A stretch of DNA of 64,000 bases from Malacoraja senta (Eukaryota), in assembly GCA_038087875.1 (NCBI GenBank), contig CM075988.1, positions 310,001-374,000 on the forward strand, written 5' to 3'. Each line of letters starts with the position of its first letter. The first letter of the stretch is position 1. Under the pieces are notes generated by a model. That model worked only from the letters and a program-made list of their open reading frames with translations, made no database searches and had not been told where the DNA came from. Positions 1 to 64,000 of this stretch are shown here, piece by piece. The translations under genes and the position numbers were made by a program.

Positions 1-837
1 TAACCCCATTGAGATAATAATCTGCCCCCTTGTTTTTGCCGCCAAAGTGGATAACCTCGCATTTATCTATATTATACTGCATCTGCCACGCATCTGCCCA
101 TTCACTCAACCTGTCCAGGTCACCCTGCAGCCACCTAACATCCTCTCCACAGTTCACACTGCCACCCAGCTTTGTGTCATCCGCAAACTTGCTAGTGTTG
201 CTCCTAATTCCCTCTTCCAAATCATTAATATATATGGTAAACAGTTGCGGCCCCAACACCGAGCCTTGCGGCACTCCACTCGCCACTGCCTGCCATTCTG
301 AAAAAACCCGTTCACTCCTACTCTTTGTTTCCGGTCTGCCAACCAATGTTCTATCCATGTCAACACCCTACCCACAATACCATGTGCTCTGATTTTAGTC
401 ACCAGTCTCCCGTGCGGGACCTTATCAAAGGCTTTTTGAAAGTCTAGATACACTACATCCACTGGCACCCCTTCATCCATTTTACTTGTCACATCCTCAA
501 AAAATTCCAGAAGATTAGTCAAGCATGATTTCCCTTTCATAAATCCATGTTGACTTGGACTAATCCTTTCACTGCTATCCAAATGCCCCATTATTACCTC
601 TTTAATAATTGACTCCGGTCTGTAATTCACCGTTTTCTCTCTCGCTCCTTCCTTGAAAAGTGGGATATCATTAGCTATCCTCCAATCCACAGGAACTGAT
701 CCTGAATCTATTGAACATTGGAAACTGATCACCAATGCGTCCACTATTTCTAGAGCCACCTTCCTGAGGACCCTGGGATGCAGACCATCAGGCCCAGGGG
801 ATTTATCATCCTTCAGTCCCATTAGCCTACCCAATAG
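1..837 (-). mobile_element. CR1 LINE ORF2 (RT region) fragment, family 'C'; continues at 4037-5760
   Basis: ORF 154..834 has KSPGPDGLHP, SQHGFMKGKSCLTNL and VYLDFQKAFDKVPH. The sequence joins seamlessly to 4037 (cctacccaata|ctacttctcgcc). Confidence 0.9.
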
Positions 838-856
838 CTAATAACCTACCCAATAG

Positions 857-3800
857 TTAATGGGTGACTTTAAACTAGAACGGTTGGTGGGAGGGACTCA
901 AATAGAGAGCTAGTAGACAGTGTGTAAGGCAGGAGGCAGAGAAGGGAAGCACTCAGACCCAACATGTAGGGGGGGAAGAAGAAAAATATAATAAACAGAG
1001 AATAAGAGGTGGTGGGTTTCTTAAATGTGTGAGCAGAGAGACAGAGGGGTGTAAAATGAGGGTAGAAGCAATAGGTAGCAAGGTGAAAAGTAAAAGTGGC
1101 AGGCAGACAAATCCAGGGCAAAAATCAAAAAGGGCCACTTTTCAACATAATTGTATAATTGTAAAAACAAGCCTGAAGGCTTTATGTCTGAATGCAAGGA
1201 GCATTCGTAATAAGGTGGATGAGTTGAATGTGCAGATAGTTATTAATGAATATGATTTAGTTGGGATCACGGAGTCATAGCTCCAGGGTGACCAAGGCTG
1301 GGAGCTGAACATCCAGGGATATTCAATATTCAGGAGGGATAAACAGTAAGGAAAAGGAGGTGGGGTAGCGTTGCTGGTTAGAGAGATTAACGCAATAGAA
1401 AGGAAGGACATTAGCTTGGAGGATGTGGAATCGATATGGGTAGAGCTGCGAAACACTAAGGGGCAGAAAACGCTAGTGGGAGTTGTGTACAGGCCTCCTA
1501 ACAGTAGTAGTGGAGTTGGGGATGGTATCAAACAGGAAATTAGTAATGCGTGCAACAAAGGTAAAACAGTTATAATGGGTGACTTCAATCTACAAATAGA
1601 TTGGGTGAATCAAATTGGTAGGGGTGCTGAGGAAGAGGATTTCTTGGAATGTATGTGGGATAGTTTTCTAAACCAACATGTAGAGGAACCAACGAGAGAG
1701 CAGGCTATTCTAGACAGGGTATTGAGTAATGAGGAAGGGTTAGTTAGCAGTCTTGTTGTGCGTGGCCCCTTGGTCAAAAGGGACCATGATATGGTTGAGT
1801 TCATTAGGATGGAGAGTGACATAATTAATTCAGAAACAAGGGTTCTGAACTTAAAGAAAGGTAACTTTGAGGGTATGAGACGTGAATTGGCCAAGATAGA
1901 CCGGCAATTGATTCTTAAAGGGTTGACGGTGGATAGGCAATGGAAGGCATTTAAAGACTGCATGGATGAACTACAAAAATTGTTCATCCCAGTTTGGCAA
2001 AAGAATAAATCAGGGAAGGTAGTGCATCCGTGGATAACAAGGGAAATCAGGGATAGTGTCAAAACAAAAGATGAAGCATACAAATTAGCCAGAAAAAGCA
2101 GCCTACCAGAGGACTGGGAGAAATTCAGTCCAACAGAGGAGGACAAAGGGCTTAATTAGGAAAGGGAAAATAGATTATGAAAGAAAATTGGCAGGGAACA
2201 TAAAAACTGACTGCAAAAGTTTTTATAGATATGTGAAGAGAAAAAGATTAGTTAAAACAAATGAGGGCCCTTGCAGTCAGAAACATGTGAATTGATCATG
2301 GGGAACAAGGACATGGCAGACCAATTGAATAACTACTTTAGTTCTGTCTTCACTGAGGAAGACATAAATAATCTGCCGGAAATAGCAGGGGACCGGGGGT
2401 CAAATGAGATGGAACTGAGTGAAATCCTGGTTAGCCGGGAAGTCGTGTTAGGTAAATTGAATGGATTAAAGGCAAATAAATCCCCAGGGCCAGATAAGTT
2501 GCATCTCAGAGTACTTAAGGAACTAGCCCCAGAAATAGTGGATGCATTAGTGATAATTTTTCAAAACTCTTTAGATTCTGGAGTAGTTCCTGAGGATTGG
2601 AGGGTAGCTAATGTAACCCCACTTTTTAAAAAGGGAGGGAGAGAGAAAATTGGGCATTACAGGCCAGTTAGTCTAACATCGGTAGTGGGGAAAGTGCTAG
2701 AGTCAGTTATTAAAGATGGAATAGCAGCACATTTGGAAAGTGGCGAAATCATTGGACAAAGTCAGCAAGGATTTATGAAAGGTAAATCATGTCTGATGAA
2801 TTTTATAGAATTTTTCGAGTATGTAACTAGTAGAGTGGATAAGGGAGAACCAGTATATCTGAACTTTCGACAAAATCCCACATAAGAGATTAGTATGCAA
2901 ACTTAAAGCACATGGTATTGGGGGTTCACTATTGATGTGGATAGAGAACTGGCTGGCAGACAGGAAGCAAAGAGTAGGAGTAAACGCGTCCTGTTCAGAA
3001 TGGCAGGCAGTGACTAGTGGGGTACCGCAAGGCTCGGTGCTGGGACCCCAGCTATTTACAATATATATCAATGATTTGGACGAGGGAATTGAATGCAACA
3101 TCTCAAACTTTGCGGATGACACGAAGCTGGCGATTAGTGTTAGCTGTGAGGAGGATGCTAGGAGGTTGCAAGGTGACTTGGATAGGTTGGGTGAGTGGGC
3201 AAATGCATGGCAGATGCAGTCTAATGTGGATAAATGTGAGGTTATTCACTTTGGTGGCAAAAACAGGAATGTAGACTATTATCTGAATGGTGGTCGATTA
3301 GGAAAAGGGGAGATGCAACGAGACCTGAGTGTCATGGTACACCAGTCATTGAAAGTAGGCGTGCGGGTGCAGCAGGCAGTGAAGAAAGCGATTGGTATGT
3401 TAGCATTCATAGCAAAAGGATTTGAGTATGGGAGCAGGGAAGTTCTACTGCAGTTCTACAGGGTCTTGGTGATACCACACCTGGAGTATTGCGTACAGTT
3501 TTGGTCACCTAATCTGAGGAAAGACATTCTTGCCATAGAGGGAGTACAGAAAAGATTCACCAGACTGATTCCTGGGATGTCAGGACTTTCATATGAAGAA
3601 AGACTGGATAGACTTGGCTTGTACTCGCTAGAATTTAGAAGATTGAGGGTGGATCTTATAGAAACTTACAAAATTCTTAAGGGGTTGGACAGGCTAGATG
3701 CAGGAAGATTGTTCCCGATGTTGGGGAAGTCCAGAACAAGGGGTCACAGTTTAAGGATAAGGGGGAAGACATTTAGGATCAAGATGAGAAAAACATTTTT

Positions 3801-4036
3801 CACACAGAGAGTGGTGAATCTCTGGAATTTTCTGCCACAGAAGGTTGTTGAGGCCAGTTCATTGGCTATATTTAAGAGGGAGTTAGATGTCGCCCTTGTG
3901 GCTAAGGGGATCAGGGGGTATGGAGAGAAGGCTGGTACGGGATACTGAGTTGGATGATCAGCCATGATCATATTGAATGGCGGTGCAGGCTCGAAGGGCC
4001 GAATGGCCTACTCCTGCACCTATTTTCTATGTTTCT
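857..4036 (+). mobile_element. CR1 LINE (family 'A'), 5'-truncated near the ORF1/ORF2 boundary, with disrupted APE endonuclease and RT and an intact 3' UTR
   Basis: ORFs 1029..1280 (LNARSIRNK, VGITE), 1371..2159 (YRPPN, MGDFN), 2271..2885 and 2932..3948 (GVPQGSVLGP, FADDTKL, HLEYCVQFWSP). The 3' tail is ttctatgtttct. It is inserted into the family C copy. Confidence 0.92.
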
Positions 4037-5760
4037 AATACTACTTCTCGCCTAATGAACATTTCTTTCAATTCCTCTACCCCCTTAGATCCTCTGTCCT
4101 CCAGTACATCTGGGAGATTGTTTGTATCATCCTTAGTGAAGACAGATCCGAAGTACCTATTCAACTCTTCTGCCATTTCCTTGTTGCCCATAATAATTTC
4201 ACCCGTGTCTGGCTTCAAGGGACCCACATTTGACTTTCTACTCTTTTTTCCTTAACATATCTAAAGAAGCTTTTACTGTCCTTCTTTATATTCCTGGCCA
4301 ACTTCCCCTCTTACTTCATCTTTTCAGCCCATATTGCCCGTTTTGTTTCGTTCTGTTGTCCTATGAAAGTTTCCCAATCCTCTGGCTTCCGGCTACTCTT
4401 TGCTGTGTTATACATCTTTTTTTTTTAATTTTATTCTATCCCTAACTTCTCTTGTCAGCCACAGGAGCCTGAAGACTGCAACGACCAGGTCCAGGAATAG
4501 CTACTTCCCCACAGCCATCAGGCTATTAAACCTGGCTCGGACAAAACTCTGAACTTTAATAGCCCATTAAATGTTATTTGCACTTTATCAGTTTATTTAT
4601 TCATTTGTGTATATATTTATAAAGGGTATATGCACACACTGATCTGTTTTGTAGTCAATGCCTACTATGTTCTATTGTGCTGAAGCAAAGCAAGAATTTC
4701 ATTGTCCTATCAGGGACACATGACAATAAACTCACTTGAACTTGCCTCCTACTCCCCTTAGAATCTTTCTTTCTTTTTGGAATGAAATGATCTTGCGTCT
4801 CCCGGATTATGCCCAGAAATTCCTGCCATTGCTGTTCCACTGTCATTCCTGCTAGGTTCCCTTTCTAGTCTACTTTGGCCAGCTCCCCTCTCATGCCTTC
4901 ATAGTCCCCTTTGTTCAACTACATCACTGCCACTTCCGATCCAGAATTGCCTTTTCTCTGGTCGACTCCATTACAAGCTGCTCTAAGAATCCATCTCGGA
5001 GGCATTCTACAAACTCTCTTTCTTGGGGTCCTGAACCAACCCGATTTTCCCAGTCTACCTGCATATTGAAATACCCCATCACCACAGTGGCATTACCTTT
5101 ATTACATGCCAGTTTTAACTCCTGCTGCAACTTACACCCTACATCCGTGCTACTAATTGGGGGTCTGTAAATAACACCAATTAGTGTCCTCTTGCCTTTA
5201 CAATTCCTCAACTCAATCCACAGTGACTCTACCTCATCCGTCCCTGCCTGTCCTTTCTATAGGATGTATAACCCTGAATATTAAGTTCCCAGGCCCAATC
5301 CTCCTGCAGCCACGTCTCAGTAATCCCCACAATGTCATATCTACCAACCTCTAACTGAGTTTCAAGCTCATCTACTTTACTTCTTATACTTCGCGCATTC
5401 ATATACAATACTTTTAATTCCTTACGAATCTCACCTTTCACATCGATCCCTATTACACTTGGCCATACTCTCCTATCCCTTTGTGAGCTTCCTTTCCCGT
5501 TAATTCTGGGGTCATCAACCATCCCTTTACACTCTTTCCCTTTAACCCATCCTCGACTATCCCATTTGACACCCCACCCCCCTTATTCAGTTTAAAACCA
5601 CCCGTGTAGCAGTGGCAAACCTGCCTGCCAGAATGCTGGTCCCCCACCTGTTAAGATGCAATCTGTCCCTTTTGTACAGTTCCCTTACTCCAAAACAGAT
5701 CTCAGTGATCTAAGAATCTAATTCACTGCCCCCTGCACCAGTTCCTCAGCCACACATTCC
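4037..5760 (-). mobile_element. CR1 LINE family 'C' (end of ORF1, endonuclease, linker), interrupted by a Rex1-like fragment
   Basis: ORFs 5229..5522 (YMNARSIRSK, VGITETWL), 4924..5211 and 4027..4227. Homologous to 37200-38780 (+). Confidence 0.88.
4462..4745 (+). mobile_element. Rex1/Babar-like LINE 3' end fragment
   Basis: gaccaggtccaggaatagctacttccc and the tail atgacaataaa resemble 16780-16990. It interrupts the CR1 sequence that is uninterrupted at about 62440. Confidence 0.7.
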
Positions 5761-6269
5761 AGAAAGAAAGATTCTCGGGGGAGAAAGAGGGGACTGTGAA
5801 TGAGAAGGGAGGTCAAGGACAGTATCAAACTAAAAGGGAAGGCAGAGAACATTGGAAAGATTAGTGGGAAGCCAGAGGATTGGGATGCTTTTAAAGAACA
5901 ACAGAAGGTAACTAAAAAGGCAATACGGGGAGATAAGATGAAATACGAAGGTAAGCTAGCAAATAATATAATATAAAAGCTAATAATATAAAAGAGTTTC
6001 TTCAGTTATATGAAGAGTAAGAAAGAGGCAAAAGTGGAAGTTGGACCACTGGAAAATGATGCGGGAGAAGTGATAATCTGGACGAAAGAAATGGCAAAGG
6101 AGTTGATTAACGTTTTTTTGCATCAGTCTTCACAGTGGATGCTGGAGAAACTCAGCGGGTGCAGCAGCATCTATGGAGCGAAGGAAATAGGTAACGTTTC
6201 GGGCCGAAACCCTTCTTCAATCCCTGCGGAACTCCGCTAGTCACTGATAGTGAACAAGATAATTAGCAG

Positions 6270-6493
6270 GTACACAAAAAAAAATGCTGGAGAAACTCAG
6301 CGGGTGCAGCAGCATCTATGGAGCGAAGGAAATAGGTAAGGTTTCGGGCCGAAACCCTTCTTCAGTCTGAAGAAGGGTTTCGGCCCGAAACGTTACCTAT
6401 TTCCTTCGCTCCATAGATGCTGCTGCACCCGCTGAGTTTCTCCAGCATTTTTTTGTGTACCTTCGATTTTCCAGTATCTGCAGTTCCTTCTTT
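6270..6493. mobile_element. Short Penelope-derived-like insertion as a head-to-head inverted pair with a hammerhead core; 17-bp TSD
   Basis: Inverted arms of about 95 bp centred near 6366. TSD aacaagataattagcag at 6253-6269 and 6494-6510. Core CTGAAGA-A-GGGT-TTCG-GCCC-GAAAC-GTT. Confidence 0.75.
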
Positions 6494-8450
6494 AACAAGA
6501 TAATTAGCAGAGTGGCTATGACTAGGATGAATGTGCTTGGGAAGCTGAAAGGGCTGAAGGTCAATAAGTTACCTGGACCGGATGGACTGCACCTGATGGT
6601 TCTGAAAGAGGTGGCTTTAGTGATTGTGGAGACATTGATAGTGATATTTCAACAATCCCTTGAATCAGGACTGGTTCCAGATAATTGGAAAATTGCCAAT
6701 ATTACCCCGCTGCACAAGAAGGGAGCAAAGCAGAATAGTGGGAACTATAGGCCAGTTAGTCTGACTTTGGAGGTTGGTAAAAATTTTGAGTCCATTATAA
6801 AGGGTGAGGTTACGGAGTACTTAGAAGTTCACGACAAAATAGGCCGAAGTCAGCATGCCTTAGTGAAGGTGAGATTTTGCCTGACAAAGTTGCTGGAATT
6901 CTTTGAAGAAGTAAATAGCAGTTCATACAAAGGAGAGTCAGTAGATGATGTTTACATTGATTTTCAGAAAGCCTTTGATAAGGTGCCACATGTCTGTGGA
7001 GGCCGGTTCTCTGGATACTTTCAAGAGAGAGCTAGATAGGGCTCTTAAAGATAGCAGAGTCAGGGGATAAGGGGAGAAGGCAGGAACGGGGTACTGATTC
7101 GGGATGATCAGCCATGATCACATTGAATGGCGGTGCTTGCTCGAAGGGCCGAATGGCCTACTCCTGCACCTATTGCCTATTGTCACATGGGAGGCTGCAA
7201 GGGAAGATGAGAGAGTCCGGCAGGCATCATAGAGCAGATATGAGCATGGATAGCATGTTGGTTGGATGGCAGAAGGCAAAGAGTGGCAATAATGGGGGCT
7301 TTATCTTGTTCACTATCAGTGACTAGCGGAGTTCCGCAGGGATTGATGCTGGGGCTCCTGCTCTTCACGTTGTATATTAATGATTTGGATGAGGGAATTT
7401 AAGTCTTTGTGGCTAAGTTTGCGGATGATATGAAAATAGGTGGTGGGGCGGGTAGGGTAGAGACAGCACGGATTCTGCAGAAGGACTTGGACAGGTTTGG
7501 AGTGGGCAGAGAAGTGGGAGATGGAATATATTGTTGTTGGAAAGAACTGCAGATGCTGATTAAACTGAAGAGAGACACAAAATGCTGCAGTTACTGAGGC
7601 AGCATCTCTGAATAGAAGGGAAGGGTGGTTTTGGGTCAAGACCCTTCAAGAAAGGAGCGAGAGAGAAAACGGGGAATTACAGACCAGTTAGCTTGACTTC
7701 GGTGGTGGGAAAGATGCTGGAGTCAATTATTAAAGAGGTAATAATGGGGCATTTGGATAGCAGTAAAATGATTAGTCCAAGTCAACATGGATTTATGAAA
7801 GGGAAATCATGCTTGACTAATCTTCTGGAACTTTTTGAGGATGTGACAAGTAAAATGGATGAAGGGGAGCCAGTGGATGTAGTGTATCTAGACTTTCAGA
7901 AAGCCTTTGATAAGCTCCCGCACGGGAGACTGGTGACTAAAATTAGAGCACATGGTATTGGGGGTAGGGTGTTGACGTGGATAGAAAATTGGTTGGCAAA
8001 CAGGAAGCAAAGAGTAGGAGCGAAGGAGATGAAGCGAAGATGAAGAGAATGGCCTCCGCATGCACCTATTTTTTATGTTTCTATGCTTCAGATTCATATA
8101 TAGTGGATATAGAGGAATATAGTGTACCAAAATGTGGAGTCATGCATTTTGGTAGTAGGAATAAAGGCGTAGGCTATTTTCTAAATGGGGAGAGAATCGA
8201 GAAATCAGAGGTGCAAAGGGACTTGGGAGTGCTGGTGCAGGATTCCCAAAAAGTTAATCTGCAAGTCGAATTGGTTGTAAAGAAAGGAAATGCATTTATT
8301 TCAAGAGTGCTTATATACAAAAACAGGGATGTAATGCTATAAGGTGCTGGTCCGGTTACATTTGGAATATTGTGAGCAATTTTGGGCACCATATCTGAGG
8401 AAGGATGTGCTGGCTCTGGAGATGGTTCAGGGGAGGTTTACAAGAATGAT

Positions 8451-8672
8451 AGATACAAAATTGTGGAGTAACTCAGCGGGTCAGGCAGCATCTCTGGAGA
8501 CGTTTCGGGTCAAGACCCTTATTCAGACTTGAAGTCAGAAGAATCTGAAGAAGGGTTTCGACCCAAAAAGTCACAGATTCCAACTACAGAGATGCTGCCT
8601 GTCCCCCTGAGTTACTCTGGCATTTTGTGTCTATCTTCGGTTTAAACCAGCATCTGCAGTTCCTTCATTAAA
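8451..8672. mobile_element. Short Penelope-derived-like inverted insertion; 14-bp TSD
   Basis: TSD tttacaagaatgat at 8437-8450 and 8673-8686. Contains ctgaagaagggtttcgaccc. Confidence 0.72.
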
Positions 8673-9159
8673 TTTACAAGAATGATCCCAGGAATGAGTA
8701 GGTTATCATAGTTGACGGCACTGCGCCTGTAGTCGCTGTAGTTTAGAAGAATGAGGGGGCAACTCAGTGAAATTCACACAATAGTGAAATGCTTGGATAG
8801 AGTGGATGTGGAGAGGGTGTTTCCACTAGTGGGAGAGTCTAGGACTGGAGGTCATCATCTCAGAATTAAATTCTTTTAGGAAAGAGATGGGGAGGAATTT
8901 ATTTGCTCAGATGGTGGTGAATTTTGCCACAGAAGGCTGTGGAGGCCATGTCAGTGCATACATTCAAGGCAGAGATAGATAGATTCTTGATTAGTATGGG
9001 TGTCAGAATTTATAGGGAGAAGGCAGAGGTTGGGTGGGAGAGATGGATCAGCCTTGATTGAATGGCAGAGTAGTCTTGAAGGGCTGAATGGCCTAATTCT
9101 ACTATCATTTATGATCTTACGATCTTACGTCATTGCTTGAAGCAAGAGGGGTAAAATTG

Positions 9160-9455
9160 CATGGCCTTTGGCAGTTATTTGTATCTACAGCTCCGAAGAC
9201 TCGGGCTCAATCCTGAGTATTGGTGCTGTCTGAACGGAGTTTGTACGTTCTCCCCATGACCTGCGTGGGTTTCTCCAGGAGCTCCGGTTTACTCCCACAT
9301 TCCAAAGACGTATAGGTTTGTAGGCTAATTGGCTTGCTAGTATTGTAAATTATCCCTGGTGTGTGTCAGATAGTGTATGTGTGCGGAGACTGTTGGTCAG
9401 GGCGGACTCGGTGGGCTGAAGGGCCTGTTTTCGCGCTGTATCTCTAAACTAAACA
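9160..9455 (+). mobile_element. tRNA-derived SINE, HE1/V-SINE-like
   Basis: Central gtgctgtctg..cggagtttgtacgttctcccc domain and a CR1-like 3' tail (gggctgaagggcctgttttcgcgctgtatctctaaactaaac). Confidence 0.7.
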
Positions 9456-9899
9456 TTGGACAAGGCACCGGACGATTGGACGGTGGCTAAATACCGTGCC
9501 TTTATGTAAGAAGCGTTAAAAGGACATGCCAGGGAACTGCAGGCAGTTGAGCCCAATCTCAGTGGTGTGAAGGATACTGGATGGGATTCTCGGTGACTGA
9601 GTTTATGCACATTTGGAAAGGCAAGAACAGATTAGGAATACTGAGCATAGCTTTCTGCGTGAACAATCGTGTCTCACAATTCTAACTAGTTTGCGACCAA
9701 GAGGATTGACGCGTTCTGGGCGGTAGACGTTATCCACGCAAACCTCAGCAAAACAATTGACATGGTCTCGCACGGCATCATTTAGATCACCGAATCCACG
9801 GTGAGCTTGCCATTGAGTACGGGATTGTGATGATGGAGGCTTGTGACCCCTGATGTGCCTCGGGAATCCATGCACTGCCCCTCGTATTTGTATTTAGTT

Positions 9900-10310
9900 G
9901 TTTGTTACAGCGCGGAAACAGGCCCTTCGGCCCACTGAGTCCACACCACACATTAACACTAGCAACAATTTACACTAAAAACCAAGTATACAAACCCAAG
10001 CCAATTAACCTGCAAATTTTGCTCTTATAGGGTCTTCGTCCTTTTTTGTTGTCACATTTCCTACACTTTCACTTTTTCCTTCACTTTCTTCTTTCTTTCA
10101 ATCTTTTCCTTTAATAAAAAAATTTTTTTTTTTAAAAACCTGCAAACCTGTTGGTCTTTGGAGTGTGGGAGGAAACCGAAGATCTCTTGAGAAAACCCAC
10201 GCGGTCACGGGGAGAGCGTTCAAACTCCGTACAGACAGCACCCATAGTCGGAATGGAACCCGACAGCGACTTGACAGCAACTCTACCGCTGCGCCACTGT
10301 GCCGCCCTCC
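9900..10310 (-). mobile_element. tRNA-derived SINE, HE1/V-SINE-like, interrupted by a 120-bp insertion
   Basis: The minus strand begins ggcggcacagtggcgcagcggtagag (A-box-like) and has the same central domain and tail as 9160-9455. Confidence 0.75.
10017..10136 (+). mobile_element. Short L1-like 3' end insertion with 10-bp TSD
   Basis: TSD aacctgcaaa at 10007-10016 and 10137-10146. Pyrimidine-rich body with AATAAA, resembling the reverse complement of 34580-34760. Confidence 0.55.
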
Positions 10311-10517
10311 CCCACCACCACAAATTATATATTAACGATTTGGTTGAATAGCGTTGTGGATAAATTACACTAAAATTAATACCACAGTGGGCAGCGAATA
10401 AAGTTGTGTGAGGCTACAAGCGGACAGGACATCGAAAATAGACAGTACAACAGCACACGAACGGGCCCTTCGGCCGACAATATTTGTCCGAACATGAGCC
10501 AAGTTAAGCTGATCTCA

Positions 10518-12215
10518 TATAACCATATAACCATAACAGCATGGAAACAGGCCATCTCGGCCCTTCAAGTCCGTGCCGAACATTTAAAAAAAAAAAAAAA
10601 ATTTAATTAAAAATAAATACTTCCCCCTAGTCCCATCTACGTGCACTCAGACCATAACCCTCCATTCCTTTCCCGTCCATATACCCATCCAATCTATTTT
10701 TAAAGGATAACATCGAACCTGCCTCCACCACTTCCACTGGAAGCTCATTCCACACAGCTACCACTCTGAGTAAAGAAGTTCCCCCTAATGTTCCCCCTAA
10801 ACTTCCGTCCCTTAATTCTCAAGTCATGTCCCCTTGTTTGAATCTTCCCTACTCTCAATGGGAAAAGCTTATCCACGTCCACTCTGTCTAACCCGCTCAT
10901 AATTTTAAAGACCTCTATCAAGTCCCCTCTTAACCTTCTGCGCTCCAAAGAATAAAGACCTAACTTGTTCAACCTTTCTCTGTAACTTAGTTGCTGAAAC
11001 CCAGGCAACATTCTAGTAAATCTCCTCTGTACTCTCTCTATTTTGTTGACATCCTTCCTATAATTAGGCGACCAAAATTGTACTCCATACTCCAGAATTG
11101 GCCTCACCAATGCCTTGTACAATTTTAACATTACATCCCAACTTCTATATTCAATGCTCTGATTTATAAAGGCCAGCACACCAAAAGCTTTCTTTACCAC
11201 CCTATCTACATGAGATTCCACCTTCAGGGAACTATGCACAGTTATTCCTAGATCCCTCTGTTCAACTGCATTCCTCAATTCGCTACCATTTATCGTGTAC
11301 GTCCTATTTTGATTTGTCCTGCCGAGATGTAGCACCTCACATTTGTCAGCATTAAACTCCATCTGCCATCTTTCAGCCCACTCTTCCAAATGGCCTAAAT
11401 CTCTCTGTAGACTTTGAAATTCTACTTCATTATCCACAACACCACCTATCTTAGTATCATCTGCATACTTACTAATCCAATTTTCCACACCTTCATCCAG
11501 ATCATTGATGTACATGACAAACAACAGTGGACCCAACACAGACCCCTGAGGCACCCCACTAGTCACCGGCCTCCAACCTGACAAACAGCCATCCACCATT
11601 ACTCTCTGGCATCTCCCATTCAGCCACTGTTGAATCCATCTTGCTACTCCTCCACTAATACCCAACAATTGAATCTTCTTAACCAACCTTCCATGAGGAA
11701 CCTTGTCAAAGGCCTTACTGAAGTCCATATAGACAACATCCACTGCTTTACCCTCATCAATTTCCCTAGTAACCTCTTCAAAAAATTCAAGAAGATTAGT
11801 CAAGCATGACCTTCCAGGCACAAATCCATGTTGACTGTTCCTAATCAGACCCTGCTTATCCAGATGCTTATATATATTATCTTTAAGTATCCTTTCCATT
11901 AATTTGCCCACCACTGACGTCAAACTAACAGGTCTATAATTGCTAGGTTTACTCTTCGAACCCTTTTTAAACAATGGAACAACATGCGCAGTACGCCAAT
12001 CCTCCGGCACTATTCCCGTTTCTAATGACATTTGAAATATTTCTGTCATAGCCCCTGCTATTTCTACACTAACTTCCCTCAATGTCCTAGGGAATATCCT
12101 GTCAGGACCTGGAGACTTATCCGTTTTCATATTTATCAAAAGTGTCCGCACCTCCTCTTCTTTGAATCTCAGTTTCCATTGCTACTCTGCTCGTTTCCCT
12201 TACCTCACATAATTC
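10518..12215 (-). mobile_element. Young CR1 LINE (family 'B'), 5'-truncated, with an open RT domain
   Basis: ORF 10745..12151 (468 aa; YMDFSKAFDKVPH, GVPQGSVLGP, YADDTK). The 3' tail is (ttatgg)-like. Nearly identical to 41650-43340. Confidence 0.93.
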
Positions 12216-13419
12216 CATCCTCCTGTATCACTGTAGGGAACAGTATTCCCTACACTTCCGTGCCTAGCTAAAAGCCTCTTAAACACCACTATCGTATCTG
12301 CCTCCTCCACTATCCGGCAAAACGTTCCATGCCCACGCCGCTCTGTGTAAAACCACTTCCATTAAATTTCGCCTAAAAGTTATACCCTCTGGTGATGAAC
12401 ATTTCCATCCTCGGAAAATGGTTCTGAATAATTTGCATCAAATGGCAAATTCTGCAAATTAATGGTCGATGAATATAACTCATGCATGTGCGAACTGAAA
12501 CATTTTTGGCAAGGTACAATGATTAGCGATGCTGTTAAGATAGGGTTGGGGGGGGGGGGGGTTATTTCACGCGAGTCTTTGGAACTCCGCCCTCAAAGGG
12601 CGTTCAGAAGTTCGAAGAATATGTCAACATTTTTGAAGCAGAGGGGCGAAGGATCCAGGGTGAGTGACCGGAGATAGCGCTCAGGGTTGCTGTCAAGTTT
12701 CAGGGGTTGAGAAGCCCCTTACCATGTGGCGTGCCCTCAGCACAGGCACCTTCGACAGGCCGCTGTTCCAACACTACAACTACATTGAAAAGCCCGCGCA
12801 TTCTCATCTATATTCTACGAATGTGTCTTGTCTACCTGGATGTTTGTTACCAGTAACATCATGCTGGCCACTCCAAGAAGAAGTAGTGCGGGAAACAGTA
12901 GTATTGCTGTGGCTGAAACAGAAAACGAGTAAATTAACTGATTTGGTAGACTACCCCTTCAGGGCAAAATTCACCGTGTATCCAAACGCATCCGACATAG
13001 AATGTGCCGTTTATTTCAATCAAACACCTAGCTTAATATAGGGAAGACTATCACCTTCCAACAAAGAACCATTGTGACGATAAATATCGCTGACTGAACG
13101 ACAGGGATCGCACCTTGTTTCTACATAATGGCGGCTGTAATATCTTTAGATCCGCGCCGTGAGGCGGCAGAGCCAAGACCTTTCAACAGCAGCAGCGCCG
13201 TTAGCGGGAGCAACCACCCCTTTATTAATGCAATACTTCTCCGCACTATCTCTCTGATAATTCATTGCTACCACGGTAAAACCGCTCCGACAACTCTCCA
13301 ACACAACGCAATGTATCATATCCCAAGCAATTCATGCAGAGTGCGGCATTCCATCACGTCGGGAATTCATCTTGACGTCTACACTAACCCTACTAGGGTC
13401 CGGCCCTCATTGGCAATAG

Positions 13420-15282
13420 GGAGGTTTCACGGCAGTCGGGTCACGACCCATGACCCGACTACGCAACGCCAAGTGGAGTACACGCGATGAACTGCAGGTA
13501 AGCACTGACCATTGTTTCCAGCGTGGGTACACAAAAATGCTGGAGAAACTCAGCGGGTGCAGCAGCATCTATGGAGCGAAGGAAATAGGCAATGTTTCGG
13601 GCTGAAACCCTTCTTGCTGTTTCCAGCGTAGCGGGCCCGTGAAAACCCGCCGAAATTGTTAATTTTTGCGCTAAAGGTGGGTTGCACGTAAGGTCACTGG
13701 GTCATAGGGCTTGACGCATGGAGCCGCTTAATCCATCTGGATTACGTAACTTCCGGTATATGTTATTAATGCTAGAAACGCGTACTTTCCTACCTGTTAA
13801 AAACCGCCAAAATGTTGAATTCTTTCGCTGTAAAAAATTGTGGAAGTCGGGGTAAGTGTGAGAGACACGTACCCAACTTCAGAATTACAAAAGTGAAGCG
13901 AAATGAAGGTAAAGAGAAGCGAGAGCTAAAGGGACAACAGCAGCTAAAGTGCTTGGCGAACATTGGCCGTGCAGGTATCGGAATTGAAAATATTGGGATT
14001 TATCGCGTTTGCTCACTGCATTTCATTAACGGTAAGGCATTAATTGGGGGGTTTCTTGATTCCTTTGGTATCTAAAAAGTCTCAGAAGTGATAAATCTGG
14101 TTGTAAATTTTGCTTCAGAGGCATTTTCTTTTTGAATGTAAAAACCCACTTGAGAACCATGGGCGATTTTTAAATTTTACAGCCAGATTTATCCCTTCTG
14201 AAACTTTTTATATGCCAAAGGAATCAAGAAAAAACACAAATAATGCCATTTGATGAAATGCAGTGAGCAAACGGCCAATGTTCGCCAAGCACTTTGGCTG
14301 TTGTCCCTTCAGCTCTCGCTTCTATCTGCCGTCATTTCTCCTCACTTTTTGAATTCTGAAGTAGGCTAAATGTCTCTCACGCTTATCCCGATTTCCATAA
14401 TTATTTACAGCGCAAAAATTGACAATTTCGGCGGGTTTTAACAGGCCCGCTACGCTACCTGCAGTTCATCGCGTGTAATCCATTTGGCTTGGCGTAGCGT
14501 AGCAACAGTACGGGTCATGGGTCGTGACCCGACTGCCGTGAAACCTCCCTATAAATAATTATGGAAATCGGGATAAGCGTGAGAGACATTTAGCCTACTT
14601 CAGAATTCCAAAAGTGAGGAGAAATGACGGTAGATAAGAGCTGAAGGGACAACAACAGCCAAAGTGCTTGGCGAACATTGGCCGTTTGCTCACTGCATTT
14701 CATCAACTAAGGCATTATTTGTGTTTTTTCTTGATTCCTTTGGCATCTAAAAAGTTGCAGAAGTGGTAAATCTGGCTGTAAAATTTTAAAATCGCCCATG
14801 GTTCTCAAGTGGGGTTTTACATACAAAAATAACGCCTCTGGAACAAAATTTACAGCCAGATTTATCACTTCTGAGACTTTTTAGATACCAAAGGAATGAA
14901 GAAAAACCACAAATAATGCCTTACTGTTGATGAAATGCAGTGAGCAAACGCGATAATTCCCAATATTTTCAATTCCGATATCTGCACGGCCAATGTTCGC
15001 CAAGCACTTTAGCAGTTATTGTCCCTTCAGTTCTCGCTTCTCTTTACCTTCATTTCGCTTCACTTTTGGAATTCTGAAGTTGGGTACGTGTCTCTCACGC
15101 TTACCCCGATTTCCACAATTTTTTACAGCGCAAAAATCCAACATTTTGGCGGTTAACAGGTAGGAAAGTACGCGTTTCTTGCATTTATAACATATACCGG
15201 AAGTTACGGATGTCCTCCAGATAGATTGAGCGGCTCCGTGCGTCAAGCCCTATGACCCAGTGACCTTACGTGCAACCCTCCC
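13420..15282. mobile_element. Non-autonomous THAP-bearing DNA transposon (PIF/Harbinger-ISL2EU-like?), outer copy, with a same-family copy nested at about 13674-14550 in opposite orientation
   Basis: End X (gggaggtttcacggcagtcgggtcacgaccc) at 13420 with its reverse complement at 14511-14549. End Y (gggttgcacgtaaggtcactgggtcatag) at 13679 with its reverse complement at 15240-15282. THAP-like ORFs 13812..14075 (RVCSLHF) and 15016..15246. Confidence 0.7.
13525..13617 (-). mobile_element. Short hammerhead-core/Penelope-like insertion; 12-bp TSD
   Basis: TSD tgtttccagcgt at 13513-13524 and 13618-13629. Same sequence family as 6270-6365. Confidence 0.72.
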
Positions 15283-16107
15283 ATATCACCAACGGAGCGC
15301 TGCCCAAATGATGGTAATACACTGCCTCCGTAAGATACCTCGGACTACGCCGTTTTCCTTCCACACTTCTCTATTTGGTTAGCTCTTCCTCTGCACTGTC
15401 TCTCTAGGAGTGTCCCAGTTAATCCCAGCAATAGTTCAGCGATCCCGCAATATCGCTGTCCGACAGTGAATCTCTCCGTCTGCACTGCCCCTCTTAATTC
15501 AATGCACCCTTAGCAGGCAGCACCGCTTCAACAACTGCCCCAAACATGATCAAGCGATCTGTCTACAGTGCGGCCAGGCAGCGCGGCGCGCCCCGTGCAC
15601 TACACATCCAACAGCGGACTCTACCTCGTCACTGGAACGCTGCCATTTCGGCTCTCCTTCAGTGCTGTAATTGGGGGGCGGGGGTGGGGGTGGGGGGTCA
15701 GTCGGTGAAATCTTCAGAGGCATTAACTATAATGCCCCTCCCTCTGCATGTTTTTTTTAATGTTTTCTTGAGCTGAATAGGAAGTAGGCCAATTGCAATA
15801 TTATTCGACATGACTTGACAAATGTAAAGTAGACACAGCTGCTTGGGTGTATCTGTATATATCAGGAACAACAGTCACTCACAGATTATATCAGCTTCCT
15901 GGGTCAATGTGCACTCTTAGACGCTAAAGGTAAGGCCACTAACCTCAGGGAACCCTGGATGTGAATTGCCCTCTGAAGCTGGTCGGAGCAATACAAGGAT
16001 AAAAGGTAGTTTAGTGTGGGTTTAGAACACGAGAACACAAGGGACCCTTCAGAGGTGCGCGGGGTGCAGTTAACAAATGTAGGTGGGGATTAAGATGGAT
16101 AGCCAAA

Positions 16108-17008
16108 CCTTCACCTACGACTGCATACCTGTACATGGTACTAACACCATCATCAAGTATGCAGATGAGACAACGGTGATTGGCCTCATCAGCAACAATG
16201 ACGAGTCGGCCTATAGGGAGGAGGTCCAGCTCCTAGCAGCATGGTGCGCTGACAACAACCTGGCCCTTAACTCCAAGACCAAGGAGCTCATTGTAGACTT
16301 CAGGAAGTCTAGGGGCGGCACGCACACCCCCATCCACATTAATGGGACGGAGGTGGAACGTGTTTCCAGCTTCAGATTCCTGGGGGTCAACATCTCCGAT
16401 GACCTCTCTTGGACCCACAATACCTCAACTCTGGTCAAGAAGGCTCACCAGCGTCTCTTCTTCCTGAGGAAACTAAAGAAGGTCCATCTGTCTCCTCAGA
16501 TTCTGGTGAACGTCTACCGCTGCACCATCGAGAGCATCCTTACCAACTGTATCACAGTATGGTATGGCAACTGCTCTGTCTCCGACCGGAAAGCACTGCA
16601 GAGGGTGGTGAAAATTGCCCAACGCATCACCGGTTCCTCACTCCCCTCCATTGAGTCTGTCCAAAGCAAGCGTTGTCTGCGCAGGGTGCTCAGCATCGCC
16701 AAGGACTGCTCTCACCCCAATCACAGACTGTTTACCCTCCTACCATCCGGGAGGCGCTACAGGTCTCTCCGTTGCCAGACCAGCAGGTCCAGGAACAGCT
16801 ACTTCCCTGCGGCTGTTACACTACTCAACACTGTACCTCGGTGACTGCCAATCACCCACCCCCCCCTGGACACTCCTCCCACCAGGACTTATTAGATTTA
16901 TTTATTGCTGATATTTATGTCGCACTTCTAGGGAGATGCTAACTGCATTTCCTTGTCACTGTACTGTACACTGCACAATGACAATAAAGTTTAATCTGAA
17001 TCTGAAAC
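16108..17008 (+). mobile_element. Rex1/Babar-like LINE, 5'-truncated
   Basis: ORF 16083..16844 (IIKYADETTVIGLI, KTKELIVDFRK, LLPSGRRYRS). The 3' UTR ends aatgacaataaag..(atctga)n. Confidence 0.85.
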
Positions 17009-17330
17009 AATATTGTTGGTAAAGGTGAAAGACCGCCCCAAACACATCTTATGCACACGATACAGGGAAAGGTTAACCAGCAAATGGAAAGGCCCATTAG
17101 TTTCCTTCAGGGTAATCTGCACATGACGTGTGACACAGTTATTGTGGGGAATGGGCAGTGAAATGTCTGCAGCGTTAAAAAGATGCATTAGCTGTCTCCG
17201 TGAGTTTAAACTTGGCTAAATCCTCAGGGTGGATGTTGAGATGTATTACGTGCTTCCATAGAAGGTAGGGGAAAGATTACTGTGATCCTGAGGGATATTT
17301 TTTCCACTTTCTCTCTGTCTCTCAACTCAC

Positions 17331-17377
17331 CAGCAGTGGAGAAAGCAATCATCAAAGTGGCCGCAGTGTAAACGAAT
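17331..17377 (-). CDS. SLC43A3: SLC43A3-like (MFS equilibrative nucleobase transporter) coding exon 3
   Basis: Acceptor cttcacag| and donor |gtgagt; 47 nt. Phase-compatible with exon 2; encodes (I)FVYTAATLMIAFSTA. Confidence 0.85.
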
Positions 17378-17837
17378 CTGTGAAGATATGAATCCGTACC
17401 CGAAAATTGTAACTTCCCCTCATCCTGCATCGCACCCTTCTTACCCATTACCACCCGAAGAATCAATCTAACATCGAATGTCTTATCTAACATCGTACCC
17501 ATGTTCAACACTGATGATTGAAGGACTTGGACTCCAAACTCGGCCTACACCGGTTACCAATCTGGAGACTATTTTATTCTTATCTTCTGTGTACTGCCCC
17601 CCCTCCGCACCCCCACCCCCACATACATCTCGCATTTCCCCATCAGTTGTCTCTCTGCTTCCGTTCCATTTATCCCATTCGGTCTTGATTTCTCCACCAT
17701 CCCATCCCAGTTTGGTGGCTTCGTGTGAATCTGCGCCTCAGCACCCACTGACACTTGTCTTGCACCCACTCACTCCCACGACCAGGCACCACCTTGCCAC
17801 CTAACCACACACACCCAGCATCCCGGGGGGGACTTAC

Positions 17838-17970
17838 ATGGCCAGGAAGCGGGTCGCCATTGTCCCGCAGTAATCGAAAATATAGCCGTTGGCGATTGTC
17901 GCGACGTTCATGATGGAACTGGCGATGGTGTAGATGAGCGTGAAGCGCTCGCTCTGTAGAGTGCAGTCCA
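17838..17970 (-). CDS. SLC43A3: SLC43A3-like coding exon 2
   Basis: Acceptor ttacacag| and donor |gtaagt; 133 nt. Encodes (V)DCTLQSERFTLIYTIASSIMNVATIANGYIFDYCGTMATRFLA(I), which resembles the SLC43 family as I recall it. Confidence 0.88.
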
Positions 17971-17994
17971 CTGTGTAATAGAAAGGTTGATGGG

Positions 17995-18895
17995 GTGATT
18001 ATTCCAGAGAGGGTGGGAGAACGAGTGGCGCAGGAACAGAATGCGGGGGAGAGGGAGGGCGAGAGAATGAGAAAGGGTGTAGGTGAGATGGAGAGAGCGG
18101 GAGATGGAGAAACTGAGGAAGAGAGAAAGAATGGAACAAGGGATGGGAAACGACGTAAAGACGGAGGAAGCCTTGAAAGTGAAGAATGTGAGAAAGGGTG
18201 TACGGAGAGAGGGGTGAGTAAGAGGTATACACGGAAAAGTGAGTGGAAGGGAAACGGTGAGAGGGAGAGATGGTCAGTGAATTGAGGAAGAGGATGGCCC
18301 GGGGGATGTAGGGGCAGGAAATAAGTGGTGGATGGAAGAAATTCGAGTGAGTGATATAATAACGTAGCGGCAATTAACTGAATGAGGGGTATTTATAGGA
18401 GGAGAATGGAATTAGTAAAGGAGGGATGAAGACTTGATGGACACAGTGTGATGAAAGTGAGATGAAGCAGGTTGAGAAACGGAGAACACGAAAATGGGTG
18501 TGAGAAATAGCAGATGTGGGGAAGAAAAAAATGTGAATACCAAGTAGGGCAAACACACGGGGGAAGCAAAATGAGAGACGAGGGACACGGAGAGAATGAA
18601 AAGGGGCCAGACAGGGAAAGAGATAGATAGTGGAAAAGTATGATGCGAAAAGAGTGCCAAAGAAAGGACATGTGGAGAAAGTCTTTTCTCTTTGGGCCTC
18701 CTCATATCACCCCATCTTTCTATCACTTTCCATCAATTTGTTCGCTATCTGCCTCCTCTCTTCTCTCTGTCCATTTTCCCTTTTATGTGTCTGTCTCTTT
18801 TTATGTCTTCTTATGCACCAAACTTCCCCTCTCTCTCCCCCTCTGTTTCTCTCTGTTTGTGTCTCTCTCACTCTGTCTCTTTCGCTGCTTTCACC
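17995..18895. repeat. Low-complexity purine-rich then pyrimidine-rich intronic tract
   Basis: GA-rich from 17995 to about 18680, then CT-rich to about 18895. Confidence 0.7.
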
Positions 18896-18899
18896 TGAC

Positions 18900-19960
18900 G
18901 ATCGCCCTCCTGCCCGCGCTCTCCGTCTTCCTCTAAATAACGTCGCAGATTCACACTCACCAGTGGCATTCGGTGCCGCAGGACGGCTGAAGTTCGACGC
19001 GGTCTCACAGAGCTCAGCGAAGTACTCATCCCTCCTCAGCACATACACGAGCGAGGGCCAACCACCAACCACACCGGCGAAACCAAAGCATTCAATCAGG
19101 CCGGTGGTCACTGTCAGACACCGTTTGATTATTTCGTCCCGCCGTGCCATTTTTACGACTCGGAGGAAGAGACCTCGCACAATCCCCGAGCAGGAACGAC
19201 CTCGCAGTCTGCGTGTCCGACACTCAGCCCCGTCGCTGCGCACTGCCCCTGTAAGTGTGGCACTCCCTGTTCTCCTTCCCTGCCCGCGGGCCACTGCCAG
19301 CTAATTTGTCTAATAAGTGCTGAGCATATCAGCAATGTTGAGGTTGGCATATACTGTTTAAACACGTCGTTTCTGGGCGCCGAGAAGAGGGAGCGGCGGA
19401 GCAAGGAAGGGAAAGGCGTTGAAGGAGGAGAGAGGAGGAGGTGCAGTGAAGCAGTCCTCCATGTCCCTGGGCCGGTCCCGCCCGCCCGCAGATTCACAGG
19501 CAACACCCAGCTCTCGGGAGGCGGGCAGGCAGGCGCTCCGAACACAGCAAGATGCAACAGCAACCACGCCAATCAAGTCCGTGTTATGGTGACCTCATGC
19601 GGGGTCACGATCTGCACCAGCAACCAGCCATTTGGGAACACAGATGTTGCCTGACCCGCTGGGGGCGGTGCGGTCCTCCTGTATCTGGCGCCGCCGCACA
19701 CCTGCCACGACGGGCCCGCTGGGACTGGGAGTGCTCCTCCTGTATCCCGGTAGGCAGCGCGCGGGGTGCACCGGGGCAATGAGGCCCGGCTCGCCGTCGT
19801 TGACCAACGGTCAACAGTTGACGGAGGACCAGGCCCGATAGGCCCGGCTCACCGACCACTGGCGTCGACGGACCCGCGCCGCCAAGAACGAGATGGAGCG
19901 TGGAGAGCAATGGGGGAACCAGTGTTGTGGGGGGGGGGGGTTACTGCCCCGTGCGGCGAC
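18900..19960. promoter_or_regulatory. CpG-rich region, likely promoter/5' region of the SLC43A3-like gene
   Basis: Visibly GC- and CpG-rich compared with its flanks. It overlaps and lies upstream of the ATG exon. Confidence 0.55.
18961..19150 (-). CDS. SLC43A3: SLC43A3-like coding exon 1
   Basis: ATG at 19150 in context aaaATGG. Encodes MARRDEIIKRCLTVTTGLIECFGFAGVVGGWPSLVYVLRRDEYFAELC..., the SLC43 N-terminal TM1 motif. Donor |gtgagt follows; 190 nt, phase 1 matches exon 2. Confidence 0.88.
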
Positions 19961-19999
19961 TGGCAGTATATTGGACTATTCGCTGAAGTGACGACACCT

Positions 20000-21200
20000 G
20001 TGTGTAGCTATGTTACAAAATTTTGAGATTTAAAAAATCAAGTCTATAATTTAACCCATCAGACAAAGCATAAAAAGAAGTTTAATTTGACACCTAATTC
20101 ACTTTTATATCTTCAGTATTAAAAAAGTTATGGCCATTTTCATACTCGGAAATTAGCATCTTGTTTTGCGTTTCCATTGACTTAACACAAAAGCTGTGAT
20201 CGAGGACAATCAAACGCCCATAACTTTCTTAAAAATCAAGAGAACTGAATGACATTTTCAGTTATTATAGATCGAAGCATTCTGAAACAAATATAAAACA
20301 TCTTACTTGGATGACCTGAAATTAAAGCATATAATTAGTTAATTACCTAATTGTAGTTAATTACAAAATTGACCATTGTGACGGAAATAGTAATAAACAC
20401 CCAGACTGCCTTGAAAATTCAAAAATGTGATATTCTCAAGATCAGAACTTTAATATTACTGTAACATTAAAACAAATAGTAAATACCCAACAAAAAATTC
20501 ATATTCATCAGTGTCATCAAATCAATTTAATTACTAGATCTAAACATCTATCCCATTCTTAAGAAAAGGCTAAAAATATGTTTTTAAATAGCCAAAGTAT
20601 CCAAATAATAAACTAATCCCATTCACACAAGAATACACAATATAACATGATTTTTATATATCACTTTGTCATGAATTTCTATGCCAAATGGAAGGAATTT
20701 AATGTTTAATTCACATAAATGAATCCAGAAACATCCACTCTCAAGATAATCAAAATCATTATTTTTTGCACAATACATCTGACTAAAATTGTACTGTGGA
20801 TATTTGAAAATATATGATGTATGAAAATATTGATCATGGATAGACAATAACAGAAAATATATATGATTTAGATGTTCTTATGACATGATTGTGCAAAAAA
20901 AAGAATTTGATTATCTTGAGAGTGGATGTTTCTGGAATGTGATAGATTGGAATGTTGCCACTGCCATGATTTAAGCCATGATTTAAACAAGTCACGGCCG
21001 ATTTGTATCGGGGCCTAAATAAATGTTTTCGGATCAGCAGATTAAAATGAAGCCACACCAAAACGCAAGATAATATAATAAACTGCATACCTTTTGTTTT
21101 GTCCTGCACTTGCGATCCATGATGTTGAAGGTGTATTTAGTCATGTTTGAGTTCACTACAGTGACGCAATTGACCAGCAACTTACAAAAAAAATACGGGG
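20000..21200. repeat. Unclassified AT-rich element with an internal inverted repeat (DNA-transposon-like)
   Basis: Arms of about 50 bp at 20723-20773 and 20888-20938 (ccagaaacatccactctcaagataatcaaa and its reverse complement). Confidence 0.4.
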
Positions 21201-21229
21201 GTGGGATTGCAGAACGGATGCAGAGCAGA

Positions 21230-22985
21230 ACAGCCACCATAGTGCCGGTGCCGAAAAAGTCCAAAGTCACCAACCTGAACGACTACCGCCTGGTTGCCCT
21301 AACTCCAATCCGAATGAAGTGCTTCGAAAGGCTGGTCCTCTCCCATATCAAATCCAGCATCCCTGCCTCACTGGACTCCCATCAATTTGCATACAGGGCA
21401 AATAGATCAACAGAGGATGCCATCTCTCTGGCTCTTCACACTGTCCTGACTCACCTGGACAGACAGGGCACGTATGTGAGGATGCTCTTCATTGACTATA
21501 GCTCTGCATTCAATACGGTCATCCCCACCAAGCTCACCACCAAACTCCACCAGCTAGGCCTCAGCTCGCCGATATGCGATTGGATCCTGAACTTTCTGAC
21601 GGAGCGACCGCAGGCAGTGAGACTGGGCCCGCACCTGTCCTCCACTATCACCCTGAGCACCGGCACACCACAGGGCTGTGTACTAAGCCCCATGCTCTAC
21701 TCCCTCTTCACTCACGACTGTGTCCCTGCATTCGACACCAACACCATCGTGAAGTTTGCAGACGACACAACAGTGATTGGGCTGATCACCAACAGTGATG
21801 AAACAAAATACAGAGCAAAGGTGCAGAACCTGGCGGACTGGTGCGCTCATAACAACTTGTCATTAAACACCTCCAAGACCAAGGAGCTGATTATTAACTT
21901 CAGGAGGTCCCATAATGGAAAATACGCCCCAATCTCCATTTACGGGGAAAGTGTGGAGAGAGTGTCCAGCTTTAAGTTTCTGGGCACTCACATTTCAGAG
22001 GACCTCACATGGTCCACCAACACCGCTGCGCTGGTCAACAAGGCACAGCAACGACTGTTCTTCCTGAGGACATTAAAAAAGACTGGTCTGCCCCAACAGC
22101 TGCTGACAACGTTCTACCGCTGCACCACAGAGAGCATATTAACGTATGGCATCTCTGTGTGGTATCTCAGCTGCACGGAGGCGGAGAGGAGAGCTCTTCA
22201 GCGCATCGTCCACAGAGCGCAGAGGATCATTGGGACAGAGCTACCAGCCTTGGAGGGCATCTACCACACACGGTGCCTCAGGAAGGCCGTCAGCATCCAT
22301 AAGGACTCATCTTATAGAAACGTACAAAATTCTTATGGGGTTGGACAGGCCAGATGCAGGAAGATTGTTCCCGATGTTGGGGAAGTCCAGGACAAGGGGT
22401 CACAGCTTAAGGATAAGGGGGAAATCCTTTAAGACCGAGATGAGGAAAAACTTTTTCACACAGAGAGTGGTGAATCTCTGGAACTCTCTGCCACAGAGGG
22501 TAGTTGAGGCCAGTTCATTGGCTATATTTAAGAGGGAGTTAGATGTGGCTAAGGGGATCAGGGGGTATGGAGAGAAGGCAGGTACAGGATACTGAGTTGG
22601 ATGATCAGCCATGATCATATTGAATGGCGGTGCAGGCTCGAAGGGCCGAATGGCCTACTCCTGCACCTATTTTCTATGTATCTATGTATCACACCCTTGT
22701 AACGGACTGTTTGAACTACTTCCCTCCGGCAGACGTTACAAGGCCTTCTACGCCCGAACCTCCAGACTCAGAAACAGCTTTATTCCAAGAGCTATAGCGG
22801 CTCTGAACCGGCCCTGCTGTTTGCCCCCACACCCACCCCCCTGGACAGTCTCCCTCGGATGGTCACGTCACTCAGCTTGCTTATTTATTTATTTTACTTT
22901 TCTTGTACATCGGTGGAGCTGCATACTAAATCTCGTTGCACTGACGTGCAATGACAATAAAAGATATTATTATTATTATTATTTT
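21230..22985 (+). mobile_element. Rex1/Babar-like LINE RT, 5'-truncated, interrupted by a CR1 3' fragment
   Basis: ORF 21110..22432 ([29 protein letters not shown]). It resumes at about 22691 (HPCNGLFELLPSGRRY) and ends in an aatgacaataaa..(tat)n tail. Confidence 0.88.
22311..22690 (+). mobile_element. CR1 family 'A' 3' end fragment
   Basis: Near-identical to 3655-4036; tail tttctatgtatctatgtatc. Confidence 0.88.
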
Positions 22986-23154
22986 CTTCATCAGCGAGCA
23001 GTCCGAGCAAATTCCTCTCCGACAACCAATACAAACCTGCATTTTAATTCCCCCCCCCCCCCCCAAAGCCTCCGGAATTGCACGCACAGGCAGCTGGCAG
23101 ATCTGCAGCACCACTGATTTGTAACAAATCAGCACTGCCAATCCTACAAAATGT

Positions 23155-23305
23155 AGTTTAGTCTAGAGATACAGCATGGAAACAGGCACTTCGTTTCGCT
23201 AAGTCCGCGCCGACCAGCGTCCCACGCAAACTCACATTATCCTACGCGCACTAGGGATTATTTTACAAAAGTGTATGTCTTTGAACTGGGAAGAAACCGG
23301 AGTAG
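23155..23305 (-). mobile_element. HE1-like SINE 3' fragment
   Basis: tagtttagtctagagatacagcatggaaacaggc is the reverse complement of the SINE tail. Confidence 0.55.
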
Positions 23306-23622
23306 GTTTGAATATGTGGGACATTGCCACCAGAATTGGGAAAGCAAGAAGCTGTTCCGAAGGGATGTACTCCACTTGAACTGGCTGGGACCAGAGTCCC
23401 GGCAAACCGTTTAACCAGGGTCGTAGATAAGGTTTTAAGCGAAATCGTGGGGGGTGGATGGGAGAAAGGCTGGAGTCAACAATTTGGAAGATTATAGATG
23501 GAGTTGAAGTGAGGGAGAGTGCAGGAGAGGTTACATAAGTCTCCAGAAGTAATAGGACAGAAAAGTTATGAAGAGAAAAGAGTATAGTCAGGTAAAATTG
23601 TGACCAACGTGAGAGGAGGGGT

Positions 23623-23711
23623 ACACAAAAATGCTGGAGAAACTCAGCGGGTGCAGCAGCATCTATGGAGCGAAGGAAATAGGTAACGTTTCGGGCCGAA
23701 ACCCTTCTTCA
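23623..23711 (-). mobile_element. Short hammerhead-core/Penelope-like insertion; about 14-bp TSD
   Basis: TSD gtgagaggaggggt at 23609-23622 and 23712-23725. Confidence 0.72.
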
Positions 23712-24006
23712 GTGAGAGGAGGGGTGGTGGATACCGAACTAAAGGTGTTATATTTGAATGCAGTATAAGGAACAAAGTGGGTGAGCTTGTAGCACTGTTA
23801 GAAATTGGTACGTATGATGTTGTAGGTATTAAGGAGACGTGGCTGAAAGAAGATTGGAGCTGGGAATAGAAAATCCAAGGTTACACGTCCTATCGAAAAG
23901 GCAGACAGATGAGCAGAGGGGGTGGGGTCGCTCTGCTGGAAAGGAATGAAATATGATCCTCAACGAGAGGTGACATAGGATCAGAAGAAGTAGAGTCTTT
24001 GTGGGT

Positions 24007-24177
24007 TAAAAAAGGAACTGCAGATGCTGGAAAATCGAAGGTAGACAAAAATGCTGGAGAAACTCAGCGGGTGATAGAGCGATGGAAATAGGCAACGTTT
24101 CTGAAGAAGGGTTTCGACCCAAAACTTTGCCTATTTCCTTCGCTCCATAGATGCTGCCTCACCCGCTGAGTTTCTCC
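24007..24177. mobile_element. Short hammerhead-core/Penelope-like inverted insertion; degenerate TSD
   Basis: agagtcttt(gt/aa)gggt at 23992-24006 and 24178-24192; contains ctgaagaagggtttcgaccc. Confidence 0.65.
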
Positions 24178-26984
24178 AGAGTCTTTAAGGGTATAGCTAA
24201 GAAACCGCAAGGGTAAAATAAGCCTGATGGGAGTGATTTACAGGCCCCATACAGTAGCCAGGATGTAGGGTACAAATTACATCAGGAGATATAATCAGCA
24301 TGTAAGAAAGGTAATGTAATGGTGGTCATGAGGGATTTTGATATGCAGGTAGACTTGGTAAATCAGATTGGTACTGAACCCCAAAGAGGCAAAATTGTAG
24401 TGCCTACAAGGGTTTCTTAGAGCAGCTACCAGGCAAAAAGCAATTCTGGATTTAGTGTTGTGCAATGAACTGGATTTGATTAGGGTGGTAAAGGTAAAGG
24501 ACCCACTGGTGACCAATATATGATAAGATTCAATCTGAAATTTGATAGGGGGAAGATGAAAATGGATGTGTCGGTATTACAGCTGAGGGGAGGTGACTAC
24601 AGAGGCATGAAGGAGTAGCTGGCTAAAGTTGATTGGAAAGGGACACTTCCAGCAATGATGGTGGAACAGCAATGTTAGGAACTTCTGGATCTTTCCATTT
24701 GAAAGAGGAAGAATGATTATAGGGGGAGAATGATGCAACCATGGCTGACAAGGGAAGTCAAAGATAGCATAAAACTAAAAGAAAAGGCATATAACATGGC
24801 AATGATTAGTGGGAAGCCAGAGGATTGGGTAATATAGAAAAATAGGTGCAGGCCATTCGGCCCTGCTTTTTCCCCATATCCCTTGATTACTTTTGCCCTG
24901 AGACCTAAATCTAACTCTCTCTTGAAAACATCCAGTGAATTGGCCTCCGCTGCCTTCTGTGGCAGAGAATTCCACAGATTCACAACTCTCTGGGTGAAAA
25001 CAAATTTCCTCATCTCAGTCCTAAATGGCCTACCATTTATTCTTTAACTGTGCCCCTGGGTCTGGACTCCCCCCAACATCAGGAACATTTTCCCTGTGTC
25101 TAGCCTGTCCATTCCCTTAAGAATTATATATGTCTCTATAAGATACCCTCTCATCCTTCTAAATTCCAGTAAATACAAGCCCAGTCGACCCATTGTTTCA
25201 TCAAATGTCAGTCCCGCCATCCCGGGAATTAACCTGATGAACCTACGCAGCACTCCCTCAATAGCAATAATGTCCTTCCTCAAATTTGGAGACCAAAATT
25301 GCACACAATACTGCAGATGCGGTCTCACCAGGGCCCTGTACAACTGCAGTAGGACCTCCTTGCTTCTAAACTCAAATCTTCTCTCAATGAAGGCAGTTAG
25401 ATATCTTCACTGCCTGCTGTACCTGCATGCTTATTTTCAGTGACTGATGTACAAGCATACCCAGGTCTCGTTGCACCCCTTTTCCTAATCTGACACCATT
25501 CAGATAATAATCTTTCCTGTTCTTGCCACCAAAGTGGATAACCTCACATTTATCCACATTATACTGCATCTGCCTACTCACCCAACCAATGTCATCCTGC
25601 AGCCTCATAGCATCCTCCTCACAGCTCACACTGCCACCCAGCTTTGTGTCAACCGCAAACTTGGATATGTCACGTTTAATTCCCTCCTCTAAATCGTTAA
25701 TATATACTGTAAATAACGGGTCCCAGCACCGAGCCTTGCAGCACCCCACTAGTCACTGCCTGCCATTCTGAAAAGGGCCCGTTAATTCCTACTCTTTGCT
25801 TCCTGTCTGCCAATCAGTTCTCTATCCATATCAATATCTTACCCCCAATACCATGTGCTCTAATTTTGCACACTAATCTCTTGTGTAGGACCTTGTTAAA
25901 GGCGTTTTGAAAGTCCAAATACACCACATGCACTGGCTCTCCCTTATCCATTCTACTTGGAACATCCTCAAAAAATTCCAGATTAGTCAAGCATGATTTC
26001 CCTTTATAAATCCATGCTGACTTTGACCGATCCTGTCACTGCTTTCCCAATGTGCTACTATAACATCTTTAACAGTCGACTAAAGCATCTTCCCCATTAC
26101 CGATGTAAAGCTAACTGTTCTATAATTCCCCATTTTACTTCGGAGTCACGTGAGTGACTACATGAAGAATCCCGTACAGCCGCACGTGCGTCATTACGTC
26201 AGACGCATTGGTGCAGGCGGCCGGTTGGAGCAGCAGAGCTCGTCCTGCGCGGTAAGTTTAAACTTCAGGTAAGGTTGTATTTCTTACCTGTTTTGTTTCC
26301 TTGCAGGAACCTCTTGTTGCAGGGGTTTTCCTGCCGGATGCTTCGCGAGGGCCGACGAGGGAACCAGCTGTGGGCTGTGGGGAAACCCCGGTTCCGACCA
26401 CGGAAGCGGGTAGCTGTGGAATGTCGGCTTTCGTGAATTCAGTCAGTGACCCGGTAGTCAATGACTTCCAGGCGTTCCGCGTGCCGGGAGGGTTTCCCTC
26501 ATTTGGCAGATAGATGCTGGTGTTCCCGGGTGGGGACGTCGAGCAGCGGGTGCCGGGAGGGTTTCCCTCCAATATGAATATAGATGCTGGGGTTCCCGGG
26601 GTGGGGACAGCCAGAAGACCCGGTGTCGGGAGGGTTTTCCCTCCGATATGTTTAAAGATGCTGGGGTTCCCGTGGAGGGGAAATCCAGCAGTAATGCGGC
26701 TCCCAGACCGCAGGGGTCCCCAGGATATGGGGTTAAAAGGACGGGAACGGTCAGCCCTGGTGCCGGTAGGTTTTCCTCCAGTATACAGATAGACGCTGGG
26801 ATTCCCGGGGGAAAATGCAGCAGCAATGCGGTGCCCAGACCGCAGTGGTCTCCAAGATATGGGGTAAACCGACCAAAATGGTCAGCCCTGGGGCCGATAA
26901 TAAGAATAAATTTGCAGGTTGGCCAGGAGGGAGCCTTAATGGAGAGGAGGCTCCATCTAGATACACTCCAACAGCAGGAGTTGG

Positions 26985-27400
26985 GTCAGCACCAGCAGCG
27001 CCTTGGACAGGGCTGCTTTATGGGGATACCGAGTCTGCGGCAGTGTTGGGCATATGGGAGAGCCTGCGCCAGCAGCGCCTTGGACAGGGCTGCTTTATGG
27101 GGATGCCGAGTCTATGGCAGTGCCGGCCTATGGGAGAGGCCGCGCCAGCAGCGCCTTGTAACAGGGCTGCTTAATGGGGATGCCATATCTATGGCAATGC
27201 CGGCCTATGGGAGAGGCCGCGCCAGCAGCGCCTTGTAATAGGGCTGCTTAATGTATGGCAACAGCACCTGTAGAAGGGCTGCATAATGTCTCCCTCAATG
27301 GAGGAGGTGAGCTTACCGGGGCAGTTTTGATCTGACCCTGAAGGGTGGGCCTATTGGAGAGGCCACGCCAGCAGCGCCTTGTAACAGGGCTGCTTAATGT
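26985..27400 (+). repeat. 76-77-bp tandem minisatellite inside the DIRS
   Basis: cagcagcgccttg..acagggctgctt at 26993, 27070, 27146 and 27223, with another copy near 27369. Confidence 0.8.
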
Positions 27401-27859
27401 CTCCCTTATGGAGGAGAACATGCCGGGTCAGTGTAAATCTGACGCCGAGTCTGAGGGTTTAGCCGTGGAGCATACCCAAGGGATAAAGGGCACGTGTCAG
27501 AGGTACCATTCCTGGCAGCAAGGTTGCCATCGCAACACAATGCAGTGAACACCGCTGTCAGAGGACGTTAGAGCCAGCCGCCAAAGCTTCTATTCAGGTA
27601 AGACCTATTCAACAGCCAAAACCTGGAGGACGAAGCACAAGCTGTTGGACCAATTAAGGCCAACGACGTGCAAGGTTTCATAGTTTCGGTGACAACGCAT
27701 GGCCAGAGGGTCTACGCACTCTACCAGTTATACTCTACAACTAAGGGAACTTACAAGTTGGTAAGATTTACACTTGGTTGTACAATACACAAATGATTAA
27801 GACATTGTCATCTACTCAGAGGCATTTAACCATGTAAAACTGGACATTACTAGCATTCC

Positions 27860-28130
27860 AAGCAGGTTGGAATTGGGCCAGAATTGTGTTGAGGCAGGCT
27901 CAGTATTTTAGCCACGATTGCCTTCGAGACGGGCTCGGAAATATGGGCAGAATTGTTTTTCAAGGCAGGTTCAGAATTGTGGCAAGAATTGTCTTTTGAG
28001 TCAGGCTCAGAATTATGGCCAGACTGTTTTGGGACAGGTTAGAATTATCGGACAGACTGAGTATTGTGGCCAGGTTTGTCTTGCAAGACAGGCTCGGGAA
28101 TCGGGCCAGAGTTGCCGTTCAGGGCAGACA
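27860..28130 (+). repeat. Degenerate ~30-bp tandem repeat inside the DIRS
   Basis: Recurring caggctcagaattatggccag-like units. Confidence 0.6.
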
Positions 28131-31100
28131 TGAAATGATAGCAGGAGTGGCCTGTTCATTATGAAAGATGGCTGATTAACAACTGATTTCATAGGTTGTT
28201 TCCATTTACAGTGATCATCGGAGATATTTGGAGGCATTGCTATGATCAGCCAATATAACAATATGATGACAATAAATCATTCAAAGAGGACTAAGAGTTT
28301 AAAAACAAAACAAACAAAAAAACACTTGTTATGTATTGGCTGGATGATACTTTGATGCTGTATTTTGCTAAAATCCACTGTTTCAGTCTCAAACTATATT
28401 TGAGAAATTGGGCTCCTCTATCCAGTTAAAATTAAGTTGTTATCAAATGGACTAGTTGGTCATTGGAGTATGCCTTTGGCTATTAATTGGCCTGTGACTC
28501 CGCCCTGGGCAACAGATTGGAGTCTATAGAAACCTGGAACAGCCTTGTGGTTATAAAGCAGCTTTCTATTCATTAGACTAATTGGCAATGTAATAGATGT
28601 GATGCAGCTGTGCAAGTGGGAGAACTGACAGCATGCTTAATGGCAAACTATAAAGGGCCATGAAGGTCATTGATAACACACCTTTGCTATTCCCAGCTGA
28701 AGCTACTAAAGTCACTATGATGGACAAACAGTATTCAGCATTGCTTCAGTAGTTGATCAATAAATATGTAATTATATTGCAAAATTATGCTAATGGCGTA
28801 AGGTGGGAAATTGCGAATGTCATCTCTAGTTGGAGGTGAAGGAGATTTGCATGAGTTATTAACTCTGCAGTTATTGGTATCAACTATCTATAGACCCTAC
28901 AAGCATTTTATGGGTTAAAGAGTGATTGAGCAAATATGCATATCTGCATGCTCAACTTCATGTTGATACACTATGATGGTGGCATACGATAGTCACATGG
29001 GTGCAATCAAGTAAAAGAATCCTGTAATAGGTACATAATCTCATTTGCCACTGGAATATGATACAGTACACATCAATGACAACACAGAATGGGTTTTGGA
29101 CCACACCGTATTTATGAAATTCACAGGTTGCAAAAATGTGTGGCATAACAGTGGCGAAAGATACATTCTCGTTACAAGCAGGAGGAATGGTCTTTTATGT
29201 CTTCTTCCATTTTGCTTCATCAGTCAGGGCTTCAAATAAAGTAATCAAGAGCCCGCTTTAGGTTCCAGCTGTGTGATTGGCCTATGCAGTTTGATTCCCG
29301 ATTTGTCGGGAATAATAATAATGCAACCTTATATGGTTATTTTAAACGTAATTTGCTGGTTCAGCCTGTGGCTCGGGAAATCAGCCTTTGCATGATAAAA
29401 TCAATTTATGTTCTACAGATTCTCAATAGACTGCGTACAGCTTGGGTTGTCACCCCTATTCTTGTATGTATTAAGAGTGCTGGGATAGTACCAAAAAGCA
29501 GTATTTTGCTTCTTCAGATGGGAAGTGTTTGTTTAATGCTCATGTTACATTTAAAATGGTACAGATTTCGGAGCTCTTGGAGTTCATTTTAATGGTCTTT
29601 GACAATATTGAGTTATAGGGTCATTAACGGTGCCAAGGTGCTTTCCATCAGATTTGCTACAGCAAACGAGATCCATTTAGTTGAGTTCACCCCGGATATC
29701 GAGTTAGTAAAGGATATCCTTAACACAAGTTTCCCAGGGCAAGTACAATGCAGTATGGGAGGTTGACATTGTGTTAACACTATTTTCACCAGGGGGTTTC
29801 TAGCTACATTCTTAGCTTTGGCGGATCTCATTAGGTAGTTATCCTCCTGGCGCTGGTTTAGCGCAACAGGTCAGTCGCTACATAATTGCGACGGGACAGG
29901 ATGATTACATCTGTAAATAATATGTATAGTATTTTATGTTTATAATTTACTTAAGCAGAGCACAAGGGGTGTCAGGTCTCAAAATAGATTAAGGTGTATC
30001 CAGGGACCTTTAGTTATGTGAGGGCTCACATATACAACAATACGTAAAGGTCACCAAGAGCCTTCGAGGCTCTTAGTTAGCTATGATTGTTAGTTACAAA
30101 AAACTTTATAAGAACGTATCAGTTCAGACCATTTCCAGGTGATAAAACAGAGTTGAGTTATGCAGGAGTAGATACTGATTCCAGATCTCACTCTACCAGG
30201 GCTGCTACAACAGCAGCAGCAAAGGTTAATTATGTTTCGCTGGGCCACATCCTAACGGCTGAAGCATGGTCAAAAGAACGAATTTCCAAACATTTGATAA
30301 TAACCGTTGCCAGACCAGGGTGTTTCTCAATCTCATTTTACGTTCTGTTTATAGGTTCCATCCGGATGAGAGATGGGACTATTATGTTTACTTCGTTTAA
30401 CAGCATCAGCATGTTTTAAATCTATGTCATGACTGTATGCATTATGAATGTTTTCCCTCATTTGTCAATGAAGCAGTTGTGGTTGTGTAGACTTGTTTCT
30501 CGCGGCATGAAATCACAGAGCTTTGAAATCTTCACGTGGTCACTCACATGACTCCGAAGTAAAATAGTTAAATTAAACGAGAACTTACCAGTTTGAAGTT
30601 TGATCTTTATTTTATGAGGAGTTACGATGAGGTACTACGTGCCTTCCGCTCCCACCCTCATAAAGATCGAGCTGGTAGTTCTAGTCTTCTCTCGTCTTAC
30701 TATTATACTTCAGTCACTATTATCTGTGATTTCACACCGCTGCTTTGAAGATTGACGCACGTGCGGCTGTACGGGATTCTTCACGTAGTCCCTCATCGTA
30801 ACTCCTCATAAAATAAAGATCAAACTTCAAACTGGTAAGTTCTCGTTTAATCTTACTATTTTCTCTCTCCCTCCTTTCTTAAAAAGTGGACTTACATTGG
30901 CTACCCTCCAGTCCACAGGAACTAATTCAGAGTCGAGAGAACATTGGAAAATGACCACCAATGCATCCACGATTTCTTGGGCCACCTCCATGAGTACTCT
31001 GGGATGCAGACCATCAGGCCCTGGGGATTTTTCTGCCTTTTGTCCCAACAGTTTACCAAACACCATTTCCTGACTAATGTGGATTCCCTTCAGTTCCTCC

Positions 31101-31187
31101 CTACCACTAGATCCTCGGTATAGTATTTTTCGGATACATTTTTTGTGTATCTTGTTTAGTGAAGACAGAACCAAAGTACTCGTTTAA

Positions 31188-31496
31188 AGGCCCTGTCCCA
31201 CTTTCCCGAGTTACTCACAAACTCTCCCGAGTTTTCTCCTTGATTTGAACTCGGAGAATTACGGTAATAGCCGTTCGTAGGTACTCCGGGCTATTTTTTT
31301 CAACTCGTGGTCATTTTGTAACGTTGGAAAAAATGTCCCGACTTACCTGATGCCCCGAGTTCCTATGGCTGGCATTATGAGCCACTACAAAACATCTACG
31401 GACTCGCTACTGACATTACCCAACATTCCCCGGGTTCGAATCAAGGGGAAAACTCGGGAGAGTTTGTGAGTAACTAGGGAAAGTGGGACAGGGTCT
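31188..31496. mobile_element. PIF/Harbinger (Tourist-like) MITE
   Basis: TIRs of about 70 bp (aggccctgtcccactttcccgagttactc... / ...gagtaactagggaaagtgggacagggtct). Flanked by taa and aaa, a probable TAA TSD with one change, inside the CR1. Confidence 0.8.
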
Positions 31497-32407
31497 AAAC
31501 TGTCTGCCATTTCCTTGTTTCCCATTATAAATTCACCTGTCTCTGATTGTAAGGGACCTACATTTATCTTCACTAATCTTTTTCCTTTTTACACATCTAG
31601 AGAGCTTGTAGAGTCAGTTTTTATATTCCCCTCAAGCTTTCTTTCATGGTCTTTTTACCCTCCTCTTAATTAACCTCTTTGTCTTCCTCTGTTGAGTTCT
31701 AAATTTATCCCAGTCTACCGGTTTGCTGCTTCCTCTGGCCAATTTATATGCCTTTTCCTTGGATTCCTTGAATTCACACAATCCTTGAATTCCCTCGTTA
31801 GCCGCGGTTGAGGCGTCTTCCCCATTTTATTTTTTCGCCAGATAGGGATGAACAATTTTTGGAGTTCATCCATGCGGTCTTTAAATCTTTGCCATTGCAT
31901 CTCCACCGTCAACCCTTTAAGTAAAATTTGCCAGTCTATCCTAGCCAATTCCCGTTTCATACCTTCAAAGTCTCACTTCTTTATGTTCAGGACCCTAGTC
32001 TCTGAATTAACCATGTCACTCTCCATCCTAATGTAGAATTCCACCATATAATGATCACTGTTGCCCAAGGGGCTCTGCACAACAACAACCCATGATAACT
32101 GCTGTACCTTTGCTACATGTATCCCTAATTTCCTGCTTGATGCTATACCCAAGCACCCGACTGCTGTTTGGTGGTCTGTATACAACTGCGATAAGCGTTT
32201 TCTGCCCTTGGCTATTTCGCAGTTCTACCCATACCGATTCTACAGCATCCAAGCTAATGTATCTGCTTGCTATTGCATTAATCTCCTCTTTAACCAGCAA
32301 TGCCACCCTTCCTTTCTGTCTATCCTTCCTGAATATTGAATACCCCTGAATGTTTAGCTCCTAGCCTTGGTCACCCTTGAACCATGTCTCTGTAAATCCA
32401 CCTATAT

Positions 32408-32500
32408 CTGAAGAAGGGTCTTGACCTGAAACATCGCCAATTCCTTCTCTCCATAGATGCTGCCTCACCCGCTGAGTTACTCCAGCGTTTTGTGTCTACC
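32408..32500 (+). mobile_element. Short hammerhead-core/Penelope-like insertion
   Basis: ctgaagaagggtcttgacctgaaac...gatgctgcctcacccgctgagttactccagc. Confidence 0.65.
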
Positions 32501-34194
32501 ATATCATATTCCTTAACTACTAACTGCATTCAATTCATCCACCTTATTACGAATGCCCCTCGCATTAACGCACAAAGCTTTCAGGTTTATTTTTCTTATC
32601 TCCCTTCTACCTTTTGCTTCTGTCCTCCTTTTATGGCACTCTGTCTCCTTGCATTGGTTCGCATCCCCCTGCCCTGTTAGATTAAACGTGACCTTTCCTA
32701 CACTCTCTTTCCCTTTAGCTGCATGGATACGCTTCCACGCTGTTGACTCCACCCCCCTTTTCAGTTTAAACCCACCCGTGTAACTCTAGCAAACCTGCCT
32801 GCTAGAATGGCAGTCCCCCTCCAATTAAGGTGCAATCTGTCCCTTTTGTTCAGGTCACCCCTTCCCCAGAAAAGATTCCAGTGATCTAGAAATCTAAATC
32901 CCTGCCCCATGCATTAACTCCTCAGCTACACATTCAGATCCCCTATCTCCCTGTTCCTACCCTCACTAGCACGAGGTACTGGAAGCAACCCAAAGATAAC
33001 CACCTTAGAAGTTCTGCCTTTCAGCCTTATGCCTAGTTCTCTATCCTCACGTTGCTGAACCTCCTTCCTCGTCTTACCCACGTCATTTGTGCCTACATGC
33101 ACAACTACTTTCGACTGCTCCCCTTCCCTCTCGAGGATGTCCTGAAGTCGGTCTGAGACATCTTGGATCATGGAACCAGGGAGGTAACACACAATTCTCG
33201 AGTCTCGCCTGTCACTACAGAATCTCCTGTCCGCACCTCGGACAATGGAGTCACCCATCACTATGGCTCTGTCTGACGTCGGTCTCGCTGGTCGAGTTTC
33301 AGCGCTAGGATTGGAGCCACCGACCTGTCCGCCGCTCGGACTGGAAGCGTCATCTGCCCCGACAGCTCCCAGGAGGGTGTACCTGTTTTCAAGAGGTAAT
33401 TCTACCAAGGTCTCCTGCACTCATTTTCTCTCCTTCCTTTCCGTCTCTAACCATTGCACCTCTTGTACTCTTGGGGTGATGACCTGACTGTAGGTCCTGT
33501 CCAGGAAGCTTTCATCTTCTGAATGGACCGCAGGTCATCCAGCTGCTGCTCCGGTTCCCTAACTCGGTCCCTGAGGAGTTGCAGCTGGACACAGTTTCCA
33601 CAGGTGTAGTGGTCAGTGACACCAACAATGCCCCTGACTTACCACATCCTGCAACAAACGCACTGCAACAACATTCCTGCCATCACTGTAATAAGTGTAA
33701 ATATTTAAATTAAATTTAACACACACAACCGATTAAATGTACCCTCCTTGCCGAAGAATCTTGAGCCAAAGACTCGCACTTTACCTCTCTAAGGCACCTC
33801 ACCTCTCCAAAGCCGCTCTGCTACACTTGAACTTAGTTTTATCCAATCAAGTCAACTATCCACTCAACTAATTAGGATGTCTCAGCGAATCCACTCACTC
33901 GCTGGTCTGGCTGCTGCTCCTCCATGACCTTCAAGGTAATTGGCCCAGGCTGTCTCATGGCGCTCTTTTACAAGCTCCCAAACTTTACTCACTTGCTGGG
34001 AGGCTTTTGAAAAAACAAGTAAAAAGGCAACATGGGGACAAAAGATGAAATATGAAGGATAATCTAGCAAAGAATATAAATGAGGATAGCAAGAGTTTCT
34101 TCAGATATATAAAGAGTAAGTAAAAGTCAAGAGTGGACTTTGGACTTCAAGAGTGTAGGGGGTTAAACTTAGTGGATTGGCTATCACTAAGAAG

Positions 34195-36200
34195 GTGCTT
34201 GAAGATAGTTATAGCAGTGCATATGGAAAGCAGTGACAGGATCGGTCAAAGTCAGCATGGATTTATGAAGGGGAAATCATGCTTGACTAATCTTCTAGAA
34301 TTTTTTGAGGATGTAACAAGGGAATGGATAAGGGAGAGCCAGTGGATGTGGTGTATCTGGACTTTCAAAAAGCCTTTAACAAGGTCCCACACAAGAGATT
34401 AGAGTGCAAAATTAGAGCACATGGTATTGGGGGTAAGTAATTGACTTGGATAGAGACTGCCTGCTTGGCAGACAGGAAGGAAAGAGTAGGAATTAACGGG
34501 TCTTTTTCAGAACGGCAGGCAGTGACTAGTGCCACAAGGCTCGCTGCTGAGAGTTATTTACAATATATATTAATGATTTTTTTTAAATTTAATTTTAAAA
34601 TAATTTTATTAGAAGCAGTGTCCAGTAGTATAAACCGAGGCATATGACAAAATACATTTATTGTACATCTTCCATTTTAATTTTGACAAAAATGAAATAG
34701 AAAAAGAGAGAAAGAGCAAGAAAGAAAGTGAAAGAGAGAGTGAATGTGTAAAAATAGAACCCCTAAACTACCAAAGAGTGTAGTCACAAAGTGAGCAAGT
34801 AAAAACTTAAAAAAATTAAAAGACAAAAACGAAAAATAATTTTTTTTAAAAGACAAAAACGTGTTTATATACCTGCTTCATTTCTCACCACACCCATCCG
34901 TAAATCGGTTTAATTCCAAAGTTGTGTTGCACCATACTATCCTTGTAATGAATCAATGAAAGGAGACCATATCTTTGAAAATTGCTCTGATTTTCCTGCT
35001 AAGACGAGTCTCATATCTTCAAGATGTAGCGTCTCAGACATGCTTGTGATCCACATTTTAAGAGTTGGGGTAGATGCATTTTTCCAAAATTTAAGTATGT
35101 TTTTTCACCATTATCAGGCCATAGTTAAGGAAACGTCTTTGAAATATTGATATCTCAGAGCAGGCTCCTGCTATTCCGAAAATAATCAATTCTGTATGGG
35201 GGGTCCAGTTTTGTTTTTAATAATTTTGAGAAAATTTCAAAGATTCCTTTCCAAGATTAATGATTTAGACAAGGGAATTAAACGTGACATCTCCAAGTTT
35301 GCAGATGACACAAAGCTGGGTGGCAGAATGAGTTGCGATGACGATGCTATTAGGCTACTTGGATAGGTTGGGTGAGTGGGCAGATGCATGGCAGATGCAG
35401 TATAATGTGGATACATGTGAGGTTATCCACTTTGGTGGCAAGAACAGAAAGGCAGAATATTATCTGAATGTTGTCAGATCAGGAAAAGGGGAGGTGCAAC
35501 TAGACCTGGGTGTGCTTGTACATCAGTCACTGAAAGTAAGCATGCAATTACAGCAGGCAATGAAGAAATCTAATGGCATGTTGGCCTTCATTGCAAGAGG
35601 ATTTGAGTTTGGGAGCGTGGCGGTCCTACAGCAGTTGTACAGGGCCCTGGTGAGACCGCACCTGGAGTATTGCGTGCAATTCTGGTCTCCTAATTTGAGG
35701 AAGGACATTATTGCTATTGAGGGAGTGAAGCGCAGTTCACCAGGTTAATTCCCAGAATGGCGGGACTGACATATGATGAAAGAATGGGTCGACTGGCCTT
35801 GTATTCACTGGAATTTAGAAGAATGAGAGGGGATCTCAGAGAAACATATTAAATTCTTAAAGCATTGGACCGACTAGAAGCAGGGAAAATGTTCTCGATG
35901 TTGGGGGAGTCCAGAACCACGGGTCACAGTTTAAGCACAAGGGGTAAGCCATTTAGGACTGAGATGAGGAAAAACTTTTTCACCCAGTTGTGAATCTGTG
36001 GATTTCTCTGCCTCAGAAGGCAGTGGAGGCCAATTCTCTGGATGCTTTCAATAGAGAGTTAGATACTCTTAAAGATAGCGGAGTCAAGGGATATGGGGAG
36101 AAGGCAGGAACGGGGTACTGATTGTGGATGATTAGCCATGATCACAGTGAGTGTAGCCTCGAAGGGCCGAATGACCTATTCCTGCACCCATGTTTCTATG
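34195..36200 (+). mobile_element. CR1 ORF2 3' part, degenerate, interrupted by L1
   Basis: ORFs 34133..34402 and 35338..35748 (HLEYCVQFWSP); 3' UTR at about 36120-36200. Confidence 0.85.
34580..35255 (-). mobile_element. L1-clade LINE 3' fragment with 11-bp TSD
   Basis: TSD attaatgattt at 34569-34579 and 35256-35266. The minus strand encodes KMWITSMSETLHLEDMRLVLAGKSEQFSKIWSPF, resembling an L1 ORF2 C-terminus, followed by AATAAA and an A-rich tail. Confidence 0.72.
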
Positions 36201-36383
36201 TTTGGGAAGTTGAAAGTTTTGAAGGTGGATAAATCACCTGGACCAGATGGACTGCACCCTGAGATTCTGAAAGAGGTGGCTTTGGAGATTGTGGTGGGAT
36301 TAGTAGTGATCTTAGAAAAATCACTAGAGTTGGGAGTGTTTCCAGATGATTGTAAAATTGCAAATATTACTCCGCTGTTAAAG

Positions 36384-39175
36384 ATGGGATTGTCAAGCAA
36401 GCTGATTCAGTGTGATGGTTGCAGTATGTGGGAGGTCAAGGACACTGCTGGTGCCTCTGGCTGCTACAAATGTGAGAAGTGCATCCAGGTACAGCTCCTG
36501 AAGAACCGTGTTGGGGAACTGGAGAAGCAAGTGGATGACCTCGGGTTCGTCCGAGATAGTAAGTCGTTCCTCGACAAGTCCTACAGTAAGATTGTTACAC
36601 CTAAGGTACTGTAAGAGAGAAGGTGGTTGATGGTGAGAAAGGGAGGGAAACATGGTATGCAAACGTCGCCGGGTGTTGTACCTCTTGTGAACAGGTTCAC
36701 CCACTTAGAAGCTGTCGGGACAGAAGACGTTATCACGCTGAGCGGCGTACTGGCTTGCGAAGCAAAAAGGGCTGTTGAGCCAAAACCAAAGAGGCCAACG
36801 TCAGGCAATGCCATTGTAGTTGGAGACTCCATTGTGAGAGGTACGGACAGAGGTTTCTGCTGGAACAGACGGGATTCGAGGATGGTGTGCTGCCTTCCTG
36901 GTGCCAGGATCCAGGATGTCACGGACAGAGTGCAGAAAATCCTCAAGGGCGAAGGTGAACAGCCGGAAGTGGTAGTGCATGTCGGCACAAATGATGTCGG
37001 AAAGAAGGGGATGAATATTCTGCAGCGTGACTTTAGAGAGCTCGGAAAAATGCTGAAACGCAGGACCTCCAGGGTTGTTATCTCCGGTTTGCTTACAGTT
37101 CCTCGTGCTGGCGAGAGCAGGAACAGGGAGATACGGGACCTGAATGTGTGGCTGAGGAACTGGTGCAGCGGGCAGGGATGTAGATTCTTAGATCACTGGG
37201 ATTTGTTTTGGAGTAAGGGGAAACTGTACAAAGGGGACGGATTGCGTCTTAACAGGTGGGGGACCAGCATTCTGGCAGGCAGGTTTGCCACTGCTACACG
37301 GGAGGTTTTAAACTGAATAAGGGGGGTGTGGTGTCAAATGGGATAGTCGAGGACGGAGTTAAAGGGAAAGAGAGTAAAGGGATGGTTAATGACCCCAGAA
37401 TTATCGGGAAAGGAATCTCACAAAGGGATAGGAGAGTATAGCCAAGTGTAATAGGGATCGATGTGAAAGGTGAGATGCGTAAAGGAATTAAAATTATTGT
37501 ATATGAATGAGCGAAGTATAAGAAGTAAAGTAGATGAGCTTGAGGCTCAGTTAGAGATTGGTAGATATGACATTGTGGGGATTACTGAGACGTGGCTGCA
37601 GGAGGTTCGGGCCTGGGAACTTAATATTCAGGGTTATACATCCTATAGAAAGGACAGGCAGGTGGGCAGAGGTGGGGGGGGGGTAGCTCTGCTGGTGAGG
37701 GATGGAATTCAGTCCCTTGCGAGGGAAGACATGGGGATTGGCGCAGTAGAGTCACTGTGGATTGAGTTGACGAATTGTAAAGACAAGAAGACACTAATTT
37801 GAGTTATCTACAGACCCCCAAATAGTAGCCCGGATGTAGGGTGTAAGTTGCAGCAGGAGTTAAAACTGGCATGTAACAAAGGTAATGCCCCTGTGGTGAT
37901 GGGGGATTTCAATATGCAGGTAGACTGGGAAAATCAGGTTGGTTCAGGACCGCAAGAAAGAGAGTTTGTAGAATGCCTCCGAGATGGATTCTTAGAGCAG
38001 CTTGTAATGGAGCCGACCAGAGAAAAGGCAATTCTGGATTTAGTGTTGTCCAATGAACCAGATATGATAAGAGAACTCGAGGTAAAGGAACCGCTTGGAC
38101 GTAGTGATCATAATATGATTAGTTTTAATCTGTAATTTGAGAAGGAGAACGTTAAAGCGGAAGTGTCAGTGATGCAGTTGAACAAAGGGGACTATGAAGG
38201 CATGAGAGGGGAGCTGGCCAAGGTAGACTGGAAAGGGATCCTAGCAGGAATGACGGTGGAACAGCAATGGCAGGAATTTCTGGGCATAATCTGGAAGACG
38301 CAGGATCATTTCATTCCAAAAAGGAAGTAAGATTCTAAGGGGAGTTGGAGGCAACCATGGCTGACAAGAGAAGTTAGGGATAGAATAAAACTAAAAGAAA
38401 AGATGTATAACACAGCAAAGAGTAGCCGGAAGCCAGAGGATTGGAAAACTTTCATTGGACAACAGAAGGAAACAAAATGGGCAATACGGGCTGAAAAGAT
38501 GAAGTACGAAGGAAAGCTGGCCAGGAATATAAAGAAGGACAGTAAAAGCTTCTTTGGATATGTTAAGGGGAAAAGAGTAGCAAAGTCAAATGTGGGTCCC
38601 TTGAAGGCAGACACGGGTGAAATTATTTTGGGCAACAAGGAAATGGCAGAAGAGTTGAATAGGTACTTCGGATCTGTCTTCATTAAGGAAGACACAAACA
38701 ATCTCCCAGATGTACTGGAGGACAGAGGATCTAAGGGGGTAGAGGAACTGAAAGACATTTTTATTAGAAGACATTTTTATTAGGTGAGAAATAGTATTGG
38801 GTGGGCTAATGGGACTGAAGGATGATAAATCCTCTGGACCTGATGGTCTGCATCCCAGGGACCTCAGGGAGGTGGCTCTAGAAATAGTGGATGCATTGGT
38901 GATCATTTTCCAATGTTCAATAGATTCAGGATCAGTTCCTGTGGATTGGAGGATAGCTAATGTTATTCCACTTTTCAAGAAAGGAGCGAAAGAGAGAAAA
39001 CGGGGAATTACAGACCAGTTAGCCTGACTTCGGTGTGGGAAAGATGCTGGAGTCAATTATTAAAGAGGTAATAATGGGGCATTTGCATAGCAGTAAAAGG
39101 ATTAGTCCGTCAACATGGATTTATGAAAGGGAAATCATGCTTGACTAATCTTCTGGAATTTTTTGTAGATGTTAC
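36384..39175 (+). mobile_element. CR1 family 'C': ORF1 (zinc finger/leucine zipper + SGNH esterase) and 5' part of ORF2, disrupted
   Basis: CDGCSMWE..CYKCEKC; ORF 36627..37316 (IVVGDSIVRG, VVHVGTND, DGLRL); endonuclease ORFs 37470..37802 and 37848..38135. Confidence 0.88.
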
Positions 39176-40352
39176 AATCCTCCAATCCTCGTGAACTACT
39201 CCAGAATCTAAAGAGTTTTGAAAAATTATCACTAATGCATCCACTATTTCTGGGGCTACTTCCTTAAGTACTCTGGGATGCAGCCTATCTGGCCCTGGGG
39301 ATTTATCAGCCTTTAATCCATTCAATTTACCGAACACCACTTCCCAGCTAACCTGGGTTTCACTCAGTTCCTCCATCTCATTTGACCCCCGGTCCCCTGC
39401 TATTCCCTGCTTTTTCTCCTCACATATCTATAAAAACATTTGCAGTCAGTTTTTATGTTCCCTGACAGTTTTCTTTCATAATCTAGTTTCCCTTTCCTAT
39501 TTAAGCCATTTGTCCTCCTCTGCTGGACTCTGAATTTCTCCCAGTCCTCTGGTAGGCTGCTTTTTCTGGCTAATTTGTATGCTTCATCTTTTGTTTTGAT
39601 ACTATCCCTGATTTCCCTTGTTATCCACGGATGCGCTACCTTCCCTGATTTATTCTTTTGCCAAACTGGGATGAGCAATTGCTGTAGTTCATCCATGCAG
39701 TCTTTAAATGCCTTCCATTGCATATCCACCATCAACCCTTTAAGAATCACTTGCCAGTCTATCTTGGCCAATTCACGTCTCATACCCTCAAAGTTACCTT
39801 TCTTTAAGTTCAGAACCCTTGTTTCTGAATTACCAATGTCACTCTCCATCCTAATGAAGAACTCATCCATATTATGGTCACTCTTGCCCAAGGGGCCACG
39901 CACAACAAGACTGCTAACTAACCCTTCCTCATTACTCAATACCCAGTCTAGAATAGCCTGCTCTCTCGTTGGTTCCTCTACATGTTGGTTTAGAAAACTA
40001 TCCTGCCTACATTCCAAGAAATTGTTATATGGTTATATGTAGATTGAAGTCACCCATTATAACTGTTTTACCTTTGTTGCACGCATTTCTAATTTCCTGT
40101 TTGATGCCATCCCCAACTCCACTACTACTGTTAGGTGGCCTGTACACAACTCCCACTAGCGTTTTCTGCCCCTTAGTGTTTCGCAGCTCTACCCATATCG
40201 ATTCCACATCCTCCAAGCTAATATCCTTCCTTTATATTGCGCTAATCTCCTCTCTAACCAACAACGCTACCCCACCTCCTTTTCCTTTCTGTCTATCCCT
40301 CCTGAATATTGAATATCCCCGGATGTTCAGCTCCCAGCCTTGGTCACCCTGG

Positions 40353-43340
40353 ACCTCTTTTGGGGAAGGTGTGACCTGTACCCAAAATGTAGGGGAGAAA
40401 GAAGAAAAAGATAATAAACAGAGAATAAGTGGTGGTGGTTTATCTTAAATGTGTATATTTTAATGCTAGGAGCATTGTAAGAAAGGTGGATGAGCTTAGA
40501 GCCTGGATTGACACCTGGAAGTATGATGTTGTGGCGATCAGTGAAACATGGTTGCAGGAGGGCTGTGATTGGCAAATAAATATTCCTGGATTTCGTTGCT
40601 TCAGTGGTGATAGAATTGGAGGGGCAAGAGGTGGGGGTGTTGCATTGCTTGTCAAGGAAGATATTACAGCAGTGCTTTGGCAGGATAGATTAGAGGGCTC
40701 GTCTAGGGAGGCTATTTGGGTGGAACTGAGAAATGGGAAAGGTGTAGCAACACTTATAGGGCTGTATTATAGACCGCCAAATGGGGAGCGAGAATTGGAA
40801 GAGCAAATATGTAAGGAGATAGCAGATATTAGTAGTAAGCACAAGGTAGTGATTGTGGGAGACTTCAATTTTCCACACATAGACTGGGAAACACATTCTG
40901 TAAAAGGGCTGGATGGTTTGGAGTTTGTAAAATGTGTGCAAGATAGTTTTTTGCAGCAATACATAGAGGTACCTACTAGAGAAGGGGCAGTGCTGGACCT
41001 CCTGTTAGGAAATGAGACAGGCAGGTGGCGGAGGAATGCGTTGGGGAGCACTTCGGGTCCAGTGATCACAATACCATTAGTTTCAATATAATTATGGAGA
41101 GGGTCAGAACTGGACCTAGGGTTGAGATTTTTGTTTGGAGAAAGGCTAACTTTGAGAAGATGCGAAAGGATTTAAAAGGAGTGAATTGGGACATGTTGTT
41201 TTATGGGAAGGATGTAGAAGAAAAATGGACGACATTTAAGGGTGAAATTTTAAGAGTACAGAATCTTTATGTCCCTGTTCGGTTGAAAGGAAATAGTAAA
41301 AAATGGAGCCATGGTTTTCAAGGGAAATTGGACACTTGGTTCGGAAAAAGAGAGAGATCTACAATAATTATAGGCAGCATGGAGTAAATGAGGTGCTTGA
41401 GGAGTATAAAGAATGTAAAAAGAATATTAAGAAAGAAATTAGAAAAGCTAAAAAAAGATATAAGGTTGCTTTGGCATGTAAGGTGAAAGTAAATCCAAAG
41501 GGTTTCTACAGCTATATTAATAGCAAAAGGATAACAAGGAATAAAATTGGTCCATTAGAGAGTCAGAGTGGACAGCTATCTGCAGAGCCAAAAGAGATGG
41601 GGGAGATATTGAACAATTTCTTTTCTTCGGTATTCACGAAGGAGAAGGATATGGAATTATGTGAGGTAAGGGAAACAAGCAGAGTAGCAATGAAAACTGT
41701 GAGATTCAAAGAAGAGGAGGTGCGGACACTTTTGAAAAATATGAAAACGGATAAGTCTCCAGGTCCTGACAGGATATTCCCTAGGACATTGAGGGAAGTT
41801 AGTGTAGAAATAGCAGGGGCTATGACAGAAATATTTCAAATGTCAGTAGAAACGGGAATAGTGACGGAGGATTGGCGTACTGCGCATGTTGTTCCGTTGT
41901 TTAAAAAGGGTTTGAAGAGTAAACCTAGCAATTATAGACCTGTTAGTTTGACGTCAGTGGTGGGCAAATTAATGGAAAGGATACTTAAAGATAATATATA
42001 TAAGCATCTGGATAAGCAGGGTCTGATTAGGAACAGTCAACATGGATTTGTGCCTGGATGGTCATGCTTGACTAATCTTCTTGAATTTTTCGAAGAGGTT
42101 ACTAGGGAAATTGATGAGGGTAAAGCAGTGGATGTTGTCTATATGGACTTCAGTAAGGCCTTTGACAAGGTTCCTCATGGAAGGTTGGTTAAGAAGATTC
42201 AACTGTTGGGTATTAATGGTGGAGTAGCAAGATGGATTCAACAGTGGCTGAATGGGAGATGCCAGAGAGTAATGGTGGATGGCTGTTTGTCAGGTTGGAG
42301 GCCGGTGACTAGTGGGGTGCCTCAGGGGTCTGTGTTGGGTCCACTGTTGTTTGTCATGTACATCAATGATCTGGATGATGGTGTGGAAAATTGGATTAGT
42401 AAGTATGCAGATGATACTAAGATAGGTGGTGTTGTGGTTAATGAAGTAGATTTTCAAAGTCTACAGAGAGATTAAGGCCATTTGGAAGAGTGGGCTGAAA
42501 GATGGCAGATGGAGTTTAATGCTGACAAATGTGAGGTGCTACATGTCGGCAGGACAAATCAAAATAGGACGTACACGGTAAATGGTAGCGAATTGAGGAA
42601 TGCAGTTGAACAGAGGGATCTAGGAATAACTGTGCATAGTTCCCTGAAGGTGGAATCTCATGTAGATAGGGTGGTAAAGAAAGCTTTTGGTGTGCTGGCC
42701 TTTATAAATCAGAGCATTGAATATAGAAGTTGGGATGTAATGTTAAAATTGTACAAGGCATTGGTGAGGCCAATTCTGGAGTATGGAGTACAATTTTGGT
42801 CGCCTAATTATAGGAAGGATGTCAACAAAATAGAGAGAGTACAGAGGAGATTTACTAGAATGTTGCCTGGGTTTCAGCAACTAAGTTACAGAGAAAGGTT
42901 GAACAAGTTAGGTCTTTATTCTTTGGAGCGCAGAAGGTTAAGAGGGGACTTGATAGAGGTTTTTAAAATTATGAGCGGGTTAGACAGAGTGGACGTGGAT
43001 AAGCTTTTCCCATTGAGAGTAGGGAAGATTCAAACAAGGGGACATGACTTGAGAATTAAGGGACAGAAGTTTAGGGGGAACATTAGGGGGAACTTCTTTA
43101 CTCAGAGAGTGGTAGCTGTGTGGAATGAGCTTCCAGTGGAAGTGGTGGAGGCAGGTTCGATGTTATCCTTTAAAAATAGATTGGATGGGTATATGGACGG
43201 GAAAGGAATGGAGGGTTATGGTCTGAGTGCAGGTAGATGGGACTAGGGGGAAGTATTTATTTTTAATTTAAAATTAAAAAAAAAAAAAAAAAATGTTCGG
43301 CACGGACTTGAAGGGCCGAGATGGCCTGTTTCCGTGCTGT
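40353..43340 (+). mobile_element. Young CR1 family 'B', ORF2 nearly complete (two frameshifts, one stop)
   Basis: Consecutive ORFs 40429..41091 (APE), 41025..41387, 41303..42475 (RT, YADD) and 42482..43246. Confidence 0.93.
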
Positions 43341-44660
43341 TATGGTTATATGTTATATAGCTATGTCTCCATGATCCCAACTATATCATATTCATTAATA
43401 ACTATCTGCACATTCAACTCATCCACCTTATCATGAATGTTCCTTGCATTGAGAAACAAAGCCTTCAGGCTTGTTTTTACAACACTCTTACCCCTTATAC
43501 AATTATGTTGAAAAGTGGCCCTTTTTGATTTTTGCCCTGGATTTTTCTGCCTGCCACTTTTACTTTTCACCTTGCTACCTATTGCTTCTACCCTCATTTT
43601 ACACCCCTCTGTCTCTATGCTCATGCTCCCACCCTCCTGCCACATTAGTTTAAATCCTCCCCGACAGCACTAGCAAACAGTCTCCCAAGAACATTGGTTC
43701 CATTCCAGCCCAGGTGCAGACCGTCCTGTTTGTACTGGTCCCACCTCCCCCAGAACTGGTTCCAATGCCCTAGAAATTTGAATCCCTCCCCCTTGCACCA
43801 TTTTTCAAGCCACGTATTAATCTGCAATATCTTCCTATTTCTACTCTGACTAGCACGTGGCACTGGTAGTAATCCAGAGATTATGACCTTTGAGGTCCTA
43901 CTTTTAAGTTGATCTCCTAGCTCCCTAAATTCACCTTGTAGGACCTCATCCCATTTTTTACCTATATCGTTGGTGCCAATGTGCACCACGAGAGCTGGCT
44001 GTTCACCCTCCCCCTCCAGAATGTTCTGCAGCCGTTCAGTGACATCCCTGACCCTTGCACCAGGGAGGCAACATACCATCTTGGAGTCTCGTTTGCGGCC
44101 GCAGAAACGCCTATCTATTCCCCTTACAATTGAATCCCCTATTACTATAGCCCTTCCACTCTTTTTCCTCCCCTCCTGTGCCACAGAAGGTGCCATGAAC
44201 TTGGCTGCTGCTGCCTTCCCCTGATGAGCCATCTCCCCCAACAGTATCCAAAATGGTATATCTGTTTAGGAGGGAGATGACCGCAGGGGACTCCTGCACT
44301 ACCTGCCTACTGCTACGCTGGCTAATGGCCACCCGTTCCCTTTCTGTCCGCTTAACTTTTACCTGCGGTGTGACCAACTCACTGTATGTGCTATTCACGA
44401 CTTTCTCAGCATCGTGGATGCTCCAGTATGGATCCAACCGCAGCTCCAATCGTTCAAAGCGGTCTGCCAGGAGCTGCAGCTGGACACACTTCCTGCAAAC
44501 GTAGTCACCAGGGTCACCAACCATATCCCTGATCTCCCACATGTTGCAGGATGAGCAAACCATGGGGCCGATCGCAACTGACATGGCTTGCCCCCAAATT
44601 AAATCAACTCACTCACACTATAAAAATATTAATCCTTTAAACTGTACCTTTACTAAAAAG

Positions 44661-45235
44661 CACTGTCCCCTTAACTCACTGAACCCTTAACTCACTGTAC
44701 CCTTAACTCACTGTACCCTTAACTCTCTGTACCCTTAACTCACTGAACCCTTAACTCTCTGTACCCTTAACTCTCTGTACCCTTAACTCTCTGTACCCTT
44801 AACTCGCTGAACCCTTAACTCGCTGAACCCTTAACTCGCTGAACCCTTAACTCGCTGTACCCTTAACTCGCTGTACCCTTAACTCGCTGTACCCTTAACT
44901 CGCTGTACCCTTAACTCTCTGTACCCTTAACTCTCTGTACCCTTAACTCTCTGTACCCTTAACTCTCTGTACCCTTAACTCTCTGTACCCTTAACTCTCT
45001 GTACCCTTAACTCTCTGTACCCTTAACTCTCTGTACCCTTAACTCTCTGTACCCTTAACTCTCTGTACCCTTAACTCGCTGAACCCTTAACTCGCTGAAC
45101 CCTTAACTCGCTGAACCCTTAACTCGCTGAACCCTTAACTCGCTGAACCCTTAACTCGCTGTACCCTTAACTCGCTGTACCCTTAACTCGCTGTACCCTT
45201 AACTCACTGTACCCTTAACACGCTGTACCCTTAAC
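44661..45235. repeat. 16-bp tandem array (CCCTTAACTC[A/T/G]CTG[T/A]A), about 35 copies, in the CR1 5' UTR
   Basis: Read directly; variation is essentially limited to two positions per unit. Confidence 0.95.
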
Positions 45236-45344
45236 CAGAAAGCAGAAATGCAAACCTGGGGTTGCTCCCAATCAGCTGCTTCCTCTAGTCTGCTTCCACC
45301 AATCAGCGGCTTCCACCAGAGCACTTCCTTTGAAGTGTGGAATG

Positions 45345-46800
45345 TTACAGATTGGGTCCTCCTCCTCTTGCTCCAACGGCTCCTGGGCCTGAAAGTACTG
45401 TCAGGGTACCTGGACAGAGTCGAGGGAGGAGGTATAGCGACAGGTGTTGAACCTTCTGGGAACCTGCAGGGGAAGGTACCTGGGGAGGGGGTAGTTTGGG
45501 TGGGAAGGGATGAGGTAACCAATGAGTTGTGGAGGGAATGGTCTCTGTGGAAGGGGAATGAGGTTGAGATGGGAAGATGTGGCCAGTAGTGCGATCCCGT
45601 TGGAGGTGGCGGAAATTTCGGAGGATTATCTGTTGTGTGCGACGGCTGATGAGGTGGACGGTAAGGACTAGGGGGACTCTGTCTCTGTTGCGATGGGGGG
45701 GAAGGGGAACAAGGGCAGAGCTGTGGGGTACTGAGGAGACAGGAGTGAGGGCCTCATCTATGATGGGAGAGGGAAACCCCCATTCCCTAAAGAATGAGGA
45801 CATCTCGGATGTTCTAGTATGGAACACCTCATCTTTGGCGTAGATGTGGCATAAACTGAGGAATTGGGAGTAGGGGATGTCTTTGCAGGTGTCTGCAGGA
45901 AGCAGGGTGGGAAGAAGTGTAGTCAAGATAGTTGTGGGAGTCAGTGAGTTTGTAATAGACGTCAGTAAATAGTCTATTTCTTGTGATGGAGACGGTGAGA
46001 TCAAGAAAGGGGAGATGGTGGAGATGGTCCAAGTAAATTTGAGTGCAGGATGAAAATTAGTGGCGAAGTTGATGAAGTCCTTGAGTTTTGCATGGGTGCA
46101 GGAGGTAGCACCGATGCAGTCATCAATGTTACGGAGATAGAGTTCGGGGATAGGAACAGGGATTGTTCAAGGTACCCTAAAAAGGGGAAGGCATAACTGG
46201 GGCCCATGAGGGTGCCCATAGCTACGCCTTGGACTTGGAGGAAGTGGGAGGAGTCAAAGGAGTAATTATTAAAGGTGAGGACCAATTCCACTAGGCGGAG
46301 TAGGGTGTTAGTAGAGGGAAATTGGCTGGTTCTGCAGTCGAGATAGAAACAGAGGGCTTTAAGGCCATCCTGGTGGGGGATGGAGGCGTTGAGTGACAGA
46401 ACATCCATAGTAAAGATGAGGGAGTGGTAGCTTGGAAAGTGGAAGTCATTAATGAGACGAACGGCATGTGAGGTATCTTGGACATAAGTTGGGAGAGATT
46501 GGACTGGGGGGATAGGATGGAGTCAAGGTACGTGGAAATCATTTCCGTGGGACGGGAGCAGGCAGAAACAATGGGTCTGCCAGGACAGTTGTGTTTGTGG
46601 ATTTTGGGGAGAAGGTAAAACCGGACTGTGCGGGACTGGGAAACGATAAGGTTGGGGGCTGTGGAAGTGATGAAATCAGTAGTGGTGTTTGAGATTAAGA
46701 CCTGGTGCTCATCTGTGGGATCACGGTCCAGTGATAAGTAGTAGGAGGTGTCTGAGAGTTGTTGCCTGGCCTCAGCCCGGTAGAGGTCAGGCAACCATGT
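45345..46800 (-). mobile_element. Penelope-like element RT fragment, frameshifted
   Basis: FYLLPKIHK..PGRPIVS (46291..46794), MDV.SL..SIPHQDGLKAL and GVAMGT.MGPSYA (46001..46408), YYKLTDSHNYLDYTSSHP (45829..46032), IPYSQF. Confidence 0.85.
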
Positions 46801-46934
46801 CTGAAGCCTGGTAGAGCCTTTTCAGTACTGTTCCTGCATCAGTTTTGGGATCCCTCAACGTTTCAGTATGCCTCAACACTGCCACCTAGTGGAACTTCAC
46901 TCTTTCTGCACGGTCCTCATGCTTACGTTAAAAC

Positions 46935-48662
46935 ATGTTAAAACAAATGTAGGTCCCTTGCAGTCAGAAACAGGTGAATTGATCATGGGGAACAAGGACA
47001 TGGCAGACCAATTAAAATAACTACTTTAGTTCTGTCTTCAATAAGGAAGACTTAATTAATCTGCCGGAAATAGCAGGGGACCGGAGGTCAAATGAGATGG
47101 AGAAACTGAGTGAAATCCAGGTTAGCCGGGAAGTGGTGTTAGGTAAATTGAATGGATTAAAGGCCGATAAATCCCCAGGGCCAGATAGGCTGCATCCCAG
47201 AGTACTTAAGGAAGTAGCCCCAGAAATAGTGGCTGCATTAGTGATAATTTTTCAAAACTCTTTAGATTCTGGAGTAGTTCCTGAGGATTGGAGGGTAGCT
47301 AATGTAACCTCACTTTTTAAAAAGGGAGGGAGAGTGAAAACGGGGAATTACAGACCAGTTAGTCTAACATCGGTAGTGGATAAACTGCTAGAGTCAGTTA
47401 TTAAAGATGGGATAGCATATTTGGAAAATGGTGAAATCATTGGACAGTCAGCATGGATTCATGAAAGGTAAATCATGTCTGACGAATCTTATCGAATTTT
47501 TCGAGGATGTAACTAGTAGAGTGGATAAGGGAGAACCAGTGGATGTGTTATATCTGGACTTTCAGAAGGCTTTCGACAAGGTCCCACATAAGAAATTAGT
47601 ATACAAACTTAAAGCACACGATATTGGAGGTTCAGTATTGATGTGGATAGAGAACTGGCTGGCAGACAGGAAGTAAAGAGTAGGAGTTAACGGGTCCTTT
47701 TCAGAATGGCAGGCAGTGACTAGTGGGGTACTGCGAGGCTCAGTGCTGGGACCCCAGCTATTTACAATATATATTAATGATTTGGACGAGGGAATTGAAT
47801 GCAACATCTCCAAGTTTGCGGATGACACGAAGCTGGGGGGCAGTGTTAGCTGTGAGGAGGGTGCTAGGAGGCTGCAAGATGACTTGGATAGGCTGGGGGA
47901 GTGGGAAAATGCATGGCAGATGCAGTATAATGTGGATAAATGTGAGGTTATTCACTTTGGTGGCAAAAACAGGAATGTAGACTATTATCTGAATGGTGGT
48001 CGATTAGGAAAAGGGGAGATGCAACGAGACCTGAGTGTCATGGTACACCAGTCATTGAAAGTAGGCATGCAGGTGCAGCAGGCAGTGAAGAAAGCGATTG
48101 GTATGTTAGCATTCATAGCAAAAGGATTTGAGTATAGGAGCAGGGAAGTTCTACTGCAGTTCTACAGGGTCTTGGTGATACCACACCTGGAGTATTGCGT
48201 ACAGTTTTGGTCACCTAATCTGAGGAAAGACATTCTTGCCATAGAGGGAGTACAGAAAAGATTCACCAGTGATTCCTGGGATGTCAGGACTTTCATATGA
48301 AGAAAGACTGGATAGACTTGGCTTGTACTCGCTAGAATTTAGAAGATTGAGGGGGGATCTTATCGAAACTTACAAAATTCTTAAGGGGTTGGACAGGCTA
48401 GATGCAGGAAGATTCTTCCCGATGTTGGGGAAGTCCAAAACAAGGGGTCACAGTTTAAGGATAAGGGGGAAATCTTTTTGGACCGAGATGAGAAAAACAT
48501 TTTTCACACAGAGTGGTGAATCTCTGGAATTCTCTGCCACAGAAGGTAGTTGAGGCCAGTTCATTGGCTATATTTAAGAGGGAGTTAGATGTGGCCCTTG
48601 TGGCTAAAGGTATCAGGGGGTATGGAGAGAAGGCAGGTACAGGATACTGAGTTGGATCATCA
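46935..48662 (+). mobile_element. CR1 family 'A' ORF2 3' half
   Basis: ORFs 47097..47471, 47428..47676, 47716..48300 and 48269..48553; highly similar to 2250-3960. Confidence 0.9.
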
Positions 48663-50415
48663 GCCGACTTGGAACACATGGCTGCACGCTGCCAGTTTCT
48701 TGATCTGTGCGATGAACTCATCCGTGACAAGCTTGTTGGAGGTATGCTTGATGGCAAGTTAAGGAGTGAACTTCTTCGTAATACTGCCCTAACCCTTAAT
48801 CAAGCAGAGCACGCCTGTCAGATTGCTGAGATAACCTCTTCCCACACTGAGTCTGTGCCCTCCCTTCACCGTTCGCAGTATAGTCAATCTTACAGACACC
48901 TCCTCTCGTAACACCATTCCCAGCCCTCCCCTGCCTGGCAGCAGAGAGGTTCGATGTCAAAATTGCAACTATTTTCATGCTACGGGTCGGCAGTTATGTG
49001 TTGCTTATGGTAAAACCTGTAATTTCTGCAAGAAATTAAACCCCTTTGCTAGATGCTGCCGTTCACGTGAGACTCAGCCAGCTCCAAGGACGAGCCTGCA
49101 CCTGTTACAACATGAACTTGCTGATAACGAATGCTTAGGGCCTGGCTTGCCATCCCCCGCTCCGCTCTCAGAAAGTACAGATACCAGCTCTGCCAACAAT
49201 TCTCTCCTCCCTTCATCTAATGAGCAACTTGACCCTGAGGTAACCATGTTTGTGAATACATGTCCGAAGTTACTTACTTCGGACATGTTTTCACAAGTGA
49301 TGGTCTCAGTCCAGACCCATCAAAGACTGTAGCTATCAACGAAATGCTGGTTCCTATTGACGTTGCGAGTCTACAAAGGTCCCTTGGAATGGTCAACTAC
49401 CTGGGGAATTTTATTCCCAACCTCAGCGACATATCTGCCCCCCTGCGAGAACTGACACACAAGGACGCTGCATGGTCCTGGTATCCGCAGCACCAAAGAG
49501 CTTTTGACACTCTCAAATTGCAGCTGGCTAGCGCACCTACTCTCGCCTACTTTGCTTTGGAGTTACCAGTAACGCTCACCTGCGATGTGTCCCAGTACGG
49601 ACTTGCCACTGCTTGCCTGCAGACCACTACCAATGGCGAATGCAAGCCTGGTTCTGACGTCTTGCACACTAACTGACATTGAACAACGTTATGCCCAGAT
49701 CGAAAAAGAATTGCTCGCAGTAGTTTTTGCCTGCACGAAATTCAAGGACTTTATTTTTGGGAAGTCTGTGACTATAGAAACTGTCCACCAGGTCACTATT
49801 TTGAACAAACCCATCCACGCTCCCCAGCCCGCCTACAACGAATGATGATGCAGCTGCAGCGATTTAATTTCAACGTGGTCTATAAGAAAGGCAAGGACAT
49901 GCACATTGCTGACATGTTATCAAGATCCCCATGCAAAACCAATGAACAACAACTCTCTGAACAGGACCAGTTCTCAGTAATGAAGGTATCGTATGTTCCT
50001 ACTGATTGTTTGAGCAGCCTAGCGGAACACACGGCTGCTGACGAGACTTTACAATTGCTGTCTGCAGTCATCCGCCGTGGCTGGCCGGATAAACAACACA
50101 ACACCCCGCTCGCAATCCGCCCATACTTCCTGGGGTTCATGACGAATTGGTGTTACAGGATGGGATTATAGTTCAGGACCACAAGGCAGTTGTCCCAGCC
50201 GTCCTCCGGGACAAGTACTTTGACGCCACTCCGGGCCACCCAGCTTGGAGGCAACCCTACATTGGGCACAAATCATGTTTTACTGGCCTGGTATGACCAA
50301 ATACATACGCAAAAAAATGAAGTCTGCAAAAGCCTGACACCACATCAGCAGACGCAGCCTTTACTGCTGCACCCATTCCCTCCTCTCCCGTGGTCCACGT
50401 TAGCCACTGACATAT
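48663..50415 (+). mobile_element. Gypsy (Mag-like) LTR retrotransposon internal remnant with deletions
   Basis: gag-like IRDKLVGG..LRSELL..LTLNQA, with a Cys-knuckle remnant at about 48955-49060. RT/RNaseH remnants LGMVNYLGNFIPNLS, LTCDVSQYGL and YAQIEKELLAVVFAC. No LTRs seen. Confidence 0.75.
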
Positions 50416-51640
50416 TACCTCCAAGCGGTTCCTTTACCTCGAGCTCTCTTATCAAATCTGGTTCATTAGACAACACTAAATCCAGAATTGCCTTTTCTCT
50501 GGTCGGCTCCACTACAAGCTGCTCTAAGAATCCATCTCGGAGGCACTCTACCAACTCTCTTTCTTGGGGTCCTGAACCAACCTGATTTCCCCAGTCTACC
50601 TGCATATTGAAAACCCCCATCACCACAGTGGCATTACCTTTGTTAATGCCAGTTTTAACTCCTGCTGCAACTTGCACCCTACTATTTGGGGGTCTGTGGA
50701 TAACACCAATTACTGTCTTCTTGCCTTTACAATTCCTCAACTCAATCCACAGTGACTCTACCTCGTCAGTCCCTATGTCTTCCTTCGCAAGGGACTGAAT
50801 TACATCCCTCACCAGCAAAGCTATCCCCCTCTCCTCTGCCCATAGGATGTCCTTTCTATAGGATGTATAACCCTGAATATTAAGTTCCCAGGCCCGATCC
50901 TCCTTCAGCCACGTCTCAGTAATCCCCACAATGTCATATCTACCAACCTCTAACTGAGCCTCAAGCTCATCTACTTTACTTCTTATACTTCGCGCATTCA
51001 TATACAATACTTTTAATTCCTTACGCATCTCACCTTTCACATCGATCCCTATTACACTTGGCCATACTCTCCTATCCCTTTGTGAGCTTTCTTTCCCGTT
51101 AATTCTGGGGTCATTAACTATCCCTTTCTTTCCCTTTAACTCCATCCTTGACTACCCCATTTGACAGCCCCTGCCCCTTATTTAGTTTAAAATCTGCAGA
51201 ATATTCATCCCCTTCTTTCTGACATCATTTGTGTCGACATGCACTACCACTTGCGGCTGTTCACCTTTGCCCTTGAGGATTTTCTGCTCTGTCCGTGACA
51301 TCCTGGATCCTGGCACCAGGGAGGCAGCACACCATCCTCGAATCCCGTCTGTTGCTGCAGAAACCCCTGTCCGTACCTCTCACAATGGAGTCTCCAACCA
51401 CCTGACGTCGGCCTCTGGTTTTGGCTCAACAGCACTTTTTGCTTCGCAGGCTAGTCCGCCGCTCAGTGTGTTAACATCTTCTGTCCCGACAGCTTCTAAG
51501 TGGGTGAACCTGTTCTCAAGAGGTACAACACCCAGAGACCATTGCATTCCATATTTCCTTCCCTTTGTCACCATCACCCACCTTCTCGTTTCCAGTACCT
51601 TAGGTGTAACAATCTTACTGTAGGACTCGTCGAGGAACAA
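50415..51640 (-). mobile_element. CR1 family 'C' ORF1/endonuclease fragment
   Basis: ORF 50345..51145 (YMNARSIRSK, VGITETWL) and 51380..51682; inverted homolog of 36565-38100. Confidence 0.85.
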
Positions 51641-51729
51641 GGAACGAGGAAGACAATTGCACTTAAGTGATATATCATCCATTCTGCAGGTATGTAGTTA
51701 TAATCAATTTTTTTCTTATTAGTTAATCC

Positions 51730-51990
51730 TATATGACATTTTCTGTAATTTTGGATGTCGACAGCGGGTCCAGAATACTCGTTGACAAGATCTCCTACAA
51801 CCGTACTTATCAACCAACTGCCGTCTTTGTTCTGAACACTGAACTTGACCAGTTTTCCAACAGGCAGACCAATAACAGGCTAAATTGGAATGCAGTTCCA
51901 ATGCTATTTGACATCCCTAACCCGCTGAAACGTCTGTTTTCCCAACGCAGCTTACTCAAGAGGAAGAATGAGAACCTCCTGTTACCCACA
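51730..51990 (+). pseudogene. Frameshifted THAP-domain remnant, probably from a DNA transposon
   Basis: tgccgtctttgttctgaacac reads CRLCSEH. In another frame this is followed by ELDQFS...RLNWNAVPMLFDIPNP, the THAP AVP motif. Confidence 0.5.
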
Positions 51991-52498
51991 CAAAATTGTG
52001 CAAATGACGATTTATTTATTATTGTATTTAAGTTTGAAATGTTGTCCTTTGGGGTAAGCAAGGGGTGGGGCTATCATTGTTTGAAATATGTTGAATTTTA
52101 CATCACTTTCATTGGTTAGCTGATATGCAAAACACTGCAACCCTGTATATCTCGCGCACAAAATGATGTAAATTATGTAAATATTACCACGAATGCGGAA
52201 ATAAAAAGTGTTTTCCTTGTTTATGAAGGAAAGTTTAGAATTATTTGAAATTGGAGGTTGGTGCAATATACTGCTGACCCACAAATGTGTCGTTATGAGA
52301 TTCACATTTTTTAAATCCATGTCGCAAAAAAAAGCAAGGTCCCCATGTTATTTGACCAACTTATCGGCTGAATTTTAAAATGTAGGTATGTATGCACTAC
52401 ATTGTATTACGCTAATATAGAATGAAAGAATGGAAAAATATTTTGACATTGTGTTCTTGGATATTTTATTCATAATATTAGGATTTCATATATATATA

Positions 52499-52520
52499 TA
52501 TGGAAAAAATATGTGATATA

Positions 52521-52572
<52 letters not shown>

Positions 52573-52630
52573 TATATATTTCTCTAGTTTCTTTCTTGTG
52601 ATTTCCTTTAATTTGTTGATCTTTTTTCAA

Positions 52631-52676
<46 letters not shown>

Positions 52677-52902
52677 TATATATATAGATATATATATATA
52701 GATATATATATATATATAGATATATATATAGATATATAGATATATATATATATATATATATATATAGATATATATATATATATATAGAGAGAGAGATTGA
52801 AAAAAGATCAACAAATTAAAGGAAATCACAAGAAAGAAACTAGAGAAATATATATGTGTGTGTATATATATATATACATCTATATCACATATTTTTTCCA
52901 TA
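52499..52902. repeat. Long palindrome centred on an (AT)n/(AG) microsatellite
   Basis: 52499-52645 is the reverse complement of about 52785-52902, apart from (AT)n length. Confidence 0.9.
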
Positions 52903-53576
52903 AATTGGTCATCAAAACAAAAACTGAGCCAATCTTCAAGTTGACAACAAACTGTCACATCGGCGATCTATGTCACTCAGATCCATAAGGTAATGTGCCG
53001 TTTAGATCACATGCGGTGTCCAATCAGATGGATGCAGTATTCTACTACGTGATCAGGTGAATGAAGTGGAAATGGTGTTTGCAATTTTATTGTTCCATGT
53101 GGTATTCATCAACATAGAAAGGAATAAGAAATACGTGCACTTACTGTGCCAACCAGGCCACTGGTGGACACCACGCAACAACCGTTACACAAAATGCATT
53201 TGTGTATTCTGATGCCATTTTTGGAAACTTGCTATATTTTCTTATATCTGCTGTTGATACTATATTAGTCATGAATCCAATAAATTTGAAATTTTACCCC
53301 ATATGTCATATTTTTGTGTGCAGCTTTGTAAATAAATAAATATATATATTAATATATTAATAAATTAATATATTTTTATATATATGCATATATTTATATG
53401 TATATAATTATAAATATAATTGCCTTTATGGTTCATGTACATCATCTGACAAATAAGATAAAGAGAGTAATAGTGATGTTTAAATCAAAGTTGCTTCTGA
53501 TCCATGATCTCTATCTATTTATCTCTAACTTGCCTCTCACACACAGGCACACACACAAACACACATTCATATATAT

Positions 53577-53810
53577 TGTGGCGGCACCTGATAGCAACCC
53601 AAGGTCACGACGAACCATCGGCTCTAGAGGGCGGCGTCTTGGTGGGGGAGACGCGAGTCACGGGGTCGGTATCTGAGTTGTTATTTAAGGCCGGGCAACG
53701 CCCATGTCAGCTGAGGAGTAGGGAGCTGTAAGCAGAAGAATAAACACGTCTGGAGCACACAACCTGTGTCCGACTAGTTTTTGGCTGGACTCCTGCCAGT
53801 CCCCGCCACC
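53577..53810 (+). repeat. 5' LTR
   Basis: tgtggcgg...ccgccacc, with internal TATTTAA and AATAAA. Confidence 0.95.
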
Positions 53811-56800
53811 ATTGGTGACTCCAGGCGCCCAGGAGTGTAATCCTGGAAGGGAAATTTTAAGAAAAATAGGCATTCTGCCGCTGCCACCTACAAGGCCGAC
53901 GAGGCCGAACTCAACGCGGTCTCCCTGACGCTGCCTACATTTTGGACCTCGCAGCCGAAGGTTTGGTTTCAACAGGCCCAATCCCAATTTCACATCCGCG
54001 GCGTTACAGCTGACGAGACTCGCTATCACTATGTGGGAAGTGCCCTGGACCAGCAGATGGCCAGTCGGGTCATTCCTTACCTGGATAACCCGCCGGTCAT
54101 GGGGAAATACACAGGCCTCAAGGGGCTGTTGCTCCGGATCTACGGGCTGAGCCGAATGCAGCGCGCCTGTCAGGTCCTTACATGGGCGGGCTCGGCCCTC
54201 ATGAGCGAGATGCTCACGCTCATGGGTGATCACCTGCCCTGCCCGCTCTTTGAATTCACCTACCTGCAGCAGTTGCCACGAGACCTCCGCCAGCAGCTCG
54301 TGGGGGAGAGCTTCAAAGATCCCATCCGGCTAGCGTCTCATGCTGACGAGCAGTGGATCTCTGATCAACAGCAGGTAGGCGAGCTGGAAACCTGGAGTAG
54401 CTGGAATGCACAGAATCGCTGGACCGGATTGATTCAATGACCAGGCAGGCCCAGAGACCCAGGACCATGCCCACAATAGGGCCACACCCACAAGAGCCAC
54501 AGGCAAGACAAGTGGCACAGGAGAGAACGATGGCAGAGCCGCAGACCAGACAAGTGGCACAGGAGATGAGGATGGCTGAGCAGGACCCAGGAGATCCAAG
54601 GAGAAGAATGTGGTGTTTTTACCACCAGCGCTGGGGTTCAGCAGCCCGCCAATGGCGCCAGCCATGTTCGTTTCCGGGAAACGGCAACGCCGGCCGCCGA
54701 TAGTCACTGCCGTGTCCGGCAGGGTCCATCGACTGTACGTCTGGGACCGGCGCTCGGGGCTCAGATTCTTGGGGGATACGGGGGCGGAGGTCAGCGTATA
54801 GCCCCCCATCTGGACTCGACCTTCGTGCTGGTAAGAGGGGCCCCCTGTTAACTGCTGCAAATGGCAGTTCAATCCACACATATGGCGTCCGCACGGTTCC
54901 TGTCATTTTCAGTGTGTGCCATTTCAACCGGCCTTTCATCATCGCGGACGTGGCCCAGCCGCTGCTAGGCGCAGATTTCTTGCGGGCGCAGTCGTTCCTC
55001 TAGGACGTGAAGGGCCAATGTCACATCCACGCGTTAACTTTTGAGAAGATCTCCTTGCCCTCCACTGCGCCCACAGCGCCGGTCAGCAACCCTTTAGCGA
55101 CGGTGGACAATGTCTACACCCAGATACTGGCTGAGTTCCGGGACATTGTCACCCCCAAGTTCGGCTCTGCCAGCCTGAGGCACGGTGTCATGCGCCATAT
55201 TCTGACATCGGGTGCACCAGCTCAACGCTCGCGCCCGTAGGCTCGTTCCTGACAAGTTCCTCATAGCAAAGGCGGAGTTTCGGAGTATGGAGGCCATGGG
55301 TATCGTTTGACGCTCCAACAGCCCATGGGCTTCCCCGCTACACATGGTGCCGAAGGTGTCCGGCGGTTGGAGGCCGTGCGGGTACTACCGCCATCTTAAC
55401 GAGGCCACTACCGCTGACCGTTACCCTATTCCCCACATACATGACTTCTCAGCCCATCTGGTCGGGGCTAGGTTCTTCTCTAAGATCGACCTAGTCTGGG
55501 GATATCACCAGATTATCACCCCGTTTGGGTTGTTCGAGTTCCTGCGGATGCCCTTCGGCCTGAAGAATGCCGTGCAGGCCTTTCAGCGCCTGATGGATAC
55601 CATGGTGCATGGGCTCGACTTCCTGTTTGTCTACTTGGACGACATCCTCGTGGCAAGTCGCTCACGAGAGGAACACGGCGCCCACCTGCGTCTACTCTTC
55701 CAGTGCTTCAGTGACCATGGCCTCGTAATTAACCCTGGCAAGTGCCAATTCGGTCTACTGGCCATCAACTTCCTGGGGCATCAGGTGACACGGCATGGAG
55801 CAGTGCCTCTGCCAGACAGGGTTGAGGCATTCCGCAAGTTCCCGCGGCCTGCGACGGTACGTGGCCTCCGGGAGTTCGTAGGGATGGTCACATTTTACCA
55901 CCGGTTCGTTCCGGCGGCTGCCGAACTTTTGCATCCGCTTTTTCAGTTGCTGACGGGCAAGCAGCGGCAGCTACAGTGGGACACTGTTGCCATGGCGGCG
56001 TTTGAAGGGGCGAAGGAGGCCTTGGCTCGGGTGACTATGCTCGTGCATCCGTCGGCCGACTCCCCCACAGCCCTTACCATGGACGCCTCGGACTCTGCGG
56101 TCGGTGGCGTTTTGGAACAGTCCGTTGCGGAGCAGCGCTACAGCGCTTTCGACCGGGAGTTGCTCGCCTTACACCTCGCAGTGTGGCACTTCCGGTACTT
56201 CCTCGAGGGCCGTTCCTTCGTAGCCTTCACGGACCACAAGCCCCTCACATTTGCGTTTGCGAAGCTTTCGGATCCTTGGTCCGCCTGTCAGCAGCGCCAG
56301 CTGGCGGCTATTTCGGAGTATACAACGGACGTCCGGCACATCGCTGGGAAATGCAACCTCATGGCGGATGCTTTGTCCCGTCTGGCAATTGCAGCCGTGC
56401 TTAACCCGGCCTCGGGGATAGATTACTCTGACTTAGCGGCGGCCCAGCTGGCGGACGATGAGATGCCGGCATACTGCACCGCGATCTCTGGCTTGGTGCT
56501 TGAGGGCGTGCCGTTGGTTTCCTCGGGTTCCATCCTCTGTGACATATCCACGGGTCAGCCGAGGCCTATCGTTCCGGCGGCCTGGCCCTGTCGTGTGTTT
56601 GAGGTGATCCATGGGCTGGCCCACCCATCCATCCGGGCCACGGTCGCTATGGTGGCCGCAAGGTTTATGTGGCACGGACTTCGGAAGCAGGTCGCTCGCT
56701 GGGCCCGGGCGTGCATCCCGTGCCAGACATCAAAGGTGCATAGACACGTCCGGGCGCCCATTCAAGACTTCGCAGTGCCACACCGGCGGTTCGATCACAT

Positions 56801-57733
56801 ACACGTGGACATCGTGGGGCCGCTGCCTCCGTCCCAAGAGGTTTCACACCTGCTTACGGTGGTCGACCGTTTTACGAGGTGGCCGGAGGCCATCCTGATC
56901 ATGGACACTTCAACGCAGTCGTGTGCTCGTGCCCTCGTAGCAGCCTGGATTGCCCGCTTTGGGGTTCCACTGCACATAACATCCGACCGGGGCGCCCAGT
57001 TTACATCTGAACTGTGGTCCACCATGGCCCGCCTGTTGGGGACGCAGCTCCACCACACGACAGCGTACCATCCCCGATCAAATGGGTTGGTGGAGCGGTT
57101 CCACTGCTGTCTGAAGGCCACCCTGAAGGCTCGTCTCACAGGCCCTTGGTGGATGGACGAGTTGCCGTGGGTCCTGTTAGGGATTCGGACGGCCCACAAG
57201 GAGGAACTGTCAACGTCCTCCGCGGAGTTGGTATATGGTGAACCACTCACCGTCCCCGGGGAGTTTGTCCCTGCTGCTGATCGGTCCCAGGAACCCTCGT
57301 CATCGGTGCTGATCTGCTTGCAGGAGAGGGTCGGCGCCTTATCTCCCATCCCAACGTCCCTTCCCATGTGCCACTGCCACTGATGGGCTGCCCATACGTT
57401 TTTCTTCGCCGTGACTCCCACAAGTCGCCCTTGCAGCGCGCGTAAGAATATCCCTTTCACGTGCTGCGGCACAGGCCTACTACATTTGATTTGGACATGG
57501 GAGGTCGGCGTGAAACGGTGTCTGTGGCTCGTTTGAAACCAGCCCACTTGGACCTGAGCGAGCCAGTCCATGTGACCCAACCTCCCCGTCGCGGGCGTCC
57601 GCCGTCCCGGGCTCCGGGAGATTCTCCCGAACTGAGCAAGCCCCCGGGGCGCAGGGTTGTATCTACGCATTTGAAACGCCTCGTGCGATGTCCTGTGCGG
57701 TTCGGTGCCTCTAGTTCTGGGGGGGGGGGGTCA

Positions 57734-57967
57734 TGTGGCGGCATCTGATAGCAACCCAAGGTCACGACAAACCATCGGCTCTAGTGGGCGGCGTCTTGGT
57801 GGGGGAGACACGAGTCACGGGGTCGGTATCTGAGTTGTTATTTAAGGCCGGGCAACGCCCATGTCAGCTGAGGAGTAGGGAGCTGTATGCAGAAGAATAA
57901 ACACGTCTAGAGCACACAACTTGTGTCCGACTAGTTTTTGGCTGGACTCCTGCCAGTCCCCGCCACA
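57734..57967 (+). repeat. 3' LTR
   Basis: tgtggcgg...ccgccaca, preceded by a G-tract PPT. Confidence 0.95.
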
Positions 57968-58123
57968 ATATATATATTTAGATATAAGTTAAATTTAATT
58001 TTGTGCACAGTTTGTGTTAATGCAATACAAGGGAAACTGCACAATACAATGCAAGGGCAAACTACGCAAAGGAGGGGGCTGGGGAGGAAGGATGGGAGGA
58101 AAATGGGCAGAAACGGGGAAAAC

Positions 58124-59009
58124 ATCTATATAATTGTCATCTTGACCACTTCCTGCCTGCGCTGTATATTGATTTTAGGAACGCTACCATATATCGCTAT
58201 GATTTTTGGCCATCTTACTCACAGTCCTCCTCCGCTGAACAGGCCCCGAGGATTTTTCCCATCGATGAAAAATAAAAAAGTTATGACTGTTTATAAAACC
58301 TTGAGATCCTCTCGCCTGTCAATCATCGCGATGAAGGAAACACCCCTTCCGGGGGGTGGGGGGGCAAGACTATAAACCCCAATGCCTGGACGTGACTCAG
58401 TCACTGCAAGATTGCGAGGTAGAGGCCATGACTCATCCTAAGCTGTGAATCAACTGAACTGTGAGTCTGCAATGTACTTGCAATGAATGATTTGTTAGCC
58501 CTTAGTGACAATGCCATGAGTTGTTTGTCCTGCGGCCTTGCCTGTGCTTGAAACTGCAATGCTTTATTAGGTCCGACTGTGTTTGGAAGGAATAAATGCT
58601 TTATTAAGTCCGACTGTGTTTGGTTCAAAAGTCCCGCTCATTTCATGACTTCCGCTTAGTGGACAGGTTGCGCTGATTGCGTAATTTCCGGTAAGTGCAG
58701 AGGTCACACTGATTGCGGAAGTGCCGCTGACTGCGGAAGCCCCAAAGTGGAGAGGCCGCGCTCAGTCGTATGAGTATTCAAGAAAGTTTACTGCCATATA
58801 TATGGTGTGTGAGTCTGTGAGGGTGTGTGTTTTTGTGTGTGTCTGATGTGTGTGTGTGTCTGTGTGTGTGTGTATGTGTATGTATGTGTGTGCAAGTGAG
58901 TGTATGTGTTTGTGAGTGTGTGTGTGTGTTTGTCAGTGTATGTGTGAGTGCATGTGTGTGTGTGTGTGTGTGTGTGTGTTTGTGTGAGTATGTATGTGTG
59001 AGTATGTGT

Positions 59010-59047
<38 letters not shown>

Positions 59048-59320
59048 GTGTGCGAGTATATGTGTGAGTATGTGTGAGAGTATGTGTGGGTGTATGTATG
59101 TGTGTGAGTGTATGTGTGTGTGAGTGTATGTGTGTGTGTGTGTATGTGTGTGTATGTGTGTGAGTCTGTGTGTGTGTGTATGTGTATGTGTGTGTCTGTG
59201 TGTGAGTGCGGGTGTATGTGTGTGTGAGTCTGTGTGTGTATATTGGAATTGGTGGAGAGGTGGAATATTGCGTTGGGGGACCAGCCCTCCCATGTGAAGC
59301 TGGGACCCAACGGGTCTAGT
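58124..59320 (-). mobile_element. Possible non-autonomous Helentron/HINE-like element with an internal (CA)n tract
   Basis: The minus strand starts ACTAG followed by a gaccc-gtt-gggtc hairpin and ends TATATAGAT; internal microsatellite; no TSD. Confidence 0.4.
58805..59240. repeat. Imperfect (GT)n microsatellite
   Basis: Read directly. Confidence 0.95.
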
Positions 59321-59386
59321 TTACAATAAATTAACTAAAATATGTGAGCTCCATCACACACTGTTCCCCTACAACACTGATTACAC

Positions 59387-59538
59387 CAAAGATGATAGAG
59401 CGGATTACACTGCGAGAGGCATAACGGAAGCCGCGTTTTTGCATTGAAAAATGGCGTCCGTGACACTCTGTTACGTAGTACACCTCAGTGCGTTGGATTA
59501 CGTAGGAGTGGAGTATCTTGCTCCATCTATGATCTTTG
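59387..59538. mobile_element. Possible small MITE with CAAAGA termini (P-element-like)
   Basis: caaagatgataga ... tctatgatctttg (12/13 inverted match); no TSD visible. Confidence 0.35.
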
Positions 59539-60273
59539 AGCATGAGTGTGAATGTCAGAGCAACTGGGAGGTACATTGAGGATCATCACCTTGTGTTTTT
59601 GGTACCGGGTTCACAGTGATATTCTTAAAGTAGATGAAGATCTGGGAATGGATTTGGGAGAGGTTGAAGATGGCTGCCAATACTGCCTGCTATTCCTCGC
59701 AGTTACTCCTGATGGTGCACCCAGGGACTCCATCTAAGTCTGTTGCTTTCCTCCACTCCAGCACTTTCTACTCGTCCAGAAGCATTCCTGTTTTTATCCT
59801 TCAAGAAATGCACACAAGCTCCCCATATTTCGCCTGACCTACTTTCTAATGCACATATGTTGCAGAATCCTTTGTTTCACCCTTGTTACCAATGAGTGCA
59901 GATTTATCCTGCTTCATCTTAAATATTTCCCACATTTTGACTTATTTATCTTTGCTTCTCCACCTCGGGTAACTGCAATTTATAACCGTTGCCCGCACTG
60001 TCTTGGTGATTTTTCACAAACATGGTAAACACACCCATCTTGAAGGCTCTAGTGATACCCTCCGCTGGAGATCCGCCCACCTGCCCAGCCTTGTTCCTTC
60101 ACAGTGAATCCGCAATAGCAGGCGCACCATCCACCCCCCCCCCCCCCCCCCAGCTGCACGCCTCAATTTGGAATCACGAGGTCTTTGCCGCATGCACCTT
60201 AACTAAGTTTGGAGAATGAGATGTCATATGTCCCCCACCCGCTAACCACCCTCCAGTTAATAATTCAATTTGG

Positions 60274-60395
60274 CTGAAGAAGGGTCCCGACCCTAAACGT
60301 CACCTATCCATGTTCTCCACAATGATTCCTGACCCGCTGAGTTACACCAACTTTGTGTCTATTCTTGTAAACCAGCATCTGCAGTTCCTTGTCTT
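60274..60395 (+). mobile_element. Short hammerhead-core/Penelope-like repeat
   Basis: ctgaagaagggtcccgaccctaaacgtcacctat...aaaccagcatctgcagttcct. Confidence 0.65.
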
Positions 60396-60582
60396 CTGCA
60401 CTGCATAAGAAGCACTTACTCCTTGCGTCCTGGTCAAACATAATGAGTGATAATGTTTGCAGTTGAGGCAGTGGACTCCCCATATTTTGTTCCAACCTTT
60501 CTTCGAACTGCTCCAAACTACAGATAAAGGTAAAGCAATAAATATCGTTTTTGATAGACGCACCGAGGTCTGCTTGATTTTG

Positions 60583-60588
60583 TTTATT
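60583..60588 (-). terminator. Candidate polyadenylation signal AATAAA of the NLR-like gene
   Basis: tttatt on the plus strand, about 105 nt downstream of the stop codon. Confidence 0.4.
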
Positions 60589-60692
60589 TCCTTAGCCAGC
60601 GCAGTGGAAACATTTTACACGGGGCCCGCAGCTGCAACTCTGAAATCTGACGGGTTGTTTGCTCCAAGGCGGTGGTTTACATTTTGCAATGT

Positions 60693-60780
60693 TCATATTG
60701 TTATACTGAGTCTATGTCTGTATTCCCGCACCGACATGAGTTGATTCTCTCCATCTGAACTGAACATATTCCATCTCAAC
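60693..60780 (-). CDS. NLR-like (NLRC3/NLRP-type) gene, terminal coding exon
   Basis: Acceptor tctgtttcag|; phase 2; encodes LRWNMFSSDGENQLMSVREYRHRLSITI followed by TGA at 60695-60693. Confidence 0.75.
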
Positions 60781-60917
60781 CTGAAACAGATTGAGGAATA
60801 AAGAGGACATAAACATATTGTACAACTATGTAAATAACATGAGACTGGGATTAATATTTCAAACGCCAGGGAGACATAGCATCTTTATTCCATGACGCGT
60901 TAACACCAAAGGCTCAC

Positions 60918-61085
60918 CCGATCGTGTCCAGATTGCGATGGGTCAGTATGAGGCGGTAAAGAGTGGGAACAGATTGGTCTGTGAAGGAGTTTGATCCTAG
61001 GTTTAGTTCCGTCAGGGCACAGTTTGCACTGAGAGCTGAGGCGAGATCTTCGGTGCAGAAATCAGTGAGGCCGGCACCATCCATC
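60918..61085 (-). CDS. NLR-like gene, LRR exon (168 nt)
   Basis: Acceptor gatccgcag| and donor |gtgagc; encodes MDGAGLTDFCTEDLASALSANCALTELNLGSNSFTDQSVPTLYRLILTHRNLDTIG, an RI-like LRR. Confidence 0.88.
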
Positions 61086-61528
61086 CTGCGGATCAGAGAA
61101 AGGAACCAACTAGTCACACTGTGCTGGAAAGTGGTCTTGGGACAGATGTACCGTGGATGGTAGTTCGGCAGACCTCTGCTAATGGCCCACGCCTCTCCTC
61201 CCGGCTCCAGGTGTGAAAACTGACTATCATTAAATATCGAATTAAAAATACAGCGCACTTGCAGACACTTCAATACATCTGACTTGCATTAACCACATGG
61301 AGGAGGGGTGCTGTCCGTTCTTAAAACAGCCTCGGTTGACTCTCTTGGTGGACTTGTGTCATGCTAAACATGCGTTTAATTAGTGGGCAGGTAACCCAGT
61401 CTGCAAAATACTAGTGTAAGAAAAACAGGTTAATGGGGCAGAAACGCTGGTGTCGTCAGAAGATCTGCCCCAATATTTAGTGTCAGATATCCAGTGACGA
61501 AACACAAAATCTTTCTCATAGTACTAAC

Positions 61529-61699
61529 CGCAGTTTCTGTAGTTTACAGTCTGGGTTCCTTAAAGCCGCGAACACCAGTTTCAATCCTGAATCGCCCAGG
61601 TCGTTAAAACCTAGGTCTAGCTCAGTCAGTGAGCGGTTTGCATTGAGAGCCAAGGCAAGACTCTCGGCACAAGATGGCTTCAGTCCATTGTTATAGAGC
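61529..61699 (-). CDS. NLR-like gene, LRR exon (171 nt)
   Basis: Acceptor atctccag| and donor |gttagt; encodes LYNNGLKPSCAESLALALNANRSLTELDLGFNDLGDSGLKLVFAALRNPDCKLQKLR. 171 nt is the classic NLRP/RI two-repeat exon size. Confidence 0.9.
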
Positions 61700-62211
61700 C
61701 TGGAGATACAAACGACAGCGCAGTCAAAAATATAATAGATACCAATGCACACATGGAAATCTACGCACACTGCAAAGCTCAGCCACGTTTCCCCGCAAGT
61801 CCCCATCCTGGAGCTTGCATAGCCGCGCTTTCTGCCACTCTGTTCTTCATGTTAGTGCTTCTCCCTTGCTTGGCCTGTAATGCCGCAGTAAATCTCCCCC
61901 AGTCAAGCGGTTCCCGAGAAATGGATGCAGTACGCAGTGGGTTCAGCGATTACTTGCGTTCATTCTGTTTTTGAAGCCAGTCTGCCACAAAACATCCACA
62001 CTGACAACTTTTTCGACTTCAAAAGCACACTTTTACCCCACTGTTGCCGCATTGTAGATCAACGGATAAAATTAATCCAGAAAAGTCCCAGAGGGACATG
62101 GGCCAAAAGTGGGCAGGTGGGACTAGTGTAGATGGGACATGTTGGGCAGTGTGAGCATGTTGGGCCTGTTTCCACGCTGAATCACTCTACGGAAAATGCT
62201 GCCAAAACTCA

Positions 62212-62675
62212 ACAGGTCCCACATTTGACTTTGCTACTCTTTTTCCCTCAACATATCTAAATAAGCTTTTACTGTCCTTCTTTATATTCCTGGCTAGGTT
62301 CCCTTCATACTTCTGCCCGTATTGCCCGTTTTGTTTCCTTCTGTTCTATGAAAGTTTTCCAATCCTCTGGCTTCCAGCTACTCTTTGCCGTGTTATACAT
62401 CTTTTCTTTTAGTTTTATTCTATCCCTAACTTCTCTTGTCAGCCACGGTTGCCTCCTACTCCCCTTAGAATCTTTCTTCCTTTTTGGAATTAAATGATCC
62501 TGCGTCTTCCGGATTATGCCCAGAAATTCCTGCCATTGCTGTTCCACCGTCATTCCTGCTAGGATCCCTTTCCAGTCTACCTTGGCCAGCTCACCTCTCA
62601 TGCCTTCATAGTCCCCTTTGTTCAACTGCATCACCGACACTTCCGATTTAACCTTCTCCTTCTCAAATTGCAGAG
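62212..62675 (-). mobile_element. CR1 family 'C' fragment (intronic)
   Basis: ORF 62305..62640; homologous to 38130-38600. Confidence 0.85.
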
Positions 62676-63085
62676 TAGACTGGGTCTGTATTCCATGGAG
62701 CGCAGGAGGATGAGTGGGATCTTATAGAGGTGTATAAAATCATGAGAGGAATAGATCGGGTAGATGCACAGAATCTCTTGCCCAGAGTAGGGGAATCGAA
62801 CACCAGAGGACATAGGTTCAAGGTGAAGGGCAAAAGAATTAATAGGAATCTGAGGGTAACATTTTCACACAAAGGGTGGTGGGTGTATGGACAAGTTGCC
62901 AGAGGAGGTAGTTGAGGCAGGGACTATCCCAACGTTTAAGAAACAGTTAGACAGGTACATGGATAGGACAGGTTTGGAGCGATATAGACCAAGCGCAGGC
63001 AGGTAGGACTAATGTAGCTGGGACATGTTGGCCGGTATGGGCGTTGGGCCGAAGGGCCTGTTTCCACGCTGTATCACTCTATAAC
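62676..63085 (+). mobile_element. CR1/HER1-like 3' end fragment (intronic)
   Basis: YKIMRGIDRVD..TRGHRFK; tail gggccgaagggcctgtttccacgctgtatcactcta. Confidence 0.8.
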
Positions 63086-63124
63086 TCTTCCAACAATACC
63101 CTTTTTATATTTCAGATTTGCTAC

Positions 63125-63400
63125 ATCTTAGTTTGGTTCGAAGATAGTGTAGAAATGGGCCCTACCACCTATTGAGTCCACGGCGACTATTGACCAGCCG
63201 TTCATACTAGTTCTCTATTATCCCACTTTCCAACCTACTCCCCATACACTAGAGGTAATTTACAGAGGGCCAATTAACCTACAAACCCGCATGTCGTTGG
63301 ATTCTTGAGGCAAACCGCAGCACTCGAAATAAATCCACGGGGTCACAGGGAGAGCGGCAAAATTAAAAGTCAGGACCCGAGATCAGGATGAAACCCGTGT
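63125..63400 (-). mobile_element. Degenerate HE1-like SINE
   Basis: ccaattaacctacaaacc and ccacggggtcacagggagag match the copy at 9900-10310. Confidence 0.55.
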
Positions 63401-63701
63401 CTGTTAAACAAAGTTATCATTTATTGTTGAAACCACGTCATCAGACAAAGGATCGTGACCTGAAACGTTTACTTTGTTAATCTTGCCTCAGATGCTGCCT
63501 GGCCTTTTTATATTTTTCTATCTTTTTCATTCCCTTCTCTGAACACAAGTTGATTGAACGCAGCTGCTTTGCGCGTACTTTAGTTCCTCCGGATCGAGAC
63601 GGTGACAAGAGGCACATAGAGCCTGTGGCAAAGGTGTTCAATTCAGGCTCGGTATCGGAAAGTGATGAAGATGCCCCGACCTCTTACAATCTGGCACGTA
63701 C

Positions 63702-63788
63702 CGCAGTCTCTGTATTTTACAGTCGGTGTTCCTCAGAGCCGCAGACACCACCTTCACTCCAGAGTCTCCCAGTTTATTGTTCTCCAAT
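63702..63788 (-). CDS. NLR-like gene, LRR exon (87 nt)
   Basis: Acceptor ttctgtttag| and donor |gtacgt; encodes LENNKLGDSGVKVVSAALRNTDCKIQRLR; phase 2-2. Confidence 0.87.
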
Positions 63789-63877
63789 CTAAACAGAAGC
63801 AGAGTGAGAATCTGATTTAGACCCCCAGCCCCAACAGAACTCTCCCACTTGGACGATAACATTTATAATCTCGTGTC

Positions 63878-64000
63878 GGAAGGAACTGCAGATGCTGGTT
63901 TAAACCGTAGACACAAAAAGCTGGAGTAACTCAATGGGACAGGCAGCATCTCTGGAGAGAAGGAATGGGTGACGGTTCGGGCCGAGACCCTCTTCAGACT
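63878..64000 (-). mobile_element. Short hammerhead-core/Penelope-like repeat, runs to the window edge
   Basis: Minus strand reads ctgaagagggtctcggcccgaaccgtcacccattcc...gcatctgcagttcctt. Confidence 0.65.

Follow-up and report, generated by a model that had tools for sequence, protein, structure and literature searches.

Short hammerhead-bearing repeats in a 64-kb window of Malacoraja senta DNA as probable 5'-truncated pLTR ends of Penelope-like elements

Introduction

Short copies of one repeat are scattered over the window, by which we mean the whole 64,000-nucleotide stretch of Malacoraja senta DNA that was analysed, and they carry at their head a pattern resembling the core of a hammerhead ribozyme. 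The locus raises the question of what these copies are and how they were inserted. The original prediction took them for a separate, non-autonomous family of short TSD-flanked elements, labelled them retrozyme- or Penelope-like, and named a Penelope RT as their mobiliser. Insertions of Penelope-like elements (PLEs) are described as having a tail of 30-40 bp on one side, together with a copy that is inverted and truncated at its 5' end (Craig et al. 2021, PMC8557442). In Penelope of Adineta vaga, one TSD encloses head-to-head pLTRs, one of which bears the tail (Arkhipova et al. 2013, PMC3846280). For Poseidon of Anolis carolinensis (PAc), the tail has been equated with the distance between two RT start sites, 30-40 nt (Frangieh et al. 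2024, PMC11167929).

Results

Searches with blastn and nhmmer (query 6367-6461) recovered 13 arms at all ten sites at which the repeat had been predicted (nhmmer E 1e-25 to 1e-3), confirming the family. A weak, older 14th look-alike was found at 63442 (nhmmer E 0.1). Five arms, 95-100% identical to the 6367 arm set, form a young subfamily. The repeat landscape of the window is otherwise of vertebrate type, with CR1-like LINE fragments and an LTR element.

Words from 6269-6493 were found in 20 of the 23 sequencing runs listed, which carry at least six organism labels, and about half of the words or more were present in 17 runs. Reads were placed on a reference spanning 6342-6540 at a likeness threshold of 80%, using runs X1 and X15 (contigs) and X22 and X23 (RNA reads); runs X18-X21 were excluded for their small word share. 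The reference recruited 80,378 contigs in DNA run X1 and, in the two RNA runs, 22,307 and 24,512 of 17.6 million reads (0.13-0.14%). The repeat is a high-copy vertebrate family. A read-strand bias of about 6:1 was not used as evidence, since mates could not be assigned clearly and oligo-dT priming at A-rich flanks could produce it.

Comparison of the window arms, with local alignments overshooting the 3' ends left out, revealed two 3' ends. The short one (about +95 from C3 of the core) is reached by five arms and the long one (about +131) by six; the other two of the 13 stop earlier. The segment between the two ends measures 36 nt and is represented in the 6367 arm by an optional tail at 6462-6497 (+), running from the short 3' end at 6461 to the long one at about 6497. 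In the reads, depth drops at 6489-6502, and 6493 T>A is seen in 73% of reads.

Some arms stand alone. Those reaching the short end lie at 13526-13615 (-), with an exact 12-bp TSD (13513-13524 / 13618-13629), at 23620-23712 (-), with an intact core, no helix I and an exact 14-bp TSD (23609-23622 / 23712-23725), and at 32407-32500 (+), with a 7-bp TSD candidate at chance level. The solo arm at 6139-6219 (-) is identical to the 6367 arm at 81 of 81 positions, has C3 changed, ends at +82 and lacks a TSD. Two old solo arms are tailed and showed no TSD: 7535-7647 (-), whose head is truncated, and 60274-60390 (+), in which G12 is mutated. Another tailed arm (63879-64000, -) is without the unpaired A, has A15.1 mutated and leaves the window just upstream of the core.

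Three inserts are head-to-head inverted pairs, each with one tailed arm and each inside one TSD; three of three is too small a number for significance on its own. The pair at 6269-6497 joins an untailed arm (6269-6365, -) through a single apex base (6366) to a tailed arm (6367-6497, +), giving a near-perfect inverted repeat at 6274-6458. Its 17-bp exact TSD was read on the plus strand at 6253-6269 and 6494-6510, the right copy having 4 nt in common with the tail end. The pair at 8448-8671, of an older subfamily, consists of an untailed arm (8448-8529, -), a short filler and a tailed arm (8544-8671, +) within an exact 14-bp TSD (8437-8450 / 8673-8686). In the third pair (24005-24179), a tailed arm (24005-24101, -) truncated within the hammerhead at +21 meets an untailed arm (24100-24179, +), and the TSD is 15 bp with two mismatches (23992-24006 / 24178-24192). 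Arms within a pair have subfamily bases in common and the centres of the three pairs all differ, indicating that each pair arose at insertion. The untailed arm shares the short end of solo copies in two of the three pairs.

TSDs of variable length (12-17 bp) were thus present at five of nine testable sites, the 63879 site being cut by the window edge: four are exact (17, 14, 12 and 14 bp) and the fifth is the 15-bp duplication with two mismatches. In a control, the score of the weakest of these five TSDs was reached by 5 of 300 random pairs. At the other four testable sites no convincing TSD was detected, with none at three and the chance-level 7-bp candidate at 32408, so that the description of the elements as TSD-flanked applies to five of the ten sites. 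Target sites are not uniformly AT-rich and have 0-4 nt in common with the element end.

The 5' ends are sharp. Twelve of the 13 arms have their first base no more than about 6 nt from C3 (including one that leaves the window at -3) and one starts at +21; none of the 13 begins at the hammerhead cut site. This boundary at the 5' edge of the ribozyme, together with the one-tail inverted pairs, is a noteworthy lead.

The hammerhead motif is complete in one arm. The minimal hammerhead at 6365-6396 (+), in the 6367 arm, is the only one among 12 head-bearing arms in which both core and helix I are kept. Its layout comprises helix I (6365-6366/6395-6396), CUGAAGA (6367-6373), an unpaired A (6374), a 4-bp helix II (6375-6378/6383-6386), GAAA (6387-6390) and an ACGU palindrome (6390-6393), with the predicted cut after 6394. 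A strict minimal-hammerhead descriptor matched this copy and one other in the window (6367, +; 23712, -), compared with no match in 50 shuffles. A loose core pattern was only modestly above chance, with 5 matches against a shuffle mean of 1.23 and 5 reached in 1 of 100 shuffles. The core CUGANGAH ... GAAAN-NUH was present in the family majority in reads but broken in the 10 head-bearing window arms outside the two descriptor matches. The family majority agrees at every position with the consensus for minimal PLE hammerheads, which includes an unpaired base before helix II (PMC4209133, Fig. S3), and the predicted class, a minimal type I hammerhead of PLE type, was borne out.

Helix II opens with G10.1-C11.1 and is preceded by the unpaired A in 11 of the 12 head-bearing arms. 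Pairing in stem II had been reported as kept across copies, and all 48 cells over the 12 arms are indeed paired. However, changes were one-sided only (U-A/U-G, G-C/G-U), with no compensatory change in the 12 window arms or among the read variants listed, and covariation did not emerge. When the structure alignment was set against a shuffle control, the percent paired was equalled in 127 of 500 shuffles and the covariation score in 17 of 500. The loop of stem II does vary, as claimed, but mostly through one T/C family variant plus CpG decay. Similarly, the loopless ACGU palindrome proposed for stem III is the family majority in reads but remains intact in 5 of the 12 head-bearing arms; four of the 12 have a mutated G12.

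The 5' strand of stem I had been described as invisible, and this proved wrong. The family boundary in reads lies at 6362-6363, and (T)CAGT therefore precedes CUGA family-wide, yielding a candidate 2-bp helix I of G-C followed by U-A or U-G, with a predicted probability of about zero in a lone arm. Helices I of 2 bp are also found in the Culex, Drosophila and Oikopleura rows of PMC4209133. Common non-CpG variants preserve pairing: with 6383 G>A (62% of RNA reads) a U-G pair becomes U-A, and with 6395 A>G (48%) a U-A pair becomes U-G. Among the variants listed, 6394 T>C (60% of RNA reads) gives GUC and 6379 T>C (60%) falls in the loop.

Inserted copies showed CpG decay at core positions (10-18%) at least equal to that at body positions (8-9%), and are therefore not under conservation. 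The 6367 hammerhead itself sits inside a 92-bp hairpin with its inverted partner (arms of 92 nt, 98% complementary, 1 nt apart). No hammerhead fold was predicted for lone arms, the probability of helix II being about zero, and for the young variant a competing 6-bp hairpin over GAAAC was predicted. For the dimer, the active fold is not the one predicted to have the lowest energy (-24.6 versus -13.3 kcal/mol without helix I). Rfam gave no family at gathering score in the 64-kb window; its 13 E-value matches in 6100-8700 were hairpin-type or weak, below gathering score and without a hammerhead model. These observations speak against function in the inserted copies, which decay and are mostly dead; the hammerhead would be maintained in source elements. 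Luense et al. are said to have described dimer cleavage in 2017. The hammerhead here appears to be of the known minimal type, dependent on dimer or protein.

Read data were used to follow the copies beyond their heads. Among the head loose ends listed, the largest class in each of the four runs was a shared pyrimidine-rich upstream sequence. In both RNA runs it was followed by a second shared sequence, also pyrimidine-rich, and the two accounted for 5388 and 1579 reads in X22 and for 5650 and 1826 in X23. Agreement in the upstream loose-end consensus was 0.35-0.62; single-cell libraries may over-sample T-rich flanks. In the DNA contigs, unrelated A/T-rich head flanks (at least 373 and at least 395) outnumbered the shared flank (at least 495), among those listed. 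Exact read-through of the 6366 apex amounted to about 1-4% of arm depth. Tail-to-head joints (6497 to 6362/6365) were rare, with 8 and 10 of 80,378 contigs in X1 and 2 and 2 in X15, and none was among the joints listed for the two raw-read runs. Since many copies elsewhere run upstream into shared sequence, the window arms are probably pLTR ends truncated on their 5' side and not a tandem retrozyme.

A decayed PLE ORF fragment lies at 45415-46833 (-), retaining RT, thumb and a remnant of the Zn-finger linker; it contains frameshifts and stops and ends before GIY-YIG. Pfam gave no meaningful match on the two window RT fragments, and identity came via homologues: 16 of 18 long homologues have a Cys motif and a YxxxYIG-type motif, with a CX2-5CxxC linker before GIY-YIG. 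The window fragment has a decayed Cys-linker remnant that aligns to these homologues and then breaks off. The fragment had been predicted to be a Penelope RT, and this identity held; judged by homologue motifs rather than a tree, it appears to be of Neptune type. Its use as support for a mobiliser failed, since it is decayed, ends before GIY-YIG and lies about 13 kb from the nearest arm. With no arm within about 13 kb, the fragment shows just that such elements are present in the genome, and as proof of the mobiliser it was rejected, being physically unlinked to any arm.

Relatives of this RT were collected from metagenome loci with an alignment of 11 homologues; the best 80 of 324 confirmed loci were used, many from few samples. 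A longer-protein search with the RT fragment gave 1 match among 917 candidates, and 0 of 11 stretches in viral contigs were RT relatives. The strict hammerhead descriptor found 20 motifs in 15 of the 80 loci, compared with 2 in 20 shuffles; 15 motifs lay on the ORF strand and 5 were inverted. Many have the same 4-bp GGG(C/U) helix II and GAAACGU(C/U). For relatives matching to the ORF end, with 700 nt scanned by a relaxed pattern, a motif lay 101-535 nt downstream in 11 of 24 (in L017 by the relaxed pattern only). The same pattern found no downstream motif in the remaining 13, of which 3 had less than 130 nt of flank. Four relatives (L020, L052, L063 and L072) carry an inverted motif copy upstream of the ORF, that of L063 beginning at -7. 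In four of five loci the match between paired pLTRs ends at +82 to +103, and in L052 at +45. Taken together, these loci suggest that the hammerhead layout is typical of this RT's kin. Behind the core, the window arm is weakly similar to the relatives' pLTRs, with 21 of 500 and 72 of 500 shuffles scoring as well.

Searches for a link between arm and ORF were negative within the collections covered. The head pattern had no match in viral contigs, and the body pattern had none in metagenome, viral and prokaryote contigs. Translation of the arm gave no credible match to the RT homologues; a search with it returned 1 match among 12 candidates, a phospholipase C beta gene model, and no PLE ORF. Neither the window nor the contig collections searched yielded a linked RT plus GIY-YIG ORF flanked by the repeat.

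Discussion

We consider it probable that the repeats are 5'-truncated pLTR ends of endonuclease-bearing PLEs, likely of Neptune type and of at least two subfamilies, made by nick-and-prime insertion. This reading starts from what is observed directly in the copies, namely their boundaries, two 3' ends, pairs, TSDs, motif and decay. The tail, inverted pairs and TSDs likewise support the earlier proposal that a Penelope-type RT/endonuclease mobilised them.

Beyond these features, we infer a connection with a PLE ORF, the way priming proceeds and any cleavage. The RT/GIY-YIG protein of the element would make staggered nicks about 12-17 bp apart, after the anole Poseidon work (PMC11167929). Reverse transcription would begin at either of two positions inside the pLTR RNA, about +95 or about +131 from C3, and the choice of site would produce untailed or tailed copies. 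Synthesis would often extend for no more than 90-130 nt, to a point close to the hammerhead's 5' edge, and joining to the target would leave a solo arm. Some insertions would at once acquire a second, inverted arm, so that a head-to-head pair with a single tail comes to lie inside one TSD. Self-priming has been proposed for the inverted arm (PMC3846280). Our slight preference is for a model in which each nicked strand is primed: in vitro, both strands are extended by the anole protein (PMC11167929), and two of the three untailed arms stop at the short end. Three pairs are too few to decide between self-priming and two primers.

In the anole work the hammerhead needs protein, and cleavage is dispensable for insertion in vitro (PMC11167929). 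A tentative and, on balance, doubtful suggestion is that the motif serves less as a nuclease than to hold two template RNAs, through an ACGU dimer, and to mark the RT stop. Equally tentatively, the two nicked strands might be primed on the two RNAs, one at each RT start site, and the cDNAs joined head to head via the self-complementary TCAG-T-CTGA, in keeping with the two of three untailed arms that stop at the short end. A role as RT stop fits the 12 of 13 arms that start near C3 and the lack of window arms starting at the cut site. In addition, a candidate splice acceptor might be provided by the pyrimidine tract, whose terminal CAG lies one base ahead of the core, comparable to the Drosophila virilis Penelope intron that ends at helix I.

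Other explanations account for part of the data. The copies might form a separate short non-autonomous family derived from a pLTR, either a SINE-like master of about 130 nt or a pLTR plus non-coding filler, with its own transcription and the PLE protein supplied in trans. The 95-100% identity of the five young arms to the 6367 set would suit such a master, as would 5' ends far sharper than random truncation (12 of 13 within about 6 nt of C3) and the excess of unrelated A/T-rich flanks (at least 373 and at least 395) over the shared flank (at least 495) in DNA contigs, among those listed; pLTRs acting in trans are also known (PMC3846280). However, a shared upstream sequence accounts for more of the head loose ends listed than any other single class in each of the four runs, and the 6366 apex is read through at only about 1-4%. 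The three different pair centres also indicate that the pairs are not copies of one palindromic master. We therefore regard the separate non-autonomous family of the original prediction as unlikely; it was not demonstrated, and the head loose ends seen most often are upstream sequences common to many copies, which truncated ends of longer elements would be expected to give. If there is such a master, it may be confined to the young subfamily. A MITE or hairpin DNA transposon, with the palindrome as the unit moved by a transposase, is barely conceivable: the near-perfect inverted repeat at 6274-6458 does have a TSD, but solo arms have TSDs of their own, TSD length varies (12-17 bp), one arm of each pair is tailed, the centres differ and most reads do not cross the apex. 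On the strength of the solo-arm TSDs, the variable TSD length, the asymmetric arms and the differing centres, it was rejected.

The type I hammerhead motif and long TSDs recall non-LTR retrozymes, in which tandem hammerhead repeats give rise to circular RNA that is reinserted. One chondrichthyan genome is described as having them, with a pLTR origin argued (bioRxiv 10.64898/2026.07.22.740005), and a few tail-to-head joints do exist (8 and 10 contigs in X1, 2 and 2 in X15). Against this, the window holds no tandem array, its copies being solo or inverted; the unit is 95-131 nt compared with 150-450 bp in PMC7229834, the motif is minimal rather than canonical, the ends of the copies do not coincide with the cut site, and the joints listed from raw reads include none of this kind. 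The retrozyme label, for which the absence of a window tandem array and the rarity of head-to-tail joints among those listed (8 and 10 of 80,378 contigs in X1) are telling, is highly improbable, and for the window copies it is largely refuted by the missing tandem units, short unit and minimal motif. It is also very unlikely that the hammerhead likeness is a vestige or coincidence, in a family that moved by the PLE route but in which no source element's motif still cleaves. Consistent with a vestige are the lack of an Rfam hammerhead, the 2-bp helix I, the lack of a compensatory helix II pair, the predicted competing 6-bp hairpin over GAAAC with lone-arm helix II probability of about zero, and the dispensability of cleavage for insertion in vitro (PMC11167929). 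No pile-up of read ends was seen either, though contigs and fragmented single-cell libraries cannot reveal one. In contrast, the family majority fits all consensus positions, common variants keep pairs, and RT relatives have the same layout behind their ORFs.

As truncated PLE ends, the copies compare well with described systems. Similar to metazoan PLE pLTR hammerheads (Cervera and De la Pena 2014, PMC4209133), they have CUGANGAH, a G-C pair opening helix II, GAAAN, a palindromic 15.2/16.2 and no loop III, together with a pyrimidine-rich 5' flank and a mass of single or opposite-strand copies. The Acropora Neptune row of that set has the same 4-bp helix II and ACGU. The 2-bp helix I of the window family lies at the short extreme of the set, no link to an ORF was seen here, and the window sequence and cartilaginous fish are absent from the rows compared. 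PAc is alike in its pLTR hammerhead, two 3' ends and 30-40-nt tail, and also shows no RNA ends at the cut site, which the fragmented single-cell libraries of the window family are unable to show. The window family differs from PAc (PMC11167929) in being probably Neptune rather than Poseidon, in having no ATG in the core, in targets that are not uniformly AT-rich and have 0-4 nt in common with the element end, and in being known from sequence alone. The head-to-head pLTRs with one tail and one TSD, the solo pLTRs and the palindrome at the junction are all features of Adineta vaga Penelope (PMC3846280) and the PLE scheme (PMC8557442), whereas the window inserts are reduced to some 90-230 bp, lack an ORF between their arms and have TSDs of 12-17 bp rather than 8-10 bp. 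Animal non-LTR retrozymes (PMC7229834; bioRxiv 10.64898/2026.07.22.740005) are alike in being non-coding and pLTR-related with a type I hammerhead and long TSDs; window copies are not tandem, and have a shorter unit and a minimal rather than canonical ribozyme.

The element is most likely real but of a familiar kind, a set of truncated Penelope pLTR ends carrying an already described ribozyme motif. The family is probably already in Repbase and Dfam, and a related sequence may be present in the supplementary tables of bioRxiv 10.64898/2026.07.22.740005. A literature search, with most subscription journals outside its reach, found no report on Penelope hammerheads in chondrichthyans.

As an annotation result, the analysis assigns a high-copy vertebrate repeat to Penelope pLTR ends with a minimal hammerhead. 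The young copies, with their sharp ends, TSDs and inverted pairs, are a natural data set for comparing self-priming and two-primer models of PLE insertion, and could show whether the hammerhead sets the RT stop. If the hammerhead does hold two template RNAs together and act as an RT stop, the unresolved PLE integration intermediate would be recorded across the genome in thousands of short copies.

Sequence duplication beside an arm

The copies of the repeat, or arms, are read as truncated pLTR ends of a Penelope-like element (PLE), each with a minimal hammerhead at its head. No TSD was found for the arm at 6139-6219. At its head, through a 4-nt overlap, this arm meets 46 nt of host LINE sequence present twice, at 6217-6262 and 7301-7346; the two copies are inverted, lie 1 kb apart and are 100% identical. 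The TSD of the neighboring head-to-head pair of arms (6269-6497) covers 10 nt of the duplicate. The duplicated LINE sequence looks like a templated insertion made in the course of a complex integration.

A separate minus-strand arm, 8526-, has lost approximately 14-15 nt directly behind the predicted cleavage triplet, at about 8499-8500, and the exact place of the deletion is ambiguous because of a 2-nt microhomology.

Other repeats in the window

An LTR-retrotransposon-like element occupies 53577-57969, with RT, RNase H and integrase matches located between its direct repeats (53577-53812 and 57734-57969). Nested, MITE-like clusters of inverted repeats with arms of 72-149 nt were found at 13676-15281 and 30561-31496, and the PLE arm at 13526 is inserted alongside the former cluster, within related sequence. 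LINE ORF1-like frames at 32926-33420, 36615-37316 and 43645-44265 showed matches to GDSL esterase (Lipase_GDSL_2/OSK), a feature known from some CR1-type elements. A tandem array with a unit of roughly 19 nt (44661-45235) adjoins the RT fragment, and a long self-complementary repeat tract lies at 52542-52885.

Relatives of the arm

A weak, older match to the arm was detected at 63442-63520 (nhmmer E 0.1); its head differs, and it perhaps represents another PLE family. In P0154, a phospholipase C beta-like gene model of a vertebrate, approximately 25 residues correspond to the translated arm repeat, reflecting either exonization or an annotation error. Three Neptune-type metagenome loci related to the window RT (L020, L052 and L063) carry inverted pLTR pairs, those of L020 at 2190-2298 and 4452-4564, in which one arm is tailed and its partner ends after a T-rich GTGT motif. 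The tail end of these loci resembles that of the window arms, with marginal similarity only.

Sequence features flanking the core and tail

One base ahead of the hammerhead core, a pyrimidine tract ending in CAG was seen family-wide, at 6362-6366 of the window and in loose ends of reads. The apex of the 6269-6497 pair reads TCAG-T-CTGA, a small palindrome. The tract is a possible 3' splice site, a likeness to Drosophila virilis Penelope, for which PMC4209133 reports a splice site at helix I.

A motif in the arm body (6414-6421) is complementary to two segments, 6443-6448, also in the body, and 6473-6480, in the optional tail. In predicted folds it paired with the tail in three of the five tailed arms; one of the other two lacks the motif. 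Such alternative pairing, as modeled, may shape both of the putative RT start sites.
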